A DNA stretch of 64,000 nucleotides, taken from an uncultured Actinomycetota bacterium. Its GTDB lineage: Bacteria > Actinomycetota > Actinomycetes > Propionibacteriales > Nocardioidaceae. The position numbers were made by a program, and so were the translations under genes. Below, one piece after another: positions 1-64,000 of this stretch. Position 1 is the stretch's first letter. The number at the start of each line of letters is the position of its first letter. The notes under the pieces are model-generated. The model did not search any database, was not told the origin of the DNA, and saw nothing but the letters and a program-made list of their open reading frames with translations. The stretch covers positions 86,062 to 150,061 of the forward strand of contig CAVXGJ010000008.1 in NCBI GenBank assembly GCA_963761285.1, read 5' to 3'.

Positions 1-1389
1 GCGAGCGCGGCACCTGCCTTCGCCGCCAGTGGTCTGCCGTCGATCGTCGTGCTGTCGTCGCGGAGCGACTGCCGTCCCGGCGTCGGCTACGTCGCGGTCC
101 GTCTCGATCCCGATCCGCCGGTGGTGCCCAACCCGGTGGTGACCTACAGCGATCTCGGTGCGAGCACCGCTGGGTTCAGCCGCACCGGCACCGACGGTGC
201 GGCGGGCCTCTTCCAGCTCCACTTCACGACCACCACGCGCCCGGTGCCCGCGACGATCACCGCCACGATCAACGTCGCCGGCTACGGCTCGGACGTCGCC
301 GTCGTCACGATGAAGACCCCGGGCACGATCGACACGACGCTCGCCGACGGCCAGCTCACCAACGGCGGCTTCACCAGCGTGCAGGCGATCCTCGTCCAAC
401 CTGACGGGAAGATCGTGGTCGGCGGCAACTTCACCAGCGCCCGCGGCGTGGCCCGTCGACGCCTGGCCCGCCTCAACGCCGACGGCACGCTCGACACGAC
501 CTTCGCCGACCCCGACCTGAACGGCGACTGCTACGCGCTGGCGATCCAGCCGGACGGCAAGATCCTCGCGGCGGGAGCCTTCACCCAGGTCGGCGGTGTC
601 GCGCGCGGTCGCCTGGCCCGGATCACCAGCACGGGCACCCTCGACACCGGGTTCGCCGACCCCGAGCTCGACGAGGCCGCTCACGCGATCGCGGTGCAAA
701 GTGATGGCAAGGTCCTCGTCGGCGGCAACTTCACCGCCGCCGGCGCCACCGCGCGGGCCTACGTGGCTCGCTTCGACGCCGCCGGAGCGCTCGACTCGTC
801 CTTCCAGGACCCGGCGTTGGACGCTCGGTGCTACGACGCAGTGCTCCAGTCGGACGGCAAGGTCGTCGTCTGCGGTGACTTCGCGGCGGTCGGTGGGGTG
901 ACCCGCACCCGCCTGGCGCGGCTGCTGCCGAGCGGGGCCCTGGACACCGCTTTCGTCGACCCCGTCCTCAGCGCGCGCGCCTATCGGGTCGCCCTCCAGC
1001 CGGACGGCAAGATCCTGGCGACGGGTGAGTTCACCTCGGTCGGCGGCGTCACGCGTGCCCACCTGGCCCGGCTCGACACCACGGGCAGCCTGGACACCGG
1101 GTTCCCCAACACGTTCCTGGGCGCCCGCGGGCGCTCGGTCATGGTGCAGCCCGACGGGGCGATCGTCGTCACCGGCGACTTCGCGGCCGTCGCGGGCGTG
1201 TCCCAGCGACGTCTCGCTCGCTTCAGTACGGCGGGCGTCATCGATCCGTGCTTCGACGACTCGGCGATCACCGCTCCGTGTCTCGACGCCGCGCTCCAGA
1301 GCGACGGCAAGATCGTCGTGTGCGGCGAGTTCGTCCAGGCCGGCGAGGGCAGCACTGCTCGCGGACGGGTCGCACGCTTCCACGGCTAG
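1..1389 (+). CDS. Delta-60 repeat (beta-propeller-like) secreted/surface protein, 5' end outside window
   Basis: Frame is open from base 1. About six repeats of LxxxGxLDxxF..D...AxQxDGKIxxxGxFxxxxGxxRxRLAR. Confidence 0.8.
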   Translation, partial: ASAAPAFAASGLPSIVVLSSRSDCRPGVGYVAVRLDPDPPVVPNPVVTYSDLGASTAGFSRTGTDGAAGLFQLHFTTTTRPVPATITATINVAGYGSDVAVVTMKTPGTIDTTLADGQLTNGGFTSVQAILVQPDGKIVVGGNFTSARGVARRRLARLNADGTLDTTFADPDLNGDCYALAIQPDGKILAAGAFTQVGGVARGRLARITSTGTLDTGFADPELDEAAHAIAVQSDGKVLVGGNFTAAGATARAYVARFDAAGALDSSFQDPALDARCYDAVLQSDGKVVVCGDFAAVGGVTRTRLARLLPSGALDTAFVDPVLSARAYRVALQPDGKILATGEFTSVGGVTRAHLARLDTTGSLDTGFPNTFLGARGRSVMVQPDGAIVVTGDFAAVAGVSQRRLARFSTAGVIDPCFDDSAITAPCLDAALQSDGKIVVCGEFVQAGEGSTARGRVARFHG

Positions 1390-1416
1390 GCACCAGGCCC
1401 GAGCCGGTCACTGCCT

Positions 1417-1614
1417 TCATGATCGCTCGACCCTCAGCGCCAGGCGGGGGCACGCGCGCGCTGCGGCACGAGCCTCGGACAGGCGGACGTCGTCGACTTC
1501 GCCGACGACGAGCGGGTAGCCCCACTCGTCGAGGTCGATGATCTCGGGCAGCAGCTCATGGCACAGTCCGTGCGCTTCGCACGCGGGCCAGTCGATCCGG
1601 ATCCGGTGGGTCAT
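1417..1614 (-). CDS. Small ferredoxin (3Fe-4S type)
   Basis: IDWPACEAHGLC...CPRLAL; ATGA overlap with the upstream gene. Confidence 0.85.
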   Translation of the reverse strand: MTHRIRIDWPACEAHGLCHELLPEIIDLDEWGYPLVVGEVDDVRLSEARAAARACPRLALRVERS

Positions 1615-2870
1615 GACGCACCCACTCGAGCTGCGATGCATGATCCGGCGGCATGAGCAGCCAGCTCGTCGGCAAGCGCGACCAGGGCCGAGCGGACCAG
1701 TCGGCTGGTGCCATCAGGGTGCGCGCAGGCGCCGCGCCGTTCGACCAGACCCACCAGCTCCTCGGCTCGTCGCCGAGCGATCAGGTCGCCGTCGACCAGG
1801 CCACGGACGGCGTGGGCCAACGCCGGCAGCCCGTTGAAGCAGGGACCGCAGCGCCCCGCGCTGCTGGCGGCGAGATGCGCCACGATCTCCGCAGTCAGCT
1901 CCAACGGGCAGCCTCCGGGGCCGGGGGCGTGCACCACCCCGGCGCCGAGGGTCGAGCCGAGGGCGCGCAGTCCGGGCACGGAGATCGGGGCGTGCCGCAG
2001 CTGCTCGGGAGTCAGCCAGGTGCCGTGGAAGCCGCCGACGAGCACCGGGTGGTCTGCCTGACCGTCGCGCAGCACGCGCCGCAGCGGGGTGCCGAAGGCC
2101 ACTTCGTGCACCTGGGGCCGTTGCCCCGGAGCGCTGAGGGTCAGCAGGGTGGTGCCCGGCTCGTCGGTCGTGCCCAGACCGTCGTACGCCGCCGGGCCGC
2201 GGAGCGCGAGCAGGCCGACGTGGGCCCAGGTCTCGGCGTTGGAGAGCAGGGTGGGTCGACCGTTGAGGCCGGCCACGGCGTCGGGTTGCCACGCGGTCAC
2301 GGGGAGCCCGGGACGTCCTGACAGCAGCTCGAGGACGGCTTTGGACTGCCCCGCCACGAAGCGGGCCTCGGCCGTGACGACGTGCCATCGCAGGCGGGAG
2401 CCGGGCTCGGATCCGCGCTCCGCGATCGCGCGGGTCATCGCGTGCTGGGCTCGAGGACGGTCTCCAGGAAGGACCACGTGGAGGTCGCGCGCGCCGATGG
2501 CCAGCGCCGCTGCCTGCGCGCCGTCGAGCACCAGGTGCGGAGACACCATCAGCAGCGCGGCGTCCTTCGCGCTGGCGGGCTCACCCTCGGCGGCGTTGAC
2601 GACCACGACCGGACGACGTCGTCCCGAGATGCCGCGACCCTGCGCGACCACCGTCTCCAACTTGGTGGCGAAGGGGAAGGCGGCCCCGCCCCGCCCGCGA
2701 ACTTCTGCGGCCCCGACGACGCGGGTGAGCTGATCGAGACCCGCGTCGAGCAGCGCTCCGTGACGCCGGCGGTGTGCCGCGAGGCCTGGACCGTCGACCA
2801 GGCCTGCGAGCAGCGCCGGCCCGGGGCGGATGTCGAGATCATCGGTGGGCTGGACGGGGGAGAGGGTCAT
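1611..2870 (-). CDS. NuoF-like NADH:flavin/Fe-S oxidoreductase
   Basis: GRGGAAFP, VVVNAAEGEPASAKD, SNAETW and the 4Fe-4S motif SAGRCGPCFNG...CAHPDG; start at MTLSPVQ from ATGA overlap. Confidence 0.85.
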   Translation of the reverse strand: MTLSPVQPTDDLDIRPGPALLAGLVDGPGLAAHRRRHGALLDAGLDQLTRVVGAAEVRGRGGAAFPFATKLETVVAQGRGISGRRRPVVVVNAAEGEPASAKDAALLMVSPHLVLDGAQAAALAIGARDLHVVLPGDRPRAQHAMTRAIAERGSEPGSRLRWHVVTAEARFVAGQSKAVLELLSGRPGLPVTAWQPDAVAGLNGRPTLLSNAETWAHVGLLALRGPAAYDGLGTTDEPGTTLLTLSAPGQRPQVHEVAFGTPLRRVLRDGQADHPVLVGGFHGTWLTPEQLRHAPISVPGLRALGSTLGAGVVHAPGPGGCPLELTAEIVAHLAASSAGRCGPCFNGLPALAHAVRGLVDGDLIARRRAEELVGLVERRGACAHPDGTSRLVRSALVALADELAAHAAGSCIAARVGAS

Positions 2871-3475
2871 CTGGTGCTCCGCTGCAAGAGTGCGACCGGC
2901 TCGCGCCGACCACGGAGGAGGCGATAGCCGAGAGCAGCCGCCACGACGCCGATCGAGGCCAGGGTCGGCACGGTGGCCCAGGTTGCCCAGGTGCTCGGTT
3001 GACGCAGATCGGTGCCGATGCCGATGCCGTGGACGACCCCGCTCAGCCAAGCGCCCCAGGAGGCGTAGTGGACGGTGCGCCAGGTCCGCTGCCCGAGACG
3101 GCCGCGCAGCATGGTCGTGATCACGACGACGAGGACGAGATCGAGCGAGACCGCGCCCAGGCCCAGCCAGAGGGGCTCGTACGTAGCGCCGAACGGCACG
3201 ATCGCTTGCCACCAGCGGATGTCCACATAGGTGTCGACCACGGCGGTGAGGACGTGGACGACGAGCGCCACGATCGAGAGCAGTGCGAGGTTGCGGTGCA
3301 GCTTCTGGGACACGAAGCGAGGTAGCCGGGAGCCGCCCTTGCCGCCGACGCGCCCGCCCAGGGCCAGGACGCCCAGGGCCGTGCTGGCGCTGAGGAGGAC
3401 CATCAGCGTGATACCGGTGCCGCGGTTGAGGAACCACAGAAGCGGGCCGTCGAGGACCGCGCCGGTGGCGGTCAC
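2867..3475 (-). CDS. Ferric reductase-like transmembrane (haem b) protein
   Basis: Multiple TM helices with LHRNL, VHVL, WRTVHYASW and HGIGIGTD His motifs. Confidence 0.85.
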   Translation of the reverse strand: MTATGAVLDGPLLWFLNRGTGITLMVLLSASTALGVLALGGRVGGKGGSRLPRFVSQKLHRNLALLSIVALVVHVLTAVVDTYVDIRWWQAIVPFGATYEPLWLGLGAVSLDLVLVVVITTMLRGRLGQRTWRTVHYASWGAWLSGVVHGIGIGTDLRQPSTWATWATVPTLASIGVVAAALGYRLLRGRREPVALLQRSTR

Positions 3476-4422
3476 CGCCCGGCACCGTCAGGAGCGGATG
3501 CGGGCCACGAGCCGACGGTGCTGACCTCGCCGTCGCGAGCGACCAGGCGGGCGGCCAGGCCAGGCATGGTGCGGGCCGCGAGCCAGTCAAGAGCGTCGTG
3601 ACCGAGCACGACCGCTGCGGTGCTGGCGGTGTTGGCCGCCACGCAGGAGGGGGCAGCGACAGTGACCGTGCGCCAGACCTCCCGTGAGGGCTCGCCGGTG
3701 CGGGGGTCGAGCAGGTGGTGACGGTGGTGTCCTCCCCGGGTCCAACGGCGGACCCGGGTGCTGGAGGTGGCCAGCGCGCCACCCCGCAGCTCCACCTGCT
3801 GGGCGAGCGGACCGTCGGGCTGCTCGGAGATGTCGACCAGCCAGGCCGCGTCGCCGACCGTGGCCAGGTCGCCGCCGACGCTCACGACGGCGCCGTGGTC
3901 GAGGTGCTCCTGCAGCGCGGTGGCAGCCAGGTCGGCGCACCAGGCCTTGCCGGTCGCTCCCAGGTCCAGGGCGGTCCCTGCAGGGATCCGAAGGGCGCCG
4001 CCGGGGTCGAGGTCGATCTCCCGCCATGACGACCGACTGGGCGGGGCCGTCTCGAGGACGCCGCCTGAGGGCAGAGCCACGAGGGCTCCGAAGTCCCGGT
4101 CGTAGCCGAGCTCGACCAGCGCCTGACCCAGGAGCGGGTGCACGAGACCGTCGGTGTCGGCAGCAGCGGTGCAGGCGACCATCACCGCACGCACCAGGAG
4201 GGGGTCGACCTCGACCCACGTGCCGGCCATGGCGTTGACGCGGCTGAGGTCCGAGTCGGTCCGGAATCTGCTGGCGACGTCGTCGACGTCGCGCAGGACC
4301 TGTTCGGTGAGGCCTCGGGCCATGTCGAGCTCAGCCGCCTCCTCGACGCCGACATGCACGAGGCACCCGAGCGCCTCGAAGCGAACGGCGTCGCGCGATC
4401 GCGCCGACGGCTCCGTGAACAC
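3472..4422 (-). CDS. apbE: FAD:protein FMN transferase (ApbE family)
   Basis: SRFRTDSDLSRVN, LDLGATGKAWCAD, SVGGDL, ALATSS, HHLLDPRTG, ANTASTAA. Confidence 0.9.
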   Translation of the reverse strand: MFTEPSARSRDAVRFEALGCLVHVGVEEAAELDMARGLTEQVLRDVDDVASRFRTDSDLSRVNAMAGTWVEVDPLLVRAVMVACTAAADTDGLVHPLLGQALVELGYDRDFGALVALPSGGVLETAPPSRSSWREIDLDPGGALRIPAGTALDLGATGKAWCADLAATALQEHLDHGAVVSVGGDLATVGDAAWLVDISEQPDGPLAQQVELRGGALATSSTRVRRWTRGGHHRHHLLDPRTGEPSREVWRTVTVAAPSCVAANTASTAAVVLGHDALDWLAARTMPGLAARLVARDGEVSTVGSWPASAPDGAGR

Positions 4423-4423
4423 G

Positions 4424-4937
4424 TCAGGAACCGCTCGAAGGGGCCGGCTGCGGGGCCGGTTGCGGGGCCGGTTGCGGCGCGGGTGGGGGCGGGTTGGGGT
4501 GCGGGTTGGGGTGCGGGCTGGGCGGGTTGCCGGACCGGGGCCGGCTGGACCGGTGGTCGGGACGGCGCGCTCACGCTCGGCGTGGAGGTCGGGGCGCTCG
4601 ACCCGGCCGCCGCGGCTCCGGTGATGTAGCGAGTGGTCGTGCGGGTCTCTGTCGGGCGCTGCTTGAGCCTGGTTCCAGTCGCCTTCCTGGTCTTCCTACC
4701 CGGGGCCGTCTTGACCTGCGTCGAGAGTCGTGGGTCGACCGCTGTGCCGGCGTCCGCCTCCTGGTCCGCGCCAGAGATGACCTGCACCTCCGCCTGCTGA
4801 TCCTGCTGCACCGCCAAGGCCCGCGCCGCGTTGCCGGCCATCAGTCCGGTCGCCGCCACTGAGCTCGCCGCCACGATGCCCGTCGTGGCCGCGACAGCGA
4901 GGCGGTAACGGTCTCGGGTGCTGGAGGTGTAGGTCAT
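4424..4937 (-). CDS. Membrane-anchored Pro/Ala-rich protein, first gene of the apbE operon (one frameshift near 4470)
   Basis: N-terminal hydrophobic helix and PAPQ repeats. An alternative frame ends PAPQPAPSSGS-TGA 1 nt before the apbE GTG. Confidence 0.65.
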
Positions 4938-5018
4938 GACCGGAGCCTGACGGGACCGACGCCATGAGCACCTCAGGAGCGGGTCAAGCCCACGTCAAAA
5001 AAGTTCTTGACCTCGAAT

Positions 5019-5046
5019 TGAGGTTCTCACGAGGTGCGGCTGAGGT
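5019..5046 (+). promoter_or_regulatory. Three YGAGGT direct repeats at 11-bp period, candidate OmpR-family binding site
   Basis: TGAGGT 5019, CGAGGT 5030, TGAGGT 5041; reverse copies at 5010 and 4970; lies in a divergent promoter region. Confidence 0.55.
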
Positions 5047-5068
5047 GCCGGGGGCCAGGGTGTCGACC

Positions 5069-5704
5069 ATGCCCCGACCCCACAGGTTGTCCTTCGTCCG
5101 CCGCACGGCCTGGCTCACCGCCGGGATCGCGACCACCTCGCTCGCTGTAGGCCTGGTCGGTGCGACCATCGCCTATCGCGCTGCCGTGGGTCCGCCGGTC
5201 AGCGCCACCAGGTCGACAGCATCGCTGCCGCTCGCGGACGCTGCCGCAACACCGGTGGCGAGCCAGTCGCCCGCTGCGACGACCCGACGCCAGGACGTAC
5301 GAGCCCGAGCCAAGGTCCGGTGGGCGCCTTGCGCACCGACCGCGGTGCTGGAGAAGGGGGTCTGTGTCACCGACGTCGTGCGCACCGTCGTCCTGCCACC
5401 TACGCCCTCGTCCGTGCCCTCGTCCGTGCCCCCGGTTGCGCAGCCGGTGGTGCAGGCGCCGGCTCCGTCGACCCCCGCGGCTCCTTCCCCGCCGCCTGTG
5501 CGCCACGACAGCCCGGCGGCCTCGACCGGTCAGGCCGGCGATCACGGCGACGATCACGGAGATGACCGCGGCGACGACCACGACGACGACCAGGACGACG
5601 ACCAGGACGACGACCAGGACGACGACCACGGGGATGACGACGAGGATGACGACGGGGACGACGACCACGGGGATGACGACGAGGATGACGACGAGGACGA
5701 CTGA
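5069..5704 (+). CDS. Membrane-anchored protein with His/Asp-rich C-terminal tail
   Basis: N-terminal TM, Cys pair (CAPT...GVCV), Pro-rich linker, tail DHGDDHGDDRGDDHDDDQ...EDD. Confidence 0.7.
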   Translation: MPRPHRLSFVRRTAWLTAGIATTSLAVGLVGATIAYRAAVGPPVSATRSTASLPLADAAATPVASQSPAATTRRQDVRARAKVRWAPCAPTAVLEKGVCVTDVVRTVVLPPTPSSVPSSVPPVAQPVVQAPAPSTPAAPSPPPVRHDSPAASTGQAGDHGDDHGDDRGDDHDDDQDDDQDDDQDDDHGDDDEDDDGDDDHGDDDEDDDEDD

Positions 5705-5705
5705 G

Positions 5706-7022
5706 TCAGGCCTCCGCGACCGGCAAGGTCACCTGCACCCGCGCACCGCCCTGGCTCGGGGAGTCCCGCTCCAGCCGGCCGCCGGCCGCGGTCGCCGTAC
5801 GCGATGCGATGTCGAGCCCGAGACCGGTGCTGCCGGGCCGGTGGTGCTCGACCGTCGCTCGGTCGGGGAAGCCGGGGCCTTCGTCGGCGACGACGAGGAC
5901 GGCGACATGGGGTTCCGTGCGCAGCTCGATGGAGAGGGCAGTGCCTTCGGTGGTGTGGGCGAAGACGTTGTCGATCAAGATGTCGACGAGGTCGCGCAGG
6001 TCGTCGTCGGCCAACGACACGGTCAACGGTCCGGCGGCCAGGCTCGTGCTCAAGGTGCGGCCCTGGTCCTCCGCGAGTGGGCGCCAGAAGTCCAACCGTG
6101 CAGTGACTCCTGCCGCCAGGTCGCTGGAGGCCGCGAGGTCGGTTCGCACCGGCCGGCGAGCCTCGCGCACGATGGCATCGATGGTCCGCTGGAGGACGGC
6201 GATGTGCTCGCCCAGTCGCTGCGCAAGCATCGGGTCGCTCACTGCTTCGGCGTCCAGGCGGAGCGCCGTGACCGGTGTCCGCAAGCGGTGCGACAGGTCC
6301 CCGACGGCTGCCCGTTCGCTGATGAGAAGCTCGGAGGTGCGCTCGGCCAAGCCGTTGAGGGCGCGAGCCAGCTCCTGGGTCTCTGCGGTGCCCACCACCG
6401 GGGCCCGTGCCGCGAGGTCACCTTCCCGGAGCCGGTGGGCGGTCTCGGAGACACCTCGCAAGGGGTCGCTGATCCGCTTGCCGAGTCGCAGGGCGACGAC
6501 GGTGGCCAGCGTCATGAGGAGCAGCCCCAGACCGATGATGCCGATCCACGCCGCCGTCACGCCTGCTCGCAGCTCATCACCGTCGACGGTGCTGCGGACC
6601 ACCGCGGTGCCGTCGTTGACGATGACGGGCAGCAGGACCCTCCCGCTGCCGCCGGTGACGCTCCGGAAGGCTTCGCCGTCGAGGGCGCGAGCGACGTCGG
6701 GATCAGTGGACATGTCCGGGCCGCCGCCGATCTGTGCCCCATCGGGGGTCAGGACCGAGGTGGTCGGCTCCTGCTCGACCGAGATCCCGGCGAGCAGCTC
6801 CGCCAGCTGGTCATCGTTGCTGACGCCGGAGACCAGGATCGCGACGTTGCGAGCCTCCTGATCGGCCGTGGCCATGGCCCGGTCCTCCGCCAGCGTCCGG
6901 ACCAACAGGCACAGCGGGATCACGAATGAGACCACCACGCTCGACGTCGTTGCCACGACCAGCCAGGAGATCCGGTGGCGCATCATGCCTGGCCCTCGAC
7001 CGGCCCGCCACGGTCGAGTCAT
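5706..7022 (-). CDS. Sensor histidine kinase (2 TM, HAMP, HisKA, HATPase)
   Basis: DLSHRLRTPVTALRL H-box, DILIDNVFAH, VADEGPGF, GLGLDI; ATGA overlap with the regulator stop. Confidence 0.92.
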   Translation of the reverse strand: MTRPWRAGRGPGMMRHRISWLVVATTSSVVVSFVIPLCLLVRTLAEDRAMATADQEARNVAILVSGVSNDDQLAELLAGISVEQEPTTSVLTPDGAQIGGGPDMSTDPDVARALDGEAFRSVTGGSGRVLLPVIVNDGTAVVRSTVDGDELRAGVTAAWIGIIGLGLLLMTLATVVALRLGKRISDPLRGVSETAHRLREGDLAARAPVVGTAETQELARALNGLAERTSELLISERAAVGDLSHRLRTPVTALRLDAEAVSDPMLAQRLGEHIAVLQRTIDAIVREARRPVRTDLAASSDLAAGVTARLDFWRPLAEDQGRTLSTSLAAGPLTVSLADDDLRDLVDILIDNVFAHTTEGTALSIELRTEPHVAVLVVADEGPGFPDRATVEHHRPGSTGLGLDIASRTATAAGGRLERDSPSQGGARVQVTLPVAEA

Positions 7023-7708
7023 GTCGGGTCCACGAGCCGCACGCCGACGCCGCGCACGCTCACCAGGTAGCACGGGTTCGCGGCCGTCTCGCCGAGCTTG
7101 CGGCGCAGCCACGACAGATGTACGTCGACGGTGCGGTCCGAGCCGCCGTACGCCTGCTGCCAGACCTCGGCCAGGAGCTCGTTCTTGGTCACGACCTCGC
7201 CGGCCCGCGTCGCCAGGAGGTAGAGCAGGTCGAACTCCTTGCGGGACAGCTCCAAGGGCTCGCCGCGCAGAGTCGCCTCGCGGGTGCGCTCGTCGATCGA
7301 CAGCTCTCCCACCCGCACGGGCGGCACCGGCTCGACGTCCCGACCCGGGCCGCCGCGGCGCAGCACCGCACGGATGCGGGCGGCGACCTGGTCGGTGCCG
7401 AAGGGCTTGACCACGTAGTCGTCGGCACCGTTGTCGAGCGCCGAGATCATCGTCGGGTCGTCGTCCTGGGCGGTGATCACGATGATCGGCACCTGGCTGG
7501 CGGCGCGGACCATGGAGATCAAGGTGAGCCCGCCGATGTCGGGAAGGCCGAGGTCCAGCAGCATCACGTCGGGGTGGTTCGCGAGCACCTGCTCGAGCCC
7601 GGCCAGCCCGGTGCTGACGGAGGCCACCGCGAAGCCACGCTCGCTCAGCCCACGATGGACGGCGCCACGGATCGCCGCATCGTCCTCCACCAGCAGGATG
7701 CTCGCCAC
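7019..7708 (-). CDS. OmpR-family response regulator
   Basis: ILLVEDD, LLDLGLPD, GADDYVVKPF, winged helix RTVDVHLSWLRRKLG. Confidence 0.95.
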   Translation of the reverse strand: MASILLVEDDAAIRGAVHRGLSERGFAVASVSTGLAGLEQVLANHPDVMLLDLGLPDIGGLTLISMVRAASQVPIIVITAQDDDPTMISALDNGADDYVVKPFGTDQVAARIRAVLRRGGPGRDVEPVPPVRVGELSIDERTREATLRGEPLELSRKEFDLLYLLATRAGEVVTKNELLAEVWQQAYGGSDRTVDVHLSWLRRKLGETAANPCYLVSVRGVGVRLVDPT

Positions 7709-7763
7709 GTCTCGACCTTAGCCATCGCGCGACGACGCTTGGCCGAGGTAGGAGAATGAAGAC

Positions 7764-8450
7764 ATGCTGAGTGGTTACCGACCGGTGGTGCTCGGCCTCG
7801 TCGCCTGGCTCGCCGTGGTGCTGGTGGCGTCAGGGTTGGTCTGGACGGTGATCTCGCGCGCCGGCGCCGACGTGATCGCCGGCGGCACGTCGCTGCCGCC
7901 CCACGCGACCGGTGCGGTGGGGCCGGCAGAGGTGTCGCCGGCCACGCCGACCCGGAGCGGTGCGCGAGACCGCAGTCGGGATCGCGACCAGCAGCCCGGC
8001 TCGACATCGCCCCCCTCGACCACGGCGACCGCGCCCGACTCGAGCTCGCCACCGTCGAGTGCGCCCACCCCGCTCCCGCAGCCCTCGAGCACGGCTGGGC
8101 CAAGTGCATCGGCAACGTCGCCGAGCAAGACCCCGGCGGCGACGCCCACACAAGCGCCGTCTGGCGCGTCGAACCCACCGTCCTCGTCCTCGTCCTCGTC
8201 GAAGAGTCAGCAGCGCACCTGGTCGGGAGCAGCCGGGGTGGTGACTGCCGAGTGCCGGGGATCGGCGATCTCGCTGGTGGGGGTCAACCCGTCGGCCGAC
8301 GGCTACGCCGTCGAGGTGAACAACCGCGGGCCGGAGGAGCTCGAGATCCACTTCGAGGGCCGAGGAGACGAGGACGGCAAGGAGACCGAGCTCCGGGCCG
8401 AGTGTCGGGGCGGTGTGCCGGCCTTCGATGTCTCCGTGGGCGACGACTGA
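7764..8450 (+). CDS. Membrane-anchored protein with Ser/Pro/Thr linker and small Cys-pair C-terminal domain, divergent from the two-component system
   Basis: TM helix, low-complexity linker, domain VTAECRG...GYAVEV...RAECRGG; RBS AGGAGA. Confidence 0.7.
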   Translation: MLSGYRPVVLGLVAWLAVVLVASGLVWTVISRAGADVIAGGTSLPPHATGAVGPAEVSPATPTRSGARDRSRDRDQQPGSTSPPSTTATAPDSSSPPSSAPTPLPQPSSTAGPSASATSPSKTPAATPTQAPSGASNPPSSSSSSSKSQQRTWSGAAGVVTAECRGSAISLVGVNPSADGYAVEVNNRGPEELEIHFEGRGDEDGKETELRAECRGGVPAFDVSVGDD

Positions 8451-8566
8451 CGGTGCACGGCTGGTGCGGGCACTCCCGTGAAGTAAAGAATGTGGCATCC
8501 GGGTCCTCGTGGTCGGAGTCTTCTCTAGCCTCGAGAAGGTCCTGTTCGTCCAGCGAAGGATCTGTC

Positions 8567-9241
8567 ATGACTCAGTCCACCTGGCGCGCGTTCGGCGCAG
8601 CCCTGCTCGCGATCTGTCTGCTCGGTACCGTCGGCTCGGTGTCCTACGCCGCCGGATCCAAGGTGGTCGCCCTCGGCACCGCCAACAAGTCGTCGAAGGC
8701 GACCACGCTGCAGACCAAGAAGGGCCCAGCGTTGGTCCTCAAGACGAAGAAGTCCTCACCGCCGCTGAAGGTGAACTCCAAGAAGCGCGTAGCCAAGCTC
8801 AACGCCGACCAGGTCGACGGACTGGACGCCGAGCAGCTCGCTCCCGCGACGACGACGTACACGTTCGGTGAAGCCGGCGATCGGGGCAACGCAGACACCT
8901 TCCTCGTCGAGAACTCAGGGACCGGGACCTACCGCATGGACGTCAACGCGTCGCTGGTGCCCGCAGGCCCCGCATCGAAGATCGGGTTCTGTGGTCTGGG
9001 GGTGTTCGAGGCCGGAGAACACAGGTACGTAGCCGGTTCGTCTGCGCCGATGGATGAGGCTGTGGGTTGGCGCGCCAACGTCAGTGCATCCAAGATCGTC
9101 ACGCTCGCGCCTGGCGAGCGGTTGTCCGTCAGTTGTCTGGTGGACCAGGGCACGTTCAGCTACTACGACGCCTACCCGCTGACGGTCTCGCTGACGCCGG
9201 TGCTCGAGGAGTCCTTCGCCACGTTGACCGAGTTCGATTAG
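8567..9241 (+). CDS. Secreted hypothetical protein
   Basis: Signal peptide ending SYA; Lys-rich segment and NADQVDGLDAEQL motif; RBS GAAGGA. Confidence 0.7.
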   Translation: MTQSTWRAFGAALLAICLLGTVGSVSYAAGSKVVALGTANKSSKATTLQTKKGPALVLKTKKSSPPLKVNSKKRVAKLNADQVDGLDAEQLAPATTTYTFGEAGDRGNADTFLVENSGTGTYRMDVNASLVPAGPASKIGFCGLGVFEAGEHRYVAGSSAPMDEAVGWRANVSASKIVTLAPGERLSVSCLVDQGTFSYYDAYPLTVSLTPVLEESFATLTEFD

Positions 9242-9268
9242 CAGCACCGAGGCGCGCCGTGCAGGGGG

Positions 9269-9323
9269 TCGTCCACAGCCACGCCGCAGCCATGTGCCGT
9301 GCGTCGGCCCCCGCCGTTAGGGT
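9269..9323 (+). promoter_or_regulatory. dinG promoter: DnaA-box variant plus PafBC-like element and -10 (leaderless)
   Basis: TCGTCCACA 9269; CGTCGG-N10-TAGGGT 9302-9323; GTG 6 nt after the -10. Confidence 0.5.
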
Positions 9324-9329
9324 GCTCTG

Positions 9330-11348
9330 GTGCCTGACGCCCCCAGCCCCGAGACCACCGCCGACTCCGCGGTGCACACGGTGCTGGCCACGGCTGTCGC
9401 CGCCCTCGGCGGGGCCGAGCGCTCCGGGCAGGTCGCGATGGCCGATGCCGTCGGCAACGCGTTCCGGAAGAAGGAGCACCTGCTGGTGCAGGCCGGCACC
9501 GGCACCGGCAAGTCGTTGGCCTACCTCGTGCCCGCACTGGTGCACGACAAGCGGGTCGTGGTCGCGACGGCCACGCTCGCGCTGCAGCACCAGCTCGTCG
9601 AGCGTGACCTTCCGCGGCTGGTCGAGGCGGTCAAGGGCTCGCCGGGCGTCGACACCTCCTACGCCGTGCTCAAGGGCCGCTCCAACTACGCCTGTCTGCA
9701 CCGCATCCGCGAGGGCGTCCCCGACGACCAGGGGGTGCTGGTCGACGTGCCCCAGGGCTCGATGGCCGAGAAGGTGCTCGAGCTGCGTTCGTGGGCCGAG
9801 AAGGAAGCCACCGACAAGGGCTCGGGGGAGCGCGACGCCGCGCCCCGCCATACCGACCGGGAGTGGCGCCAGGTCAGCGTGGGCCACCGCGACTGCCTGG
9901 GTGCCACCAAGTGCCCCTTCGGCCAGGAGTGCTTCGCCGAGGTCGCCCGCGAGAAGGCCCAGCGCTCCCACCTGATCATCACCAACCACTCGCTGCTCGC
10001 GATCGACGCGATCGAGGGCATCCCGATGATCCCCGAGTACGACGCCGTGGTGATCGACGAGGCCCACGAGCTGACCGCGCGGGTCACCCAGGCCGCCACC
10101 GACGAGCTGACCTCGGCCGACGTCGAGCGGGCCGCGCGCCGGTCGGTGCGCCACGTCGAGGGCAACGAGGCCGACGACCTCGCCGATGCCGGCGATGCGC
10201 TGCGCGATGCGATGGCCGAAGCCCGACCGGGCCGGATGGAGCGACTGCCTCCCGAGCTCTCCGACGCCCTGGTGCTGGTGCGCGACGCCGCCCGCGCCTG
10301 CCTGTCGGCCTACCCGAAACCGTCCGACGCCAAGGGCAAGGACGGGGAGGCCGATCCCGGCCTCACCCAGGCCAAGGGCACCGTGCAGGACGTCTTCGCG
10401 GTCGCCGAGCGGATGGCGGCCTGCGCGGCGACCGACGTGCTGTGGCTCAACGAAGGCGGCACCGGCGAGCGCAGCCGGATCCCCCCGCGCCTGGCCATCG
10501 CTCCGCTCGAGGTGTGGGGGCCGATGCGCGACAAGCTCCTGACCGACAAGACCGTGGTGATGACCTCGGCGACGCTGATGCTCGGAGGCGACTTCTCCTC
10601 GCTCGCCACCAACGTCGGGCTCAAGCCGACCGAGCGCGTCGGGCGCACCGACGACGCCGACTTCGGCGAGGACGCCCAGCCGTGGGTCGGCCTCGACGTC
10701 GGTTCGCCGTTCGACTACGCCCAGCAGGGCATCCTCTACGTCGCCCGCCACCTGCCGCCGCCGGGCCGCGACGGTCTGGTCAAGGCCCAGCTCGACGAGA
10801 TCGTCGAGCTCGTCGATGCCGCCGAGGGCCGCACGCTCGGGTTGTTCTCGAGCCGGCGCGCCGCCGAGGCCGCGGCCGAGGAGGTCCGCACCCGGCTGCC
10901 CCACCTGACGACGCTCGCGCAGGGCGAGGCGCAGCTGCCCGAGCTCGCCAAGCAGTTCGTCAGCGATCCCCACACCTGCCTCTTCGGGACCCTCAGCCTC
11001 TGGCAGGGTCTCGACGTGCCGGGGGAGACCTGCCAGCTGGTGCTCATCGACAGGATCCCGTTCCCCCGCCCCGACGACCCGTTGATGAGCGCGCGGCAGA
11101 AGGCCGCCGACGCGGCCGGCGGCAACGGCTTCATGCAGGTCGCGGCCACCCACGCCGCGCTGCTGCTCGCCCAGGGCTCCGGCCGGCTGATCCGCACCAC
11201 CACCGACCGCGGGGTGGTCGCCGTACTCGACCCGCGGCTCGCGACGGCCCGCTACGGCTCGTTCCTCAAGGCCTCGCTGCCGCCGATGTGGACCACCACC
11301 GACCCGGCGATCGTGCGCAAGGCGCTGGCCCGGCTGGCGGCCGGCTGA
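9330..11348 (+). CDS. dinG: ATP-dependent DNA helicase, DinG family
   Basis: QAGTGTGKS, KGRSNYAC Fe-S cysteines, DEAH, GVDVPG-like GLDVPG, QGSGRLIR. Confidence 0.93.
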   Translation: MPDAPSPETTADSAVHTVLATAVAALGGAERSGQVAMADAVGNAFRKKEHLLVQAGTGTGKSLAYLVPALVHDKRVVVATATLALQHQLVERDLPRLVEAVKGSPGVDTSYAVLKGRSNYACLHRIREGVPDDQGVLVDVPQGSMAEKVLELRSWAEKEATDKGSGERDAAPRHTDREWRQVSVGHRDCLGATKCPFGQECFAEVAREKAQRSHLIITNHSLLAIDAIEGIPMIPEYDAVVIDEAHELTARVTQAATDELTSADVERAARRSVRHVEGNEADDLADAGDALRDAMAEARPGRMERLPPELSDALVLVRDAARACLSAYPKPSDAKGKDGEADPGLTQAKGTVQDVFAVAERMAACAATDVLWLNEGGTGERSRIPPRLAIAPLEVWGPMRDKLLTDKTVVMTSATLMLGGDFSSLATNVGLKPTERVGRTDDADFGEDAQPWVGLDVGSPFDYAQQGILYVARHLPPPGRDGLVKAQLDEIVELVDAAEGRTLGLFSSRRAAEAAAEEVRTRLPHLTTLAQGEAQLPELAKQFVSDPHTCLFGTLSLWQGLDVPGETCQLVLIDRIPFPRPDDPLMSARQKAADAAGGNGFMQVAATHAALLLAQGSGRLIRTTTDRGVVAVLDPRLATARYGSFLKASLPPMWTTTDPAIVRKALARLAAG

Positions 11349-11378
11349 GCCTCACGGCTTGCCCGCCGACAGCACGAA

Positions 11379-11403
11379 CCCCCCGAGACGGCGTCTCGAG
11401 GGG
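11379..11403. terminator. Hairpin between convergent genes
   Basis: CCCCGAGACG/CGTCTCGAGGGG inverted repeat with one bulge. Confidence 0.4.
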
Positions 11404-11426
11404 CCCGTGGCGGGTGGATCAGTCGA

Positions 11427-13130
11427 TCACTTCAGGACGCGTGCGCTGAGCTTCTGCTTGAGGCCGTCATCCTTGGGGATGCCGGAGCAGGAGTAGGGCG
11501 AGTTGTCGTCCTGGTAGCAGTTGGTGCGAGCGCTGGCGTTGGCCAACGTCACCTCGACGCGCTTGATCTTCTTGGAGCTGAACGACACGCGCTTGGTGCC
11601 GTCGCCCTTCTTGTTCAGCTTGATCTCGTAGACCTTGGTCTTGCCCGACTTCGGCACGACGGTCACCGCGGCGCGCGAGCCCTTGAACTTGTACGCCATG
11701 TCGACGGTGAGCTTGAGCTTGGTCTTCGGCTTCTTCAGGCTCTTCGGGATGATCCGGTAGGTCGCGGAGGTGAGGTGGTCGATCGTGATCAGCTTGTCGA
11801 TGCTGGTCTTCTTCGACGAGAGCTTCGACCGGCCGGCCAACGGCCCGGTGGGGTACTTCTGCGCCTTGCCCTCCTCGTAGGTCTCGCGCGGGCGACGGTT
11901 GGCGACCGAGAAGTCGAGGAACTGCTTCTCCGCGGTGGTGGAGTGCTGGCTCAGGACGGTGCTGATCGCCTGGTAGGAGTACTGGTCCGGACCGCCGGCA
12001 GCCCCGTCGGCCATCGTGAAGAAGTCGAGGATCAGCTTGGGCATCGTGCCCTGAAGCGTGTCGTACTTCTCGGTGAGGAAGCGGAAGTAGGTCCAGGTGC
12101 CGTAGTGGAAGCCGGTCTGGCCGATGAAGGAGTCCATCGGGGTGTACGGCTGGGTCAACGGGCTGTTCGCCAGGTACTGGAGGTTGTCGTTGACGCTGTC
12201 GAAGACGATGTCCTCGGCCCAGGCAGCGGTGGCCTCGAGGAACCAGAGGTCCTCGAAGGCGTCGTAGGCGTACTGGGTGGCGTGGAAGTACTCGTGGGCA
12301 GCGGTGACCGCGATGTTCTCCAGCTGGGTGTTGTCGTCGAAGCCCGCGTAGTCGTCGTCGAGGACGCAGTAGGCCCACCGGTCGAAGGTGCCCGGCTCGG
12401 CCGACGAGTTGGGCTGGTCGGGGGCGCAGTAGCCGTAGAGGCCGAGGCTGCCGATCTCGGCGAGGTAGATGTCGATGCGGTCGTCGCCGCCGCGGGTGCC
12501 GTCGGCACGCGGCTCGCGGTAGCCGGCGTCGAGGTAGGTGTCGTGCACGAGGACCATCACGCGCAGGACGGTGTCGACGTAGTCCGGGATGCCGTTGGGG
12601 CCGGCGTCGCCCGCGGCGTCGTTCAGGTCGGCCAGCGGCGGGGCATCCTTGGAGCTGGCGACGTAGTGCACGCACAGGTCGGGCGAGCAGGCCGGGGCGG
12701 CCTCGTCGACGGTGTACTCGATGGTCGTGCCACCGCCCTGCGGGTCGCCGCCCTCATCGGTGGGTCGTGCCAGGTAGCGGGCGGCCTCCTCACGGTCGGC
12801 TCCACTGAGGGAGTCGATACGCAGCGCGAGCTCGCGCAGCGGCATCGAGGCATCGACCTTGCCACCGGCCACGGCTGCGCGTGCCGAGGTGGTCGAGGAG
12901 TCGGCGAAGACCGAGCGGACCGACGACAGGGCGCTCTGAGCAGCGCTGGTGTCGCGCGTGGTCACCGCCTGCTTGAGGGTGGTCCCGGCGGTGTCGATGG
13001 GCTTGGGGTCGGATACGGCAGCGGCAGCGTCAGCAGAGATTCCAGCCGAGAACGCGGTCACCGAAGCGAGAGCACATGCGGCCGCGAATGCGGAGGCACG
13101 CCTGATAGGGGTCAATATCACCCCGCGCAC
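11427..13130 (-). CDS. Secreted zinc metalloprotease (MXAN_6640-like family)
   Basis: Signal peptide; TAAHEYFHATQYAY HExxH motif; WFLEATA third ligand. Confidence 0.8.
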   Translation of the reverse strand: MRGVILTPIRRASAFAAACALASVTAFSAGISADAAAAVSDPKPIDTAGTTLKQAVTTRDTSAAQSALSSVRSVFADSSTTSARAAVAGGKVDASMPLRELALRIDSLSGADREEAARYLARPTDEGGDPQGGGTTIEYTVDEAAPACSPDLCVHYVASSKDAPPLADLNDAAGDAGPNGIPDYVDTVLRVMVLVHDTYLDAGYREPRADGTRGGDDRIDIYLAEIGSLGLYGYCAPDQPNSSAEPGTFDRWAYCVLDDDYAGFDDNTQLENIAVTAAHEYFHATQYAYDAFEDLWFLEATAAWAEDIVFDSVNDNLQYLANSPLTQPYTPMDSFIGQTGFHYGTWTYFRFLTEKYDTLQGTMPKLILDFFTMADGAAGGPDQYSYQAISTVLSQHSTTAEKQFLDFSVANRRPRETYEEGKAQKYPTGPLAGRSKLSSKKTSIDKLITIDHLTSATYRIIPKSLKKPKTKLKLTVDMAYKFKGSRAAVTVVPKSGKTKVYEIKLNKKGDGTKRVSFSSKKIKRVEVTLANASARTNCYQDDNSPYSCSGIPKDDGLKQKLSARVLK

Positions 13131-13243
13131 GCTATACCCAGTGAGGCATCGAATATGCGCGGATCTCGGTAAATGGTTGCCCTCGGGGTGAACTCGTTAA
13201 GAACAGCCGATTAACTCGCCATCGGCTTGGGTCGCACGTCGGT

Positions 13244-14611
13244 CTACAGCCGCGAGCGACCGTCGTACCCGCCCTTGGGCTGCTTGCGGATGCCGAAGAA
13301 GTCGGCCACGGTCGGCGCGACGTCGAGGGTGTGGGCCATCGCGGAGGAAGCCTTGCGCCGCGGGATGCGTGGGTGCCCGCCGGAGATGAAGAACGGGATC
13401 GGACGCGTCGCCGGGTGACCGTGGTTGCCGGGGATCGGGTTGGAGGAGACCGGGTCGGGGTCGCTGAAGCGCCAGCCCGACTTGCAGAAGACCACCAGGT
13501 CGCCGGCCTCGGGCCCGCACCGCATCCAGCGCGACTCGGGGTCCTTGCAGTTGAGGACACCGGGAGTGGCCCGAGCGATCTTCCGCATCTTCTTCAGCGC
13601 CTTGTCGCGCTCGGCAGCGGGCCCGGTCCAGTAGACGAGGTCGGCACCACCGTTGTCGGCGATGACGAACTTGCCCGCCAGATCGGCCTCGGCCTCGAAA
13701 GCGCTGGTCAGGGTGATGACCTTCTCGGGTCGCGACCAGTCCATCGAGTGGTCGGCGAGCACGATGAGCATCGAGTGCTCCCAGGTGCCGGAGTCCTTCA
13801 GGGCCGAGACGAAGCGGCCGACCTGGGCGTCGGTGGAGGCCAGCGCGGCGCGGCGCGCGGCCTTGATCCCGAGGGGGCCGGTGAAGTCGGAGTGACCGAC
13901 CCGGTCGACATCGCCGAGGTTGATGAACATCAGGTGGGGGTCGAGGTCGTCGAGCATCGCCAGGGCCGCCTCCATCGTGAACTCGTCCGGGGCGTGCTCG
14001 GAGATCGGGATGATCGGCGCCGGCTCCCAGCGGTCGGTGGCGCGGGTGCCGAAGATGCCGTAGAGGTACTCCTTGCTCAGCACCGTGCCCGTGCGCAGGC
14101 CCTTGCGGTTGAGCCGCTCGATGATCGTGTCGGCCTTGAGGTCCGAGGGCCGGTCGAGCGTGCGGATGACCTTCTCGGCGCGGTCGTAGATCGAGTTGGC
14201 CGGCACTCCCGAGCGGTCGGGGCGCACGCCGGTCATCATCATCGTGTGGTTGGGGATCGTCTCCATGATCGGCTTCGCCGCGGCCCGCGAGTAGCGGTAG
14301 CCGCCGGTGCGCAGGGCGTGCAGGTTGGGAGTCAGCCCGCTGTCGATCTCCTCGGGGATGCAGCCGTCGACGACCAGGACGTAGGCGCGCTTCTTGGTGC
14401 GCTTCGCTTTGGCCTTGGCCTTGCCCTTACCGGCGGCTGCTGCTGGGCTCGGGGCCAGCCCGGAGCCGGCCGCCGTCGCGGCGGAGGAGAAGAGCAGCCC
14501 GGCGCCGCCGAGCTTGAACAGGGTGCGGCGCCCTGCTGCGATCTCGCTCAGCCCGACGTCGTACGGCGTGGGCTCGTCGGGGTTGCGGCGGGAGGTGGCG
14601 TCACCACACAT
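13244..14611 (-). CDS. Alkaline-phosphatase-superfamily phosphodiesterase/nucleotide pyrophosphatase, Tat-type signal
   Basis: RRTLFK twin-Arg; VLVVDG, ETIPNH, DVDRVGH, ADH, GNHGH. Confidence 0.85.
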   Translation of the reverse strand: MCGDATSRRNPDEPTPYDVGLSEIAAGRRTLFKLGGAGLLFSSAATAAGSGLAPSPAAAAGKGKAKAKAKRTKKRAYVLVVDGCIPEEIDSGLTPNLHALRTGGYRYSRAAAKPIMETIPNHTMMMTGVRPDRSGVPANSIYDRAEKVIRTLDRPSDLKADTIIERLNRKGLRTGTVLSKEYLYGIFGTRATDRWEPAPIIPISEHAPDEFTMEAALAMLDDLDPHLMFINLGDVDRVGHSDFTGPLGIKAARRAALASTDAQVGRFVSALKDSGTWEHSMLIVLADHSMDWSRPEKVITLTSAFEAEADLAGKFVIADNGGADLVYWTGPAAERDKALKKMRKIARATPGVLNCKDPESRWMRCGPEAGDLVVFCKSGWRFSDPDPVSSNPIPGNHGHPATRPIPFFISGGHPRIPRRKASSAMAHTLDVAPTVADFFGIRKQPKGGYDGRSRL

Positions 14612-14612
14612 C

Positions 14613-16334
14613 TCAGACCACCGGCTTCGCGACGCGGAAGACGCTGTTGGTCCCGCTGAGGGTCCGGTAGCTGGTCTCGTGGGTGATCGCCGTGGCCTTG
14701 TCGGCGCGGTCGCCGATGACGAACCAGTCCATCTGGGCTCGTTTCGCGGTCAGGTCGAGCACGGAGAACCCGTGGTCGTCGAAGTTGAGGTACTTGATGT
14801 GCGGGTTGTCGACCTTGATGCCCTCCTCGACCGCGATGCTCGTGGTGCGCGAGGGGGTGCCGGTGATGTCCTTGAGGTTGTTGGACGTCACCGAGCTGCA
14901 CACGAACTCCACGCCCGCCGAGCCGCTGATCGGGTAGGTGGCCACGTCGTAGGGCAGGTCGCAGGCCCAGCCGGAGTGGATGTCGCCGGTGATGAAGAGG
15001 GCGTTCTCGACGTGGTGGTCCTTGATGAACTCGAAGACCTCACGCCGGTCGTCGGTGTAGCCGTCCCACTGGTCGACGTTGTAGGGCAGACCGTCGGCGG
15101 GCAGCAGCCCGGTGACGTCGTTGATCGGCCCGACGAGGTCTCCGGGCAGCTGGGCGAAGGTGACGGGGGTGATCATCACCGGGTTGCCGATCACCTTCCA
15201 CAGCGCCTTGCGTCGCTGCAACGACGTCTTCAGCCAGCGCAGCTGGCGGGCGCCGGTGATGGTGCGGTCGGGATCGCTGACCTCGCCGTCGGGCGTCGGG
15301 ACCGGGGCAGGGAAGGTGGTGCTGGCCTGCTCGGAGCGGTAGGTGCGCAGATCGAGCATGCTGATCTCGGCCAGCTTGCCGAAGCGCAGGCGCCGGTAGA
15401 GCCGGTCGCCGTCGCCGAGCTGGGTGGTGTTGTTGAGCTGGACGGGCATCCACTCGTCGTAGGCGCGGTGGGCGCGCGCGCGTCGGCGCAGGTAGTCGCC
15501 CTCGTCGGGCTGGTGGTTCTCGGCGCCGGTGTCGTACTGGTCGTTGGTGACCTCGTGGTCGTCCCACGTCACGATCCAGGGGAACTTCGCGTGTGCGGCC
15601 TGCAGGTCGGTGTCGCGCTTGTACTGCGCGTGGCGCTGGCGGTAGTCGGCCAGCGAGACCATCTCGCGGGGCGGCTCGTGCTCGCGGATGTCGACGTTGC
15701 TCTGCCCCATCCCGTAGTCGCCGGGGGCGTACTCGTAGAGGTAGTCACCGAGGTGGACGACGGCATGCAGGTCGTCGCGGGCTGCGATGCCGCGGTAGGC
15801 CGAGAACCAGCCGGCCTGCAGGTTGGCGCAGGAGACGATGCCGAAGCGCAGGTGACGCGGGTTGGAGCGGGGCCGGGGGGCGGTGCGGGTGCGGCCGACC
15901 TGGCTGTGCGCGCCGCGGTAGGTGAAGCGGTAGTAGTACCAGGTGGCCGGCTTCAGGCCGGTGGCGTCGAGCTTGACGGTGTGGTCACGGGCTGCGCTCG
16001 TGGTGAAGGTGCCGCGGGCCGCGATCTTGCGGAAGCCCTCGTCGGTCGCGACCTCCCAGCGCACCTGCACCTTCGGGCCCTTGCCCGAGCCCGGCGTGCT
16101 GGCCGGGGTGGGCGTCAGCCGGGTCCAGAGGATCACCTTCTTCGGGCGCGGGTCGCCCGAGGCGATGCCGTGCTGGAAGTAGCGCTTGGCGCGCGGACCG
16201 GCCGCAGCTGCGCCGGCGCCGGCCGGGAGGGTGGCGCCGGCCGCGACGCCCACCAGCCCGGCGGCGGTGCCGGAGGCCAGGACGGTACGACGGTCGAGGT
16301 GCGGGATCGTGGAAGTCGTCACATCAGGAGTCAA
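14613..16334 (-). CDS. phoD: Alkaline phosphatase D, Tat-exported
   Basis: RRTVL; FQHGIASGDP, HLGDYLYEY, WDDHEVTND, DQWDGY, TGDIHS. Confidence 0.93.
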   Translation of the reverse strand: MTPDVTTSTIPHLDRRTVLASGTAAGLVGVAAGATLPAGAGAAAAGPRAKRYFQHGIASGDPRPKKVILWTRLTPTPASTPGSGKGPKVQVRWEVATDEGFRKIAARGTFTTSAARDHTVKLDATGLKPATWYYYRFTYRGAHSQVGRTRTAPRPRSNPRHLRFGIVSCANLQAGWFSAYRGIAARDDLHAVVHLGDYLYEYAPGDYGMGQSNVDIREHEPPREMVSLADYRQRHAQYKRDTDLQAAHAKFPWIVTWDDHEVTNDQYDTGAENHQPDEGDYLRRRARAHRAYDEWMPVQLNNTTQLGDGDRLYRRLRFGKLAEISMLDLRTYRSEQASTTFPAPVPTPDGEVSDPDRTITGARQLRWLKTSLQRRKALWKVIGNPVMITPVTFAQLPGDLVGPINDVTGLLPADGLPYNVDQWDGYTDDRREVFEFIKDHHVENALFITGDIHSGWACDLPYDVATYPISGSAGVEFVCSSVTSNNLKDITGTPSRTTSIAVEEGIKVDNPHIKYLNFDDHGFSVLDLTAKRAQMDWFVIGDRADKATAITHETSYRTLSGTNSVFRVAKPVV

Positions 16335-16371
16335 CGACCCGAGCCCGTCGAGGTCATGGCCGGAGTCGATC

Positions 16372-16404
16372 CGTCACCCGTTGTTCACCACGGCGTCGCC
16401 GAGC
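16372..16404 (+). promoter_or_regulatory. Candidate PHO box (11-nt direct repeats) upstream of phoD
   Basis: CGTCACCCGTT / GTTCACCACGG / CGTCGCCGAGC at 11-nt period, resembling the Streptomyces GTTCACC repeat unit. Confidence 0.45.
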
Positions 16405-16418
16405 GCTCGTGACCTGCC

Positions 16419-17159
16419 TCAGAGCGAACGCAGCACCGCGGTCACGACCCCGAGGATGGTGGCGTGGGTGCCGTCGATCGGGTCGAAGGCCGGGTTGTGG
16501 GGGAGCAGCCACACCTGGTCGCCGGTGCGCTGGAAGGTCTTGACGGTGGCTTCGCCGTCGATCATCGCCGCCACGATCTGGCCGTTCGTGGCGGTCTGCT
16601 CCTGGCGGATGACGACGTAGTCGCCGTCGCAGATGGCGGCCTCGATCATCGACTCGCCGCTGACCTGGAGCAGGAACAGCTGGCCGTCGCCGACGAGCTG
16701 GCGCGGCAGCGGGAAGACGTCCTCGAAGGTCTCCTCGGCCAGGATCGGGCCACCCGCGGCGATCCGACCGATGAGCGGCACGTTGGTGGGGGTCTGGGCG
16801 ATGTCGCCGATGCCGGTCTCGTCATAGGAGGTCTCGTCGGAGCTCGACAGCGAGCGGCGAGCCGCCATCACCTCGGGCAGGAAGACCTCCAGGGCGCGGG
16901 GCCGGTTGGGGTCGCGCTTGATGTAGCCCTTCTCCTGCAGCACCTTGAGCTGGTGGGCGACGCTGGAGGTGCTGGTCAGCCCGACCGCGCCACCGATCTC
17001 GCGCATGCTCGGCGGGTAGCCACGCAGCTCGATGCTGTCCTTGATGTGGGTCAGCACCCGCTGCTGGCGCGGCGTCAACCCGGTCGCGTCGGGCGGGCCG
17101 TCGGGGAGCTCGGAGACCGAGCGCTTACGAGGAGCCGGGTTCTTGGGGGTCGAGGCCAT
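16419..17159 (-). CDS. lexA: SOS repressor LexA
   Basis: [22 protein letters not shown] cleavage site, GESM Ser, EATVK Lys. Confidence 0.97.
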
Positions 17160-17191
17160 GGCCTCAGCGTGCCAGAAGATCACCCCTGAGT

Positions 17192-17207
17192 TCAAACATG
17201 TGTTCGA
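17192..17207. promoter_or_regulatory. LexA (SOS) box
   Basis: TCAAAC-ATGT-GTTCGA, one mismatch to the actinobacterial TCGAAC-N4-GTTCGA. Confidence 0.85.
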
Positions 17208-17241
17208 ACGGCGTGTCGCGCTCGCCTGCCAGACTGCGCCC

Positions 17242-18078
17242 ATGAGCGACGAGAGAAGAACCCCGGTCAACAGTCAGAGTGTCTGCGTGGTCACCGGAGC
17301 GGCGCGGGGGATCGGCCGCGGGATCGCCGAACGGCTGATCCGCGACGGTCACCAGGTGGTCATCACCGACCTCGACGCCGCCGGAGTGGCGGCGACCGCT
17401 GCCGAGATCGGCGCGATCGCGGGGCTCGAGCAGGATGTCCGTGACCCGGCGTCGCACCGCGCCGTGGCACGCGAGGCGACGGCCCACGGCCCGCTCCGCG
17501 GTTGGTTCAACAACGCAGGAGTGGGCTGGGACGGCCCGCTGAGCGAGCTCGGCGACGAGCAGGTCCGCGGCCTGGTCGAGATCAACCTGCTCGGGGTGCT
17601 GTGGGGCATGCGGGCCGCGCTCGAGGTCTTCGAGGCCGGCGGGGCAGGCGGGGCCGATGGGGGAGGCGGGGGCGACATCGTCAACACCGCCTCGCTCTCC
17701 GGTCTGGGCCCGGTGCCCGGGCTGTCGGTGTACGCCGCGACGAAGGCCGCGGTCGTCTCGGCCACGATGTCGGTGGCCATCGAGGCGCCGAAGGGTGTCG
17801 GGGTGCACGCGATCCTCCCCGACGGCGTGGCGACGCCCATGGTGGAGGCGATGAATGCGGGCGGGCTGGCGAAGGCGCTGGTGTCGTCGGGAGGCCGACT
17901 GTTGAGTGTGGAGGAGATCGCCGACGCCGCGGTCGGGCTGATGGGCAGCCGCCGGGTCCTGCGCACGGTGCCCGCCTGGCGGGGCGCAGTGATGCGCGGC
18001 AGCTCGATGGCGCCGTCCCTCGCCGCCGGCGGGATGGCGGTCTTCGCGGCGCAGGGCAGGCGTGCGCTGAGGCGTTGA
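17242..18078 (+). CDS. Short-chain dehydrogenase/reductase
   Basis: [22 protein letters not shown]. Confidence 0.92.
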
Positions 18079-18107
18079 GCCGGGAGGCGGGGGACCCTAG
18101 TGGGCGG

Positions 18108-18192
18108 TCGAACAAATGTTCGCTCCAGGGGTTGTGCTCGTTCGAACACCTGATCTAGTCTCGTACATGTGTTCGATCGAACGTCTGATCGG
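18108..18192. promoter_or_regulatory. Cluster of 2-4 SOS boxes over a sigma70-type promoter
   Basis: TCGAAC-AAAT-GTTCGC 18108; TCGTAC-ATGT-GTTCGA 18161; weaker boxes at 18142 and 18177; TTGTGC-N18-TAGTCT. Confidence 0.8.
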
Positions 18193-18223
18193 ATTGCTCC
18201 GAAGCTCTAGTGGTCAGCGGCAC

Positions 18224-18245
18224 TGTCGGTGCCGGCCACTAGACA
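18224..18245 (+). promoter_or_regulatory. PafBC/RecA-NDp-like element
   Basis: TGTCGGTG-N8-TAGACA (last base differs from TANNNT). Confidence 0.45.
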
Positions 18246-18287
18246 TCGGGGCACACACCGAACGTCCTCTTCCCCAGGAGTTTTGCC

Positions 18288-18635
18288 ATGAGCGCCATCA
18301 CCGAGACCCGCATCGCCGACTTCGCTTTCGACTTCGAGGTCGACCGCACCCCCGACTACCGGCTCACCCGCCGCGGTCGCCTGGTCGTGCTCGTCACGGG
18401 GCTGCTGGTGCTGCTGGCGATCGGCGTTGCGTTCGCCGGGGTCTCGCTCGCCTCGGAGGAGCCGCAGCCCACCGAGACGATCACGGTCGGGCCCGGCGAC
18501 ACCCTCTGGGACATCTCCTCCGGTCTGACCGCCGGCGGCGACGTGCGCGACATGATGCGCCACATCGAGCAGCTCAACTCCCTCGACACCGTCGCCCTGG
18601 CCGTCGGCCAGCGCCTGCAGGTCCCCGCGGAGTAG
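18288..18635 (+). CDS. LysM-domain SOS cell-division inhibitor (ChiZ/DivS/YneA-like)
   Basis: RLTRRGR, TM helix, LysM TVGPGDTLWDI...LNSL...VGQRLQVP; position near lexA and nrdR. Confidence 0.85.
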   Translation: MSAITETRIADFAFDFEVDRTPDYRLTRRGRLVVLVTGLLVLLAIGVAFAGVSLASEEPQPTETITVGPGDTLWDISSGLTAGGDVRDMMRHIEQLNSLDTVALAVGQRLQVPAE

Positions 18636-18681
18636 GGCACCACAAGACGTCGTCAGCCGCCTCGACCCCGGCTGACGATCA

Positions 18682-18726
18682 CGAGGGCGGGGCCGTGGGA
18701 AGGCGTCCCCGCCCTCGCAGCATTTT
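18682..18726 (+). terminator. Intrinsic terminator-like hairpin
   Basis: CGAGGGCGGGG/CCCCGCCCTCG stem followed by CAGCATTTTT. Confidence 0.55.
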
Positions 18727-19215
18727 TCAGCCAGTGCTCGCGCGATAGACCACCCAGGCCAGCACGACCAGCAGGGTGACGGCGATCGCGACCATGCCGA
18801 GCAGCACGAAGTGATCGCGACCAAGGGCGTCCGAGGACTGCTCGGCGACGTGGCGTCGGTGGCGTGTGCGGGCCTGTTCCTCCGACTCCTGCGGCGTCTG
18901 GCCGCTCACCGCGATCTCCCAGTCGCAGGCGCACACGATCGAGCGGCGCCACGCGAAGCCCTCACGGACCGCGCCGCCCAGCGTGGCGACATGGCCGTGC
19001 GCGGGGGCCCGTGCGACCCGCGAGACGTAGTCGTGCTGATCGGGGTGGGCGTCGGCGAAGTGGTTGGCCTGGGCGCGCTCGGCCACCCGGGTGGCCATCT
19101 GCGTGGTGGCAGCCGCGGTCGTGAGTCGCCAGCCGCACGAGCACGAGCAGGTGGTCTCGTGACGTCCCGCGGCGGTGGTTGCGGTGACGACGTCGATCTC
19201 GAAGGGCGTCCGCAC
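18727..19215 (-). CDS. Hypothetical protein with two CxCxW...H-x3/4-H modules and a C-terminal TM helix
   Basis: RBS AAGGAAAGGA before GTG; CSCSCGW...HFADAH and CACDW...HRRH. Confidence 0.7.
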   Translation of the reverse strand: MRTPFEIDVVTATTAAGRHETTCSCSCGWRLTTAAATTQMATRVAERAQANHFADAHPDQHDYVSRVARAPAHGHVATLGGAVREGFAWRRSIVCACDWEIAVSGQTPQESEEQARTRHRRHVAEQSSDALGRDHFVLLGMVAIAVTLLVVLAWVVYRASTG

Positions 19216-19238
19216 GACGGTCCTTTCCTTTCTCTGGA

Positions 19239-19523
19239 TCAGGGCTGGTGGCGTTCGGGGTCGCCGGTGATGCCCAGGGCGCGAGCGGTCCGACTGATGA
19301 GGATCAGGCCGAGGAAGAGGCAGGCCACCGCACCGAGCGAGGCCACGGCGAGCAGCAACCAGGCGGTGCCGTTCCCGCCACGAGCCTCCTTGCCGAAGTC
19401 GATGGCGGCGAGGACCAGGTAGGCCCACGCGACGACCGACAGGGTCACCCCGAGCGCGAGCGCAAGCAGGACAGGGCGAAAGGTGCGCTTGCGCCGCGCG
19501 CCGACACGTTTGCCCTGAGCCAC
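19239..19523 (-). CDS. Small two-TM membrane protein
   Basis: Basic N-terminus, two hydrophobic helices, AAIDFG...G..W motif. Confidence 0.7.
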   Translation of the reverse strand: MAQGKRVGARRKRTFRPVLLALALGVTLSVVAWAYLVLAAIDFGKEARGGNGTAWLLLAVASLGAVACLFLGLILISRTARALGITGDPERHQP

Positions 19524-19658
19524 GCCCACATTCTCGCCGACCCGCCAAGAAGACGGCGACACGCCGCTCCGAGAGGCGGTGTTCGAGGCACTTCTCGCGG
19601 CTGACCTGCGACTTTACGAAGCCTGTGTTCTCGGTCTCACTCAAGTGGCCGGACGCTC

Positions 19659-19733
19659 TTGCGTCGTCACGACACCGGGCGTAGGGTCACCACTACATCT
19701 AGTAGTTACACGGATGTAGTTATCCACATCTAG
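19659..19733 (+). promoter_or_regulatory. nrdRJ promoter with tandem NrdR boxes
   Basis: TTGCGT-N17-TAGGGT; cores CTACATCTAG (19693) and CCACATCTAG (19724) 31 bp apart, matching acaCwAtATaTwGtgt. Confidence 0.85.
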
Positions 19734-19803
19734 TCCACAGATCGCGGCGGATGGCTAACAGATAGCTCGAGGTTCTCCACAGGGAGAGCCTCGGTCGTCC
19801 ACA
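19720..19803 (+). promoter_or_regulatory. DnaA box (perfect) plus three degenerate boxes in the nrdR leader
   Basis: TTATCCACA 19720; TAGTCCACA 19731; TTCTCCACA 19773; TCGTCCACA 19795. Confidence 0.6.
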
Positions 19804-19841
19804 GCCTGCCACGGTCTTCAGCGCGCGAAGGAGGCCCGCCA

Positions 19842-20372
19842 ATGCACTGTCCCTACTGCCGGGCCACCGACACCCGGGTGCTCGACTCCCGGGTCGCCGA
19901 CGACGGCGGCTCGATCCGGCGCCGTCGGATGTGCTCGGCTTGCGAACGACGCTTCACCACCGTCGAGCTCATGCAGCTGACGATCCTGAAGCGCTCGGGC
20001 GCCAGCGAGCCGTTCACCCGCGAGAAGGCCGTTGCGGGGGTCCGCAAGGCCTGCAAGGGCCGCCCGGTCACCGAGGACCAGCTCGCCCGCCTCGGTCAGG
20101 ACGTCGAGGACGCCCTGCGTCTGGCCGGCGCCGCCGAGATCGCTGCCCACGAGGTGGGCCTGGCGATCCTCGGTCCGCTGCGCGACCTCGACGAGGTCGC
20201 CTACCTCCGCTTCGCCAGCGTTTATCGCGCCTTCGAGAGCGCCGACGACTTCATTGCCGAGATCGCCGAGATGCACGCGGCTCCGAGCGCCCCGTCGGAG
20301 GTTGAGCAGCGAGCGCCAGCGAGCGTCGACGAAACCCCGCATGTCGCTCGCGTCCCCGTCAGCACCGGCTGA
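19842..20372 (+). CDS. nrdR: Ribonucleotide reductase repressor NrdR
   Basis: MHCPYC...[15 protein letters not shown] zinc ribbon; ATP cone [10 protein letters not shown]. Confidence 0.97.
20300..20336 (+). repeat. REP-like 37-bp repeat inside the nrdR C-terminal extension
   Basis: GGTTGAGCAGCGAGCGCCAGCGAGCGTCGACGAAACC; 33/37 identical to 23231-23267. Confidence 0.7.
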
Positions 20373-20381
20373 CCCAAAGAC

Positions 20382-20417
20382 CGCCCGGCAGGTAGTGGGG
20401 AAGCTGCCTGCCGGGCG
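20382..20417 (+). other. 14-bp RNA stem-loop in the nrdR-nrdJ spacer
   Basis: CGCCCGGCAGGTAG-TGGGGAAG-CTGCCTGCCGGGCG (one G-U pair). Confidence 0.7.
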
Positions 20418-20552
20418 CACCATCGTTCGTGTTCTCCCCCCAGCACGACCTGCACCACCCGCACCACCGGTGGACCGACGACTGTCGGCGGCCACCGCTT
20501 GACTCATATCTGCGCCAGCGCACAGCACCGGGACCACCCAGAGGAGACCCCC

Positions 20553-23453
20553 ATGACCGAGACCGTCAGCGGCACCGAGAGCACCACGAGCAGCGGTGGC
20601 GGAGGGCTCACCCTCGAACGGGTCTTCAGCACCCCTGGGGTCCACCCCTACGACGAGCTCACCTGGGAGCGTCGCGACGTCGTGCAGACCAACTGGAAGA
20701 CCGGCGCGTCCGTCTTCGAGCAGCGTGGAGTCGAGTACCCCACCACGTGGTCGGTCAACGCCTCGACGATCGTGACGACGAAGTACTTCCGCGGCGCGGT
20801 CGGGACCGACGTACGCGAGTGGAGCCTGAAGCAGCTCATCGACCGGATCGTGAAGACCTACACCAAGGCCGGCGCCGACCACGGCTACTTCGCCACCCCC
20901 GGCGACGCCGAGGTCTTCGAGCACGAGCTGACCTGGCTGCTGGTCAACCAGTACTTCTCCTTCAACTCCCCGGTCTGGTTCAACGTCGGTACGTCGTCGC
21001 CGCAGCAGGTCTCGGCCTGCTTCATCCTCTCGGTCGACGACTCGATGGACTCCATCCTCAACTGGTACAAGGAGGAGGGCTTCATCTTCAAGGGCGGCTC
21101 CGGCGCCGGCCTCAACCTCTCGCGCATCCGCTCCTCCAAGGAGCTCCTCTCCTCCGGTGGCACCGCCTCGGGCCCGGTCTCGTTCATGCGCGGCGCCGAC
21201 GCCTCGGCCGGCACCATCAAGTCCGGTGGCGCCACGCGCCGCGCGGCGAAGATGGTCGTGCTCGATGTCGATCACCCCGACATCGAGGAGTTCGTGATGA
21301 CCAAGGCCAAGGAAGAGGACAAGATCCGCGCCCTGCGCGACGCCGGCTTCGACATGGACCTCGGCGGCCACGACATCACCTCGGTCCAGTACCAGAACGC
21401 CAACAACTCGGTCCGCGTCTCCGACGAGTTCATGCGCGCCGTCGAGGACGGCACCGACTTCGCCCTGCGCGGTCGCAAGAACGGCGAGGAGATCGAGCGC
21501 GTCGACGCTCGCGAGCTGTTCCGCAAGATCAGCGAGGCCGCCTGGGCCTGCGCCGACCCGGGCCTGCAGTACGACGACACGATCAACGACTGGCACACCA
21601 ACCCCGAGACGGGCCGCATCACCGCGTCCAACCCGTGCTCCGAGTACATGTCGCTCGACAACTCCTCGTGCAACCTCGCCTCGCTCAACCTGCTGAAGTT
21701 CCTCAAGGACGACGACACCTTCGACGCCCCGCTGTTCGCCAAGGCCGTCGAGTTCATCATCACCGCGATGGACATCTCGATCTGCTTCGCCGACTTCCCG
21801 ACCGAGCCGATCGCCGAGACCACCCGCGACTACCGCCAGCTCGGCATCGGCTACGCCAACCTCGGCGCGCTGCTGATGGCCATGGGCCTGGGCTACGACT
21901 CCGACGGCGGCCGCGCGATGGCCGCGACCATCACCTCGCTGATGACCGGCCAGTCCTACAAGCGCTCGGCCGAGCTCGCCGCGATCGTCGGCCCCTACGC
22001 CGGCTACGCCCGCAACGCCGAGGCCCACAAGCGGGTCATGCGCAAGCACCAGGCGGCCAACGACACGATCCGCACCCTCGCGATCGCCGACAGCCAGGTG
22101 CACAAGCTCGCCACCCAGGCGTGGGCCGACGTGCAGAAGATCGGTGAGGCCAACGGCTTCCGCAACGCCCAGGCCTCGGTGCTCGCCCCGACCGGGACCA
22201 TCGGCTTCATGATGGACTGCGACACCACCGGCATCGAGCCGGACTTCTCGCTGGTCAAGTTCAAGAAGCTCGTCGGCGGCGGCTCGATGCAGATCGTCAA
22301 CCAGACGATCCCGCGTGCGCTGAAGAAGATGGGCTACCAGCCCGAGCAGGTCGAGGCGATCGTCGCCCACATCGCCGAGCACGGTCACGTCATCGACGCC
22401 CCGGGTCTGCGCACCGAGCACTACGAGGTCTTCGACACCGCCATGGGCGCGCGCTCGCTCAAGGCCATGGGCCACGTGCGGATGATGGGTGCCTGCCAGC
22501 CGTTCCTCTCGGGGGCCATCTCCAAGACGGTCAACCTGCCCGAGTCGGCCACGGTCGAGGAGGTCGAGGACGTCTACCTGCAGAGCTGGAAGCTCGGTCT
22601 GAAGGCGACCGCCATCTACCGCGATTCATGCAAGGTGGGCCAGCCCCTCTCGAGCGGCAAGGGCGACAACAAGGGTCAGGACTCCAACGCCAAGGTGGTC
22701 GAGCCCGGCGACGAAGGAGCCGGTGTCGAGACCAAGGTCATCGAGAAGATCGTCTACGCCCCGACCCGCAAGCGTCTGCCCAAGTCGCGCGCCTCGCGCA
22801 CCACGTCGTTCACCGTCGGCGGCGCCGAGGGCTACATGACCTCCGGTGCCCACGACGACGGCCAGCTCGGCGAGGTCTTCCTCAAGCTCGGCAAGCAGGG
22901 CTCGACCCTGGCCGGCGTGATGGATGCCTTCTCGATCGCCGTCTCCATCGGCCTGCAGTACGGCGTCCCGCTCGAGACCTACGTCGCGAAGTTCACCAAC
23001 CTGCGCTTCGAGCCCGCCGGCCTCACCGACGACCCGGACGTCCGGATGGCCCAGAGCCTGATGGACTACGTCTGGCGCCGCCTGGCCCTGGACTACCTGC
23101 CCTTCGAGGAGCGGGCCGCCATGGGCATCTACTCGGCCGGCGAGCGCCAGCGCCACCTCGAGACCGGCTCCTACGAGCTGATCGTCGAGGAGACCGGCTC
23201 CGCCTCCGAGCTCGTCGACGGCACCCCGGTGGCTGAGCAGCGAGCGCAAGCGAGCGTCGACGACGCCCCGGTCACGGCGGTCGTTGTCGAGACCGTGGAG
23301 CCCCGCAAGGCCCACACCTCCGCCGAGCTCCTCGAGCAGCTCACCGGCACCGCCGTCGACAGCCCGCTCTGCATGACCTGCGGCACCAAGATGCGCCCCG
23401 CCGGGTCCTGCTACGTGTGTGAGGGCTGCGGAAGCACCAGCGGCTGCAGCTGA
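20553..23453 (+). CDS. nrdJ: Vitamin B12-dependent class II ribonucleotide reductase
   Basis: FSFNSPVWFN, VSACF, ASNPCSEY, SCNL, APTGTI, GAISKTVN, C-terminal CxxC...CxxCG...GCS; RBS GAGGAG. Confidence 0.97.
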   Translation: MTETVSGTESTTSSGGGGLTLERVFSTPGVHPYDELTWERRDVVQTNWKTGASVFEQRGVEYPTTWSVNASTIVTTKYFRGAVGTDVREWSLKQLIDRIVKTYTKAGADHGYFATPGDAEVFEHELTWLLVNQYFSFNSPVWFNVGTSSPQQVSACFILSVDDSMDSILNWYKEEGFIFKGGSGAGLNLSRIRSSKELLSSGGTASGPVSFMRGADASAGTIKSGGATRRAAKMVVLDVDHPDIEEFVMTKAKEEDKIRALRDAGFDMDLGGHDITSVQYQNANNSVRVSDEFMRAVEDGTDFALRGRKNGEEIERVDARELFRKISEAAWACADPGLQYDDTINDWHTNPETGRITASNPCSEYMSLDNSSCNLASLNLLKFLKDDDTFDAPLFAKAVEFIITAMDISICFADFPTEPIAETTRDYRQLGIGYANLGALLMAMGLGYDSDGGRAMAATITSLMTGQSYKRSAELAAIVGPYAGYARNAEAHKRVMRKHQAANDTIRTLAIADSQVHKLATQAWADVQKIGEANGFRNAQASVLAPTGTIGFMMDCDTTGIEPDFSLVKFKKLVGGGSMQIVNQTIPRALKKMGYQPEQVEAIVAHIAEHGHVIDAPGLRTEHYEVFDTAMGARSLKAMGHVRMMGACQPFLSGAISKTVNLPESATVEEVEDVYLQSWKLGLKATAIYRDSCKVGQPLSSGKGDNKGQDSNAKVVEPGDEGAGVETKVIEKIVYAPTRKRLPKSRASRTTSFTVGGAEGYMTSGAHDDGQLGEVFLKLGKQGSTLAGVMDAFSIAVSIGLQYGVPLETYVAKFTNLRFEPAGLTDDPDVRMAQSLMDYVWRRLALDYLPFEERAAMGIYSAGERQRHLETGSYELIVEETGSASELVDGTPVAEQRAQASVDDAPVTAVVVETVEPRKAHTSAELLEQLTGTAVDSPLCMTCGTKMRPAGSCYVCEGCGSTSGCS
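23231..23267 (+). repeat. Second REP-like copy, inside the nrdJ linker
   Basis: GGCTGAGCAGCGAGCGCAAGCGAGCGTCGACGACGCC, same reading frame as the nrdR copy. Confidence 0.7.
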
Positions 23454-23483
23454 CATCAGCTAGCAACGCGGGCGCCGGGCCTC

Positions 23484-24005
23484 TTGTCCGGTCCCTGCCT
23501 CGTGCCTTCCGCTAGTCTCCTGCGCAATACCAAACAGATCTACGAGTCCTTCGGGCCGCTAGCGCCGAGTCGCATGGTCCCTCGCGGAGGCGACGGGGCG
23601 GCCGTGCGCTTCGTCGCGAGCAGTGTCGACGACGCGCTCGCGACAGCCGATGAACAGATCGACCTGTTGCTGGACGAGGGCTGGAAGGGTGGCAACATCT
23701 GTCTGATCACCACCGGTCACCGCCACCCAGTGCAGATCGAGCGGACCACCTTCCACGATCAGGAGGGCTACTGGAAGACGTTCTGGGACGACGATGACGT
23801 GTTCTACGGCCACGTCCTCGGTTGCAAGGGACTCGAGCGGCCGGTGGTGGTGCTGTGCGTCAACGATGACGGTGAGCGCGACCGTGCCCGCGAGCGGCTG
23901 TACGTCGGGATGTCGCGCGCTACCGACGTGCTCGTGGTCGTTGGCGACCCCGAGGTGATTCGGCGGGTGGGTGGCGACGACGTCGCGCGGCGGCTCGGGA
24001 TCTGA
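23484..24005 (+). pseudogene. 5'-truncated SF1-like helicase fragment (C-terminal UvrD-like part only)
   Basis: Starts at LRNTKQI; has KGLE and LYVGMSRA motifs but no Walker A/B and no RBS. Confidence 0.65.
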
Positions 24006-24091
24006 AGCCGCAGCGACTTCTTGCTTCTCGCGCCCGCACCGACCGGATCTCGCTCTAGCCTTCTGCTTCCCCCACATCTCGGAGATCCCCC

Positions 24092-25059
24092 ATGGCCGGA
24101 GAATCGGCAGAAACAGTCGCGCGCCGACAGCGCGAGAAGGCAGCCAGACTCGAACGTTCAGCTGAGCTCTGGCAACGCGGCGCGGACGGAGAGCGGGCAA
24201 CTGCCGCCGCACTCGACGCGTTGCCTCGTCAGTACTGGACTGTGCTGCACGACGTGGCCTGGCCAGGTCGCCCGCGCGCCAATATCGACCACGTCGCCGT
24301 GGGGCCGCCTGGCGTGTTCGTCATCGACTCCAAGAACTGGTCGGGCGCGGTCACTCTCGGCTCGGGAGTACTTCGACAATCCGGGCGGAGCCGCGCGTCT
24401 TCGGTCGCCGGGGTGGAAGAGGCAGCGCGAGCGGTGGCGGGGCTGCTGCTGCCGACTGGCGCCGCCGTGACTCGCGGCGTCCTGTGTCTCACCGGTGAGG
24501 CGCAGGTGTCAGGCACGGCGGGAGCCGTTGTCGTCTGCTCGGTCGGGGACCTTTCCGGCTACCTGCTGCGCCTGCCGCCGACAGTCCACGAAGCGTCCTT
24601 CCCGGCCTCGCGGAAGAGGTGAAGCGTCGACTCGAGCCTGCGGACGCAAGGACACCGGCCCCGTTCGCAGCCGGAGCTCCGACCGCCCCGGTGCCGGCGC
24701 CGACTGCGACGCTGCCAGCCGGTGACCGCAGTCGATCAGCGCGGGGCTCGAGTCGTTCGCCCGCCTCCCGCGCAACGGGGTCGAGCCGGGGCAAGTCGTC
24801 TGGCGTCTCCTGGGCACGCTTCCTCAAACCCGCTGCCGGCCTCGCCCTCGCGCTAGTCATGATCACCCAGCCGCAGATCATCACCGGAATCGCGAACGGC
24901 TTCTCCAGCCTGTTCGTCTCTCAGCTCGTCCCGGAGATTCAGACCCCGCCTCCAGTCGAGCCGAGCAGCGGTGGGGACATCAGCGAGACAGACAAAGAAG
25001 GAGCGCAGGAAGGAAAGGCGAGCTCAGCGCGAGGCCGGCTAGTCGTGCAGACCAGCTAA
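24092..25059 (+). CDS. NERD nuclease-related protein with C-terminal TM (frameshift near 24595)
   Basis: GADGE, LHDV, NIDHVAVGPPGVFVIDSKNW; the second frame reads VLPGLAEEVKRRLEP continuously. Confidence 0.75.
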
Positions 25060-25065
25060 CGCCGC

Positions 25066-25120
25066 TTATCCACAGATCCCTTGAACCCTCTGGCGCGAAG
25101 AGCTCCTCCGGTAGCAATCT
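25066..25120 (+). promoter_or_regulatory. DnaA-box-type motif plus -10 (leaderless)
   Basis: TTATCCACAGAT 25066; CAATCT 25115; ATG 25127. Confidence 0.65.
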
Positions 25121-25126
25121 CGTGGC

Positions 25127-26409
25127 ATGCCTTCATCTCGGAAACGGCGCAACCGCACCTCACGCCCCCACGCCACCACGACCGCCAACACCCCGCCAAC
25201 GAGGAGTGCCTCGACCTCAGCGGCCCGGAGTTCAACGCTCAGATCGACGAGCTCATGACCCCGGCCGACGTCGCCGCCTTCGGTGACTACGTCGACGCCG
25301 AGGCCGTCGGAGATCCGGTGCTGGCTGCCGAGTGCTTTCGCCGAGGCCTTCACATCCAGGGCACGCCGCACCTCCCGCATCTCGCTGACCTGATCGACCT
25401 GGGCGACGACGCCCCATCGTGGGCGCTCGCGCGTTGGGCTTCTCTCCAGGCCTACCGCTGGATGCTGCACGAGCGAGACCCGCGAACGGACAACGCAGTG
25501 ATCACCACGATGCTCGCGTGCTACCCGGACGTCGACCTCGACCGCCCTCTGGGGCTGAGCTTCACCGAGTTTGGCACTCGACTCGCCTCCGGGGACTGGA
25601 TCACCCGCCAGATCGCCGTCTACGAGGCCGACGGTCTGGCCGACTTCCTCGACGTCAAGATCGGCGACGGGCTGCTTGCCCGGTGCGGTCCGCTCGCCAC
25701 TTGGCCGGAAAGCGAGCTCGGTGGCTATCGGCTGCGGCCGGGGCGTGACGGGTTTCTCGACGTACGCGACCTCCGAGATGGCAGCAGGCTCCAGGTCCTC
25801 GACATCGGCGCTCTCAACGATCGCTCGCCGGGCTGCACAGTGCTGGGCAGGGTGGTGCCGATCGACGTCGAGCCGGGCTACCTCTTTGAGTCTCGTCCGA
25901 TCGACGTCGATGACGAGACTGCGCTCGGCGTTGCCCGGGCAGATGGCCCGGAGGAGTGGCTGCCCGTGCTTGACGAGGGACGCCGGTCGGGGCGGCTCCC
26001 ACTGTTCTTCAGCCGCAACGAGGCCACCCCGCTGACCAGCGACCTGGTGCCTCGGGACGGCTGGGGGCAGACGTGCTCGCACGACCTCGAACCCTCAGCG
26101 CGTTCGATGCCGCAGGCGCCAGGACTCCTCGACCTTCAGGACCAGGGGTTGGACTCGCTGCGGGCCAACAACATCGGCGTGTGCGACGTCGCGTTGATGG
26201 CGATCGAGGTCGCGCCCGACGCAGCGTCGACAGTTGCCAACCACGTGCAGGCGGTGCTGGTCGACCGCGCGACGTTCGAGGCGGCGAAGGTGCACCGCAC
26301 CCGACCCGAGCACGCCGAGGGATGGGCCGTCCTTGCGGGAGCAGTGCCGGAGCCGGTGCGTTCGCGCTGCCTCGAGCTGGCCGCCCTGAGTCGCCGGGAC
26401 GCTGCCTGA
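25127..26409 (+). CDS. Uncharacterised protein, paralogue A (frameshift in C-run near 25165)
   Basis: MPSSRKRRNRTSR start matches the basic N-termini of B and C; shared motifs DWITRQ, GGYRL, LDIG, LGRVVP, FESRP. Confidence 0.75.
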
Positions 26410-26465
26410 GCCAGCATCAGAGGACAGCCCGCTGGGTGCCTTGGCCTTCGTGCGAAAGTTCCCGC

Positions 26466-27000
26466 ATGGAGGTGCTGCCCGCCATCGTCGGCGACGACCC
26501 GGTCATCGTGTTCTGCGGGTTGGCCGGCGCCGAGAGCATCAAGAGTCGCGAGCACTACTACGCCTCGCCCGGCAACAGCTTCTGGCAGTCGCTGCACCTT
26601 TCGGGACTCACCCCGCGACAGCTGCGCCCCGATGAGGACGAGCAGATCGTGGAGCACGGCTTCGGCCTGACCGATCTCGTCGGCCACTGGGACCACGCAA
26701 CGGATCGCGGGTGGGTCGACATCGATCGGCTCGTGGCCGCAGGTCGAGCAGTGGGAGCCGGCGTTCGTCGCCTTCACGTCGAAGGGAGCGGCTGCGAAAG
26801 CCGCGAAGGCGCTCGGTCATCGGGCGCCAGGGCTCGGACTCGCGGGCTGGGGCATCGCGCGCTCGGAGGTGTTCGTGCTGCCCGGCACCAGCGGCGCCAA
26901 CCAGCGCCACGACTACGACGGGCGACCGACGCGGCTGGCGTGGTGGCAGGACCTGGCGATGATCGCCGCACCGGAGCTCGGCGCACGACGTACGGAGTGA
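26466..27000 (+). CDS. mug: Mismatch-specific uracil/thymine DNA glycosylase (Mug/TDG family; frameshift near 26740)
   Basis: VFCGLAG, HYYASPGNSFW, GFGLTDL, then FTSK...VLPGTSGAN in the next frame. Confidence 0.8.
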
Positions 27001-27028
27001 TGTCCCCGGTCGCACCTATTCTCGGCGC

Positions 27029-28075
27029 ATGCCCGCCGCGACTCACCTGCCTCTCAGCCCTGCTGCCCTCGATCGCGCCCACGGCGTCCTGCTCGCCACG
27101 GCTGCCGGCGACGCCCTCGGCGTGCCCTACGAGTTCGCCACCCCGCCCGCGCCCGGCGTCCTCGCCGAGATGACCGGCGGCGGACTGGGCAACTTCGCGC
27201 CGGGGGAGTGGAGCGACGACACCTCGATGGCGGTGGCGATCGCCGAGGTCGCGGCCACCGGAGCCGACCTGACGGACCCCCGAGGCGCTCGACGCCATCG
27301 CCGACGGCTTCCTGCGCTGGTACGACGGCGGCCCGGCCGACATCGGGATCCAGACGCAGCTCGGTGCTGGGCGCGACCCGGCGGCGGCTGGATGCGGGGG
27401 AGACGCCACGCGGGGCAGGTGATGGCGCAGGAGGCGCTCGCCTACGCCCGCGACCACCCGCACTCGGCCGGCAACGGCGCGCTGATGCGCACCGCCCCGG
27501 TCGCCCTCGCCCACCTGCACGACCGCGACGCTCTCGCCCAGGCGGCGCGCCTGGTCGCGGCCCTCACCCACGCCGACCCGCTCGCCGGGGACTCGTGCGT
27601 GCTCTGGTGCGAGGCGATCCGGGTCGCGGTGCTCGAGGAGCGGCTCGACGTGCGCGCCGGCCTGGACCTCGCTCGACGACGCCGCCCGCGCGCAGTGGAC
27701 TGGGTGGCTCGACGACGCGCTGCGAGCGCCGTCGACGGAGCCGTCCCCGGGGCACGGTTCAACCCCAACGGGTTCACCGTCACCGCCCTCCAGGCCGCCG
27801 TCGCCGCGATCACCGGCACGCCGGTCCCGAGCGACCAACCAGACCACCACCTCCAGGACGCGCTGCACAACGCCGTCCGCATCGGCAACGACACCGACAC
27901 CGTCGCCGCCATCGCCGGTGGGCTGCTCGGCGCCCGTTGGGGTGCCGCCGCGGTGCCTGGCGCCTGGCGTCGTGCCGTGCACGGCTGGCCCGGCCTGACC
28001 GGCGACGATCTGCTCACCCTCGCCGACCGTACGGTGGGCGAACGAGCCGGTTCGCGTACCCACCCGGAGCGCTGA
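27029..28075 (+). CDS. ADP-ribosylglycohydrolase (DraG/ARH family; internal compensating frameshifts)
   Basis: GDALG, WSDDT, GNGALMRTAP, THAD, GNDTDTVAAIAG. Confidence 0.88.
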   Translation: MPAATHLPLSPAALDRAHGVLLATAAGDALGVPYEFATPPAPGVLAEMTGGGLGNFAPGEWSDDTSMAVAIAEVAATGADLTDPRGARRHRRRLPALVRRRPGRHRDPDAARCWARPGGGWMRGRRHAGQVMAQEALAYARDHPHSAGNGALMRTAPVALAHLHDRDALAQAARLVAALTHADPLAGDSCVLWCEAIRVAVLEERLDVRAGLDLARRRRPRAVDWVARRRAASAVDGAVPGARFNPNGFTVTALQAAVAAITGTPVPSDQPDHHLQDALHNAVRIGNDTDTVAAIAGGLLGARWGAAAVPGAWRRAVHGWPGLTGDDLLTLADRTVGERAGSRTHPER

Positions 28076-28080
28076 CCCGG

Positions 28081-28135
28081 GTTATCCACAGATCGCTTCG
28101 ACCCCCTCGCAACGGCCGCCGAGGCGGCGCAGGCT
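28081..28135 (+). promoter_or_regulatory. DnaA-box-type motif plus -10 (leaderless)
   Basis: GTTATCCACAGATCGCTTCG 28081; CAGGCT 28130; ATG 28142. Confidence 0.7.
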
Positions 28136-28141
28136 CGGGTC

Positions 28142-29419
28142 ATGTCGAACCGTCGGAAACCTCGCAACCAGAAGTGTCGGTCACGCGCCCATGCGCCCGC
28201 AGACTTGCCCTGCAACCCGTACGCCGGGCTGGAGCCCTGGCTGGAGGCGATGCTCGAAGCGGATGCAGCCGAGAGCCGGGGCGACGCTGTCGGAGCGTTG
28301 AAGGTGATGCACCGGCGGCCCTTGGACCCCGACGGAAGGCCGTTCTGGCGGCCCTCGCGTGAGTTCCAGCTGGCTCAGATCGTCGAGCTGGGCCCCGACA
28401 TGCCCCGGTGGGCGGTGTCCCGCTGGATCCTCTGGCAGGCGCTCCATCACCTCTCAGAGCGAGAGCGGGGTTGCGGCCCTCGGACGCGGTTGAGCCGAGC
28501 CCTCCGGGCCGTGGCCGACCTGCACGGTAGGCCACCGTCCGGATCGCCCACCCTCGGTGGAAGCGAAGCCCATGAGCGGACCCAGGCCATCGATCACGAC
28601 TGGGTCTACCGACAGGTGCACCTCTTCGAGCTCGGCGGACTCGAGGCGTTCCTCGCCGACGGAGCCTCGGCCGACCTGATCGCCGGCGCCGACCGGGTCC
28701 GCGACTGGGCGCTGGCTCCCATGGGTGGCTTCACCTACGTCGGCGCCGGCAGCGCGACCCTGCTCTGGCGCGACCTGGCGACCCTCGAGACGGTGGTGAC
28801 GCCCAACATCGGGTCGGCCATCAACCTGGTGCCGGGAAGCACTGCGATCGGCCGGCTGGTGCCGGCCGGTGACGGGGTGATGTTCGAGAGCGCCCCGCTC
28901 GAGGTGCCCCGCGCCCTGGCACGGGCGGTCGCAGCGGACCCGGCGCAGTGGCTCGACCTGCTACGTGACTCCGGGCTGGTCGCCGACGGCACGATCTGCA
29001 CCGAGCATCGCGCTTGGACGACGGTGATGAGTGACGTGCCGCTGGTGCTCACCACCTTGGCGCTCGCGCGGCGCCCCGGCGAGCCTGAGCTCCCCGCGCA
29101 CGCTGCGCCGGCCGAATACGCCCGAGCCGCAATGGGTCTGGTGCGCGAGGCGATGGCCGACCTGCTCGTCGAGCCCCCTCACGACGCCGACTCGGACGAC
29201 GAGCACGAAGTCTGGGCCGACTGGGACTACGAACGGGAGTCCTGGCACGGCTGGCCCTACCTCCACGCCATCCTGCTCGATCCCTACGTCATCTCGGCTC
29301 TTGCCGGGGTGGTCACCTCTGAGGACTTGCCGCTGCTTGAGGAGGTGCGAGACATGCTCGCGGAGCCCGCGTCGACCTGGCTCGGTCGGCTCCTCGACGA
29401 GCGGGCTGCGGCGGCGTGA
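28142..29419 (+). CDS. Uncharacterised protein, paralogue B
   Basis: MSNRRKPR; DWVYRQ, LFELGGL, WALAPMGGF, NIG, IGRLVP, FESAP, PAQWL. Confidence 0.8.
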   Translation: MSNRRKPRNQKCRSRAHAPADLPCNPYAGLEPWLEAMLEADAAESRGDAVGALKVMHRRPLDPDGRPFWRPSREFQLAQIVELGPDMPRWAVSRWILWQALHHLSERERGCGPRTRLSRALRAVADLHGRPPSGSPTLGGSEAHERTQAIDHDWVYRQVHLFELGGLEAFLADGASADLIAGADRVRDWALAPMGGFTYVGAGSATLLWRDLATLETVVTPNIGSAINLVPGSTAIGRLVPAGDGVMFESAPLEVPRALARAVAADPAQWLDLLRDSGLVADGTICTEHRAWTTVMSDVPLVLTTLALARRPGEPELPAHAAPAEYARAAMGLVREAMADLLVEPPHDADSDDEHEVWADWDYERESWHGWPYLHAILLDPYVISALAGVVTSEDLPLLEEVRDMLAEPASTWLGRLLDERAAAA

Positions 29420-29463
29420 AGCCGTCGCCGACGAGGTGTGCGCAAAGTGCTACGTTTGGCTAC

Positions 29464-29724
29464 ATGGACTCGATCGCCTCCCGGGAGCTGCGCAACCACA
29501 CCGCAGCCGCCTTGGCCCGCGTGGCCGGCGGGGAGGTCCTCGCCGTCACGGTGCGCGGCGTCGCCGTCGCCGAGCTGCACCCACCGGGAGATCGGCGCCC
29601 GCGCTGCTTCACCGCCGCTGACGTCGACCGCATCGCGCGTACGCAGGCAGACCCGGGACTACGGGTGCAGCTTCGTGAGCTCGCCGGGGAGACGACCGAC
29701 GACCTCGGCGCGCCGTGGTCGTGA
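29464..29724 (+). CDS. vapB: Phd/YefM-family antitoxin
   Basis: IASRELRNHTAAALARVAGGEVLAVTVRGVAVAEL; overlaps the PIN gene (GTGA). Confidence 0.85.
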   Translation: MDSIASRELRNHTAAALARVAGGEVLAVTVRGVAVAELHPPGDRRPRCFTAADVDRIARTQADPGLRVQLRELAGETTDDLGAPWS

Positions 29725-30116
29725 CGCGGGGCCTGATGGACACCAGCGTTTTCATCGCCGCCGAGTCGGGGCGTGCCCTCGACCTGGGCAGCCTTCCTGC
29801 GGAGTCCTTGGTCTGCGTCATCACCCTGGCCGAGCTCGAAGCGGGCGTCTTGGCCGCACCCGACACCGCGAGCCGGCAGCGGCGACTCGCGACGCTCCAG
29901 ACCGCGGCGAGCCTGCAGCCCCTGACGATCACCTCCGACGTCGCATCGCACTGGGCCGGACTGCGGGTCCACCTTGCGCAGGCGCACCGGTCGATGGGTG
30001 CCAACGACCTGTGGATCGCTGCGGTTGCCGCAGCGCACCATCTGCCGGTGGTGACCCAGGACAACGACTTCGACGTCTTGGTCGAGCTGGGACTGATCGA
30101 GGTCATCCGGGTCTGA
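29721..30116 (+). CDS. vapC: PIN-domain toxin
   Basis: LMDTSVF, ITLAEL, NDLWIAA, VTQDNDF. Confidence 0.9.
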   Translation: MTRGLMDTSVFIAAESGRALDLGSLPAESLVCVITLAELEAGVLAAPDTASRQRRLATLQTAASLQPLTITSDVASHWAGLRVHLAQAHRSMGANDLWIAAVAAAHHLPVVTQDNDFDVLVELGLIEVIRV

Positions 30117-30127
30117 GGGCCTGCGGC

Positions 30128-30799
30128 TCAGGGGCCCTGCGGCTCGTCGAGGCACTCCACGACCAACCCGTCCTCGACCACGCACTGGTAGGGCGCTGCG
30201 CCCGGCGAGATGAAGAAGACGCCGTTGTCGTCGGGACCGCTCAGCGTGTAGTCGCCGTTGCCGTCATACGGATCGAAGAACGCGACTGCCCCCTCCACGG
30301 CGACCGCCTCCGCCGCGGCCCGGTCGCCGTCAAGGATCGCGTCGAAGAACCTTTGGACCGCCTCGGCGTTGGTGAGTGGGTCGTCGCCCTGCGGCTCGTC
30401 CTCACAGCGCTGCACCACGCCGCCCTCCACCAGACACTGGTACGGCGCTGCGCCCGGCGAGATGAAGAAGATGCCGTTCTCGTCCGGACCGCTCAGCGTG
30501 TAGTCGCCGTTGCCGTCATACGGATCGAAGAAGGCGACCGCCTCCTCGGTCGCCACCGCCTCCGCTGCGACGCGGTCACCCTCGACGACCGCGTCGAAGA
30601 AGAGCTGAACGGCAGCGGCGTCGTCGATGACAGCCGGGCTTGCCGGGTCCGCGGTCACGGTGACCGTCTCGGTGACGGTGGTCGTGGGCGTCGCGACGGG
30701 GGAGTCCTCGGCCGAACAACCCGTGCCCACAAGGGCGACACAGCAGAACGCGGCGGCGAGACGAACGGGATCGAAGCCGGCGAGGGTCGTCATGCCCAT
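30128..30799 (-). CDS. Lipoprotein with a tandemly duplicated approximately 84-aa domain
   Basis: Lipobox ...VGTGC; two copies of FFDPYDGNGDYTLSGPD...ISPGAAPYQC at 252-nt offset. Confidence 0.8.
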   Translation of the reverse strand: MGMTTLAGFDPVRLAAAFCCVALVGTGCSAEDSPVATPTTTVTETVTVTADPASPAVIDDAAAVQLFFDAVVEGDRVAAEAVATEEAVAFFDPYDGNGDYTLSGPDENGIFFISPGAAPYQCLVEGGVVQRCEDEPQGDDPLTNAEAVQRFFDAILDGDRAAAEAVAVEGAVAFFDPYDGNGDYTLSGPDDNGVFFISPGAAPYQCVVEDGLVVECLDEPQGP

Positions 30800-30860
30800 C
30801 GACGTTACGACGGTGCGGACGTTTCCGTGGCGATACGCCGACGCTCGCCGACGGACGCGG

Positions 30861-32162
30861 TCAGGCGTTCTGGTCGCTGTGGTCCGACCGACGAGTCACG
30901 ATGACCTGGCTGACGGCGATGATCGCCGCCACGCTCAATGACACCGCCAGCGTGAGGACGTCGTCGCGTGCCTTGATCGTGACGAAGGCACCGAGCACCA
31001 CGAGATCGAGCGCGATTGCGATCGCCGGGACAACGGGAGTCGCCTTGATGTCGATGCGCAGGTGCCGGATCACGCCCCAGTGGATGGCGATGTCCATGGC
31101 GAGGTAGAGGATCGCGCCCATCGAGGCGATCTGACCCAGGTCGAGAAACGCCGCGAGCACGATCGCCAGACCAGCGGTCACCACCAGCGACTGGTGGGGC
31201 ACGCGCGACGGCAGACCCGGCGCCTGCCCCATGTCGCGCAACATGTCGTAGAGCCGGGTGACCGAGTAGATGCTGGCCAGCAGGCCGGAGAAGGTCGCCA
31301 CGACGGCGAGGGCGATCGTGAGCCCCACGCCCCAGGACCCGAAGAGGGGTTCCGCTGCCGCGGCCAGCGCGTAGTCGCGGGCCTTGACGATCTCGTCGAC
31401 GCTGAGGCTGCCGGCCACGGCCACGGTCAGCACCAGGTACAGGACGGCGCAGAGCACGATCGAGATGGTGATCGAACGGGCCAGGTTCTTCTTCGGGTCC
31501 CTGATGTCACCGCCCTGGTTGGTGATGGTGGTGAAGCCCTTGTAGGCCAGGATGCAGAGCGTCGTCCCGGCGAGGAAGCCGAGCACTCCCTGGTCGCTGC
31601 TGCCGTTGTCGGCGCTTGCGAAGTCGAGCATCGACGACGGCCCGGTCGCGATGATCGCACCGATGGCCAGAGCACCGATGCCGAGGATCTTCAGGCCGGC
31701 CGTCACCGTGGCTGACCGCTCGACCCACTGGGTGCCGACCAGGTTGATGAGTGCAGCGACGACGATGACGCCCACGGCGAGCGCGGGCACCAGGACTGCG
31801 GAGTCCTCGAGCCCAAAGGGGCGCAGTGCGTAGGTGCCGAAGGTGCGGCCCAGCAGGCTCTGGGCCACCACCATCGAGACGTACATGAACAACGAGAACG
31901 TGCCGGCGATGACCCCCGGTCCGTACGCCGCCTTGAGCAGCATTGCGATGCCGCCGGAGGACGGATTGGTATCGGAGTAGCGCACGTAGGAGTAGGCGCT
32001 GAAGCCTACGACCACGGCGCCGGCGAGGAACGCCAGCGGCATCAGGGTGCCCGCCAGCTCGCTCACCTGGCCGACGAGGGCGAAGATGCCGGCCCCGATC
32101 ATCACGCCGGTGCCGAGGGAGACCGAGCCTGCCAGGGACAGCTTGTCGTCGTGCTCGGACAT
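30861..32162 (-). CDS. APC-family amino acid/polyamine permease
   Basis: GTGVMIGAGIF, GGIA, about 12 TM helices. Confidence 0.9.
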   Translation of the reverse strand: MSEHDDKLSLAGSVSLGTGVMIGAGIFALVGQVSELAGTLMPLAFLAGAVVVGFSAYSYVRYSDTNPSSGGIAMLLKAAYGPGVIAGTFSLFMYVSMVVAQSLLGRTFGTYALRPFGLEDSAVLVPALAVGVIVVAALINLVGTQWVERSATVTAGLKILGIGALAIGAIIATGPSSMLDFASADNGSSDQGVLGFLAGTTLCILAYKGFTTITNQGGDIRDPKKNLARSITISIVLCAVLYLVLTVAVAGSLSVDEIVKARDYALAAAAEPLFGSWGVGLTIALAVVATFSGLLASIYSVTRLYDMLRDMGQAPGLPSRVPHQSLVVTAGLAIVLAAFLDLGQIASMGAILYLAMDIAIHWGVIRHLRIDIKATPVVPAIAIALDLVVLGAFVTIKARDDVLTLAVSLSVAAIIAVSQVIVTRRSDHSDQNA

Positions 32163-32219
32163 GGCGCCGAACCTAGCCAGCCGAGCCCCGGACGCCCTAC
32201 ATCCGTGGGGATGGGGTCG

Positions 32220-32274
32220 GTTATCCACAGATCGCTCCGACCCCCTGGCGACGGACCCGTTCTCGGCGCAGGCT
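32220..32274 (+). promoter_or_regulatory. DnaA-box-type motif plus -10 (leaderless)
   Basis: GTTATCCACAGATCGCTCCG 32220; CAGGCT 32269; ATG 32281. Confidence 0.7.
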
Positions 32275-32280
32275 CGGGTC

Positions 32281-33468
32281 ATGTCTCGGTCTCGGAAGCG
32301 CCCCTCGTCCATCCCGCCCGCTCGGCCGTCCAGCGGCCGCTACCGCTCGGTCGCCAGCCAGATGACCCTCGATCACGAGCTCGCCGTCGCGGAGGCCAGT
32401 GCCGCCGAGCTCCGCGGCGACTGGGCCACCGCCTTGGCCCGCCACCGGTCCGTGCCGATGTTCGTGGAGTCGCACCACGGCGCGATGTTGTCGGCGCTGG
32501 CGACCTTCGGGGACGACGCGCCCCGATGGTGGGTCACGCGTTTCCTCACCGCAATGGCGCACCGCCACGAGCTCTACGCCCAGCCGACGCGTTCGAGCAG
32601 CGTGCTGCAGACCCTGGTGCCGCTGCTCTACCCCCACGGCATCGACATCGACGCCCTGGACTGCGACCACACCGAGCAGATCGCCTCGACGATCTTCGGC
32701 TGCGACTGGGTGGTCCGGCAGGCCGATGTCTTCGACCTCGGCGGGCTGCGCGATCTGATCGCGATGCCCGAGGCGCAGGGCGCGCTGGCGCAGGCCGAGT
32801 ACGTCGCGGAGTGGGCCGCGGCTCCGATGGGCGGCTATCGCGTGGTCGTCGCCGACGGCGAGGTCCTGACCATCGCCGACGCAGTCAGTGGTGAGGAGAT
32901 GGAGCTCCTCGACCTCGGCCTCACCTGCCAGCACGAGCCCGGCACCCACGTGCTGGGTCGCGTCGTGCCCACCGGCGCCGGACCCGGCCGACTCTTCGAC
33001 TGGGCGCCTCTCCCGGTGGACCAGCGCATCGCACGCGAGGTCGCCGGGCAGCCCGACCGCTGGCTCGCTGTCATCGCCTCGCGGACCAGGTCAGGGGCCA
33101 TGGCGCCGGGCTTCGCCCACCGCCCCGAGCTGTCGGTGCACGCCGACCTCCCGCAGTTCTCGTGGGCGCTGCTGCTGGGACACCCGATCGGCACGAGGCT
33201 GCCGCGCGCGCCGAGGACGATGGTCGCCGAGGCGCTCAAGGTCGCCCTCACGCTCCCCGTCGACGACCTCGAGCGGCACCGCCACCTGGTGGCCCAGCTC
33301 CTCCTCGACGAGCTCGTGCACGAGCGATTGCTAGAGCGCTTCGCATCACCGACCTACCGTGGCGCGTGGCAAGCGCTGGCGAAGATCCTGCCCACCCCCG
33401 CGCGCGGACGCTGCGAGCAGGCGCTCTGGCTGATCGACGCCGTGACCGGCGACGAGCTCGCGGGGTGA
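32281..33468 (+). CDS. Uncharacterised protein, paralogue C
   Basis: MSRSRKRP; DWVVRQ, VFDLGGL, WAAAPMGGY, LDLG, LGRVVP, PDRWL. Confidence 0.8.
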   Translation: MSRSRKRPSSIPPARPSSGRYRSVASQMTLDHELAVAEASAAELRGDWATALARHRSVPMFVESHHGAMLSALATFGDDAPRWWVTRFLTAMAHRHELYAQPTRSSSVLQTLVPLLYPHGIDIDALDCDHTEQIASTIFGCDWVVRQADVFDLGGLRDLIAMPEAQGALAQAEYVAEWAAAPMGGYRVVVADGEVLTIADAVSGEEMELLDLGLTCQHEPGTHVLGRVVPTGAGPGRLFDWAPLPVDQRIAREVAGQPDRWLAVIASRTRSGAMAPGFAHRPELSVHADLPQFSWALLLGHPIGTRLPRAPRTMVAEALKVALTLPVDDLERHRHLVAQLLLDELVHERLLERFASPTYRGAWQALAKILPTPARGRCEQALWLIDAVTGDELAG

Positions 33469-33476
33469 GCGAGGAC

Positions 33477-34043
33477 TCAGAGCAGCGCGATCATCACGTA
33501 GCCGTCGACAGGAGTGCCGTCGAGCTTCGTCAGGAACACGCCATGGCCGCCGTGCGGGTTGCACTGGCTGCCGTACTCGAGGTTGACCGTGGCGACGTAC
33601 TTGGTGAAGTCCTGGCCGTGGGCGGAGGCGATCACGGGTCCGTAGTTGCCGATCCCGGTCGAGTTGCCGTTGTTGCCGAGGCAGTAGACGCCGGTGGCCG
33701 GGTGCACGATGGTGAGGTTGGCGAAGGTGCCCTGCTGGTTGTAGAGGGTGCCGTTGGGCTGGATCATCGCGTAGCCCCGGGCGAGGCCGGCGTCGCCCTC
33801 GGGGCCCTGGGCACCCTCGGGGCCCTGCGGACCCTGCTCACCCGCCGCGCCGGTCGCTCCCTTCTTGCCCTTGAGAGCCTTGACGGTCGACTTCTTGAGG
33901 TCCACGACCTTGATCGTGTGGTCCTTGATCTGGGCGCTCGTCACCAGCGACCCGGCGACGGCCGAGCCTGCAGAGACGAGGACCAGGGCGAGCAGCGCGA
34001 CCACCATCGAGGGGGTCGGGACGAGTCTTCTGAGGATGCGCAT
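33477..34043 (-). CDS. Secreted protein with short collagen-like (Gly-X-Y) segment
   Basis: Signal peptide; GKKGATGAAGEQGPQGPEGAQGPEGDAG; RBS AGGAG. Confidence 0.8.
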   Translation of the reverse strand: MRILRRLVPTPSMVVALLALVLVSAGSAVAGSLVTSAQIKDHTIKVVDLKKSTVKALKGKKGATGAAGEQGPQGPEGAQGPEGDAGLARGYAMIQPNGTLYNQQGTFANLTIVHPATGVYCLGNNGNSTGIGNYGPVIASAHGQDFTKYVATVNLEYGSQCNPHGGHGVFLTKLDGTPVDGYVMIALL

Positions 34044-34231
34044 GGCGTGCTCCTAGGGGTCTGGGTCCAAAGACACATGAATCTCATCGTGAACCCGGCC
34101 CGGGGGACCCGCCATGACCCGTTCTGACCACCCGTCCATAGCCCGCCCGGGTGATCTCGCGCGAGGGTTCGATCGTTGGTCGCGTGCGGGGCCGAACCGG
34201 TGTTGCGGCGCCACTTACTAGCCTGGACACC

Positions 34232-35689
34232 GTGAGCCCTCGCGACCCCCGCCTGCCCGACAACGTCCGAGCGCTGCGACCGGCCGACGCCGAGCGGCTC
34301 CTGCAGGACCTCGTCGGGCATGCTGCGGCACCCTCCTTCGGCCAGCTGCCCGAGCGCACGCCACCGGAACCGTGGGCGGCGCCCTCGCAGGCCCGGCTGT
34401 TCACTGTGATGCTCGCCCTCGACGACCTGGAGCCGCTCATCTGGCGCCGGCTCGCGGTGGCGGGCGACGTCACCCTCGACGAGCTGCACGGCGTCCTGCA
34501 GGAGGCGATGGGGTGGACCGACTCGCACCTGCACCGCTTCGTGATGGGTCCCGGTGAGCGCGACCACGGTCGGCTGCCCTTCGTGGAGCCCTACGCCGAG
34601 TCCGAGGGCGACGACGGCATCGTCGAGCGCGACATACGACTCGATCAGGTGCTCGCCGAGGAGGGCGACCGGCTCTACTACGACTACGACTTCGGCGACG
34701 GGTGGGAGCACACGATCACGGTCGAGGCAGTGAAGCCGCTCGAGGACGACTCGCCGCGAGCGACGTGCCTGGACGGCGCCCGCGCCTGCCCGCCGGAGGA
34801 CGTCGGCGGGGTCCCGGGCTACGAGGAGGTGCTCGAGGCGCTGGAGCGCCCCGGCGCCCCCGTCTCGGACTGGATGCGGCAGGTCCTCGACTGGCTGCCG
34901 GAGGGCTTCTATCCGTCGAAGTTCGACCTGGCCCGGACCGACGAGCTCGTACGTCGCGCCGCCGTGCCCACCCCCGAGCTGCCGCCGGCGCACCTGCTGC
35001 CCGCGCCGCTGGTCGAGGTGGTGGCCGGGCTCGACGACCGAGGTGCCGCCATGGTGGCGCACTGGTGCGTCGACGCGCTGGCACCCGTGGCGCTCGACGC
35101 CGAGGCGGCCACCGCGATCACCGCCCCCTGGCGGATGCTCCTCGACACCGTCGGCGACGGGATGGCGCTCACCGGCGCGGGCTACCTGCCGCCGGCCGTG
35201 GTCTCAGCCCTGATCGCCGGGTTGCCGGTGCGCAACCTGTGGGGCAAGGGCAACCGGGAAGAGCACACGCCGCCGGTCGCCGACCTGCACCAGACCGCTC
35301 GCACCCTCGGCCTGGTCCGCAAGGCGAAGGGCCGCCTGCTGCCCACCACCCTCGGCACCCGGCTCCGCCAGGATCCCGACGCGCTGGTCCGGCACCTGGC
35401 CGCTCGCCTGACGCCCGGCAAGAAGCCGAACCAGCGCGAGGCTGAGTGGCTGGTCGTGCTGGCGGCGGCCGCCGGGGTCATCGAACCGTACGACGACGTC
35501 GCGCAGGCTCTCTCGGGGATGGGCTGGCGTCAGAGCAACGGCGCACTGCTGCGCCGAGACCACCCCTACCACTGGGCGCACCATCCCCGAGCCGTGCTCG
35601 GCCTCGCCGGCTGGAACCCTGGGAAGTACGACGATCTCTCGCACGACCCGCGCGCCAGGATCCTGGCCCAGCTCGCGGTGCAGACCTGA
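34232..35689 (+). CDS. pRiA4b ORF-3-like domain protein with C-terminal extension
   Basis: IWRRL, LHGVLQEAMGWTDSHLHRF, YDYDFGDGWEH, CPPEDVGG. Confidence 0.85.
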   Translation: MSPRDPRLPDNVRALRPADAERLLQDLVGHAAAPSFGQLPERTPPEPWAAPSQARLFTVMLALDDLEPLIWRRLAVAGDVTLDELHGVLQEAMGWTDSHLHRFVMGPGERDHGRLPFVEPYAESEGDDGIVERDIRLDQVLAEEGDRLYYDYDFGDGWEHTITVEAVKPLEDDSPRATCLDGARACPPEDVGGVPGYEEVLEALERPGAPVSDWMRQVLDWLPEGFYPSKFDLARTDELVRRAAVPTPELPPAHLLPAPLVEVVAGLDDRGAAMVAHWCVDALAPVALDAEAATAITAPWRMLLDTVGDGMALTGAGYLPPAVVSALIAGLPVRNLWGKGNREEHTPPVADLHQTARTLGLVRKAKGRLLPTTLGTRLRQDPDALVRHLAARLTPGKKPNQREAEWLVVLAAAAGVIEPYDDVAQALSGMGWRQSNGALLRRDHPYHWAHHPRAVLGLAGWNPGKYDDLSHDPRARILAQLAVQT

Positions 35690-35757
35690 CCCAAGGCGCT
35701 CGCAACTCTGCTTGACTGTGGCCCCGTCGGACGGCGGACCACCGTCAGGGGGAGACG

Positions 35758-36652
35758 ATGAACGACTCGGCGCTGATCAGCATCGGCCTACCGATCGCGC
35801 TGGCGATCATCATGTTCGGCCTCGGTCTCTCCTTGACCGTCGACGACTTCCGGCGGGTCGCCCGCACCCCGCGCGCGGTCGCCGTCGCGCTGGTGCTGCA
35901 GGTGCTGGTGCTGCCGGTCATCGCGTTCGGCCTGGTCGTGGCCTTCGACCTCGACCCGCTCCTGGCCGTCGGGGTGATGCTGCTGGCGGCCTCGCCCGGC
36001 GGCACGACCGCCAACCTGTTCAGCCACCTCTTCCACGGCGACGTCGCCCTCAACGTCAGCCTCACCGCGATCAACTCGGTCCTGGCCGCCTTCACGATCC
36101 CGCTCATCACCAACCTCGCGATCGACTACTTCGACGCCGACGGCGAGCTGGGGCTCCAGGTCGGCAAGGTGCTGCAGGTGATGGCGATCGTGCATCGTGC
36201 CGGTCGTGGTCGGGCATGGTCGTGCGCAGCCGCTCGGCAGCTTCGCGGCGCGCGCCGACCGCCCGGTGCGGATCTTCTCGATCGTGGTGCTCGTCATCGT
36301 CGCCGTCGGTGCCCTGCTGGGGGAGCGCGACAACATCGGCGGCTACCTCCAGCAGGTCGGCCTCGTCACCGGGATCTTCTGCGCCGCCAGCCTCACCCTC
36401 GGCTACGTCGGCGCCCGGGTGATGCGCCTCGACGAGCCGCAGGCCATCGCCAGCTCGATGGAGGTCGGCATCCACAACACCACCATCGCGCTCACCATCG
36501 CGCTGAGCGTCCTCGACAGCACCGAGGTCGCCATCCCGGCGGCCGTCTACTCGGTGCTGATGTACGTGCTCGCGACCGCCTTCGGGTTCCTGATCACCCG
36601 CGGCCGCCGCTCGTCGCGCTCGGCCGGGACCACTGTCGGTGGTCACCCCTAA
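35758..36652 (+). CDS. Bile acid:sodium symporter family transporter (frameshift near 36190)
   Basis: IMFGLGLSLT, SPGGTTAN, GDVAL, MEVGIHN. Confidence 0.88.
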
Positions 36653-36687
36653 CGTCTCTCCCATCGGGACGAGAGGTAGGGGTGAGG

Positions 36688-37953
36688 ATGAGCGAGAGCA
36701 CGGATCTGGAGGCTGCCACCGAGGCGGCGTGGCTGACCTTCCGCGGCCGGCTGGCCGACCACATCGCGGTGATGGACGACGACGACGTGTTGTTCGTCGA
36801 GTTCAGCGGTGTGGTCGACCCGGGTGCCGTCGGCAGCAACCCCTACGTGCAGGTGTGCGCCTTCGACGGTGACCTGGTGCAGGTCGAGGCGGCGAGCAAC
36901 TGCTTCCTGGACGACCGGTGTCTCCTGGGCGCCGATGACCACGCAGCCCTGCTCGCCCTGGGGTGGGACGAGCCCGGCGAGGAGCCCGGCTGGGAGAACT
37001 ACCACCTCACCTTCGAGCAACGCTCCGCCGACGAGGTCGCGGTCCTGCTCGTCGCCACGCTGCGTGAGGTGTACGCCGTCCCGCACCCCGCGTTCGTGCG
37101 CGCCGACGCCCTGGCGCCCGAGGCCGGTGCCCCGGCGCCGGTGGTCGGACCGACGCCGGCCGACGACCCCGAGGAGACCGAGGAGACCGAGCTCGAGGGG
37201 ATCCCCAACGGTCCCGAGCACCTCCAGCTCATGGTCGACGCCGCGCTGACGACGATGCTGCCCGACCTCAAGCACGACCACGACGGCGACATCTCGATCG
37301 TGGCCGGCTCCAGCCTGGTCTTCGTGCGGGTCATCACCGACCGGCCGTGCGTCGAGCTCTACGCCGAGATCGTCATCGGCCCGCAAGACCTCGAACGCCT
37401 CGACACCGAGCTGGTGCTGCTCAATGCGGCCTACCCGCTCTGGAAGTTCGCCCGACGTGACGAGCTGGTCGTGATGACCCACGAGATGATGGCGCTGCCG
37501 TTCGCGTCGTTCGGGTTGCGCACCCTGGTGACGCGGTTCGTCGCGGAGGTCGACCGGATCGCTGCCGACCTGTCCGCCCGGGTCGGCGGACGTCTCTTCC
37601 TCGACGAGGAGCCGGTCGAGGACGAGCGCGACGTGCTGCTGACCGGGCTCCTCGAGCTGCTCCACCTCGAGCGGGTCCGACCGGCGACGGTCGCCGGGCT
37701 CTTCGGCCACGACCGGCTCGAGATCATCCGCCAGATCGTCCGCATCCGCAGCGGCCGGCAGTCGTGCGACGACCTCGATGAGGACGTCGTGCTGACCGCG
37801 CTGCGCAAGGCGCTGCGCTTGGTCTCCGACGGCGAGCCGGTCGCGACGGTGGTGCCGCCGAAGCCGCGTCGGCGCTCGGTGCAGGAGCCGCTGCTCGACG
37901 GGCTCGACGGGCTCGGGGCCGATGGGTCGTTCGACCTGGGGTGGTCTGCCTAG
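36688..37953 (+). CDS. Multi-domain T3SS-chaperone/YbjN-like (TY-Chap) protein
   Basis: PYVQ..., SNCFL...LGW N-terminal domain; DHDGD...GSSLVFVRV...LN...WKF YbjN-like domain (recognised from memory). Confidence 0.55.
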   Translation: MSESTDLEAATEAAWLTFRGRLADHIAVMDDDDVLFVEFSGVVDPGAVGSNPYVQVCAFDGDLVQVEAASNCFLDDRCLLGADDHAALLALGWDEPGEEPGWENYHLTFEQRSADEVAVLLVATLREVYAVPHPAFVRADALAPEAGAPAPVVGPTPADDPEETEETELEGIPNGPEHLQLMVDAALTTMLPDLKHDHDGDISIVAGSSLVFVRVITDRPCVELYAEIVIGPQDLERLDTELVLLNAAYPLWKFARRDELVVMTHEMMALPFASFGLRTLVTRFVAEVDRIAADLSARVGGRLFLDEEPVEDERDVLLTGLLELLHLERVRPATVAGLFGHDRLEIIRQIVRIRSGRQSCDDLDEDVVLTALRKALRLVSDGEPVATVVPPKPRRRSVQEPLLDGLDGLGADGSFDLGWSA

Positions 37954-38372
37954 CTAACGGTAATGGGGACCGCGTGATCGCGTAGGCCGTTGGCGTCGCT
38001 GAGCTTCGCAGGGCCGTTCGTTGGCTGTCGCTGTCGCTGTCGCACCGCCTTCGGGGCCACCGCTGAGCCGGTATCGCATCGCAAGTTGGGTGATCTGGGG
38101 AAGAGCGACAACGGTCGTTCGACGAATAATGCCAAATAGTTCTGACGTCTATTTACACAGGCGGCCGCGCAGGAGTAAGTTTTCTTTACGCCCGGATCGT
38201 GAGTTGGGCAGGTCAGATCTCTCGTGGTCGGACTTTCTCGGCTCCCATCGCGGTGCGTATCCCCGAGGGGGATCTGTTGCAGGTCTCGCGTCGGCCGGTG
38301 ATTCAGAGCATCGGTCGTCGGACGGCGTGAGCAATTCACGCAAGACTAGGCACCAATCTGAGGGAGAAGCAC

Positions 38373-38711
38373 ATGCCTAGCGTCGAAGTAAAGGGAAATC
38401 TCAACAAGTTCTATGAGCAGGTCTCGGCCGATCTGCCAAAGCTCCTTGAGGGCGCCGCAATCGGCAGCGCCATCATCTTCAACAACACCGACAAAGCGGT
38501 GAACTTCTACGTCTACAACTACATCGACAACATCTACCTGGTGTCAGCGATGCACACGTTGGTGGCGCCCGGGAAGGCCGGAAGGGTTGCGGCTTCCGGC
38601 AAGAGCTACAAGGTGCACCCCAACGACGACAAGCGCCAAGAGTTTCTTGTCGACCCCAACAAGGCCTACGTGTATGGGGGCCCTGGCGACATCGAGAACG
38701 TGTCGTCGTAA
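38373..38711 (+). CDS. Small hypothetical protein in a lower-GC islet
   Basis: RBS GAGGGAG; Asn/Tyr/Lys-rich 112 aa. Confidence 0.75.
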   Translation: MPSVEVKGNLNKFYEQVSADLPKLLEGAAIGSAIIFNNTDKAVNFYVYNYIDNIYLVSAMHTLVAPGKAGRVAASGKSYKVHPNDDKRQEFLVDPNKAYVYGGPGDIENVSS

Positions 38712-38824
38712 GACCGTCCACACCGCCAAGACGCAGATGGTCTGGTGCCGGGCACCCCTTGTCACCGGCCCCTGCGTGAGCAGCGATCACCCGCTTGGTG
38801 ACTGACTGAGGGCTCGCTGTCGCA

Positions 38825-38861
38825 GGATTCCCACGTGCTGGCGCCGGCACGTGGGGCATCC
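38825..38861. terminator. Hairpin between the two islet genes
   Basis: GGATTCCCACGTGC...GCACGTGGGGCATCC imperfect inverted repeat. Confidence 0.4.
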
Positions 38862-38955
38862 TGGCGTATTCACATGCGCAGCAAACAATTGATCGAGACT
38901 TCTTTTGATGCGTCGCGTGTTGCACGTGTGCAGTTGTGAGGTGGAGGGAGCCGCC

Positions 38956-39246
38956 ATGAATTGGAAAGATATCAACAAGAGAAACCTCGAACGCATCGAT
39001 GAGGGAGGCAAGCTGTACTACATGCAGGCCGTAAAGCTGGTCCTCATCGGGCCAGGGCACGCAGACCCCGATGTGGAACGCGTCCGCGACTCCTTCAATC
39101 GAGCGGAAGGCGGGCTGGTCAAGATAGAAAATGGCACGCGTTGGGACTTCTTGGCTGATGGCGTAAGGGATCGCCGGGAGTTCGAAGACGCAATCCAAGA
39201 ATGCGGGGGCCGCTACAAGAAATCCAAAGTAACTTACCTGAATTGA
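38956..39246 (+). CDS. Small hypothetical protein in a lower-GC islet
   Basis: RBS GGAGGGAG before ATG; 96 aa; several A/T-ending codons. Confidence 0.7.
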   Translation: MNWKDINKRNLERIDEGGKLYYMQAVKLVLIGPGHADPDVERVRDSFNRAEGGLVKIENGTRWDFLADGVRDRREFEDAIQECGGRYKKSKVTYLN

Positions 39247-39416
39247 GAGCACGGTGCGGCGCTCGTTGGGTCCACCTGGCCGGCCTGACAGACCCGTTGA
39301 CCACGAACTACTGCTGTACCTCCGGAGTGTCTTCCAGACCAGGGGTGGCGGGCCGGTTACGGGGGTTCTTGGCTCGCAAGCTCGCACCTCAACGAGCGTG
39401 TGGCTCGGCGCGCACC

Positions 39417-40597
39417 TCAACCAGCGTTGGACTTGGGTTTACGGACGCCGCCGTAGATGCCGCGGCGCACGATCAGCGGCTGGAGGATCGAGTTGATGGT
39501 CCAGGCCGGGAAGCGGAAGGCGCGGCCGTTGGCGGCGAAGACCTCCAGGCCGTCGGGCTGCACTCCCAGCACCGAGCCCCAGCGTCGCTTCGGCGGTTGG
39601 TAGGCCTTCGGCGCCTTGCCGGCCAGCACCGCACGGACGTTGCGGGCCAGGAGCTTGTCGGCGCGGTTGCGGGCCGAGGTGCGCAGCGGGTCGGTGGCGG
39701 CCACGTCGCCGACCGACCACACCCCGGGCGCCCCCGGCACCCGCAGCTCCGGGTCGACGGTGACGAAGCCGTGCTCGTCGAGCAGGTCGGCCGGCAGCCA
39801 CCCGGTGTTGGGGTGCACCCGACCGATCGCCCACAGCACCGCGTCGGCCCGGGTCGGCGGCTGCCCGGTGCTCCACGCGACCGGGTCGGCGGTGATCGCG
39901 TCGCACCCGAAGCCCTCGGGCACCACCGCGCGATGCTCCGGGTGCAGGGTCACCCCGGCGGCGTCGAGGCGGCGCTGCACCTGCCGCCAGACGCGATGGT
40001 GGTGCTGGGGGAGGGCCCGCTCGCCCAGGGAAGTAGAGGTGCACCCGGCTGTCCGGCCAGGCGAGCGCGAGGTTGAGCGCACTGCTCACCGCCGCCGCCC
40101 CGCCGCCCACGACGGCGATCGACGACGCTGCGGCGAGGCGCTCGTGTGCTTCCTGCAGGTCGGCCCCGACCTGGTCCGGGGACTGGAGGTCCGGGCGGCG
40201 CCAGAAGCCGTTGGTGACGCCGGTCGCGATCACCAGGACGTCGTACGGCTCGGCGTGCAGGAACCCGTCGGGGTCGGTGACCAGGACGGTGCGTCCGTCG
40301 AGGTCCAGCCCGGTGAGGCTGCCATGCACGCGCTTGACCCGGTCGAGCCCGCGGAAGCGGTCGAGGGAGATCCAGTAGTCGCGCGCCCAGTCGTCGGGCC
40401 GGGCCAACCGCACCCCGAGCTCCTGGCCGCTGACCAGCGACTGCTTCGCCGACACCCCGACGACCTCGCCGACCGCACGCGGAGCGCGCGAGGTGCACGG
40501 CGCACAGCAGCCCGCTGTCGCCGAGGCCCGCGACGACGACCTTGGCCTTCTGCTTCTTTGGGCTTCTTGGGTTTTTGCTGGGCTCGGGCTCGCTCAC
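39417..40597 (-). CDS. FAD/NAD(P)-dependent oxidoreductase (frameshifts near 40030 and 40470)
   Basis: VVVAGLGDSG, YDVLVIATG, VVGGGAAAV, VWSVGDV across three frames. Confidence 0.8.
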
Positions 40598-41474
40598 CCG
40601 CGCACCCGACGGGGCGGGCGCGGCATCAGCATCGGCACCCGGTCGATCACCTCCTGGTAGTGCGGGCGCCGCTCGAGGCTGCGCTCCTCCATCAGCGGGA
40701 TGCTGGCTCCGAGGAACATCGCCAGCATCGCCGCGACGCCGATCGAAGAGCCACCAGAAGTCGCCGGGGGCAGCCGCGATCCCGAACAGCGCGAGCGAGA
40801 CCCAGAACATCAGCTCGCCGAAGTAGTTGGGGTGTCGCGACCAGGACCACACGCCCCGGTCCATGACCTGGCCCGGCTGGCGGTCGCGCACGAAGCGGTG
40901 CATCTGCAGGTCGGCGACCAGCTCGAGGGCCACCGCGCCCACGCCGACGACGACGGCGAGGACGTCGATGAGGCCGACGTCGCGACCGGAGCGGGTGACG
41001 GCGACATACATCGGCAGGCAGCCGAGGAAGACCTGGATCGTCGGGATCAGGTGGATCCCGAACAGGTCGGCGACGACGTCGAACCGTCCGGCGCGCTCGC
41101 GCAGCAGCGGGTAGCGCCAGTCCTCGTGGTGCAGCCCCGGCCAGGCGTAGGCCCAGTTGGCGGTCAGGCGCACCGCCCACAGCAGCACGACCAGCGCGAC
41201 CAGCCAGAAGCGCACCGGATCGATGCCGTCGCTCTGGCTCCACCAGTAGAAGAGCAGCAGCGGGGGGACCACGCTCCAGTAGGCGTCGTAGAAGCTGGAG
41301 TTCCGGTGGACCCGGCTGAAGCCGAAGATGACGAGGGTCGCCAGCAGGTCGGCGATGAGCGCGTCGAGCCAGAGCGTAGGCGGTGGTGGGGCCGAGCGCG
41401 AGCCACAGGACGGCCACCGCGAGCGCGGCGACGTAGGCCTGGGCCACCCGGAGGAGAGAGGCGTTCTTGGTCAC
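40594..41474 (-). CDS. DUF1295 / steroid 5-alpha-reductase-like membrane protein (frameshifted)
   Basis: NSSFYDAYWS, WAVRLTANW, EDWRY, GVWSWSRHPNYFGE. Confidence 0.85.
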
Positions 41475-41621
41475 GGGAACCGAACCTAGTGACTCCAGGT
41501 TTGGGGCGCAGGAGAATGATGTGAGCGAGAGGACCTCGGGACGCTCAAGTTGTTGCATGTCGGCGCCGATACATGGGTACAGCGCCATGTGAGGGCAGCG
41601 TTCCGAGGAGGGTTGAAGACG

Positions 41622-42188
41622 GTGGAGACGACGAGCGAGGTCGCCGAACGCTACGGCGACCGCGGAGCGGTTCTCGCGCGGCTGTCCTTCGAGTGGACCG
41701 TCCTGCACCGGATGCCCTGGCCCGGTCGCAACGACTCCTTCCTCGACCACGTCGCCATCGGACCCACCGGGGTCTACGTGATCGTTGTCGGCGACGACAT
41801 CCGTGAGGCCGCCGCCGGCGCCGAGGCCATCGCGGGCTACCTGCCCGGGCTGCCCCGCGACAGCGTGCACGGAGTCCTCGTGGGTCCGGACAACCCCGCG
41901 CCCTGGATCGAGGAGGACGGCGCGCTGCGCTGCGAGACCGTCGACCTGGTCCGGGTGCTGCGCTCGCGTCCCAAGACGCTGACCAACGAGCAGGTGGCCG
42001 GCATCGTCGGTGTCGTCCACGTCGGCCTCGAGCGCAGCGAGCGCGCCCGAGCCGCCGCCGAGCTGGCCGCGCGCGACGCGATCGCCGCTGCCGAACGAGC
42101 TGAGGCGGCTGCGGCTGCGGCCAGGGTGCGCCAGGAGTCCCGGCACCGGGCCCCGGCGATCCGCTGGTGGAACCGACACCCGGCCTGA
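41622..42188 (+). CDS. Degenerate NERD-like protein
   Basis: WTVLH, DHVAIGPTGVYVI but lacks the D-x-K of the copy at 24092; RBS GGAGGG. Confidence 0.6.
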   Translation: METTSEVAERYGDRGAVLARLSFEWTVLHRMPWPGRNDSFLDHVAIGPTGVYVIVVGDDIREAAAGAEAIAGYLPGLPRDSVHGVLVGPDNPAPWIEEDGALRCETVDLVRVLRSRPKTLTNEQVAGIVGVVHVGLERSERARAAAELAARDAIAAAERAEAAAAAARVRQESRHRAPAIRWWNRHPA

Positions 42189-42219
42189 TCCGGCCCACCG
42201 ACCCTGCGAGGCTGCTCTC

Positions 42220-43401
42220 ATGAGCACCGCCCGCACCTACGACCTCGTCCTGCTCGGCGCCACCGGTTTCACCGCGCGTCTCGCCACGGCTCACCTGGCC
42301 GCGCACCGTCCCGCCGACCTGCGTTGGGCGCTGGCCGGTCGCTCCCGCGAGCGCCTCGAGCAGGCGCGCGACGCGGCGGCCGAGCTCGACCCGCGACTGG
42401 CCGAGCTGCCGATCGAGATCGTCGAGCTCACCGATGCCGCGGGCCTGGCCGACCTCGCCGCCTCGACCGCGGTGCTCGTCAACGCGACGGGCCCCTACCT
42501 GGTGCACGGCGAGCCTGTCGTGCGCGCCTGCGCCGAGAGCGGCACCGACTACGTGGACCTGACGGGCGAGCCCGAGTTCGTCGACCGGATGTATGCCCTG
42601 CACCACGCGACCGCGGTCCGCACCGGGGCGCGGCTCGTGCATGCGTGCGGCTTCGACTCCGTGCCCCACGACCTCGGCGCGCTGCACGCCGTACGGCAGG
42701 TGCCCGCCCAGCACCGTGCGGGGCCGATCGCGCTGCGCGGCATCGTGCGCGCGACCGGGGGCGTCAGCGGCGGCACCGTCGCATCGATGCTCAACGCGGT
42801 CTCGCGACTCAAGCCGATGAAGGAGGCCGCCGCGGCGCGCGGCCGGCTGGAGGCACCACCTGTCGGGCGTACGTCGACCGCCGTCACCGGTCGCCCGCAC
42901 CGCGACCCGGTCACCGGCTCGTGGCTGCTGCCGCTGCCGGCGATCGACCAGCAGATCATCGCCCGCTCCGGAGCAGCCCTGGCCGACTTCGGTCCTCAGG
43001 TCACCTACTCCCACTACGCCGGCATCAAGCGGTTGCCGGTGCTCGTCGGCGCGCTCGCCGGTGTCGGGGTCGGCCTCGGTGCCGCCCAGATCGGGCCCGT
43101 ACGTCGCGCCGTCGCCAAGCGGCTGCCGCAGGGCACCGGTCCCGACGATGCGACCCGGGCGGCGGCCTCGTTCACGGTCGACTTCGTCGCCGAGCACCGG
43201 GGCGGCACCACTCACACCCAGGTCCGCGGACCCGACCCTTACGACGTGTCCGGCATCGCCCTCGCCGAGGCGGCGCTGAGCCTGGCCTTCGACGACAACC
43301 CGGCCGTCCTGGGCCAGGTGACGACCGCTCAGGCGATGGGCGACCGCCTCACCGCGAGACTCGAGCAGCACGGGATCAGCTTCGCCGTCGTGTCTGCCTG
43401 A
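42220..43401 (+). CDS. Saccharopine dehydrogenase-like / trans-acting enoyl reductase family
   Basis: LLGATGFT, LAGRS, NATGPY, YVDLTGE, CGFDSVPHDLG. Confidence 0.88.
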   Translation: MSTARTYDLVLLGATGFTARLATAHLAAHRPADLRWALAGRSRERLEQARDAAAELDPRLAELPIEIVELTDAAGLADLAASTAVLVNATGPYLVHGEPVVRACAESGTDYVDLTGEPEFVDRMYALHHATAVRTGARLVHACGFDSVPHDLGALHAVRQVPAQHRAGPIALRGIVRATGGVSGGTVASMLNAVSRLKPMKEAAAARGRLEAPPVGRTSTAVTGRPHRDPVTGSWLLPLPAIDQQIIARSGAALADFGPQVTYSHYAGIKRLPVLVGALAGVGVGLGAAQIGPVRRAVAKRLPQGTGPDDATRAAASFTVDFVAEHRGGTTHTQVRGPDPYDVSGIALAEAALSLAFDDNPAVLGQVTTAQAMGDRLTARLEQHGISFAVVSA

Positions 43402-43427
43402 CCACAACCTGCAGTCGATCCACGCTC

Positions 43428-43481
43428 CTGTCCACAGGCTCGGAATTCGAGGTTTTGGCGGCTCGTCGTAGCGGTGAGCGT
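43428..43481 (+). promoter_or_regulatory. DnaA-box variant plus -10-like hexamer (leaderless)
   Basis: CTGTCCACAG 43428; GAGCGT 43476; ATG 43489. Confidence 0.4.
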
Positions 43482-43488
43482 TGGGGGC

Positions 43489-46167
43489 ATGACCTCCACC
43501 CGACGCCTTTCGCGTTCCCTCCGTCGTCCCTTCCGCCGTCCCCTCCTGGCCACGCTCTGCGCGCTCGTCCTGGTGCTCGCCACCTTCAGCCTCGTCGTCG
43601 CCCCGCCCGGTGGGCCGCCCCCGGCTGCGGCGGCGACGCGGGTCGCGAAGGACGACTGCCGCAGGATCGACCCCAACCTCGTCAACGGCGTCTGCCTGCG
43701 CTTCGCGACGCCGCGAGGCAGCGCGCTGACCTGGATCGGCACCTATCGGGCACCCGAACGGGCGGGTGTTCTTCTGCATCGACTACCTCTACGACTCCCG
43801 GTTGCCGGCGCAGGCCGAGTCGGTCTCGACCCGCGACCTGGTCAACCAGCTCGGTCAGGGCGTCGGCGACCGTGAGGTGGCCGCCCTCAACTACGTCATC
43901 TCGACCTGGGCCGGGCGCGGCTCGACCGGCAGCGACGAACGCGACGCCGCGATCGCGCTCATCGTGCGCGAGGTGATGGACGACGGCACCCGTCCGGGCG
44001 GGGTGGTCGTCTACCCCGGCGGCCTCGAGGTGGGCGAACGGGTGCGCCCGCCGATCGGCGGGCTCGGGCGGTGAGGTGATGCGCCTGGCTCGCACGATGT
44101 GGCGGGAGGCGTCGCGCGCCTACGGTCCGTGGCGGCTGAGCCTGCGCAAGACCTCCGACGGGCCGATGCGGCTCGGCCGCAGCCGCACCTACCGGGTCGA
44201 GGTCACCAGCGCCGCGGGGCGTCCGGTCAAGGGCGTCCGGGTGCGGCTGGCCTGCCGTGGCCCGATCACCTGCCCGGACGGCGTGCGCACCACCCGCCGC
44301 GGTGCGCCGCTGCGGGTGCGTCCCACCGAGACCGGTCGGTTCCGGATCCGCGCGCGGGTGTCCGGGCCGGACTCCGACGGGCTGCTCTACCGCGAACGCG
44401 GGTGGAGCACGCACGGCGGCGCCACCGCCCGGGCGCTCGGAGTCCAGCGTGGATGGATCGCGCAGGACAACCGGGCGCGAGCATCTGCGACGGCGCGCAC
44501 CACCATCAAGAAGGCTCGCCCGGAGGTGGTCACCCGCACGTCGCACCCGGTGGTGAAGCCCGGGGCCGACCTCCACGACGTCGTCACGGTCACCGGACTT
44601 CCCGAGGGCTACGCCGCCACCGTGGTCGCCACCCTGCACGGTCCGTATGACGAGCGCCCCGGCCGCGACGACGTGCACCGACGCCAGCCGCGCCGGTCGG
44701 GTGCGCTTCGAGGTCGACGGCAACGGCACCTTCACCACCCCCTCCGTCACCGTGGCCGCGGTGGGCTACTACACCTGGGTCGAACGCTTCCCCGGCGACC
44801 GCTTCACGGTGCCGTTGACCACTCGTTGCGGGATCGTCGAGGAGACCACGCTGGTGGAGCCCTTCACCCCGGCCCTGATCACCGAGGCCTCGCGGCAGCG
44901 AGCCGAGGTCGGCGACGCGATCCACGACTCCGTCGAGGTCACCGGTCTGGCCGACACCGCGGCGACCCTCGAGTGGGCGCTGCACGGGCCGCGCCGTCCT
45001 GTCGACGGGTCGTGCGGCGAGGTCCGCTGGGGTGCGGCGGAGGTGGCAGATCAGGGCAGCCTGGCGATCAGCGGCGACGGCACCTACCGCACGCCGGCCA
45101 CGCGGCTGGCGCGCGCCGGTTGCTACACCTACTCCCAGCGGCTCGCCCCCACCGCCCTCAGCTCCGAGGCGCTCAGCCCTCCGGGCCTGGCGCTCGAGAC
45201 GACGCTGGTGCGGCGTCGTACGCCCGAGGTGACGACGGTGGTCTCCGACCAGCGCGCGCTGGTCGGCGACAAGATCCGCGACACGGTGCGGCTGCGAGGA
45301 CTGTGGTCGGGTGACCGGGTCCGGGTGTCGTGGCGGCTGCACGGTCCGCTCGCACCGCAGCGGGGCACGTCGTGCCGCGGGTTGGACTGGTCGGACGCGC
45401 CGGTCGTCGACGAGGGCGAGTTCGGGGCGCGCGGCAACGGGCGCCACCACACCCGCTGGACCACGGTGCGGGCGCCGGGGTGCTTCACCTACTCCGAGAC
45501 GGTGGCCGCGACCGATGCCACCGACCGGGTCGCCACCAGGCCCGGGATCCCGCTCGAGACCTCACTGGTGACCCGGCCGGTGACCCCGATCGTGCCGGAG
45601 ATCCCGTCGGGCTTCGCGATCGCTGCCGGCGACGCCTGGGACCGGCCTGCAGAGCGGACGACGCCGCGCTACCTCGAGCGCCGCTACGTCGCACCCGAGT
45701 CACCCGACCTGCTGCGCGGGGCGGCTTCGCCCGCCGAGCTGCGGATCCCGCGGTTGGGGATCCGGGCCGGGGTCAGCAGCGTCGGGCTCGACGCCGGCAC
45801 GATGGCGATCCCCAACGACACCGGCCGGCTCGGGTGGCTCTCCACGACCGCGGCGGCCACCGACCTGATCGGGGCGAGCCTCATCTCGGGCCACGTCTCC
45901 GACCGCCGCGACCGTCCGGGGGCGTTGTGGCGGCTGCGTGAGGCGCGGGTGGGCGACGCGGTGCGGTGGACCGACGCGAGCGGCGCGACGCAACGCTTCG
46001 TCGTACGTCGGGTCCAGCGGTTCCCGCGCAGCACCGGGGTGCCGGCGCGGCTGCTGCGCACCACCGGGCCTCACACCCTGCACCTGGTGACCTGCGCCGA
46101 CCGGCGCCGCACGAGCACCGGCTTCCACTACGTCGACAACCTCGTCGTGACCGCGGTGCTTCCGTAG
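43489..46167 (+). CDS. Secreted multidomain adhesin-like protein fused to a C-terminal class F sortase (three apparent frameshifts)
   Basis: Signal peptide; FFCIDY domain; three repeats of ..DxVxVxGL...LHGP...GC/YYT.S/VE...ETTLV; sortase LRIPRLGI, ISGH, LHLVTC, YVDN. Confidence 0.75.
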
Positions 46168-46227
46168 TGGACCCGGGGTGTGCGAGTCTCGCAAGAGCTC
46201 ACCGATGGACGGTGGAGAGGAGTTGGC

Positions 46228-46449
46228 ATGGCCAACGATGGATTCGGGTCCGATCTCTGGAAGAACCTCCAGGCGGTCCGGCTGGACAAGGACGGCGTGA
46301 TGCACGCTCCCGTCAACGTAGACGGGAAGGACGGCATCGTCGTCGGGGTCGATGCGATCGCGAAGAACGAGGCGGCCACCACGGCCGACTCCACCGACGT
46401 CCCCGTGCGGCGCCCGTGGTGGAAGCGGATCGGCCGCGCCCAGAGCTGA
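46228..46449 (+). CDS. Small hypothetical protein
   Basis: RBS GAGAGGAG; ends RRPWWKRIG. Confidence 0.55.
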   Translation: MANDGFGSDLWKNLQAVRLDKDGVMHAPVNVDGKDGIVVGVDAIAKNEAATTADSTDVPVRRPWWKRIGRAQS

Positions 46450-46467
46450 CCGCTCGGTCGGGATGAG

Positions 46468-47088
46468 TCAGACGAGGACCTCGATCTCGTTGCCCAGGGT
46501 GGCGCCCTGCTCGAGATCGAGGTCGTCGCCGGACCAGAACTTGCCGGGGTCGTAGTAGTTGGTGGGCTTCTTCGTGTCGAGCAGTCCCATGGACTGGTAG
46601 GTCGAGGCCACCACCTCGGCGCAGTAGGTCATCTCGACGCCGGCCTGGCGGCGGGCCCGGCCCTTGACCCACCGGCCGGCGAGGGCCGCGGTGGCAGGGA
46701 ACGGGGTGCCGTCGAGGCGGGCCACGCTCTGCAGCGCGGCATCCTCCATCTCGCGGGTGACCGCGGGGGAGAGCTGGCGCAACCAGGCCCGCTGCTCGTA
46801 GCGGCCGCACCACTGCACCACCGCCTCGCGCAGGTCGTGGAGCTGGACCCCGCGCTGGTGCTGGCCCGACCAGACGTCGAGCAGGCCCTTGCCGAGCTCG
46901 GCGTGCCACATCAGTGGGGGCAGGTCGTCGACGACGATCGCCATGCCGACGTGGTTGACCGGCGCGTTGGTCAGCACCCGGATAGCGTGGTCGGCGGCGG
47001 AAGCGCCACGGAACAGCCAGAGGTCGCCGGTGCGGGTCAGCTCGACCGCAGCATCGAGCGGCAGGCGGTCTCGGGTCATCGGGGTCAT
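46468..47088 (-). CDS. Permuted papain-like (YaeF/YiiX, NlpC/P60) protein
   Basis: GDLWLFRG, NHVGM His near the N-terminus, YCAEVVA Cys near the C-terminus. Confidence 0.7.
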   Translation of the reverse strand: MTPMTRDRLPLDAAVELTRTGDLWLFRGASAADHAIRVLTNAPVNHVGMAIVVDDLPPLMWHAELGKGLLDVWSGQHQRGVQLHDLREAVVQWCGRYEQRAWLRQLSPAVTREMEDAALQSVARLDGTPFPATAALAGRWVKGRARRQAGVEMTYCAEVVASTYQSMGLLDTKKPTNYYDPGKFWSGDDLDLEQGATLGNEIEVLV

Positions 47089-47311
47089 CGACGTGGGCCC
47101 TCCAGGGCTCATCAGGGGAACGGGAGTGCGGATGAAGCTGAGCGTGTGGAAGCTGCTTGGGTGTCGCCGGCGTGGCCGGTGTCGCCGCCACGGGGGTCAT
47201 CATCGCGCGCGACCAGCGCTCCCGCGCCGACCTCACCCCCGACGAGGTGCGCGAGCGGCTTCACGAGCGGCTCGCCGAAGTCGGCGAGTCCGGCGAGTCG
47301 GCGCCTGGCGG

Positions 47312-47615
47312 CTAGTCGCCGAGGTGGACGCGGACCCGGCGGGCGATCTCCTCAGCCAGCCGCGGTAGCCGCCGGGGGTCTCGTCCAGGTAGACGTAGCT
47401 GCCCATCGCGTCGAGCAGCGCGTCGAGCTCGGCCTCGGTAGAGCGGGGTCGGTCAGGACGGCGTCGAGCTCGACCAGCAGCCTGCGGTTGTCCTCCGGCG
47501 GGCTCGTCGGCGAGGTACTCCTCGAGCCCGCTCCAGAGGGTCTCGAAATCCTCGTGGTAGTAGCCCATCAGCTGCTGCTCAGCTCCGAGTCCTGCATGCG
47601 GTCAGTCTCCCTCAT
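47312..47615 (-). CDS. CdiI-like immunity protein (frameshifted)
   Basis: GYYHEDF motif, acidic, about 100 aa; ATGA-coupled to the toxin stop; reconstructed end WLEEIARRVRVHLGD-TAG. Confidence 0.65.
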
Positions 47616-49002
47616 GGCTTCACGTAGGCGGTGATGATGCGGTAGCCGTCCGGCATGGAGCGTGTCCTTCTTCAGGTAGAGGTGCACCGACGTGCCCTCG
47701 AAGACGTCGCCGGCCCGGTTCATGATCCGGCCCGGATTGGCGACGGGTGCCTCGAAGGCAGTGGACCGCCTGGGGCTGGCGAGGAACCGGGCCAGGGTCC
47801 GGCTCCGTCAGCGCCAGTACGGTCTGGATGGAGCGCTCCGCGGTGGCCTCGTCGGTGAAGGTGGACACCAACTTCTTGCCAGGCTCGTCGATCAACCGCT
47901 GCCTCAAGAAGTCGTCCGACTTGCCGACATGCTTCCCGATCGTGTGCGCCCCCAGCGCCCACCCTCGTGCGCCGCACAAGAACGACCTGGCCCGCCCGCC
48001 GCTCGACCCAGCCTTCCCCACCTCAGCGGTCATCAGCAGCCGCGCCTCGCTCATCGGGCGCAACCGCGCCCCGACGCCGGCCGCGGCGACGCGGGTGCCG
48101 GAGAGGGCCTGGGCGGCTTCGTCGGCGTAGCGCCGCACGAGGTCGAGCATCCGCTTGAAGCGGGGCGCGGCGGCCGCGATCTTGGCGAGGTTGACGGCGA
48201 CGGCGCCACCGTTGGCGGTGCCGAAGCTGACGAAGCCGAGCGCGAAGCCGGCGGCCTGGATGAGGGCGGCGTCGCGGAGCAGGTCGCGGACCAGGTCGAG
48301 GATCGCCGCGCGCTGGGCCTCGACTGCGGCGGCGTACCCCTCGCAGAGGGCGCCCAGATCGCGGCACTGGTCGGCGAGGTCGCCGATCGCGATCACCGCG
48401 CGGCCGATGGCTGCCGTCGCCGGGAGGACCTCGGGGGAGCACTCGGTCCAGAGCTCGTTGATCGCGCGGCGCGGGTGGCCGGCGATCTCGTCGAGACCGT
48501 CGCCGGCGCGGCGCCAGGTGGCGGCGGCACTCCGCAGCCGGTCGAGGTCGGCGTCGGGCCACACGAAGCCCTCGACGTGGTCGAGGATCATGTTGGCCCA
48601 GCCGGGCAGCGACGAGGAGTCCCCGCCCAGCGACCCCGGGGGTGTCGGGGCGAGCACGTCGACCCAGTCGTCGGTGCCGAGCGAGACTCCGTCGACCAGG
48701 CGCACCTCGCCGAGGGTGGAGGCGAGCTCGGCGCGGGTGTGGTTCTCCAGCGAGGCACGCGAGTAGCGGCCCAGGGTGCCCAGGGCGCCGACCACGTCGG
48801 CGAGGGCGGCGCACGCCGCGGCGGCCGCGGCGTCGTACTCCTCGGCCCACCGATCGGCGAACGAGGAGTCGCCGGCCATCGCTGCGGTGTCGACGAGGTC
48901 GTCGGCGAGCCGGCCGACGAGCCGGGCCGCCCACACGTTGGCGAAGTGCAGGAGCCCCGAGGCCTCGCGGTAGCCGCCCCCGGCGATGTCGAGCCGGGTC
49001 AC
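47612..49002 (-). CDS. CpnT-like type VII secretion polymorphic toxin with RNase-A-like C-terminal domain (frameshifts in toxin domain)
   Basis: N-terminal MAGD...YD..A...N..AE and VWPDADLDRLRSAAATWR; C-terminal HE.G..GAHTIGKHVGKSD...STF...SMPDGYRIITAYVKP. Confidence 0.8.
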
Positions 49003-49301
49003 AGGCGCTCCCACATCGCCAGGTTGGCGCGCACCGCCGCGCCGTAGTTGGTGCGTGCGGTGCTCGCCGCCGTACGCATCGCCGCCAGGCCCTCGCGCAT
49101 CGTCGCGAAGCCGGTCTCCCACCGCGCCTGCGCCTCGAGCTGGGCAGCAGCTGCCTGTCCCTCCCAGGTCAGGTGCAGCCGACCTACTTGGCGCACGACG
49201 TCGTCCAGCGCCCGGTCGCACTCCTCCTCGCAGGCGACGAGGCTCTCGATGGTCTGCGCGAGCAGGTCCAGGTCCACGGCGTACGCCGCCGGGTGGCTCA
49301 T
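48999..49301 (-). CDS. esxE: WXG100 protein, EsxE-like
   Basis: 100 aa; RLHLTWEGQAAAAQLEAQARW...NYGAAVRANLAMW. Confidence 0.8.
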   Translation of the reverse strand: MSHPAAYAVDLDLLAQTIESLVACEEECDRALDDVVRQVGRLHLTWEGQAAAAQLEAQARWETGFATMREGLAAMRTAASTARTNYGAAVRANLAMWERL

Positions 49302-49627
49302 CCGAGGCGCTCCACGAGCCGGCGGGTCAGCGAGACCAGGGCGGTGCGCGCGGAGTCGTCGGCGCCGTCGGCCTCGGCGCCGGCGTCGACGATCAGTGCC
49401 GTCAGGCTCCGCAACGCGCCCAGGACCTCGTCGCAGCCGAGGCGCCACTCCTCCCAGCCCTCGAGGTAGGAGCGCGCCGCGGCGCCGGACCAGCCGCCGT
49501 CGAGGAGCACGTCGACCTGGCGCTCGGTGACCCGTCGGCGCCGCTCGAGGTCGTCGCTCACCCGCTGCAGGGCTGCGACGGTGGCGGCGAGGTCAGGGTG
49601 GCTGAGCTGGAGGAGGGGGTGGGTCAT
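49298..49627 (-). CDS. esxF: WXG100 protein, EsxF-like
   Basis: 109 aa; GGWSGAAARSYLEGWEEWRLG; RBS GGGAG. Confidence 0.75.
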   Translation of the reverse strand: MTHPLLQLSHPDLAATVAALQRVSDDLERRRRVTERQVDVLLDGGWSGAAARSYLEGWEEWRLGCDEVLGALRSLTALIVDAGAEADGADDSARTALVSLTRRLVERLG

Positions 49628-49662
49628 GGGAGCTCCCGAGTGAGTCCGTGGGTGACGCCTCC

Positions 49663-49717
49663 AGCCTGACCCGGATCGAGGGCTCGGAAGCGGCCCGCGG
49701 AGCAATCTGTGGATAAC
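49663..49717 (-). promoter_or_regulatory. DnaA-box-type motif plus -10 for the esx operon
   Basis: Minus strand GTTATCCACAGATTGCTCCG (from 49717); CAGGCT starts at 49668, 48 nt from the box. Confidence 0.7.
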
Positions 49718-49747
49718 TCCGGACTTCGTCCTGGCACACTGACCCCC

Positions 49748-50725
49748 ATGCCGGACGACTTCGTCATCGCCCGCAACCCCGACGGCGACTCAGCGCTGCC
49801 CTACCTGCTGCGGATCCCGCTCGGCGACGACGGGATCGTGCTGAAGTCGCGCGAGACCTGGCCGCGCACCACGAAGGTCTACTGCCATCGTGTCGAGGCC
49901 TGGCCCGAGGACGCCGAGGTGATCGAGCGGGTGCCGGTGCGCAGCTGCATCCGACGCGGGGCCTCGATCGACCTGGTGCTCGACCGGGGCCGGGAGAACC
50001 GGTCGCAGCTCGTGATGACCCGGATCCGTGGTGGCCGGCAGGCGATCTTCTGGCAGACCGCGCGCACCGCCAAGCAGGCTCGCCCGGCGGTGGCGGTGCC
50101 GCGCGCTCGCGCGTCGGGGCTCACCGGGCAGGCAGGCCTCGAGATCGTCGTCGACTCCCACGAGCGCTACGCCTACAGTTTCGCCGACCAGCAGGTCGTC
50201 ACCCGCAAGGCGGGGCTCTCGGCCGGTGACTACGGGGTGGTGCGCGACGAGGTGCTCATCGCCTCGGTCGAGCGCAAGAGCCTGGTCGACCTCGTCTCGT
50301 CGCTGACCTCCGGCAAGCTGAAGTACCAGCTCGCCGACCTGTCCAGCGTCCCGCGGGCAGCCGTCGTGGTCGAGGAGCGCTACTCGGCGATCTTCAAGCT
50401 CGACCGGGTGCGGCCGGCGGTGGTGCTCGACGGCCTCGCCGAGTGTCAGGTGCGCTGGCCGCAGGTGCCGATCCACTTCTGCGAGACCCGCAAGCTCGCC
50501 GCCGAGTGGACCTACCGCTTCCTGGCCGCCGCCTCGGTCGCGGCGGGGGAGGACGACCACGGCGCGGAGGTCGTCTCCACCCTCAGCACCCCGCCGCCGC
50601 TGGCCGCCGCCCCGGCGACGCCGGCGGAGATCAGGAGCTGGGCGGCGAGCAACGGCTACGAGGTCTCCGACCGGGGGCGGGTGCGCCGCGAGGTCGTCGA
50701 GGCCTTCGAGCGCTCGCGCGGCTGA
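49748..50725 (+). CDS. ERCC4-type nuclease with C-terminal Lsr2-like DNA-binding domain
   Basis: VVDSHE, AGDYG, VERKSLVDL; AEIRSWAASNGYEVSDRGRV; CACACT -10 7 nt before ATG. Confidence 0.85.
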   Translation: MPDDFVIARNPDGDSALPYLLRIPLGDDGIVLKSRETWPRTTKVYCHRVEAWPEDAEVIERVPVRSCIRRGASIDLVLDRGRENRSQLVMTRIRGGRQAIFWQTARTAKQARPAVAVPRARASGLTGQAGLEIVVDSHERYAYSFADQQVVTRKAGLSAGDYGVVRDEVLIASVERKSLVDLVSSLTSGKLKYQLADLSSVPRAAVVVEERYSAIFKLDRVRPAVVLDGLAECQVRWPQVPIHFCETRKLAAEWTYRFLAAASVAAGEDDHGAEVVSTLSTPPPLAAAPATPAEIRSWAASNGYEVSDRGRVRREVVEAFERSRG

Positions 50726-50755
50726 CCGCTCACCAGCCCTCCGGATAATGGGGAC

Positions 50756-51424
50756 GTGCTCCCTTCTCGCTCCACGACCTCACCCACCGGCGCCCGACTG
50801 GTCGCGGTCGCCCGCCCCACCACGCCGAGCGGCGTGGTGCTCGTCCTGCACGGCGGCGCCCAGCGTCAGGTGCCGACCCCGGTGCGATCGACCCAGCTCT
50901 CGGTGCTGCGGATGATCCCGATCGCGCGCGCGATAGCCCGAGCGGGCCGCGGACGGCTGGCGGTGCACCGGCTCCTCAACTCCCGCCGCGGGTGGGACAG
51001 CGAGCAGCAGCCCACCGGTGACGTCGACTGGGCGTTGGCTGAGCTCCACGCTGCGTACGGCGACGTGCCCGTCGTGCTCGTCGGGCATTCGTTGGGCGGC
51101 CGAGCCGCGCTGGTGGCCGCCGCAGCAGACCCCGTCGTCACCGGGGTGGTGGCGCTGAACCCCTGGCTCTACCCCACCGACGATGCGCCCCTCGAAGGAC
51201 GCTCGGTGCTGATCGTGCACGGCGACGCCGATCGCATCGCGCCGCTGGAGCGCGCCCGCTCCGTGGCCCGCCGCCTCGCCGGGCGCACCGACGTCGACCT
51301 CGTCGTCGTACCCGGTGGCAAGCACGCGATGCTCAGCCACGCGGGCGCCTTCACGCGGCCCACGACCGACTTCGTGACCCGCACGCTGCTCGGTGACCAC
51401 GACGAGACGGGCGTACGACGATGA
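50756..51424 (+). CDS. Alpha/beta hydrolase
   Basis: LHGG, GHSLGG, VHGDADR, GGKH. Confidence 0.85.
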   Translation: MLPSRSTTSPTGARLVAVARPTTPSGVVLVLHGGAQRQVPTPVRSTQLSVLRMIPIARAIARAGRGRLAVHRLLNSRRGWDSEQQPTGDVDWALAELHAAYGDVPVVLVGHSLGGRAALVAAAADPVVTGVVALNPWLYPTDDAPLEGRSVLIVHGDADRIAPLERARSVARRLAGRTDVDLVVVPGGKHAMLSHAGAFTRPTTDFVTRTLLGDHDETGVRR

Positions 51425-51903
51425 GGGTCGTGGTCGGCGGGGTGTCGGGCTCGGGCAAGTCGACCGTGGGCGCTGCCCTGGCCGAGCGCCTCGGCGTGCC
51501 GTTCTGCGACGGCGACGACCTGCACCCGCGCGCCAACGTCGAGAAGATGCGCTCGGGCGTGCCGCTCGACGACACCGACCGCAAGCCCTGGCTGATCGCG
51601 ATCGGTGCGTGGTTGGCCGAGCACGACGGGGTGGTGGCCTCCTCGGCGCTGCGCCGGGCCCACCGCGACCTCATCCGGGCGCAGGCTCCGGATGTCGAGA
51701 TGCTGCTCCTGCACGGCGACCCGGACCTGATCCGGGAGCGCCAGGCCGCTCGGGGCCAGCACTTCATGCCGACCGGGCTGATGGGGTCGCAGTTCGCGAC
51801 CTTCGAGCCGCTCGAGCCCGACGAGGCCGGCACCACCCTCGACGTGGCGAACGACATCGAGAGCCTGGTGACGGCCGGTGTCGAAGCGCTGGGTCAGGCC
51901 TGA
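51421..51903 (+). CDS. Gluconokinase (GntK/IdnK family)
   Basis: GVSGSGKST, DGDDLHP, PLDDTDR, HFMP..L..SQFATFE. Confidence 0.9.
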   Translation: MRVVVGGVSGSGKSTVGAALAERLGVPFCDGDDLHPRANVEKMRSGVPLDDTDRKPWLIAIGAWLAEHDGVVASSALRRAHRDLIRAQAPDVEMLLLHGDPDLIRERQAARGQHFMPTGLMGSQFATFEPLEPDEAGTTLDVANDIESLVTAGVEALGQA

Positions 51904-52685
51904 CAGACCGGGCACCAGAAGAGCGTGCGCGCCTCCATGGCAGCGCTCGCGACGGCGGTCCCGCAACGCCGGCACGGAGATCCGGCGCGACCGTAGACGT
52001 AGGAGGCATCGACGCGGCGCGGGCGACCGGCGGGACGTTCGCGGTCGTCGGGCTCGGTCGTGATGATCCGCCCCGAGCGGGCGCCGGCTCGCATCAGGAC
52101 GACGAGGTCCTCCCACAGGGCGTGCCAGACCTCCACGGGCAGGTCGCGACCTGCGAGGAACGGGCTCACCCCGTGGCGGAACAGGATCTCGGCGCGGTAG
52201 ACGTTGCCGACGCCGGCGAGCACGGCCTGGTCCATCAGCAGCCCGCCGATGGCCCTCCGGCTCCGCGCGATCCGGGCGAAGGCAGGGGAGGGGTCGGTGC
52301 CCGGTCGGAGCGGGTCGGGGCCGAGTCGGGCCAGGACCAGGTCGCGTTCGGCGTCGGAGAGCACCTCGCAAGCGGTCGGGCCGCGCAGCTCGAGCCAGCG
52401 GCCCGGGGCCAGGAGGCGCAGACGCAGCGCTCCGACGGGTTCGGGGGCCTCGCCCGTGCCGTCGCGGAACTTCCCGTAGAGCCCGAGGTGGACGTGCAGC
52501 CACAGGTCGCCGTAGCGGTGGAAGAGGTGCTTGCCCCACGCCTCCGTGGCATCGAGGGTCTGCCCGTCGATGAGGGCAGCTCCTTCGGCGAAGCGGCCCT
52601 GCGGGCTCGAGGCCCGCACCCGTAGCCCTACCAGCTCACGCCGGTGCCGGCGGGCGAGCCGGTGGATCGAGTGGCCTTCGGGCAT
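51894..52685 (-). CDS. Fpg/Nei-family DNA glycosylase/AP lyase
   Basis: MPEGH start, GKHLF, HLGLYG, AGVGNVY, CxxC...CxxCQ zinc finger. Confidence 0.92.
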   Translation of the reverse strand: MPEGHSIHRLARRHRRELVGLRVRASSPQGRFAEGAALIDGQTLDATEAWGKHLFHRYGDLWLHVHLGLYGKFRDGTGEAPEPVGALRLRLLAPGRWLELRGPTACEVLSDAERDLVLARLGPDPLRPGTDPSPAFARIARSRRAIGGLLMDQAVLAGVGNVYRAEILFRHGVSPFLAGRDLPVEVWHALWEDLVVLMRAGARSGRIITTEPDDRERPAGRPRRVDASYVYGRAGSPCRRCGTAVASAAMEARTLFWCPVCQA

Positions 52686-52764
52686 GGCGTCATCCTGCTC
52701 GATCGGCGAGTCCCCGAACGGGTGATGTGCTGGGTCCCGGGTGAGGCGGGACACGGTGGGGCCG

Positions 52765-52800
52765 TGTCGGTGAGGCTGTGTCGGTGGGGGCCTCTAGCGT
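52765..52800 (+). promoter_or_regulatory. PafBC / RecA-NDp promoter (leaderless)
   Basis: TGTCGG-N10-TAGCGT (52779-52800), second TGTCGGTG at 52765, ATG 7 nt after the -10. Confidence 0.75.
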
Positions 52801-52807
52801 GGCGAGC

Positions 52808-53503
52808 ATGGATCTGGGAGATGCCTTCGCGCTGGCCGAGGACCTTCTCGAGCACCACGGACTGACGTCGTGGACCGTGGCGTACGACGGAGCCAAGCGG
52901 CGCGCGGGCATCTGCCGGTTCGGCCCGCGCGTGATCGGGCTCAGCGCGCCGCTCACCCTGCTGCACCCCGAGGAGGAGGTGCGCGACACGATCCTGCACG
53001 AGATCGCCCACGCCCTCGCCGGACCGCGCCACGGCCACGACGAGACCTGGCGTCGGATCGCCCGCGAGATCGGGTGCAACGGCGCGCGCTGCGTCTCCGA
53101 GGATGCGCCCACGCTCGAGACCCCCTGGCTGGGCAGCTGCTCGGCCGGCCACACGGTCGGGCGCCACCGACGACCCGAGCGGGTGCTGGCGTGTCGGCAG
53201 TGCTCGCGGACCTTCCACCTCGACCACGCCTTCAGCTGGACCCACCACGGTCGACCTGCGCAGATGCATCCCAACTACGACGCCGAGCTCGACCGGCTCC
53301 GCTCCGGGCGCCGCCTCGTGGTCCTGCGCGTCGGCAGCCGCGCCCGGGTCACGCTCGCGGGTGAGCACCACGGGCTCGTCGGCAAGATCGTGAAGGTCGG
53401 CCGGACCAGCTATCAGCTGCGCGTGGGGCGCTCGCTGCTGCTGAGGGTGCCGTTCGCGGGCGTCGAGGCCGTGGCGCCGGCGCGGGCGAAGCGCCTCGCC
53501 TAG
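52808..53503 (+). CDS. SprT-like zinc metalloprotease
   Basis: KRRAGIC, TILHEIAHA, HDETW, Cys-rich segment, C-terminal KOW-like segment. Confidence 0.88.
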   Translation: MDLGDAFALAEDLLEHHGLTSWTVAYDGAKRRAGICRFGPRVIGLSAPLTLLHPEEEVRDTILHEIAHALAGPRHGHDETWRRIAREIGCNGARCVSEDAPTLETPWLGSCSAGHTVGRHRRPERVLACRQCSRTFHLDHAFSWTHHGRPAQMHPNYDAELDRLRSGRRLVVLRVGSRARVTLAGEHHGLVGKIVKVGRTSYQLRVGRSLLLRVPFAGVEAVAPARAKRLA

Positions 53504-53587
53504 AGCTGCGTCGGGCCAGGTCAGGAGGTGTCGTGCACATCTGTGGAAACGGGCATAGTTGCTTGGTCGCCGGGGTACGGACGGGTC

Positions 53588-54073
53588 GTGACGCAGCCAT
53601 CCCCACAGCCGGCGTCGATGAACCTCGATCCACCCCTTGTGGGCAGCGAGATCGAGTTCCTCGCCGGTTTCTCCTCCCGCGGACTCATCCGCCGCGTCTG
53701 GCCCGGGCAACCCAGCGCTCACTGCCCGTGGGTCGTCGCTTCGGATGGACGAAGCCTCGAGCTCGACGTCGACCTGATCGGGGAGGACCTCTCCGAGGTA
53801 GCCGCCTGGTTGCGGTTCCTGTGCCAGGAGTTCCTGGCCCCCAGCTCGCTCGATTCCCTGCACACCGCGCTGGCTCACCGGCTGCGCGGTGGACACGTGG
53901 TCTCGGGCCGGGTCGTCATGGGCGGGGTGCTCGAGGTCAGTGCCGAGGACAACCGCATCGCCGAACGGGTGCTCGTGCCCGAGCACGACGCGATCGTGCT
54001 GCCGTTCGGTGGGCCCCGCAGTGCCTCAGTCGGAGCCGGCAGCTTGCGTCAGAGCCGGCTGGCCAAGCGGTAG
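53588..54073 (+). CDS. Hypothetical protein
   Basis: Open frame with PGQPSAHCPW...WLRFL...FL...GH motif; start uncertain. Confidence 0.55.
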   Translation: MTQPSPQPASMNLDPPLVGSEIEFLAGFSSRGLIRRVWPGQPSAHCPWVVASDGRSLELDVDLIGEDLSEVAAWLRFLCQEFLAPSSLDSLHTALAHRLRGGHVVSGRVVMGGVLEVSAEDNRIAERVLVPEHDAIVLPFGGPRSASVGAGSLRQSRLAKR

Positions 54074-55242
54074 ACCTCGCGGGTCTGCTCCGCGATGGCG
54101 GTCCAGGCGAAGGACTCGATCGCTCGCTCGCGCCCGGCCCGACCGTACGACGCCGCGCGGTCGGGGTCGGCGACCAGCTCGTTGAGGGCGTTGGCGAAGT
54201 CGGCCACGTAGCCCTCGGGGTCGAGCGGGGTGCCGGTGCCGTCGTCGGACTGCTCGATCGGGACGAGGAGACCGGTGGAGCCGGGCACCACGACCTCCGG
54301 GATGCCGCCGGTCGCGGTCGCGACGACGGCGGTCTCGCACGCCATCGCCTCGAGGTTGACGATGCCGAGCGGCTCGTAGATCGAGGGGCAGGCGAAGACG
54401 GTCGCCGCGGTGAGCAGGGCGACCACGTCGGGTCGGGGGAGCATGTCGCGGATCCACACGACGCCGGTGCGGGTAGCGGCGAGGGCCTCGACCAGGGTCA
54501 CGACCTCGGCTTCGATCTCCGGGGTGTCGGGGGCGCCGGCGCAGAGCACGATCTGCACCTCCGGCGGCAGCTGGGCGACCGAGCGCAGGAAGAGCGGCAA
54601 CCCCTTCTGGCGGGTGATCCGACCGACGAACACGACCGAGGGCCGGTCCGGGTCGACCCCGAGCTCGCGCACCCGGTCGGGTGCGTGCAGCGGCGCCCAG
54701 TCGACGGTGTCGATGCCGTTGTGCACGACCTGGACCCGCTCGGGATCGATCGCGGGGTAGGACGCCAGGACGTCGTCGCGCATGGCCGCGGAGACCGCGA
54801 TCACCGCAGCCGCGGACTCGTAGGCGGTGCGCTCGGCCCAGGACGACACGGCATACCCGCCGCCGAGCTGCTCGGCCTTCCACGGGCGCAGCGGCTCGAG
54901 GGAGTGCGCGGTGACGACGTGGGGGATGCCGTGCAGCAGGCCTGCGAGGTGGCCGCCCATGTTGGCGTACCAGGTGTGGGAGTGCACGAGGTCGGCCCCA
55001 CCGCACGCATCGGCGATCCGCAGGTCGACGCCGAGCGTCGCCAGCGCCGGGTTGGCTCCTGCGAGCTCGGCCAGGTCGGCGTACGCCGTGGTGCCGGGCT
55101 CGTCACGAGCCGCGCCGAATGCGCGGACCCGGGCATCGAGCCCGTCGAGTCCGCGAAGGGCTCGCACCAGCTCGGCGACATGCACCCCCGCTCCGCCGTA
55201 GACCGCGGGTGGGTATTCCTTGCTCAGGACGTCGACTCGCAC
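54049..55242 (-). CDS. glgA: GT4 glycosyltransferase GlgA (actinobacterial, alpha-maltose-1-phosphate synthase type)
   Basis: KEYPP.VYGGAGVH, HSHTWY, GRITRQKG, YEPLGIVNLEAMAC; divergent from glgC. Confidence 0.93.
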   Translation of the reverse strand: MRVDVLSKEYPPAVYGGAGVHVAELVRALRGLDGLDARVRAFGAARDEPGTTAYADLAELAGANPALATLGVDLRIADACGGADLVHSHTWYANMGGHLAGLLHGIPHVVTAHSLEPLRPWKAEQLGGGYAVSSWAERTAYESAAAVIAVSAAMRDDVLASYPAIDPERVQVVHNGIDTVDWAPLHAPDRVRELGVDPDRPSVVFVGRITRQKGLPLFLRSVAQLPPEVQIVLCAGAPDTPEIEAEVVTLVEALAATRTGVVWIRDMLPRPDVVALLTAATVFACPSIYEPLGIVNLEAMACETAVVATATGGIPEVVVPGSTGLLVPIEQSDDGTGTPLDPEGYVADFANALNELVADPDRAASYGRAGRERAIESFAWTAIAEQTREVYRLASRL

Positions 55243-55318
55243 CCGATGAGGCTACCGCCGGAACGCGGATCGCGCTTGATGGCTGACGCGGACCCGTCAA
55301 AGGGCGTACGTTGACGGG

Positions 55319-56557
55319 GTGAGCGCGCGCCCGAAGGTCCTGGCCATTGTCCTTGCTGGTGGAGAGGGAAAGCGGCTGATGCCGCTTACCGCCGATCGAG
55401 CCAAACCCGCGGTGCCGTTCGCCGGCATCTACCGCCTGATCGACTTCGCCCTCTCGAACGTCGTCAACTCCGGCTACCTCCAGGTCGTCGTGCTGACGCA
55501 GTACAAGTCGCACAGCCTCGACCGGCACGTCACCCAGACCTGGCGGATGTCGTCGATGCTGGGCAACTACGTCACGCCGGTGCCGGCCCAGCAGCGCGTC
55601 GGGAAGCACTGGTACCTCGGCTCGGGCGATGCGATCTTCCAGTCCCTCAACCTCATCAAGGACGAGAAGCCCGACATCGTGGTGGTCGTCGGGGCCGACC
55701 ACGTCTACCGGATGGACTTCTCCCAGATGGTCGACCAGCACGTCGAGAGCGGCGCCGCGTGCACGGTGGCGGCGATCCGGCAGCCGATCGAGATGGCCGA
55801 CCAGTTCGGCGTCATCGACGTCATGCCCGACGACCCGCGCCGCATCCGCGACTTCCTCGAGAAGCCCACCAACCCGGCCGGGCTGCCCGACAGCCCCTCC
55901 GAGGTGCTCGCCTCGATGGGCAACTACGTCTTCGACGCCGACGCCCTGGTGGAGGCCGTCACCCGCGACGCGACGACCGAGGGCTCCAAGCACGACATGG
56001 GCGGCGACATCGTGCCGGCGTTCGTGCGACGCGACCAGGCGGCCGTCTACGACTACCAGGACAACGTGGTGCCCGGGACCACCGAGCGCGACAAGGGCTA
56101 CTGGCGTGACGTGGGGACCCTCGGGTCCTACTACGCCGCCCACATGGACGTCGTCTCACCGTTGCCGATCTTCAACCTCTACAACTTCGACTGGCCGATC
56201 TACACCTCCTACGGACCTCAGCCGCCGGCCAAGGTCGTGGCCTCCGGTGGCCACCAGTCGGAGATCGACGAGGCCGTGCTCTCACCCGGTGTGGTCGTCA
56301 GCGGCGGTCGGGTCAAGCGCTCGGTCCTGTCGCCGGCGGTACGGGTCGGGGAGGGTGCCACGATCGATGGCTCGGTGCTGATGAACGGTGTGATCGTGGG
56401 TGCCGGCGCGGTGGTGCGCAACGCGATCCTCGACAAGAACGTCGTCGTGCCGCCCGGCGCGCAGATCGGTGTCGACGCGGACGCCGACCGGGCGCGGGGG
56501 TTCCTCGTCGAGGACGGGTTGACCGTGCTGGGCAAGGACCAGGAGTTCCCGGGCTGA
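55319..56557 (+). CDS. glgC: Glucose-1-phosphate adenylyltransferase
   Basis: [35 protein letters not shown], left-handed beta-helix tail. Confidence 0.96.
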
Positions 56558-56562
56558 CGGGT

Positions 56563-56646
56563 GGTCGAAACGGCACAATTGTGCCGTTTGGACGAGGTTT
56601 TAGGGCCGCCAACCTGTCAGAACTCCACAATTGTGCCGTTCTGACC
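56563..56646. repeat. 84-bp REPIN/MITE-like element of two palindromes
   Basis: Perfect AAACGGCACAATTGTGCCGTTT (56568-56589); TCAGAACTCCACAATTGTGCCGTTCTGA (56617-56644); 21-bp near-perfect terminal inverted repeats. Confidence 0.75.
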
Positions 56647-56708
56647 GGCCCGACCCACCCCAACCGCTGCCCTCGGAACCGCTCGGCGCGCAGTACCGTC
56701 CCATCACC

Positions 56709-57236
56709 ATGCGAACTCTCGGAACCACCCTCGCCCTGACCGTGCTCTCCGCTGCGCTGCTCGTCGGCTGCGGCTCGGACGCCGACGACCAGCTGCCCGC
56801 GGACGCCACCGGGAGTGATCCCGCCGCGTCGTCGGCGCCGTCGCCCACGACGGATCCCGACCAGCCCGACCAGACCGACGGCGACGCCGAGGCGCCGGTC
56901 GACTACGAGGTGGTCGCGCTGGTGCACGAGACGGCAGCCGGCGGGCGGACCTCGCCGATGTTGACGTCGGTGGAGGAGCCGGCCGAGCTGGAGACCTTCG
57001 CCGCGCAGTTCCGCGGTGACGCCTTCGGGGAGGAGATCAGGGCCGCCGCCGACAGCTCGTATGACGGACAGCTCTGGGCCGCGGTGGTCTCGGTCGGGTG
57101 CGACGTGCCTCCGGACGTCTTCGTCGAGGAGGGCGAGGCCGGCTACCTCATCACGCCCGGCAAGGTCGTCGACCCGCTACCGGAGTGCCTGGCCGCCGTC
57201 ACCACCGTCGCGCTGGTCGCGATCGAGACGTCCTGA
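56709..57236 (+). CDS. Lipoprotein
   Basis: Lipobox LLVGC; Cys pair GCDVPP...PEC. Confidence 0.8.
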   Translation: MRTLGTTLALTVLSAALLVGCGSDADDQLPADATGSDPAASSAPSPTTDPDQPDQTDGDAEAPVDYEVVALVHETAAGGRTSPMLTSVEEPAELETFAAQFRGDAFGEEIRAAADSSYDGQLWAAVVSVGCDVPPDVFVEEGEAGYLITPGKVVDPLPECLAAVTTVALVAIETS

Positions 57237-57262
57237 CCCTGCCCTGAGCTGCCCTCGCGGAT

Positions 57263-57339
57263 CGTCAGGAATCCCCGGATATCCGGGGATTCCTGACGTT
57301 CTCAGGGAAAGCTCCCCCTGAGAACGTCAGGAGTTCCCT
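57263..57339. repeat. Interlocked palindromes (REP-like)
   Basis: Perfect 36-bp CGTCAGGAATCCCCGGAT|ATCCGGGGATTCCTGACG; overlapping GACGTTCTCAGGG/CCCTGAGAACGTC stem. Confidence 0.75.
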
Positions 57340-57364
57340 GGTCGCGGTGACAGGTGGGGCGCCT

Positions 57365-57443
57365 GGGCCAACCGGGCCAGCCGGGCCAGCCGGGCCAACC
57401 GGGCCAACCGGGCCAACCGGGCCAACCGGGCCAACCGGGCCAG
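57365..57443. repeat. 9-bp tandem repeat (VNTR), about 8.8 copies
   Basis: GGGCCA(A/G)CC units. Confidence 0.9.
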
Positions 57444-57448
57444 CGCTG

Positions 57449-58707
57449 TTACTTGGCGTAGACGCCGATGGCGTTGGCGACCTTCCGCTCGGCGCCGTCG
57501 GAGGGTGAGTTGGTGATCTTCACCTTGCCGTTGGGCCGGCGGGCCAGCATCGTCGAGGAGCCGCCGCCGTCGAGGTTGAGCGCCTCGTCGGCGCCGAGCT
57601 CGATCATCAGCTCGGCCAGCTCGACCATCGTGTAGCCGCGGCTGAAGTCCTGTCGTCCGTCGATGACGAGCAGCAGCAGCCGGTGGGTGTCGCGGTCGAT
57701 GCCGATGGCGGTGCGTGGGTGGAGCTCGCGGTCGTCGACGACCTTCACGACCCCGTCGTCGATGAGGAACTGGTTGCCGGTGATCGCCATTCTGGGGGAG
57801 TCGGCCAACCGTGAGACCAACGAGACCCGCGAGCCCTTCTTCAGCCGGCGCAGCGCCTCGGCTCCGGGGCCCCGACCGATGAGCATCCGACCCTCGAGGA
57901 GCTTGCCCGACGTCAGCTTGGTCCGGTTGCGGATCACCACGCCGTTGCGCAGCAGCACCATCCGCACGTCGCGGGTCTGCCCGTCGACGACCCGGTAGCC
58001 GGAGGTCCTGCCCCACGAGGGCGAGTAGACGCCGATCCCGCCGATCGCCACCGACGGTGAGTTGACGTTGGTGATCTCCACCCCCGGCCGCTGCTTGATC
58101 GTCGTGACGACCTCGAGGGTGCCGATCTGCGGGACCCCGCGGCGGCCGAGGTAGAACGCGGAGTTCCAGCCGCTGAGCCGGCCGTGGAGCAGTCCTCGCT
58201 GGCGGTCGCGTCCGATCCCCAGCGGCGCACCGGTGTCGCCGATGTCGAAGAAGTCGCCGTTGACCCCGGCGATCGCACCGTCGCTCTTGAGCATCCTGCT
58301 CGTGGTCGCGGTCCGGGCGACGTGGCCGGTGTTGGCGTAGTCGAGGCTGAGCCCGTTCTGCTTCCAGTCGACGCTCAGCAGGTGGGCGCGGACCGGTCCT
58401 CGTTGGTCCGTCTGGTCCCACGAGGTGGCGATGATGCCGGGGGCCACCTCCCACTGCTTGCGGATCGACACGTCGCGGGCCACGTCGCCCGAGCCGTTGC
58501 CGGACCCGCGCGCAGCCGTCGATCGCGGTCGCGCGATGGCGCCCACCACGCCGTCACTGGTCTGGGGCACGTCGTCGGCGGTGCGCACCCGCGAGGCGGG
58601 GTCGCCCGACGGATCTGGGTCGGCGGGAAGGGGGAAGGCACGGCCAAGGCAGCCGGTGCGATGAGCACGGGCAGGCAGGCAAGGACGAGCGAGGGGAAGG
58701 TTCGCAC
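57449..58707 (-). CDS. Secreted phosphodiester glycosidase (NAGPA/DUF2233 family; frameshift near 58600)
   Basis: GVNGDFF, HPRTAIG, VIDGRQ, ALNLDGGGSS; signal peptide in the adjacent frame. Confidence 0.88.
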
Positions 58708-58725
58708 TACCTCAGAGTAAGGAAC

Positions 58726-60321
58726 TCAACGCGCGAGCACCGGGAGATGCACGACCGTGTCGTCGATCGTGATGAGCCCGGGGCTGCGCGAGCTCATCGC
58801 CACGAAGGTGTCGCTGATGGGCGAGACGAGCAGGTAGAGGCGCTGGCCCTCCGGCACCTGCACCGCGACCGACGGCAGGTCGACGCGGCGCTCGACGCCC
58901 GCGACCGGCAGCGTCTCCGAGAGCGGCAGCACGTTGTTCTGCACCAGCCGCGCATCGAGCGGGGAGGTGCCGATGGCCAGACCGTAGAAGGCACGGTTCT
59001 GCACGCCCAGAGCCGTCACGGCGCCGGTGAGGTACGGCGTACCGGCCACGGTCAGCGGGCCCTCAGCGATCTCGTAGGGCAGCGGGGCGCCGGCGGCCGT
59101 GGTGCTCGCGACGGTGCCGAGGTCGATGCGCTGGGTCGCCTTGACCGAGCGCACGGTGAGGCAGGTGGAGTCCGCGGTGGCCAGGTGGATCCGGCCGTAG
59201 CCCCCGAGGCCGCGGTCGTGGCCCTTGAGCTGCTCGTCGAAGAACCGGATCGAGAGCTGCTCGAAGTCGCCGCCGGCGAGCCGCGCGCTGCACGGGTCGG
59301 AGGTGATGTTGACACCCTGCGGGAAGACCGCGGGCAGCACGTGTCCGCCGTTGTAGCCCACGAAGATGCTCTGCTTGCGCGCCCGCTTCGTGATCGCGGT
59401 GCGCCAGTTGGTCAGGCCCTGCTCGAGGGGGAAGAGCCCGTCGGTCGTGCCCTGGCCGAACAGCACCGGGATCGCGAGTCGGCGGCCCTGCCCGACGTGC
59501 CACTTCGGGCCGTTCTTCTTGAAGAACGACACCAGGTCCTCGGTGCCGGGGAGCGAGCCGTCGGGGTAGGTGCCGGTCACGGCGCCCTCGACGAGGGCCT
59601 TGTAGACCGGGGTCGGCAGTGCGTCAGCGGGCACGGAGGCGGCGCTCAGGGCGGCGGCCCACTCGGTGCGGACGACGCCCTCGGGCGCCAGGCTGTCGGA
59701 GACGTCGTTCCAGGTGATCTCGGGGGCGAGGGCATCGAAGACGGGCCGACCCTTGAGCCGCAGCTCCTCGAACGCGCCGACGAACTGGTAGCCGCCCCCG
59801 TAGGAGCCGCCGATCGCGCCGAGGCGCGGGTCGCCGGGGCGGTCCTGCTGCACCCAGCGCAGGGTGCTGACGTGCTGCACGAGCTTGCGTACGTCGGTCC
59901 CCTCGAGGCGGGGGTTCTCGACGTGGGCGTGGCCACCGGTCTCACCCCAGCCGCGCTGGTCGAAGGAGATCACGCCGTACCCGGCGTCGGTGAAGGCCTT
60001 GAACGCCGCCTTGTCGGTGGTGCGCGAGCCGCCCCACCCGTGACTGTGCATGATCATCGGCACCGGGCGCTTGCGGGTCGCCCCGACCGGCCTGAAGGTG
60101 GAGTAGCAGACGTCGATCTTGGTCGACGAACCCGGCTCGGGCCTGCTCTTCACGCAGCCGTCGGTGACCCGCACAGCGGGCTTCGACGCGGTGACAGCGG
60201 TCGCTGCAGCGGTCGTGACGGCGGGGGTAGCAGTGGTCGTGGCGGTGGCGGCGCCGCCGACGGCAGTCAGAGCAGAGGCCAGCAGGGCGGCGCTGAGCAG
60301 GCGCGCGGTACGGGTGGGCAT
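58726..60321 (-). CDS. Secreted CocE/NonD (peptidase S15-like) hydrolase
   Basis: Signal peptide; HSHGWGG, FDQRGWGET, GGSYGGG, GTTDGLF, GGH. Confidence 0.82.
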   Translation of the reverse strand: MPTRTARLLSAALLASALTAVGGAATATTTATPAVTTAAATAVTASKPAVRVTDGCVKSRPEPGSSTKIDVCYSTFRPVGATRKRPVPMIMHSHGWGGSRTTDKAAFKAFTDAGYGVISFDQRGWGETGGHAHVENPRLEGTDVRKLVQHVSTLRWVQQDRPGDPRLGAIGGSYGGGYQFVGAFEELRLKGRPVFDALAPEITWNDVSDSLAPEGVVRTEWAAALSAASVPADALPTPVYKALVEGAVTGTYPDGSLPGTEDLVSFFKKNGPKWHVGQGRRLAIPVLFGQGTTDGLFPLEQGLTNWRTAITKRARKQSIFVGYNGGHVLPAVFPQGVNITSDPCSARLAGGDFEQLSIRFFDEQLKGHDRGLGGYGRIHLATADSTCLTVRSVKATQRIDLGTVASTTAAGAPLPYEIAEGPLTVAGTPYLTGAVTALGVQNRAFYGLAIGTSPLDARLVQNNVLPLSETLPVAGVERRVDLPSVAVQVPEGQRLYLLVSPISDTFVAMSSRSPGLITIDDTVVHLPVLAR

Positions 60322-60389
60322 GCCTGCTCAACGAGCAGGAGTGGAGGAGGTCACACCGGGCACGACAGAAAATTGACGCGTGTCAGGAC

Positions 60390-61139
60390 TCAACGACACG
60401 GGATGGCGCCGAGCAACGACAACCCCTGCAGGTCACCCGGGCCGTACGCCGTCATGCTCGTCGCCGTCGGAAACATCAGCTCGTTGCTGTCGTCGACGTG
60501 GTCGAGGCCGACGAGGTGGCCGAGCTCGTGGAGCAGCAGCCCGAGCTGGGCGTTGGTGCCGCCGATCTGGCGGTCGAGCCGATCGGTGATGTCGGTGTCC
60601 ATGACGACCGAGCCGCTCACATAGCTGCGCTGCGGTCCGAGCCGCACCTGGGTGGGTCCGCCGACCCCGGCCACGTCGTCGGCGAGGGCGTCGACCTCCT
60701 GGTCGTCGGCCCAGGCGATGATCACCGGCAGGGCGTCGCCCGAGCGGTCGATGCGCTCGGAGAAGGCCCGGTCGTCGGTGGTGCCGGCATCGGTGAACCC
60801 CAGCCCGGTCGCATCACCCAGCTCGCCGATCGCCGTCTCGACGAGCGACTCCCAGTCGTCCGGCGCACCCGACGGGTTCACGACGTACTCGATCTCGCGG
60901 CAGGGGTTGAACCCGACCGGTCGGCCGTCGGAGTGGGTGGAGAGGAAGGCGTAGGCGCCGTTGACGTCGGCCGTCACCGCCGGTCGCAGCCGGTCCTCGA
61001 CCCCCAGGAGGGAGCGCACCGTCATGCTCACCGGACTGTTGCCGAACGTGATGTAGCCACCCACCGCGATCAGGGTCACCACGATCGAGAGCACCGTGAT
61101 GGTGCGTTCACGTTCGCGGGCGAGGGCCATGTCGTCCAT
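60390..61139 (-). CDS. Matrixin-like (M10/metzincin) metalloprotease, membrane-anchored
   Basis: HELGHLVGLDH plus Met-turn ELMFP; N-terminal TM. Confidence 0.88.
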   Translation of the reverse strand: MDDMALARERERTITVLSIVVTLIAVGGYITFGNSPVSMTVRSLLGVEDRLRPAVTADVNGAYAFLSTHSDGRPVGFNPCREIEYVVNPSGAPDDWESLVETAIGELGDATGLGFTDAGTTDDRAFSERIDRSGDALPVIIAWADDQEVDALADDVAGVGGPTQVRLGPQRSYVSGSVVMDTDITDRLDRQIGGTNAQLGLLLHELGHLVGLDHVDDSNELMFPTATSMTAYGPGDLQGLSLLGAIPCR

Positions 61140-61184
61140 GATGGCGCGGTGGTGGGAGCCGAAAGTAGGGCGGGTGCGCCGGCA

Positions 61185-62351
61185 GTGCGCCGCGACCCGG
61201 TCTGGAACAGCTTCGTCGAGGGCGACAACCTCGACGTGCTCGCGGGGCTGCCCGCGTCGTCGTACGACCTGATCTACCTCGATCCGCCCTACAACACCGG
61301 CAACGACTTCGTGTATGTCGACACCGTGCGCGCTGCCGCGGGTGGCGACCGGCACGCGGCGTGGACGGCGATGATGCGCCCGCGCCTGGAGGCGGCCCAT
61401 CGGGTGCTCGCCGAGACCGGGGCCATCTTCGTGAGCATCGACGACAACGAGGTCGCCCACCTGCGGCTCCTGATGGACGAGGTGTTCGGCGAGGCCAACC
61501 TGCTCGCGACGATCGTGGTCAACCTCAACGCCAAGGGACGCCAGCTGGGCAACGGGTTCGCGACCAATCACGAGTACCTCCTGGCCTATGCCCGCGACGC
61601 CGCGACCTGCGTGCTCGAGCCGTCGAGCCCCGACGGGGTGGACCCGCGCGACTTCCCGCTCGAGGACCCCGGCGAGCCGCGCCGCTACCGGCGCCTGCCC
61701 CTGCGCAACACCAACAAGAAGTTCAACCCGATCACGGCGCCGACCATGCACTACCCGCTCCACGGCGATCCCGACACCGGCGAGGTGCGCTCGACGGCCT
61801 TCGCCGGCGCCCACGAGATCCTGCCCGTCTTCGGCGACGCGACCTCGGCGGTGTGGCGCTGGAGCGCTCCGCTGGTCGATGCCCGCCCCGACGACCTCGT
61901 GTGCCGGCGGGTGAAGTCACGCGCTGGGGACCGGGTCGACGTCTTCCAGAAGGACTGGCTCGAGCCGGGGCGGCGCAAGAAGCTGCGCACGATCTGGTTG
62001 TCCGACGAGATCGGGTCGACCGACACCGCGGTCGCCGAGCTCAAGGCCCTGGTGGGGCACCTCTTCGAGTCACCGAAACCGACCGGCCTCATCCGGCGCA
62101 TCCTGACCACGATGCCGTCCGACGCCCGGGTCCTCGACTTCTTCGCCGGCTCCGGCACCACCGGTCACGCGGTCGCGCTCGCCAACGTCGCCGACGGCGG
62201 CAGCCGCACCTGTCTGAGCATCAACTCCGCCGAGCCGACGCGGCGCGGGTCCAACGCCGCCAACGCCGGCTACGCCACGGTCGCCGACATCACCCGCGCG
62301 CGGCTGCGGGCCGTGGCGGCGACGTACGGCGGGGGACTCGTCGAGCGCTGA
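61185..62351 (+). CDS. Orphan beta-class amino-DNA methyltransferase (Mod-like)
   Basis: GDNL, LIYLDPPYNTG, SIDDNE, FESPKP, LDFFAGSGTTGHA; start uncertain. Confidence 0.88.
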   Translation: MRRDPVWNSFVEGDNLDVLAGLPASSYDLIYLDPPYNTGNDFVYVDTVRAAAGGDRHAAWTAMMRPRLEAAHRVLAETGAIFVSIDDNEVAHLRLLMDEVFGEANLLATIVVNLNAKGRQLGNGFATNHEYLLAYARDAATCVLEPSSPDGVDPRDFPLEDPGEPRRYRRLPLRNTNKKFNPITAPTMHYPLHGDPDTGEVRSTAFAGAHEILPVFGDATSAVWRWSAPLVDARPDDLVCRRVKSRAGDRVDVFQKDWLEPGRRKKLRTIWLSDEIGSTDTAVAELKALVGHLFESPKPTGLIRRILTTMPSDARVLDFFAGSGTTGHAVALANVADGGSRTCLSINSAEPTRRGSNAANAGYATVADITRARLRAVAATYGGGLVER

Positions 62352-62361
62352 GCCGCCGGCT

Positions 62362-63768
62362 TCAGATCCCGGCAGCCTTCTCCAACGCCTTCACCTCGTC
62401 GTCGAGGTGGGTCAGCAGCCGCTGCAGGTGGGGGACCGTACGTCGGCAGCCGGTGAGGCCGAAGCCCATCTTGCCGTCGTAGGAGGTGCAGGTGATGTTG
62501 AGCGCCATCCCGTTGATCGGGATCGACAACGGGTAGTGGCCGTTGAGCTCGGCACCGTTCCAGTAGTGCGTCGACTTGGGGCCCGGCACGTTGCTGATGA
62601 TGAGGTTGTAGGGCGGCCGGACGATGCCGTTCATGCGCAGCATCGGGGTGAGGATCGCCGGCGCCTGGCCGATGGCGCTCATCGCGAGGATCTGCATCGG
62701 CGTCATCGACGAGAGCGCCTCCTTGCCGTCCTTCATGGAGCGGTGGATGGCGCTGAGGCGTCGCGCCGGGTCGTGCAGGTCGGTGGCGAGGCGCACCATC
62801 ACCGCGCCCACGGCGTTGCCACCCTCGGCCGAGGCGATGTGGGACTGCTTGGCGTTGAGGCCGACCGGGACCATCGCCACGAGGGGGGCTTCGGGGAGCG
62901 CGTCGAGCTCGAGCAGGTAGGCGCGCATCGCGCCGGCACACATCGCCAGCACGACGTCGTTGATCGTGGTGCCGGTGGCCTTCCCGATGGCGCGCAGCCG
63001 CTCGACCGGCCAGTCCTGGGCGGCGAAGCGTCGTGAGCCGGTGATGGGCTGGTTGAGGATCGTGTGGGGCGCGTGCAAGGAGACCGCCGAGGTCTCGTTG
63101 CGCAGGCTCTTGGTGATGGTCTTGACGAGGGCTCCGGGCATGCCGGCGGCCTCGGCGGTGAGACCGAGGGCGCTGCGCAGCGCCGTCATCGGGATGTCGG
63201 CGAGGCTCGTCTCGGGCGGCGCGGGCTTGCGCGTCGTCGGGGCGCGGTAGGCCCAGGGGGCCGGCATGTTGCGCTCGGTGGGGTCGGTGCTCAGGGTGCT
63301 GGCCATGAGCCGCATCGCCGAGATCCCGTCGACCAGCGAGTGGTGGATCTTGGTGTAGAGGGCGACCCTGCCGTCGCGCAGCCCCTCGATGACGTGGGCC
63401 TCCCAGAGGGGGCGCTCCCAGGCCAGCCGGGTGCTGTGCAGCCGCGAGCTGAGCTCGAGGAGCTCGCGCACGCGCCCCGGCTTGGGCAGGGCGCTGTGGC
63501 GCAGGTGGTGATCGATGTCGAACTGCTCGTCGGGCTTCCACACCAGCTGGGCGCCGGTCCGCACCGAGCGGTGCGGGTGCTTGAGGAACAAGGGCGAGAC
63601 CTCGTTGCCGTCGCGCATCTGCTCGAACATGTCACGCACGAAGGTGCGCCCGGCGCCCTCCGGCTTCTTGAAGAGCTGCAGTCCACCGACGTGCATCGGC
63701 ATGTTGCGGTTCTCGGTGAGCAGGAAGGCAGCAGAAGTCGGGTCGATCGGAGTAACCAAGGGAGTCAC
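62362..63768 (-). CDS. Wax ester synthase / diacylglycerol acyltransferase
   Basis: PMHVGGL, KIHHSLVDG, ISNVPGP, LNITCTSY. Confidence 0.93.
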   Translation of the reverse strand: MTPLVTPIDPTSAAFLLTENRNMPMHVGGLQLFKKPEGAGRTFVRDMFEQMRDGNEVSPLFLKHPHRSVRTGAQLVWKPDEQFDIDHHLRHSALPKPGRVRELLELSSRLHSTRLAWERPLWEAHVIEGLRDGRVALYTKIHHSLVDGISAMRLMASTLSTDPTERNMPAPWAYRAPTTRKPAPPETSLADIPMTALRSALGLTAEAAGMPGALVKTITKSLRNETSAVSLHAPHTILNQPITGSRRFAAQDWPVERLRAIGKATGTTINDVVLAMCAGAMRAYLLELDALPEAPLVAMVPVGLNAKQSHIASAEGGNAVGAVMVRLATDLHDPARRLSAIHRSMKDGKEALSSMTPMQILAMSAIGQAPAILTPMLRMNGIVRPPYNLIISNVPGPKSTHYWNGAELNGHYPLSIPINGMALNITCTSYDGKMGFGLTGCRRTVPHLQRLLTHLDDEVKALEKAAGI

Positions 63769-63931
63769 CTTTCGTCATGGTGATCCTTGCGTGCTGTGAA
63801 GGCGATCACAAGGCTCCCCGTCCGGCGGACCGAGGGTTTGCCCTTGCATCGCGTCGAATCCCTTGTGGCCGATGGGATCGAGGGCGCACGCTCAGTGCGC
63901 CCCACGTCAGCCACCCTCCGGGAGTCAACCC

Positions 63932-64000
63932 ATGCTCGCCATCCGCCGCCGTCTGCTCGCTCTCGTGGTGCTCGGCGTCGGGCTCTCCTCCACGCTCGTG
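63932..64000 (+). CDS. Start of a probable exported protein (runs off window)
   Basis: ATG after GGGAG; MLAIRRRLLALVVLGVGLSS signal-like sequence. Confidence 0.55.
   Translation, partial: MLAIRRRLLALVVLGVGLSSTLV

Follow-up and report, generated by a model that had tools for sequence, protein, structure and literature searches.

The gene at positions 43489-46167 (+) of the window (the whole 64-kb stretch of DNA analysed here) encodes, once three extra bases are removed, a single merged protein of 891 amino acids (stop codon 46165-67). We read this protein, at a probability of roughly 0.6, as a secreted adhesin of the TIE type that has kept its sorting motif, has exchanged the membrane tail for a class-F-like sortase of its own, and would anchor itself. 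The features of the gene are:

43489..46167, + strand: adhesin-sortase fusion, whole gene (ORF pieces, tblastn, intact homologues)
43489..43635, + strand: Sec-type signal peptide, aa 1-49 (read from the sequence; pattern kept in homologues)
43636..44516, + strand: class II thioester-domain-like head, aa 50-342 (AF2, Foldseek, residue conservation)
43753..43755, + strand: frameshift 1, extra C within a CCC run, frame 1 to 2 (tblastn junction)
44069, + strand: frameshift 2, one extra base, frame 2 to 0 (tblastn)
44671, + strand: frameshift 3, one extra base, frame 0 to 1 (tblastn)
44517-44862, 44863-45216 and 45217-45591, + strand: Ig-like stalk, three repeats (self-matches, AF2, Foldseek)
45592..45612, + strand: VPEIPSG sorting-signal motif, aa 701-707 (conservation, tailed homologues, EVPTG precedent)
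45613..45660, + strand: variable linker, predicted disordered (pLDDT <50; length and sequence vary in alignment A1)
45661..46164, + strand: class-F-like sortase (Pfam PF04203, NCBIfam class_F_sortase, aligned catalytic residues)

The general layout agrees with the initial annotation, which had described a corrected ORF of about 890 aa with a signal peptide, FFCIDY followed by DAAIALIV, three Ig-like repeats, an IPSG starting at 45601 (exactly its position here), a sortase with ISGH, LVTC and YxDN, and no C-terminal transmembrane (TM) anchor; each of these elements was found. The predicted signal peptide has a basic, Arg-rich N-region, a 20-aa hydrophobic core and the cut site PPGGPPPAAAAA followed by T (AAA before T), and an A-x-A site after the core is kept in the homologues. 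The idea of a lipoprotein anchor was dismissed, since the residue at -1 of 'ATLC' is unfit for a lipobox and the Cys is not conserved. A hydrophobic segment was sought downstream of VPEIPSG and at the C-terminus of the protein, and none was found; the linker stands where ordinary sorting signals have their hydrophobic and basic tail.

Conservation of the fusion and of its junction motif

Homologues show that the adhesin-sortase fusion exists as such and is conserved. In Nocardioides there are about 60 intact counterparts (860-916 aa; NCBI gives homologues the name 'class F sortase'), which cover 94-100% of the merged protein with up to 80% identity and include single-frame fusion ORFs in isolate genomes such as those of N. 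szechwanensis and N. psychrotolerans; the possibility raised in the initial annotation, that homologues are always split, does not hold. A gene-merging artefact through a lost stop codon was also rejected, with more than 60 independent assemblies fused and a linker unlike the split forms. One Nocardioides genome carries a second adhesin-sortase gene 3.5 kb off. A literature search for natural sortase-substrate fusions returned no relevant report, which is no proof of novelty.

In the Marmoricola relatives two neighbouring genes encode the adhesin and the sortase: the former stops 3-12 aa past VPEIPSG, and the latter (227-242 aa, carrying an N-terminal TM of its own) lies downstream and either overlaps it by 4 nt or begins after a 75-nt gap. 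The sortase TM of one split relative (L001) is MIRMLMLAAGLITAVVLVVIL. The motif itself is no accidental match, being well kept among the 109 homologues (V in 86, P in 102, E in 93, V in 52 or I in 49, P in 100, S in 63 or T in 37, G in 102), giving a consensus VPE[IV]P[ST]G that borders the variable linker; an F or Y directly behind the motif Gly is mainly a feature of fused forms. Three homologues (P0077, P0088, P0093) carry VPEIPSG, then a hydrophobic stretch and an Arg-rich tail. A distant homologue (P0105) ends in RIDTG, a TM and RRRQ, a neighbouring CLIPPER protein (of L078) in QIATG, a TM and RNRRR, and a stand-alone sortase belonging to the same subfamily lies between the two. Because the motif ends the split adhesins, precedes classical tails in homologues and lies beside a dedicated sortase gene, we conclude from these comparisons that the junction motif is a sorting signal and that in the fusion a substrate and the sortase dedicated to it have become one chain.

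The window protein has a T/S-G pentapeptide at the C-terminal end of the passenger, and lacks the hydrophobic and positively charged tail, having the linker and sortase there. E-I-P-S-G fits the proven (E/Q/V)(V/P)PTG class and not LPXTG itself; in S. pyogenes, Spy0129 cuts the pilin Spy0128 at the sortase motif EVPTG, between T and G (PMC3019223). Fusions of this kind are widespread: among the best 150 representatives of the sortase subfamily, 78 have the sortase at the extreme C-terminus, in host proteins of 300-2400 aa. In 73 of these 78 fusions a Φ-x-[T/S/G/A]-G motif lies just past the last Ig domain, and a hydrophobic stretch ahead of the sortase was present in 1 of the 78. One clade of fused proteins (NGGFSG, 13/73) has Gly instead of Thr at P1, which is unusual for a sortase site; the junction motif could accordingly be structural, a point against self-anchoring. 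Within the 64-kb window no other protein carrying a VPE[IV]P[ST]G-type motif was found.

Predicted thioester head, Ig-like stalk and sortase domain

Fold and motifs together suggest that the N-terminal head is a class II thioester domain (TED). The AF2 model of the head (pLDDT 89.8) passes from three helices through a β-sandwich to a β-hairpin, and the sole Foldseek matches in the PDB at E ≤ 1e-3 were the class II TEDs 6fwy (1.5e-6) and 6fwv (4e-5), at TM-scores of just 0.34-0.41 and rmsd of 8-11 Å. A profile of the N-terminal domain compared with the PDB and Pfam gave no TED match, merely chance or Ig-like ones. TEDs have their bond-forming Gln within a weak ΦQζΦΦ motif of a late β-strand, class II members have a β-sandwich insert of about 75 residues before that strand, and the TQxxΦW motif is not needed for bond formation (PMC6194298). 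Cys96 (43775-77, in FFCID) is kept in 108 of the 109 homologues and its F-C-I-D fits the bond-forming motif [YFL]CΦζ; Gln319 (44445-47, in GVQRGWIA) is kept in 105 and its V-Q-R-G-W fits ΦQζΦΦ. The two residues are 223 positions apart (BaTIE: 195 aa; EfmTIE86: 204 aa), and this interval spans a β-sandwich insert (start near 44124), as in class II TEDs. The TQxxΦW motif of helix α2 is not conserved in the protein, where the equivalent is RDAAIAL (43940-60, the start of RDAAIALIV), with D in 102/109 homologues. The earlier view of a thioester-like domain without a Gln partner is therefore overturned by this conservation of Gln319 and Cys96 and the dispensability of TQxxΦW (PMC6194298): Gln319 is the predicted thioester partner, and just the auxiliary TQxxΦW is degenerate.

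The three stalk repeats match one another at 36% identity (E 1e-37), and repeats 2 and 3 have one conserved Cys pair each. Repeat 3 gave a confident AF2 model whose top Foldseek matches are the ester-bond domains 8dj2, 4ni6, 8f90 and 8fha (E 1e-4 to 7e-4, TMt 0.53-0.61), and the Pfam match to PF18202 is weak (E 0.043, 14.7 bits vs a cutoff of 23.8). Thr-Gln ester-bond domains (PF18202) have a Thr on the first strand, a Gln on the last and a His/Asp cluster. In the stalk the first-strand Thr is conserved and the last strands read ETTLV or ETSLV, without Gln; a canonical Thr-Gln ester bond was rejected on this account, a point treated as a lead only.

The sortase domain matched Pfam PF04203 at 47.1 bits (cutoff 26.6) over aa 751-891 and profile positions 1-124 of 125. 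It contains a conserved pre-catalytic segment PRYLxRxYxAP and a catalytic part with His801 (45892-94, in ISGH), Arg846 (46027-29), Cys868 (46093-95, in LVTC) and Asn883 (46138-40, in YVDNLVV). With its His, Cys and Asn near-invariant and the first two aligned to those of solved sortases, the domain looks catalytically competent. In profile comparisons with the PDB, SGH and LVTC align with the His and Cys motifs of the class C and A sortases 8t28, 2xwg and 1ija (reference positions S. aureus SrtA His120 and Cys184); these matches are weak and end at the Cys, leaving the third catalytic residue unaligned. A single-sequence phmmer search of the sortase domain against the PDB gave no matches, and a homologue search with this domain alone returned 8 short proteins. 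The catalytic His and Cys are invariant in alignments A1 and A4. Asn883 is near-invariant in the homologues and fits the actinobacterial class F hallmark, the replacement of the canonical catalytic Arg by Asn, as given in a passage of PMC6998099 that cites Malik & Kim 2019.

The window protein scored 68-73 bits with the NCBIfam class_F_sortase model (NF033748) over model positions 8-153 of 155. Split and fused relatives scored 59-80 bits, short of the cutoff of 166, and the group is therefore placed as a divergent sister subfamily of class F; scores so far under the cutoff also count against the self-anchoring model. A TM directly before the catalytic domain, typical of class F, is absent in the fused forms. 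P. acnes SrtF, the sole characterised class F sortase, was reported with LPXTG, and the motif of the present protein is not LPXTG, again a point against self-anchoring. What class F sortases do physiologically is reported as unknown; in Actinoplanes, deletion of four srtF genes together produced no phenotype (PMC13251363, 2026).

Proposed self-anchoring and the competing readings

In the self-anchoring model, the protein would be exported via Sec and lose its signal peptide, after which the Cys868/His801/Asn883 sortase would attack the Ser706-Gly707 bond of the flexible junction, in its own or in a neighbouring molecule. The adhesin would be held as a thioacyl intermediate by the sortase cysteine until an amine resolved it, most likely from a peptidoglycan cross-bridge or stem-peptide, alternatively the Lys of another subunit. 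In the end a covalent bond at its C-terminus would hold the adhesin, the thioester head facing outward, and the sortase domain would come free. Every adhesin would have its own, possibly single-turnover, sortase and would need no membrane anchor. Self-processing at IPSG, with Ser706-Gly707 as the predicted scissile bond, is well motivated, because the fusion is conserved, the motif is a sorting signal and EVPTG provides a precedent; the cleavage itself, its action in cis or in trans and the nucleophile we infer. In the AF2 model of the third Ig repeat, motif and sortase (mean pLDDT 69) the junction is disordered, and so predicted to be accessible, and the N-terminal half of the sortase is poor; no pose with the motif docked in the active site was obtained, at low pLDDT of the junction and of half the sortase. 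After removal of the signal peptide no membrane tether is left, which puts access to lipid II in doubt and speaks against the model.

The protein could instead be a sortase on a stalk, in which an uncleaved N-terminal signal-anchor holds the TED and Ig domains as a spacer or targeting device, the enzyme acts in trans and VPEIPSG is a hinge or lid. Extensions that are not substrate-like do exist, as in a Microbacterium protein with a lipoprotein signal, a GH8-like domain and a class F sortase, and Actinoplanes SrtE is 792 aa long; the preference for F or Y after the motif Gly mainly in fused forms, the clade whose P1 residue is Gly, as would suit a structural role, and the lack of a docked AF2 pose also agree with this reading. 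However, the split relatives encode the N-terminal part as a protein of its own, which stops at the motif, and several relatives carry a classical TM and basic tail with a dedicated, TM-bearing sortase encoded alongside: split forms, sorting tails and a neighbouring sortase are therefore the signature of a substrate, not of a stalk. The A-x-A site conserved behind the hydrophobic core, the standard TIE topology of N-terminal TED head and C-terminal sorting signal, and the lack of any other motif-bearing protein in the window point the same way, and we consider the stalk reading unlikely.

Another reading accepts the cleavage and makes the sortase a self-cleaving releasing protease: water would hydrolyse the thioacyl intermediate, and the adhesin would be shed or passed to a non-wall acceptor (Lys, fibres). 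It would suit the missing tether near lipid II once the signal peptide is cut, the general tendency of sortases to hydrolyse when no nucleophile is available, the use of EVPTG-type motifs in S. pyogenes pilin polymerisation onto Lys, and the split forms, whose tails of 3-12 aa likewise hold no retention signal. Yet no conserved acceptor Lys is evident (the N-terminal VAKD Lys is absent in P0062 and Marmoricola), and homologues with full TM and basic tails point to wall sorting as the ancestral route; release is accordingly rated as very unlikely.

Equally improbable is that the gene is a true pseudogene in the strain of the window, its insertions being real mutations and no full-length protein being made. 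The gene is broken into four ORF pieces, in frames 1, 2, 0 and 1 in order, and the switches in the GC3 frame-plot coincide with the borders of the pieces. Searches by tblastn with intact homologues as queries placed the shifts at 43753-55, 44061-71 and 44659-72; two of the positions proposed earlier, near 43757 and 44070, were right, and the third, near 44650, was off by about 20 nt. The sequence reads ...PGRDACTDAS... once the third shift is corrected, and the apparent stop at 44072 is a product of frameshift 2. That this stop is not real is supported by near-identical Illumina contigs without it. These Illumina-derived comparison contigs, about 99% identical to the window, have one base fewer at 43753 (runs X1-X3) and at both 44069 and 44671 (runs X1-X4).

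For a pseudogene it can be said that the shifts stand in the deposited contig, with the 506-aa ORF of the window itself in the protein collection (P0029), that two of the three insertions are not plain homopolymer-length changes, and that the contigs without the insertions show about 0.7% SNPs relative to the window; they therefore come from close relatives and not necessarily from the same strain. A look through RNA-seq runs found none that covers the region. Against it, every corrected frame is free of stop codons, has 76-87% aa identity to homologues and has high GC3. All three changes are +1, and like extra bases occur at many sites of the window: over 20 kb it differs from the Illumina-derived contigs by at least 30 further indels, nearly all of the 12 listed being single extra bases on the window side, and a conserved DUF1295-like gene is also broken by one of them (about 40745). 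Homologues in two MAG assemblies (L025 and L032) likewise show 4-5 serial +1 frame switches apiece, the isolates being intact. Because the window has so many other single-base indels, the three frameshifts are most likely assembly errors rather than biology.

Relation to known systems and significance

With the TIE adhesins (B. anthracis BaTIE and E. faecium EfmTIE86; 6fwv, 6fwy; PMC6194298) the protein shares a signal peptide, a TED-like head with the [YFL]CΦζ Cys, a late-strand Gln after a β-sandwich insert, an Ig-like stalk and a C-terminal sortase motif. It differs in having no detectable similarity to TED sequence profiles, in its degenerate TQxxΦW (RDAAIAL), in a stalk that is ester-domain-like without the canonical bond residues and with a Cys pair instead, in E-I-P-S-G rather than LPXTG, and in a sortase domain in place of the TM and basic tail. 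Class F sortases (NF033748; P. acnes SrtF and the SrtF paralogues of Streptomyces and Actinoplanes) share the fold, the His, the Cys and the Asn-for-Arg replacement with the sortase domain, and class F is its best NCBIfam match, over the full model length; unlike them, it has no N-terminal TM of its own and is fused behind its presumed substrate, and its associated motif is Φ-x-T/S-G, against the LPXTG reported for P. acnes SrtF.

The S. pyogenes pilus (Spy0128/Spy0129; PMC3019223) provides a near-identical motif, (E/Q/V)(V/P)PTG compared with E-[IV]-P-[ST]-G here, and in both that system and the split forms of the present family a dedicated sortase is encoded beside its substrate. The pilus enzyme, however, is a separate class B protein with a pilin Lys as acceptor, whereas the sortase here is F-like and fused. 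Engineered SrtA-LPXTG-target purification tags also combine a sortase and its motif in one chain that processes itself at the motif; they are artificial and place the motif C-terminal to the enzyme, while the present fusion occurs in nature, with the motif on the N-terminal side of the enzyme and the passenger as the presumed acyl donor.

In the textbook view a sortase is anchored in the membrane, acts in trans and serves many substrates. A substrate naturally fused 1:1 to its sortase, the membrane anchor being lost, would mean a different logic of surface display. More broadly, and only tentatively, at somewhat less than even odds, such proteins may form a widespread, undescribed Actinomycetota class of 'autosortase' adhesins: a Sec-secreted passenger with a Φ-x-T/S-G motif would bring its own class-F-like sortase instead of a membrane anchor, and a single cis-transpeptidation would attach the passenger to the wall or to some other acceptor and discard the enzyme. 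The result corrects a common misreading of which Gln makes the TED thioester and would extend the class II thioester adhesins to soil Nocardioidaceae. From the series of split and fused forms, a class-F-like subfamily can be assigned both its cognate substrate and a motif other than LPXTG, namely E-[IV]-P-[ST]-G, more broadly Φ-x-T-G. A compact self-ligating module of new specificity could serve protein engineering. If the autosortase class is true, class F-like sortases would for the first time have a physiological role, together with a new recognition motif.

Gene structure and origin of the frameshifts

The window has a GC content of about 70-75% and resembles Nocardioides, and its positions 43489-46167 (+) hold four successive ORF pieces in frames 1, 2, 0 and 1; in the GC3 frame plot the frame switches at the same three places at which the ORF pieces break. 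The frame junctions were located by tblastn, using intact homologues as queries, at 43753-55, 44061-71 and 44659-72; each contains one surplus base, and deletion of all three gives an 891-aa protein, whose residue numbers are used below. Of the three shifts proposed in the initial annotation, the first two agree with these junctions, whereas the third had been placed about 20 nt from the site found here. All the elements listed in that annotation are present in 43489-46167 (+):

Features of the adhesin-sortase gene (window coordinates)
43489-43635, +: signal peptide
43636-44516, +: N-terminal domain
43775-77, +: Cys96 in FFCID
43940-60, +: RDAAIAL
44445-47, +: Gln319 in GVQRGWIA
44517-44862, 44863-45216 and 45217-45591, +: three Ig-like repeats
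45592-45612, +: VPEIPSG motif
45613-45660, +: linker
45661-46164, +: sortase with His801, Arg846, Cys868 and Asn883
46165-67, +: stop codon

Four public metagenome runs, evidently Illumina because Nextera adaptor tails occur in the loose ends, cover this stretch with contigs of about 99% identity. These contigs have exactly one base fewer at each of 43753, 44069 and 44671, and the ORF is therefore intact in near-identical relatives. Comparison of window 26000-45999 with Illumina-derived contigs of 95-99% identity revealed at least 30 single-base indels; in nearly all of the 12 listed, the window has one additional base (for instance at 27357, 27405, 36192, 36211, 41375 and 41531). The indels cluster in SNP-rich stretches, with none in SNP-poor stretches such as 31229-33579, suggesting consensus errors where strains were mixed. 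A conserved gene encoding a DUF1295/steroid-reductase-like membrane protein with an NYFGE motif (39950-41272, -) is frameshifted at about 40745, beyond which its conserved C-terminus (…SIPLMEERSLERRPHYQEV…) lies in another frame; this break coincides exactly with a one-base omission in the Illumina contigs. The adhesin-sortase homologues of two MAG assemblies (L025, L032) have 4-5 serial frame switches each, and those of the isolates N. szechwanensis (L008) and N. psychrotolerans (L014) are in one frame. Once corrected, the frames are free of stops, high in GC3 and 76-87% identical to homologues. The Illumina contigs, the other indels of the window and this coding signal point to consensus errors in the source assembly as the most likely cause of the three frameshifts; a true pseudogene in the source strain, carrying three real insertions, is improbable.

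A type VII secretion-style toxin module lies nearby (47620-49221, 48999-49448 and 47233-47568, all on the - strand). Its 533-aa protein combines a WXG100_2 domain with a bacterial CdiA-CT RNase A domain matched only across positions 1-46 of 113, so that a further frameshift near 47760 probably truncates it. It adjoins a WXG100 protein, and a small ORF downstream of it could be an immunity gene.

Conservation of the fusion and split relatives

The merged protein as query yielded 109 relatives; about 60 of these are intact (860-916 aa, 94-100% query coverage, mostly Nocardioides), several carrying the NCBI name 'class F sortase'. Scanning species-representative genomes gave 32 family loci, with fused single ORFs in isolates of at least seven species. 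The presence of adhesin and sortase in one polypeptide, as first annotated, is thus real and conserved.

The junction motif is almost invariant among the 109 sequences (V 86, P 102, E 93, V 52 or I 49, P 100, S 63 or T 37, G 102), and the adjoining linker is variable in length and sequence in the alignment and predicted to be disordered (pLDDT <50, AF2 model). Fused proteins extend about 185-215 aa beyond the motif. Marmoricola and related genomes encode the adhesin separately, as a protein ending 3-12 aa past the motif, and the next gene, which either shares 4 nt (ATGA) with the adhesin's stop or lies 75 nt downstream, encodes a sortase of the same subfamily (220-242 aa) with its own N-terminal TM. 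The PRYLxRxYxAP segment preceding the catalytic core (window 45661-45735) is conserved in split and fused sortases (alignment A1). In three homologues (P0077, P0088, P0093) a hydrophobic stretch and then an Arg-rich tail come after the motif, with which they form a classical tripartite sorting signal. A distant homologue (P0105, 1242 aa) ends in RIDTG, a TM and RRRQ, and a nearby CLIPPER protein (2002 aa) in QIATG, a TM and RNRRR; the two flank a separate 214-aa class-F-like sortase that belongs to the subfamily (L078 1-11336, metagenome contig ERZ794916). Many family members read EVPTG at the junction, a sequence proven to be recognised in the S. pyogenes pilin Spy0128, where sortase Spy0129 cuts it between T and G (consensus (E/Q/V)(V/P)PTG; PMC3019223). 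The split and fused pairs, the sorting tails and the EVPTG precedent make up a Rosetta-stone relationship, which identifies the junction motif as a sorting signal and the two halves as substrate and sortase. The fused Nocardioides protein is a predicted sortase substrate whose membrane tail was replaced by its dedicated sortase.

Other unfused homologues, of about 700-730 aa (P0091, P0092, P0095-P0099, P0104), end 19-28 aa past VPEVPTG in a Trp/aromatic-rich tail (e.g. GPSRSTWVDWFARPVWPWAA), unlike both the classical TM plus basic anchor and the short Marmoricola tail. The L078 surface-protein cluster also encodes two CAP/G5/TIG proteins without a motif-TM-basic tail.

Sortase domain, adhesin head and stalk

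The window protein matches Pfam Sortase above threshold, with its His and Cys aligned to the catalytic pair in solved sortases. Among NCBIfam models class_F_sortase fits best, across its whole length; as fused and split members alike reach only 59-80 bits where the cutoff is 166, they form a divergent class-F-like subfamily. The canonical Arg position is an invariant Asn, in YxDNLVV, a reported hallmark of class F in Actinobacteria (PMC6998099). For class F sortases as a whole, the physiological function is still described as unknown. Another Arg, in PRxxGxP, is likewise invariant, 22 residues N-terminal to the Cys.

The N-terminal domain was modelled with AF2 on homologue P0001 (18 aligned sequences, pLDDT 89.8), giving β-strands, three helices, a β-sandwich and a final β-hairpin. 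At E≤1e-3, Foldseek searches of the PDB returned only two class II thioester domains (TEDs), those of EfmTIE86 (6fwy, E 1.5e-6) and BaTIE (6fwv, E 4e-5), with modest TM-scores (0.34-0.41); sequence profiles of the domain did not detect TEDs. In class II TEDs the bond joins a Cys in [YFL]CΦζ to a Gln in a weak ΦQζΦΦ motif, on the strand after the β-sandwich insert, and TQxxΦW is not needed (PMC6194298). The family has F-C-I-D (Cys kept in 108/109) and V-Q-R-G-W (Gln kept in 105/109), separated by 223 residues compared to 195 and 204 in solved class II TEDs, and its auxiliary TQxxΦW is degenerate (RDAAIA). The earlier claim that the Gln partner is missing relied on the wrong motif and is rejected; the domain is a candidate thioester domain with a predicted Cys-Gln pair. 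The confidently modelled stalk repeat is closest to intramolecular ester-bond domains such as Cpe0147 (Foldseek, E about 1e-4, TMt 0.53-0.61), but its last strand has no Gln; a conserved Cys pair is present instead in repeats 2 and 3.

Distribution of C-terminal sortases and proposed self-processing

The sortase-domain profile, searched against 1.84 billion representative proteins, gave 299 matches at E<1e-30. Among the best 150, the sortase is at the extreme C-terminus in 78 (proteins of 300-2400 aa, many with CLIPPER/DUF11 repeats), with a median of 2 residues beyond the domain; a hydrophobic stretch precedes it in only one. In 73 of the 78 a junction motif Φ-x-[T 44 / S 4 / G 13 / A 12]-G-[F/Y/P], counted approximately with a loose pattern, lies a few residues past the last Ig domain of the same type (…H.CG..ETTLV…). 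Nocardioides sp. cx-173 carries a second adhesin-sortase gene (L004 1-3452, -; CP088262.1), 3.5 kb from its TED-type gene, encoding 1618 aa with L-type lectin, CARDB, CLIPPER/CLIPPER_2 and Sortase domains, the C-terminal part extending beyond the locus examined. The architecture is thus widespread; no description of it was found in the searchable literature.

We infer the following course. After Sec export and signal-peptide cleavage, Cys868 would attack the Ser706-Gly707 bond in the flexible junction of its own or a neighbouring molecule; a thioacyl intermediate would keep the adhesin on the sortase until its transfer to an amine, most likely of peptidoglycan, freed the sortase domain. The loss of the membrane anchor, and an own sortase on each of several adhesins in one genome, fit a dedicated, possibly single-turnover reaction. 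The initial interpretation holds in part: the idea of self-processing at IPSG is strongly backed by the comparisons, unlike the claim of a missing Gln partner.

Three points fit less well. One fused clade (P0180, P0184, P0188, P0192, P0195, P0199, P0200, P0204, P0210-P0212, P0230, P0231, P0235; junction …AETT(T/V)VAK…P.[IV].GGFSG) has Gly in place of Thr/Ser at the presumed P1, which a cleavage-site role of the motif would leave unexplained. Lipoproteins of about 540 aa from Microbacterium spp. (L042, L044, L047, L049-L053, L059-L061, L065, L070-L072, L076) carry a class F sortase domain at the C-terminus, behind an N-terminal half resembling a GH8-type glycoside hydrolase (…VSEGQAYGLLLAVAA…WQWKDG…); they are a different kind of fusion, with no obvious sorting motif, and their extensions are not obviously substrates. 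Access to lipid II is uncertain, since the fused protein has no membrane tether. Beside these points, a sortase acting in trans from its stalk, with the motif as an uncleaved hinge, is an unlikely alternative, set against the sorting tails of the split relatives; a self-releasing protease or fibre builder is less probable still.

The fused gene most likely represents a sortase-substrate system joined in cis, in which a class-F-like enzyme is paired with a motif other than LPXTG; its proposed activity is directly testable.

Follow-up and report, generated by a model that had tools for sequence, protein, structure and literature searches.

A probable type VII-kind toxin-immunity cassette with an RNase A-like tip on the chromosome of a Nocardioides-like actinobacterium

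CpnT, the toxin of the Mycobacterium tuberculosis esxF-esxE-cpnT-ift operon, requires EsxE and EsxF (PMC8092274, PMC7810871), and its operon is unlinked to any esx locus yet Esx-dependent (PMC8092274, PMC8593097). Its export motif, Y88xxxE, follows the first helix-turn-helix, and the ESX-1 substrate EspB (4WJ2) served as the template for a model of its N-terminal domain (PMC8092274). Antibacterial type VII toxins are well established in Bacillota and were shown in Actinomycetota only in 2026, with the mycobacterial EatA, an ESX-4-dependent antibacterial toxin; similar loci with diverse tips (TNT, nucleases) occur across Actinomycetota (PMC13444075). The active-site residues His175, Arg186, Thr276 and Tyr278 of CdiA-CT(Ykris) have been defined by mutagenesis, in a 2017 study that already recognised WXG100 effectors with RNase A-like tips (PMC5435912). 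The kind of cassette described below is thus already known, from these RNase A-like WXG100 effectors (2017), from PEST3 (2023) and from EatA (2026).

Here we analyse four overlapping genes on the minus strand (47312-49627) of a 64 kb stretch of DNA, hereafter the window, that encode two WXG100 proteins, a toxin and a CdiI_2 immunity protein. We consider it probable that they form a polymorphic toxin-immunity cassette, chromosomally encoded and of the kind served by type VII (Esx) secretion, in a Nocardioides-like soil actinobacterium, and that the indels breaking its distal part are assembly errors. A preliminary description had placed a four-gene locus at the same positions, and all four genes were found there. 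Secretion of the toxin, its dependence on a type VII machine and its use between bacteria are what we infer from this arrangement.

Gene layout, the WXG100 pair and the toxin N-terminal domain

The first two genes, esx1 (49298..49627, minus strand, 109 aa) and esx2 (48999..49301, minus strand, 100 aa), encode WXG100 proteins, as had been proposed. Both exceed the PF06013 cut-off of 27.3 bits (esx1, 39 bits, E 9.7e-10; esx2, 43.6 bits, E 3.7e-11), and both translations contain the W-x-G turn (W46-S-G48 and W46-E-G48, respectively). A GGGAG ribosome-binding site can be read 5 nt 5′ of the esx1 ATG. The best ESAT-6-type solved relative of esx1 is 4i0x_A, the ESAT-6-like protein MAB_3112 (E 1e-4); 8fre_A (RBL4) ranked above it over 40 residues, but with no individual stretch that passed. 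Among solved structures, esx2 is nearest to 4i0x_B (MAB_3113, E 1.4e-5) and 4lws_B. The M. abscessus structure 4i0x (MAB_3112/MAB_3113) is one that we take to be the EsxEF pair. The C-terminal export signal sought in a WXG100 partner was YxxxD/E or HxxxD/ExxhxxxH; inspected by eye, the translations of esx1 and esx2 contain neither YxxxD/E nor HxxxD/E.

Successive genes overlap. The esx1 stop and esx2 start share ATGA, and the esx2 stop and toxin start share GTGA (toxin GTG at 49002), both by direct reading of the sequence; the ATGA at the toxin/immunity junction is present only after frame repair. Of the ATGA/GTGA overlaps claimed beforehand, the first two therefore stand as deposited and the last holds only in the repaired frames. 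Scans of 47000-49900 for sigma-70-type promoters and intrinsic terminators returned no matches, and tRNA and Rfam scans of the whole 64 kb window were empty, so that nothing near the locus points to an integration site or a riboswitch.

The toxin begins with an N-terminal "chassis" (residues 1-320; 48043..49002, minus strand) that is intact as deposited, with zero indels and no gaps against short-read contigs over 47980-49656. Residues 144-273 match PF25547 (WXG100_2) with 43.5 bits (cut-off 27), and PF25547 relatives of the toxin are named "CpnT-like N-terminal domain-containing" in UniRef. The domain is a CpnT-like double helical hairpin with a turn at M42-A-G44 and a conserved motif, VEGFVWPDAD, at residues 143-152. 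A pattern scan of the toxin found no canonical YxxxD/E; at the equivalent position, the end of helix 2, stands H88xxxE92, which is invariant in 46 of 46 aligned family members. A Gly/Ala-rich hairpin (~245-280) is moderately hydrophobic, and the N-domain has no strong transmembrane segment, its best stretch (245-263) reaching a borderline Kyte-Doolittle value of 1.54. Pfam gave no LXG domain match in the toxin.

As a structural stand-in for the window protein we used the AF2 model of its closest intact homologue, P0002 (73% identical). This model contains helices 9-39/49-96 and 153-184/192-259/263-318, with pLDDT mostly >85, and shows a double-hairpin fold of the EspB-like four-helix-bundle type. 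EspB (4wj2 and others) provides the best non-RNase fold matches of its N-part, and these are weak (E 5e-3 to 4e-2, TM 0.41-0.57). The CpnT-like N-terminal motifs proposed in the preliminary description are borne out by a PF25547 score above cut-off in the toxin and an EspB-like fold in the homologue model. All 120 matches listed in an N-domain profile search are close family members; the TNT-bearing siblings are among them, M. tuberculosis CpnT is not.

In sibling proteins the same N-domain is fused to TNT (PF14021, 104 bits; P0109 and P0122), to colicin D (67 bits), to RNase A or to unknown C-termini. Alternative tips on one N-domain are what a warhead swap predicts, and they support the earlier suggestion of such a swap on a CpnT chassis. 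The window toxin itself has no PF14021 (TNT) match and carries H88xxxE92 in place of Y88xxxE, which makes it a relative of the CpnT chassis and not an orthologue of CpnT (Rv3903c).

The RNase A-like tip, the immunity gene and their indels

A linker (~321-340) and a bacterial RNase A-like domain (~341-462; PF18431) complete the toxin (47612..48042, minus strand). As deposited, the toxin is a 460-aa ORF that leaves the true frame after ~residue 398 and ends out of frame at a stop at 47620 because of four single-base indels in the tip (~47976, 47956-61, 47808, 47660-63); a compensated +1/-1 pair garbles the conserved HEGG motif. The breaks were traced by three-frame reading and tblastn against intact homologues, and the repaired protein has 462 aa, ends PDGYRIITAYVKP and has its true stop TGA at 47612-47614. 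The PF18431 match rises from 41.6 bits over profile positions 1-46 of 113 in the deposited toxin to 71 bits over positions 1-112 in the repaired one. The toxin family profile finds CdiA-CT(Ykris) (PDB 5e3e_B, E 2e-23, 33% identity), and the P0002 model superimposes on the same chain with TM 0.89 and rmsd 1.6 Å over 114 residues, indicating an RNase A fold.

The four catalytic residues of CdiA-CT(Ykris) correspond to H358 (His175), R369 (Arg186), T457 (Thr276) and Y459 (Tyr278). H358 and R369 are invariant, T457 is at least 90% conserved, and Y459 is present in the repaired window reading and in the consensus; T457 and Y459 are lost in the deposited frame. The reconstructed C-terminus thus belongs, as first suspected, to the bacterial RNase-A-like CdiA-CT family, and by homology it is predicted to be a toxic RNase.

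The immunity gene (47312..47615, minus strand; PF18593) has four frame breaks as deposited (~47577, 47499, 47439, 47351) and a TAG stop at 47312-47314. Its repaired product of 100 aa starts at the ATG at 47615 and not at the MGYYHEDF ATG at 47568, and the N-terminal extension gained in this way, MRETDRMQDSEL, agrees with MRNVDEASEL at the start of the homologue. A rough first reading scored 23 bits against PF18593 (CdiI_2), below the cut-off of 26.7, whereas the repaired protein reaches 35.4 bits over positions 4-90 of 91; the scores of five homologues lie at 37-68 bits. The top PDB match of an immunity homologue is 5e3e_A (CdiI Ykris), weakly (E 0.14), and a YxxQDF-type N-terminal motif is common to CdiI(Ykris) and the immunity family in the homologue alignment. 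The last gene, earlier called CdiI-like, therefore falls in the family of the cognate CdiI, and its product would be expected on these matches to neutralise the toxin. The preliminary description had proposed repairing the indels from reads and searching the RNAse_A_bac and CdiI families; after repair both PF18431 and PF18593 score above their cut-offs.

In total ~8 single-base indels within 626 bp break the RNase domain and the immunity gene, which in their deposited form are both non-functional. In four public metagenome runs, short-read contigs show indels relative to the deposited sequence at seven of the eight sites (47351, 47439, 47499/47503, 47577, 47660/47663, 47954-47961 and 47974/47976), that is, at all four immunity-gene sites and three of the four toxin-tip sites; the eighth, 47808, was placed from the homologue alignment alone. 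These contigs represent closely related populations, ~99.5-99.9% identical in the flanks and not provably of the same strain. Removing the indels restores full-length proteins of homologue-like length with every invariant residue, the four catalytic residues among them, and the toxin/immunity ATGA overlap. The indel density is far above that of the surroundings (8 sites in 626 bp compared with 7 across 13.7 kb of flanking sequence; Poisson p ~2e-9), and the ratio of indels to substitutions over 47100-47529 is ~4:9. Across 47464-47918 short-read depth drops from ~10-30 to 0-5, and one short-read contig switches to another allele exactly at 47980. By eye, we found no common sequence motif at the indel sites of the sort expected from methylation-linked systematic error. 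Programmed frameshifting was considered and rejected: the eight sites shift the frame in either direction, have no slippery sequences and do not recur in the short-read contigs.

Resolution of seven sites by short reads, the restored proteins and the restriction of such breaks to nanopore MAGs lead us to read the indels as assembly errors and not as decay. Most likely they entered the consensus of a long-read metagenome assembly as errors at a place where co-existing strains carry divergent cassettes. A genuine pseudogene, in which real frameshifts have destroyed the tip and immunity gene and left the esx pair and N-domain, would explain why the eight deposited breaks are restricted to those two parts and why the database gene call for the same contig (P0001, 460 aa) shares the scrambled tail; that the correcting contigs come from related populations also speaks for it. 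We nonetheless judge decay unlikely. Eight indels with very few substitutions are atypical of bacterial gene decay, and once repaired the genes contain no in-frame stop and have lost no invariant residue. Indels of the same kind occur as background elsewhere in the window, intergenic ones included (47155, 49686, 58629, 60358), and truncated toxin ORFs are confined to long-read MAGs (9 of 27 MFD long-read nanopore MAG loci versus 0 of 14 other assemblies). The cluster also falls on a population-heterogeneous segment, a known source of consensus errors. With assembly error as the preferred reading, strain-variable toxin/immunity cassettes gather indels in long-read metagenome consensus sequences, and their genes would be systematically called truncated, or missed, in such MAGs.

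Distribution, and proposed secretion route and role

The pairing of PF25547 with PF18431 is not unique to the window: it occurs in at least 40 proteins in the databases, most of them from Nocardioides or other Nocardioidaceae, and the class is already in the literature. Of 46 Nocardioidaceae genome loci, ~40 show the order esx1-esx2-toxin (esx1 upstream of the toxin in 37, esx2 in 41), and a CdiI_2 homologue lies 3′ of the toxin in most of the RNase-tip loci among them. About a dozen loci carry the cassette amid the window's own neighbours (ERCC4-Lsr2, a 214-aa protein and a sortase). Some relatives have extra or orphan immunity copies, and intact copies exist in cultivable type strains, e.g. 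N. aquiterrae and N. sediminis. The cassette is chromosomal and does not lie in a prophage. We propose that strains exchange tip and immunity gene together, on a delivery chassis that is conserved.

The four translationally coupled genes would be expressed as a single operon. The WXG100 pair may bind the CpnT/EspB-like helical N-domain of the toxin, much as EsxE/EsxF, TapA1/A2 or Lap proteins do with their toxins, to form an export-competent bundle that an EccC-type machine, presumably encoded elsewhere in the genome, would recognise and export. The C-terminal 120 residues would then act as an RNase of the bacterial RNase A fold that needs no metal and uses a His-Arg-Thr/Tyr active site, probably degrading RNA in a neighbouring bacterium that has no antidote; the Yersinia homologue acts on tRNA and rRNA. 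The 100-aa CdiI_2 protein is predicted to cover the active site and so to shield the producer and its kin.

The preliminary description had seen no ESX machinery in the window, and a comparison of its ~55 ORFs with Pfam agrees, giving no match to EccC, EccB, EccD or MycP. Nor were type VII core genes found among ten large ORFs flanking the related loci, where the flanks are housekeeping or unrelated genes, and the window has no two-partner secretion genes (CdiB/CdiA). The lack of nearby Esx machinery, together with the missing canonical YxxxD/E in the toxin, would fit export or release by a route other than type VII, with the WXG100-like genes serving only as chaperones or stabilisers. We hold this to be very improbable, since WXG100-type families are the only Pfam families matched in the toxin N-part and the two small proteins, the ESX substrate EspB gives, if weakly, the best non-RNase fold matches, and H88xxxE92 ends helix 2, the site of the CpnT export motif (PMC8092274). 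The cpnT operon, moreover, is Esx-dependent despite lying away from esx loci (PMC8092274, PMC8593097).

The absence of a linked secretion machine could also be taken to mean that an intact cassette has a non-competitive role, as a toxin-antitoxin or phage-defence system inside the producer or, like CpnT, as a weapon against eukaryotes. CpnT acts on host cells (PMC8593097), and for the analogous PEST cassettes of mycobacterial prophages, virulence, competition and defence against phage are weighed as roles without a decision among them (PMC10654092). The combination of a cytoplasmic RNase with tightly linked cognate immunity, swapping of tip and immunity gene and, in relatives, arrays of extra immunity genes marks polymorphic toxins that act between strains and speaks against such a role, which seems to us improbable. 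The locus is also chromosomal, with the same neighbours in about a dozen genomes and outside any prophage, its host is a soil bacterium, and EatA, the nearest tested analogue, is an antibacterial toxin (PMC13444075). Returning to a type VII toxin used between bacteria, we offer as a speculation, and a tentative one, that Nocardioidaceae keep a conserved slot on the chromosome where one CpnT-type chassis takes tips of the RNase A, TNT, colicin D and unknown kinds in turn. The CpnT delivery domain might then have arisen as an antibacterial type VII carrier and taken on its "outer-membrane channel" role in M. tuberculosis later, with H88xxxE92 as a variant export signal for YxxxE and the conserved, hydrophobic Gly/Ala-rich hairpin (~245-280) carrying the tip across the target membrane.

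Comparison with known toxin systems

Like the window locus, M. tuberculosis esxF-esxE-cpnT-ift consists of two WXG100 genes, a toxin with a ~300-aa helical N-domain and an immunity gene. The two toxins share the N-domain family PF25547, and siblings of the window toxin bear TNT itself. Both N-domains resemble EspB (for the window toxin in the homologue model; for CpnT, PMC8092274), and neither operon is linked to secretion machinery, for the window locus within 64 kb. The tips differ, RNase A-like in the window and an NAD+ glycohydrolase in CpnT, as do the immunity proteins (CdiI_2 versus IFT) and the export motifs (HxxxE versus Y88xxxE). The window toxin is half the length of CpnT, and its likely targets are bacteria, whereas those of CpnT are macrophages. 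To our knowledge, Nocardioides and other Nocardioidaceae are monoderm and lack a mycolic-acid outer membrane (mycomembrane), so the outer-membrane-channel model of CpnT/EsxEF is not transferable as such. The TNT-bearing siblings tie the tuberculosis toxin to a family of putative weapons between environmental bacteria, and the window locus is a clean, well-conserved example outside Mycobacteriales. Its tip is biochemically understood, with a homologue solved in complex with immunity protein, and cultivable type strains hold intact copies; the cassette would therefore be a convenient model for export of CpnT-like domains without a mycomembrane.

The tip and immunity gene have their counterpart in CdiA-CT/CdiI of Y. 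kristensenii ATCC 33638 (5E3E), the founding bacterial RNase A-like toxin, with a toxin domain homologous over its full length, the same active-site residues and an immunity protein of the same Pfam family. Only this module is common to the two. Unlike CDI systems, the window has no CdiB/CdiA, filamentous haemagglutinin repeats or pre-toxin motif, and its RNase domain is carried by a helical N-domain of type VII style, in a Gram-positive host. The LXG toxins of Bacillota and their Lap partners (type VIIb) likewise combine a helical N-domain with an xG turn (M-A-G in the window toxin), small helical partners encoded upstream, a C-terminal toxin part that varies and an immunity gene downstream; their N-domain belongs to another Pfam family, and the machinery in Actinomycetota is VIIa-like.

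Closer in organisation are two M. abscessus systems. PEST3 of M. abscessus prophages, described by the Hatfull lab, has two WXG100 genes, a polymorphic toxin and an immunity gene, its ~300-aa N-domain contains two WXG100-like hairpins superimposable on CpnT, its tips and immunity genes recombine, and no RNase A tip is reported in the parts of that description consulted (PMC10654092). PEST3 is prophage-borne there, whereas the window locus is chromosomal and from a different order of Actinomycetota. EatA-TapA1-TapA2-EatI is alike in gene organisation and architecture: two small helical genes lie upstream, the N-domain of the toxin is helical and elongated, and the immunity gene follows downstream. 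Its tip is a cell-wall arabinanase that works outside the cytoplasm and is countered by a lipoprotein inhibitor, whereas the window cassette pairs a predicted cytoplasm-acting RNase with a soluble acidic immunity protein.

Gene layout and repair of the cassette

The window has a GC content of about 70%, and the nearest relatives of its proteins are from Nocardioides and the Nocardioidaceae. Pfam searches confirm the four-gene cassette proposed in the preliminary description (47312-49627, minus strand), consisting of two WXG100 genes, a toxin gene and an immunity gene. The first two, esx1 (49298-49627, 109 aa), with a GGGAG ribosome-binding site upstream of it, and esx2 (48999-49301, 100 aa), match WXG100 above threshold at 39 and 43.6 bits, each with W-x-G at residues 46-48; among ESAT-6-type proteins of solved structure, both come closest to MAB_3112/MAB_3113 of M. 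abscessus (PDB 4i0x), which we take to be the EsxEF pair. The toxin gene starts at GTG 49002 and joins PF25547 ("WXG100 like domain", the CpnT-like N-terminal domain) to PF18431 (the bacterial CdiA-CT RNase A domain). The genes overlap by ATGA at esx1/esx2 and by GTGA at esx2/toxin.

As deposited, the toxin ORF encodes 460 aa and ends at 47620, and the public gene call (P0001) reads alike. Comparison with intact homologues by tblastn reveals that the final 60-odd residues are read in the wrong frame; the correct sequence continues in the two other frames to ...PDGYRIITAYVKP and the TGA at 47612-47614. The motif SFLxAHEGGP, conserved immediately ahead of the RNase domain, is scrambled by a compensated +1/-1 pair. 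The deposited immunity gene contains four breaks. Its real start is ATG 47615, overlapping the toxin stop (ATGA), and the N-terminus read from there, MRETDRMQDSEL..., matches homologues starting MRNVDEASEL...; the gene extends to the cassette end at 47312.

We compared the region with Logan contigs of short-read metagenome runs. Single-base differences in these contigs (47351, 47439, 47499/47503, 47577, 47660/47663, 47954-47961, 47974/47976) account for seven of the eight places needing a frame change, and the eighth, 47808, was placed by homologue alignment only. The repaired toxin is 462 aa, the length of its nearest relatives, aligns with them end to end with every invariant column kept, and matches the full PF18431 profile at 71 bits, bearing out the RNase-A-like C-terminus reconstructed in the preliminary description. 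The repaired immunity protein (100 aa) matches PF18593 CdiI_2 at 35.4 bits (cut-off 26.7), in agreement with the earlier assignment of the last gene as CdiI-like.

Origin of the frame breaks

We think that the breaks in the toxin tip and immunity gene are not real, based on their clustering, the kind of differences involved, population heterogeneity, background indels and the restriction of truncation to MFD genomes. Eight indel sites fall within 626 bp (Poisson p about 2e-9), whereas the adjoining 1.7 kb, which holds the esx genes and the N-domain, has none and 12 kb of flanking DNA has about 7. Between 47100 and 47529, 9 substitutions and 4 gaps separate the best contig from the window, a ratio typical of consensus error and not of gene decay. 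Short-read depth drops from 10-30 to 0-5 over 47464-47918, and exactly where N-domain and tip join, at 47980, a well-covered contig switches to another allele of the RNase type; the cluster overlies a population-heterogeneous segment. Single indels of this kind are also scattered over other parts of the window, intergenic DNA included (47155, 49686, 58629, 60358), pointing to a low background of such errors in the assembly. Among 41 related genome loci with a measurable toxin ORF, truncation affects 9 of 27 from "MFD" MAGs, which are nanopore assemblies of Danish soils, versus 0 of 14 others. The alternative, that the cassette is a real pseudogene in this strain, we regard as unlikely but keep as a small share of the probability, because the short-read runs, at 99.5-99.9% identity to the window in the flanks, are not provably of the same strain. 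Taken as consensus errors, the breaks clearly illustrate how errors in long-read MAGs can pile up where a cassette varies between strains.

Single-base indels relative to near-identical short-read contigs were seen at 47155, 49686, 56595, 58629 and 60358/60361, those at 47155, 49686 and 58629 in every run compared there. Site 58629 lies inside an NAGPA-domain gene (57449-58711, minus) and 60358 near the start of a DNA-methylase ORF, so other gene calls of this record may also be truncated by consensus errors. The stretch 23454-25060, directly after a class II ribonucleotide reductase gene, contains a short ORF in which only the C-terminal fragment of a UvrD-like helicase is recognised; in the roughly 1 kb beyond it, no ORF is convincing. 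Either a helicase gene may be broken here, or this may be one more stretch affected by errors. At 35716-37953 (plus strand) one 745-codon frame links a membrane domain of the SBF (bile acid/sodium symporter) family to a pair of YbjN/T3SS-chaperone-like domains (TY-Chap3, TY-Chap1); it is either an uncommon fusion or the product of an assembly indel that merged two genes. Two segments, 54211-55012 and 55414-56215, show short-read contig depths of 150-290 versus about 15 around them (10-20 times higher); they overlie glycosyltransferase and glucose-1-phosphate adenylyltransferase-like genes, and probably represent conserved sequence recruiting contigs of many taxa.

Toxin domains, shared chassis and neighbourhood

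A profile built from 28 members of the family matches the CdiA-CT RNase domain of Yersinia kristensenii (5e3e_B) over its whole length (E 2e-23). Residues His175, Arg186, Thr276 and Tyr278 of that domain matter by mutagenesis (PMC5435912) and align with H358, R369, T457 and Y459 of the window toxin. The AlphaFold2 model of P0002, an intact homologue 73% identical to the window toxin, has pLDDT >90 over the RNase domain and superposes on 5e3e_B with TM 0.89 and 1.6 A. The immunity protein shares a Pfam family with the cognate CdiI; the top PDB sequence match of an immunity homologue is weakly 5e3e_A (E 0.14), with a YxxQDF-type N-terminal motif in common. In the same P0002 model, the N-terminal 320 residues form two long helical hairpins, the first with an M-A-G turn, and a further hairpin that turns in a moderately hydrophobic stretch rich in Gly and Ala. 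Leaving RNases aside, the closest folds are EspB structures (4wj2 among them), matched weakly at E 5e-3 to 4e-2, and the CpnT N-domain too has been modelled on this EspB template (PMC8092274).

Searching with an N-domain profile retrieved 249 proteins; members of the family are labelled "CpnT-like N-terminal domain-containing" in UniRef. At least 40 carry the RNase A tip; others carry TNT (PF14021, 104 bits), colicin D (PF11429, 67 bits) or several unrecognised tips (given as 428-433 aa), a pattern that supports, at the level of sequence, the proposal of a warhead-swapped CpnT chassis. Across 46 genome loci, the toxin has an esx1 homologue ahead of it in 37 and an esx2 homologue in 41, and a CdiI_2 homologue follows it in most RNase-tip loci. 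Extra immunity copies occur as four tandem CdiI_2 units (L012), two units (L006) or one orphan (L022) in loci of relatives. The window's own neighbours (an ERCC4-Lsr2 gene, a 214-aa protein and a sortase gene) are kept in roughly a dozen loci; the locus is chromosomal and not prophage or plasmid cargo. Shared chassis, swapped tips, conserved order and extra immunity copies together are what polymorphic toxin systems typically show.

The immunity arrays lie after the toxin at L012:7269-8590, with one separate CdiI_2 copy and three units reading through as one 312-codon frame, at L006:7428-7973, and at L022:7778-8002, where the RNase tip of the preceding toxin gave no match to the window's. In Nocardioides aquiterrae, a second toxin N-domain homologue (L029:12471-13292) follows the first cassette downstream at a distance of about 5 kb; a single genome can therefore harbour two or more cassettes of this kind. 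Intact homologues of the toxin are present in cultivable strains, among them N. aquiterrae JCM 11813 (L029) and N. sediminis KCTC 19271 (L027).

Divergent from the cassette, 49709-50725 (plus strand) encodes an ERCC4 nuclease domain fused to an Lsr2 DNA-binding domain, a gene that adjoins the cassette in about ten relatives; as its start lies only about 80 bp from that of esx1, the two may share a regulatory region. A 52-codon ORF (47157-47315, plus strand), with indel site 47155 just upstream of its start, runs towards the immunity gene, whose stop it overlaps by 4 nt. This ORF has no Pfam match and lies beside the 214-aa gene in 17 relatives at 65-86% identity. Between a DUF1295 gene and an oxidoreductase fragment, a low-GC island (38000-39400, 0.575-0.60 vs about 0.70 for the window) contains only short or unrecognised ORFs without Pfam matches and may be foreign or degraded DNA.

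Proposed function and known systems

The best-supported reading is that the cassette is a type VII (Esx) effector module, and the earlier interpretation is supported as far as sequence analysis reaches. Both WXG100 proteins would dock on the helical N-domain, and an EccC-type machine encoded elsewhere would export the complex; no type VII core gene was found in the 64-kb window, as the preliminary description had stated, or in the sampled flanks of relatives. The RNase tip would then kill or arrest neighbours lacking the CdiI_2 protein, which would shield the producer. Nocardioides is not known to have a mycomembrane, so the function of EsxEF and the CpnT N-domain as an outer-membrane pore or channel cannot be transferred to this cassette.

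CpnT (Rv3903c) secretion needs EsxE/EsxF and a YxxxE motif (PMC8092274, PMC7810871). Its essential Y88xxxE (PMC8092274) stands where the window toxin shows H88xxxE92, which is invariant in the family and lies at the end of helix 2. EatA, an antibacterial toxin that M. abscessus has together with TapA1/TapA2 and EatI, depends on ESX-4, and its authors describe comparable loci bearing many different tips throughout Actinomycetota (PMC13444075). PEST3 cassettes of mycobacterial prophages share the four-gene layout of the window cassette and likewise carry a CpnT-like N-domain (PMC10654092). RNase A-like tips on WXG100-type effectors were already noted by Batot et al. (PMC5435912). The toxin kind is therefore already known and the window cassette is not a new one; it provides a tractable, biochemically interpretable CpnT-chassis toxin outside Mycobacteriales, and siblings that bear TNT connect CpnT with probable interbacterial toxins of environmental bacteria.
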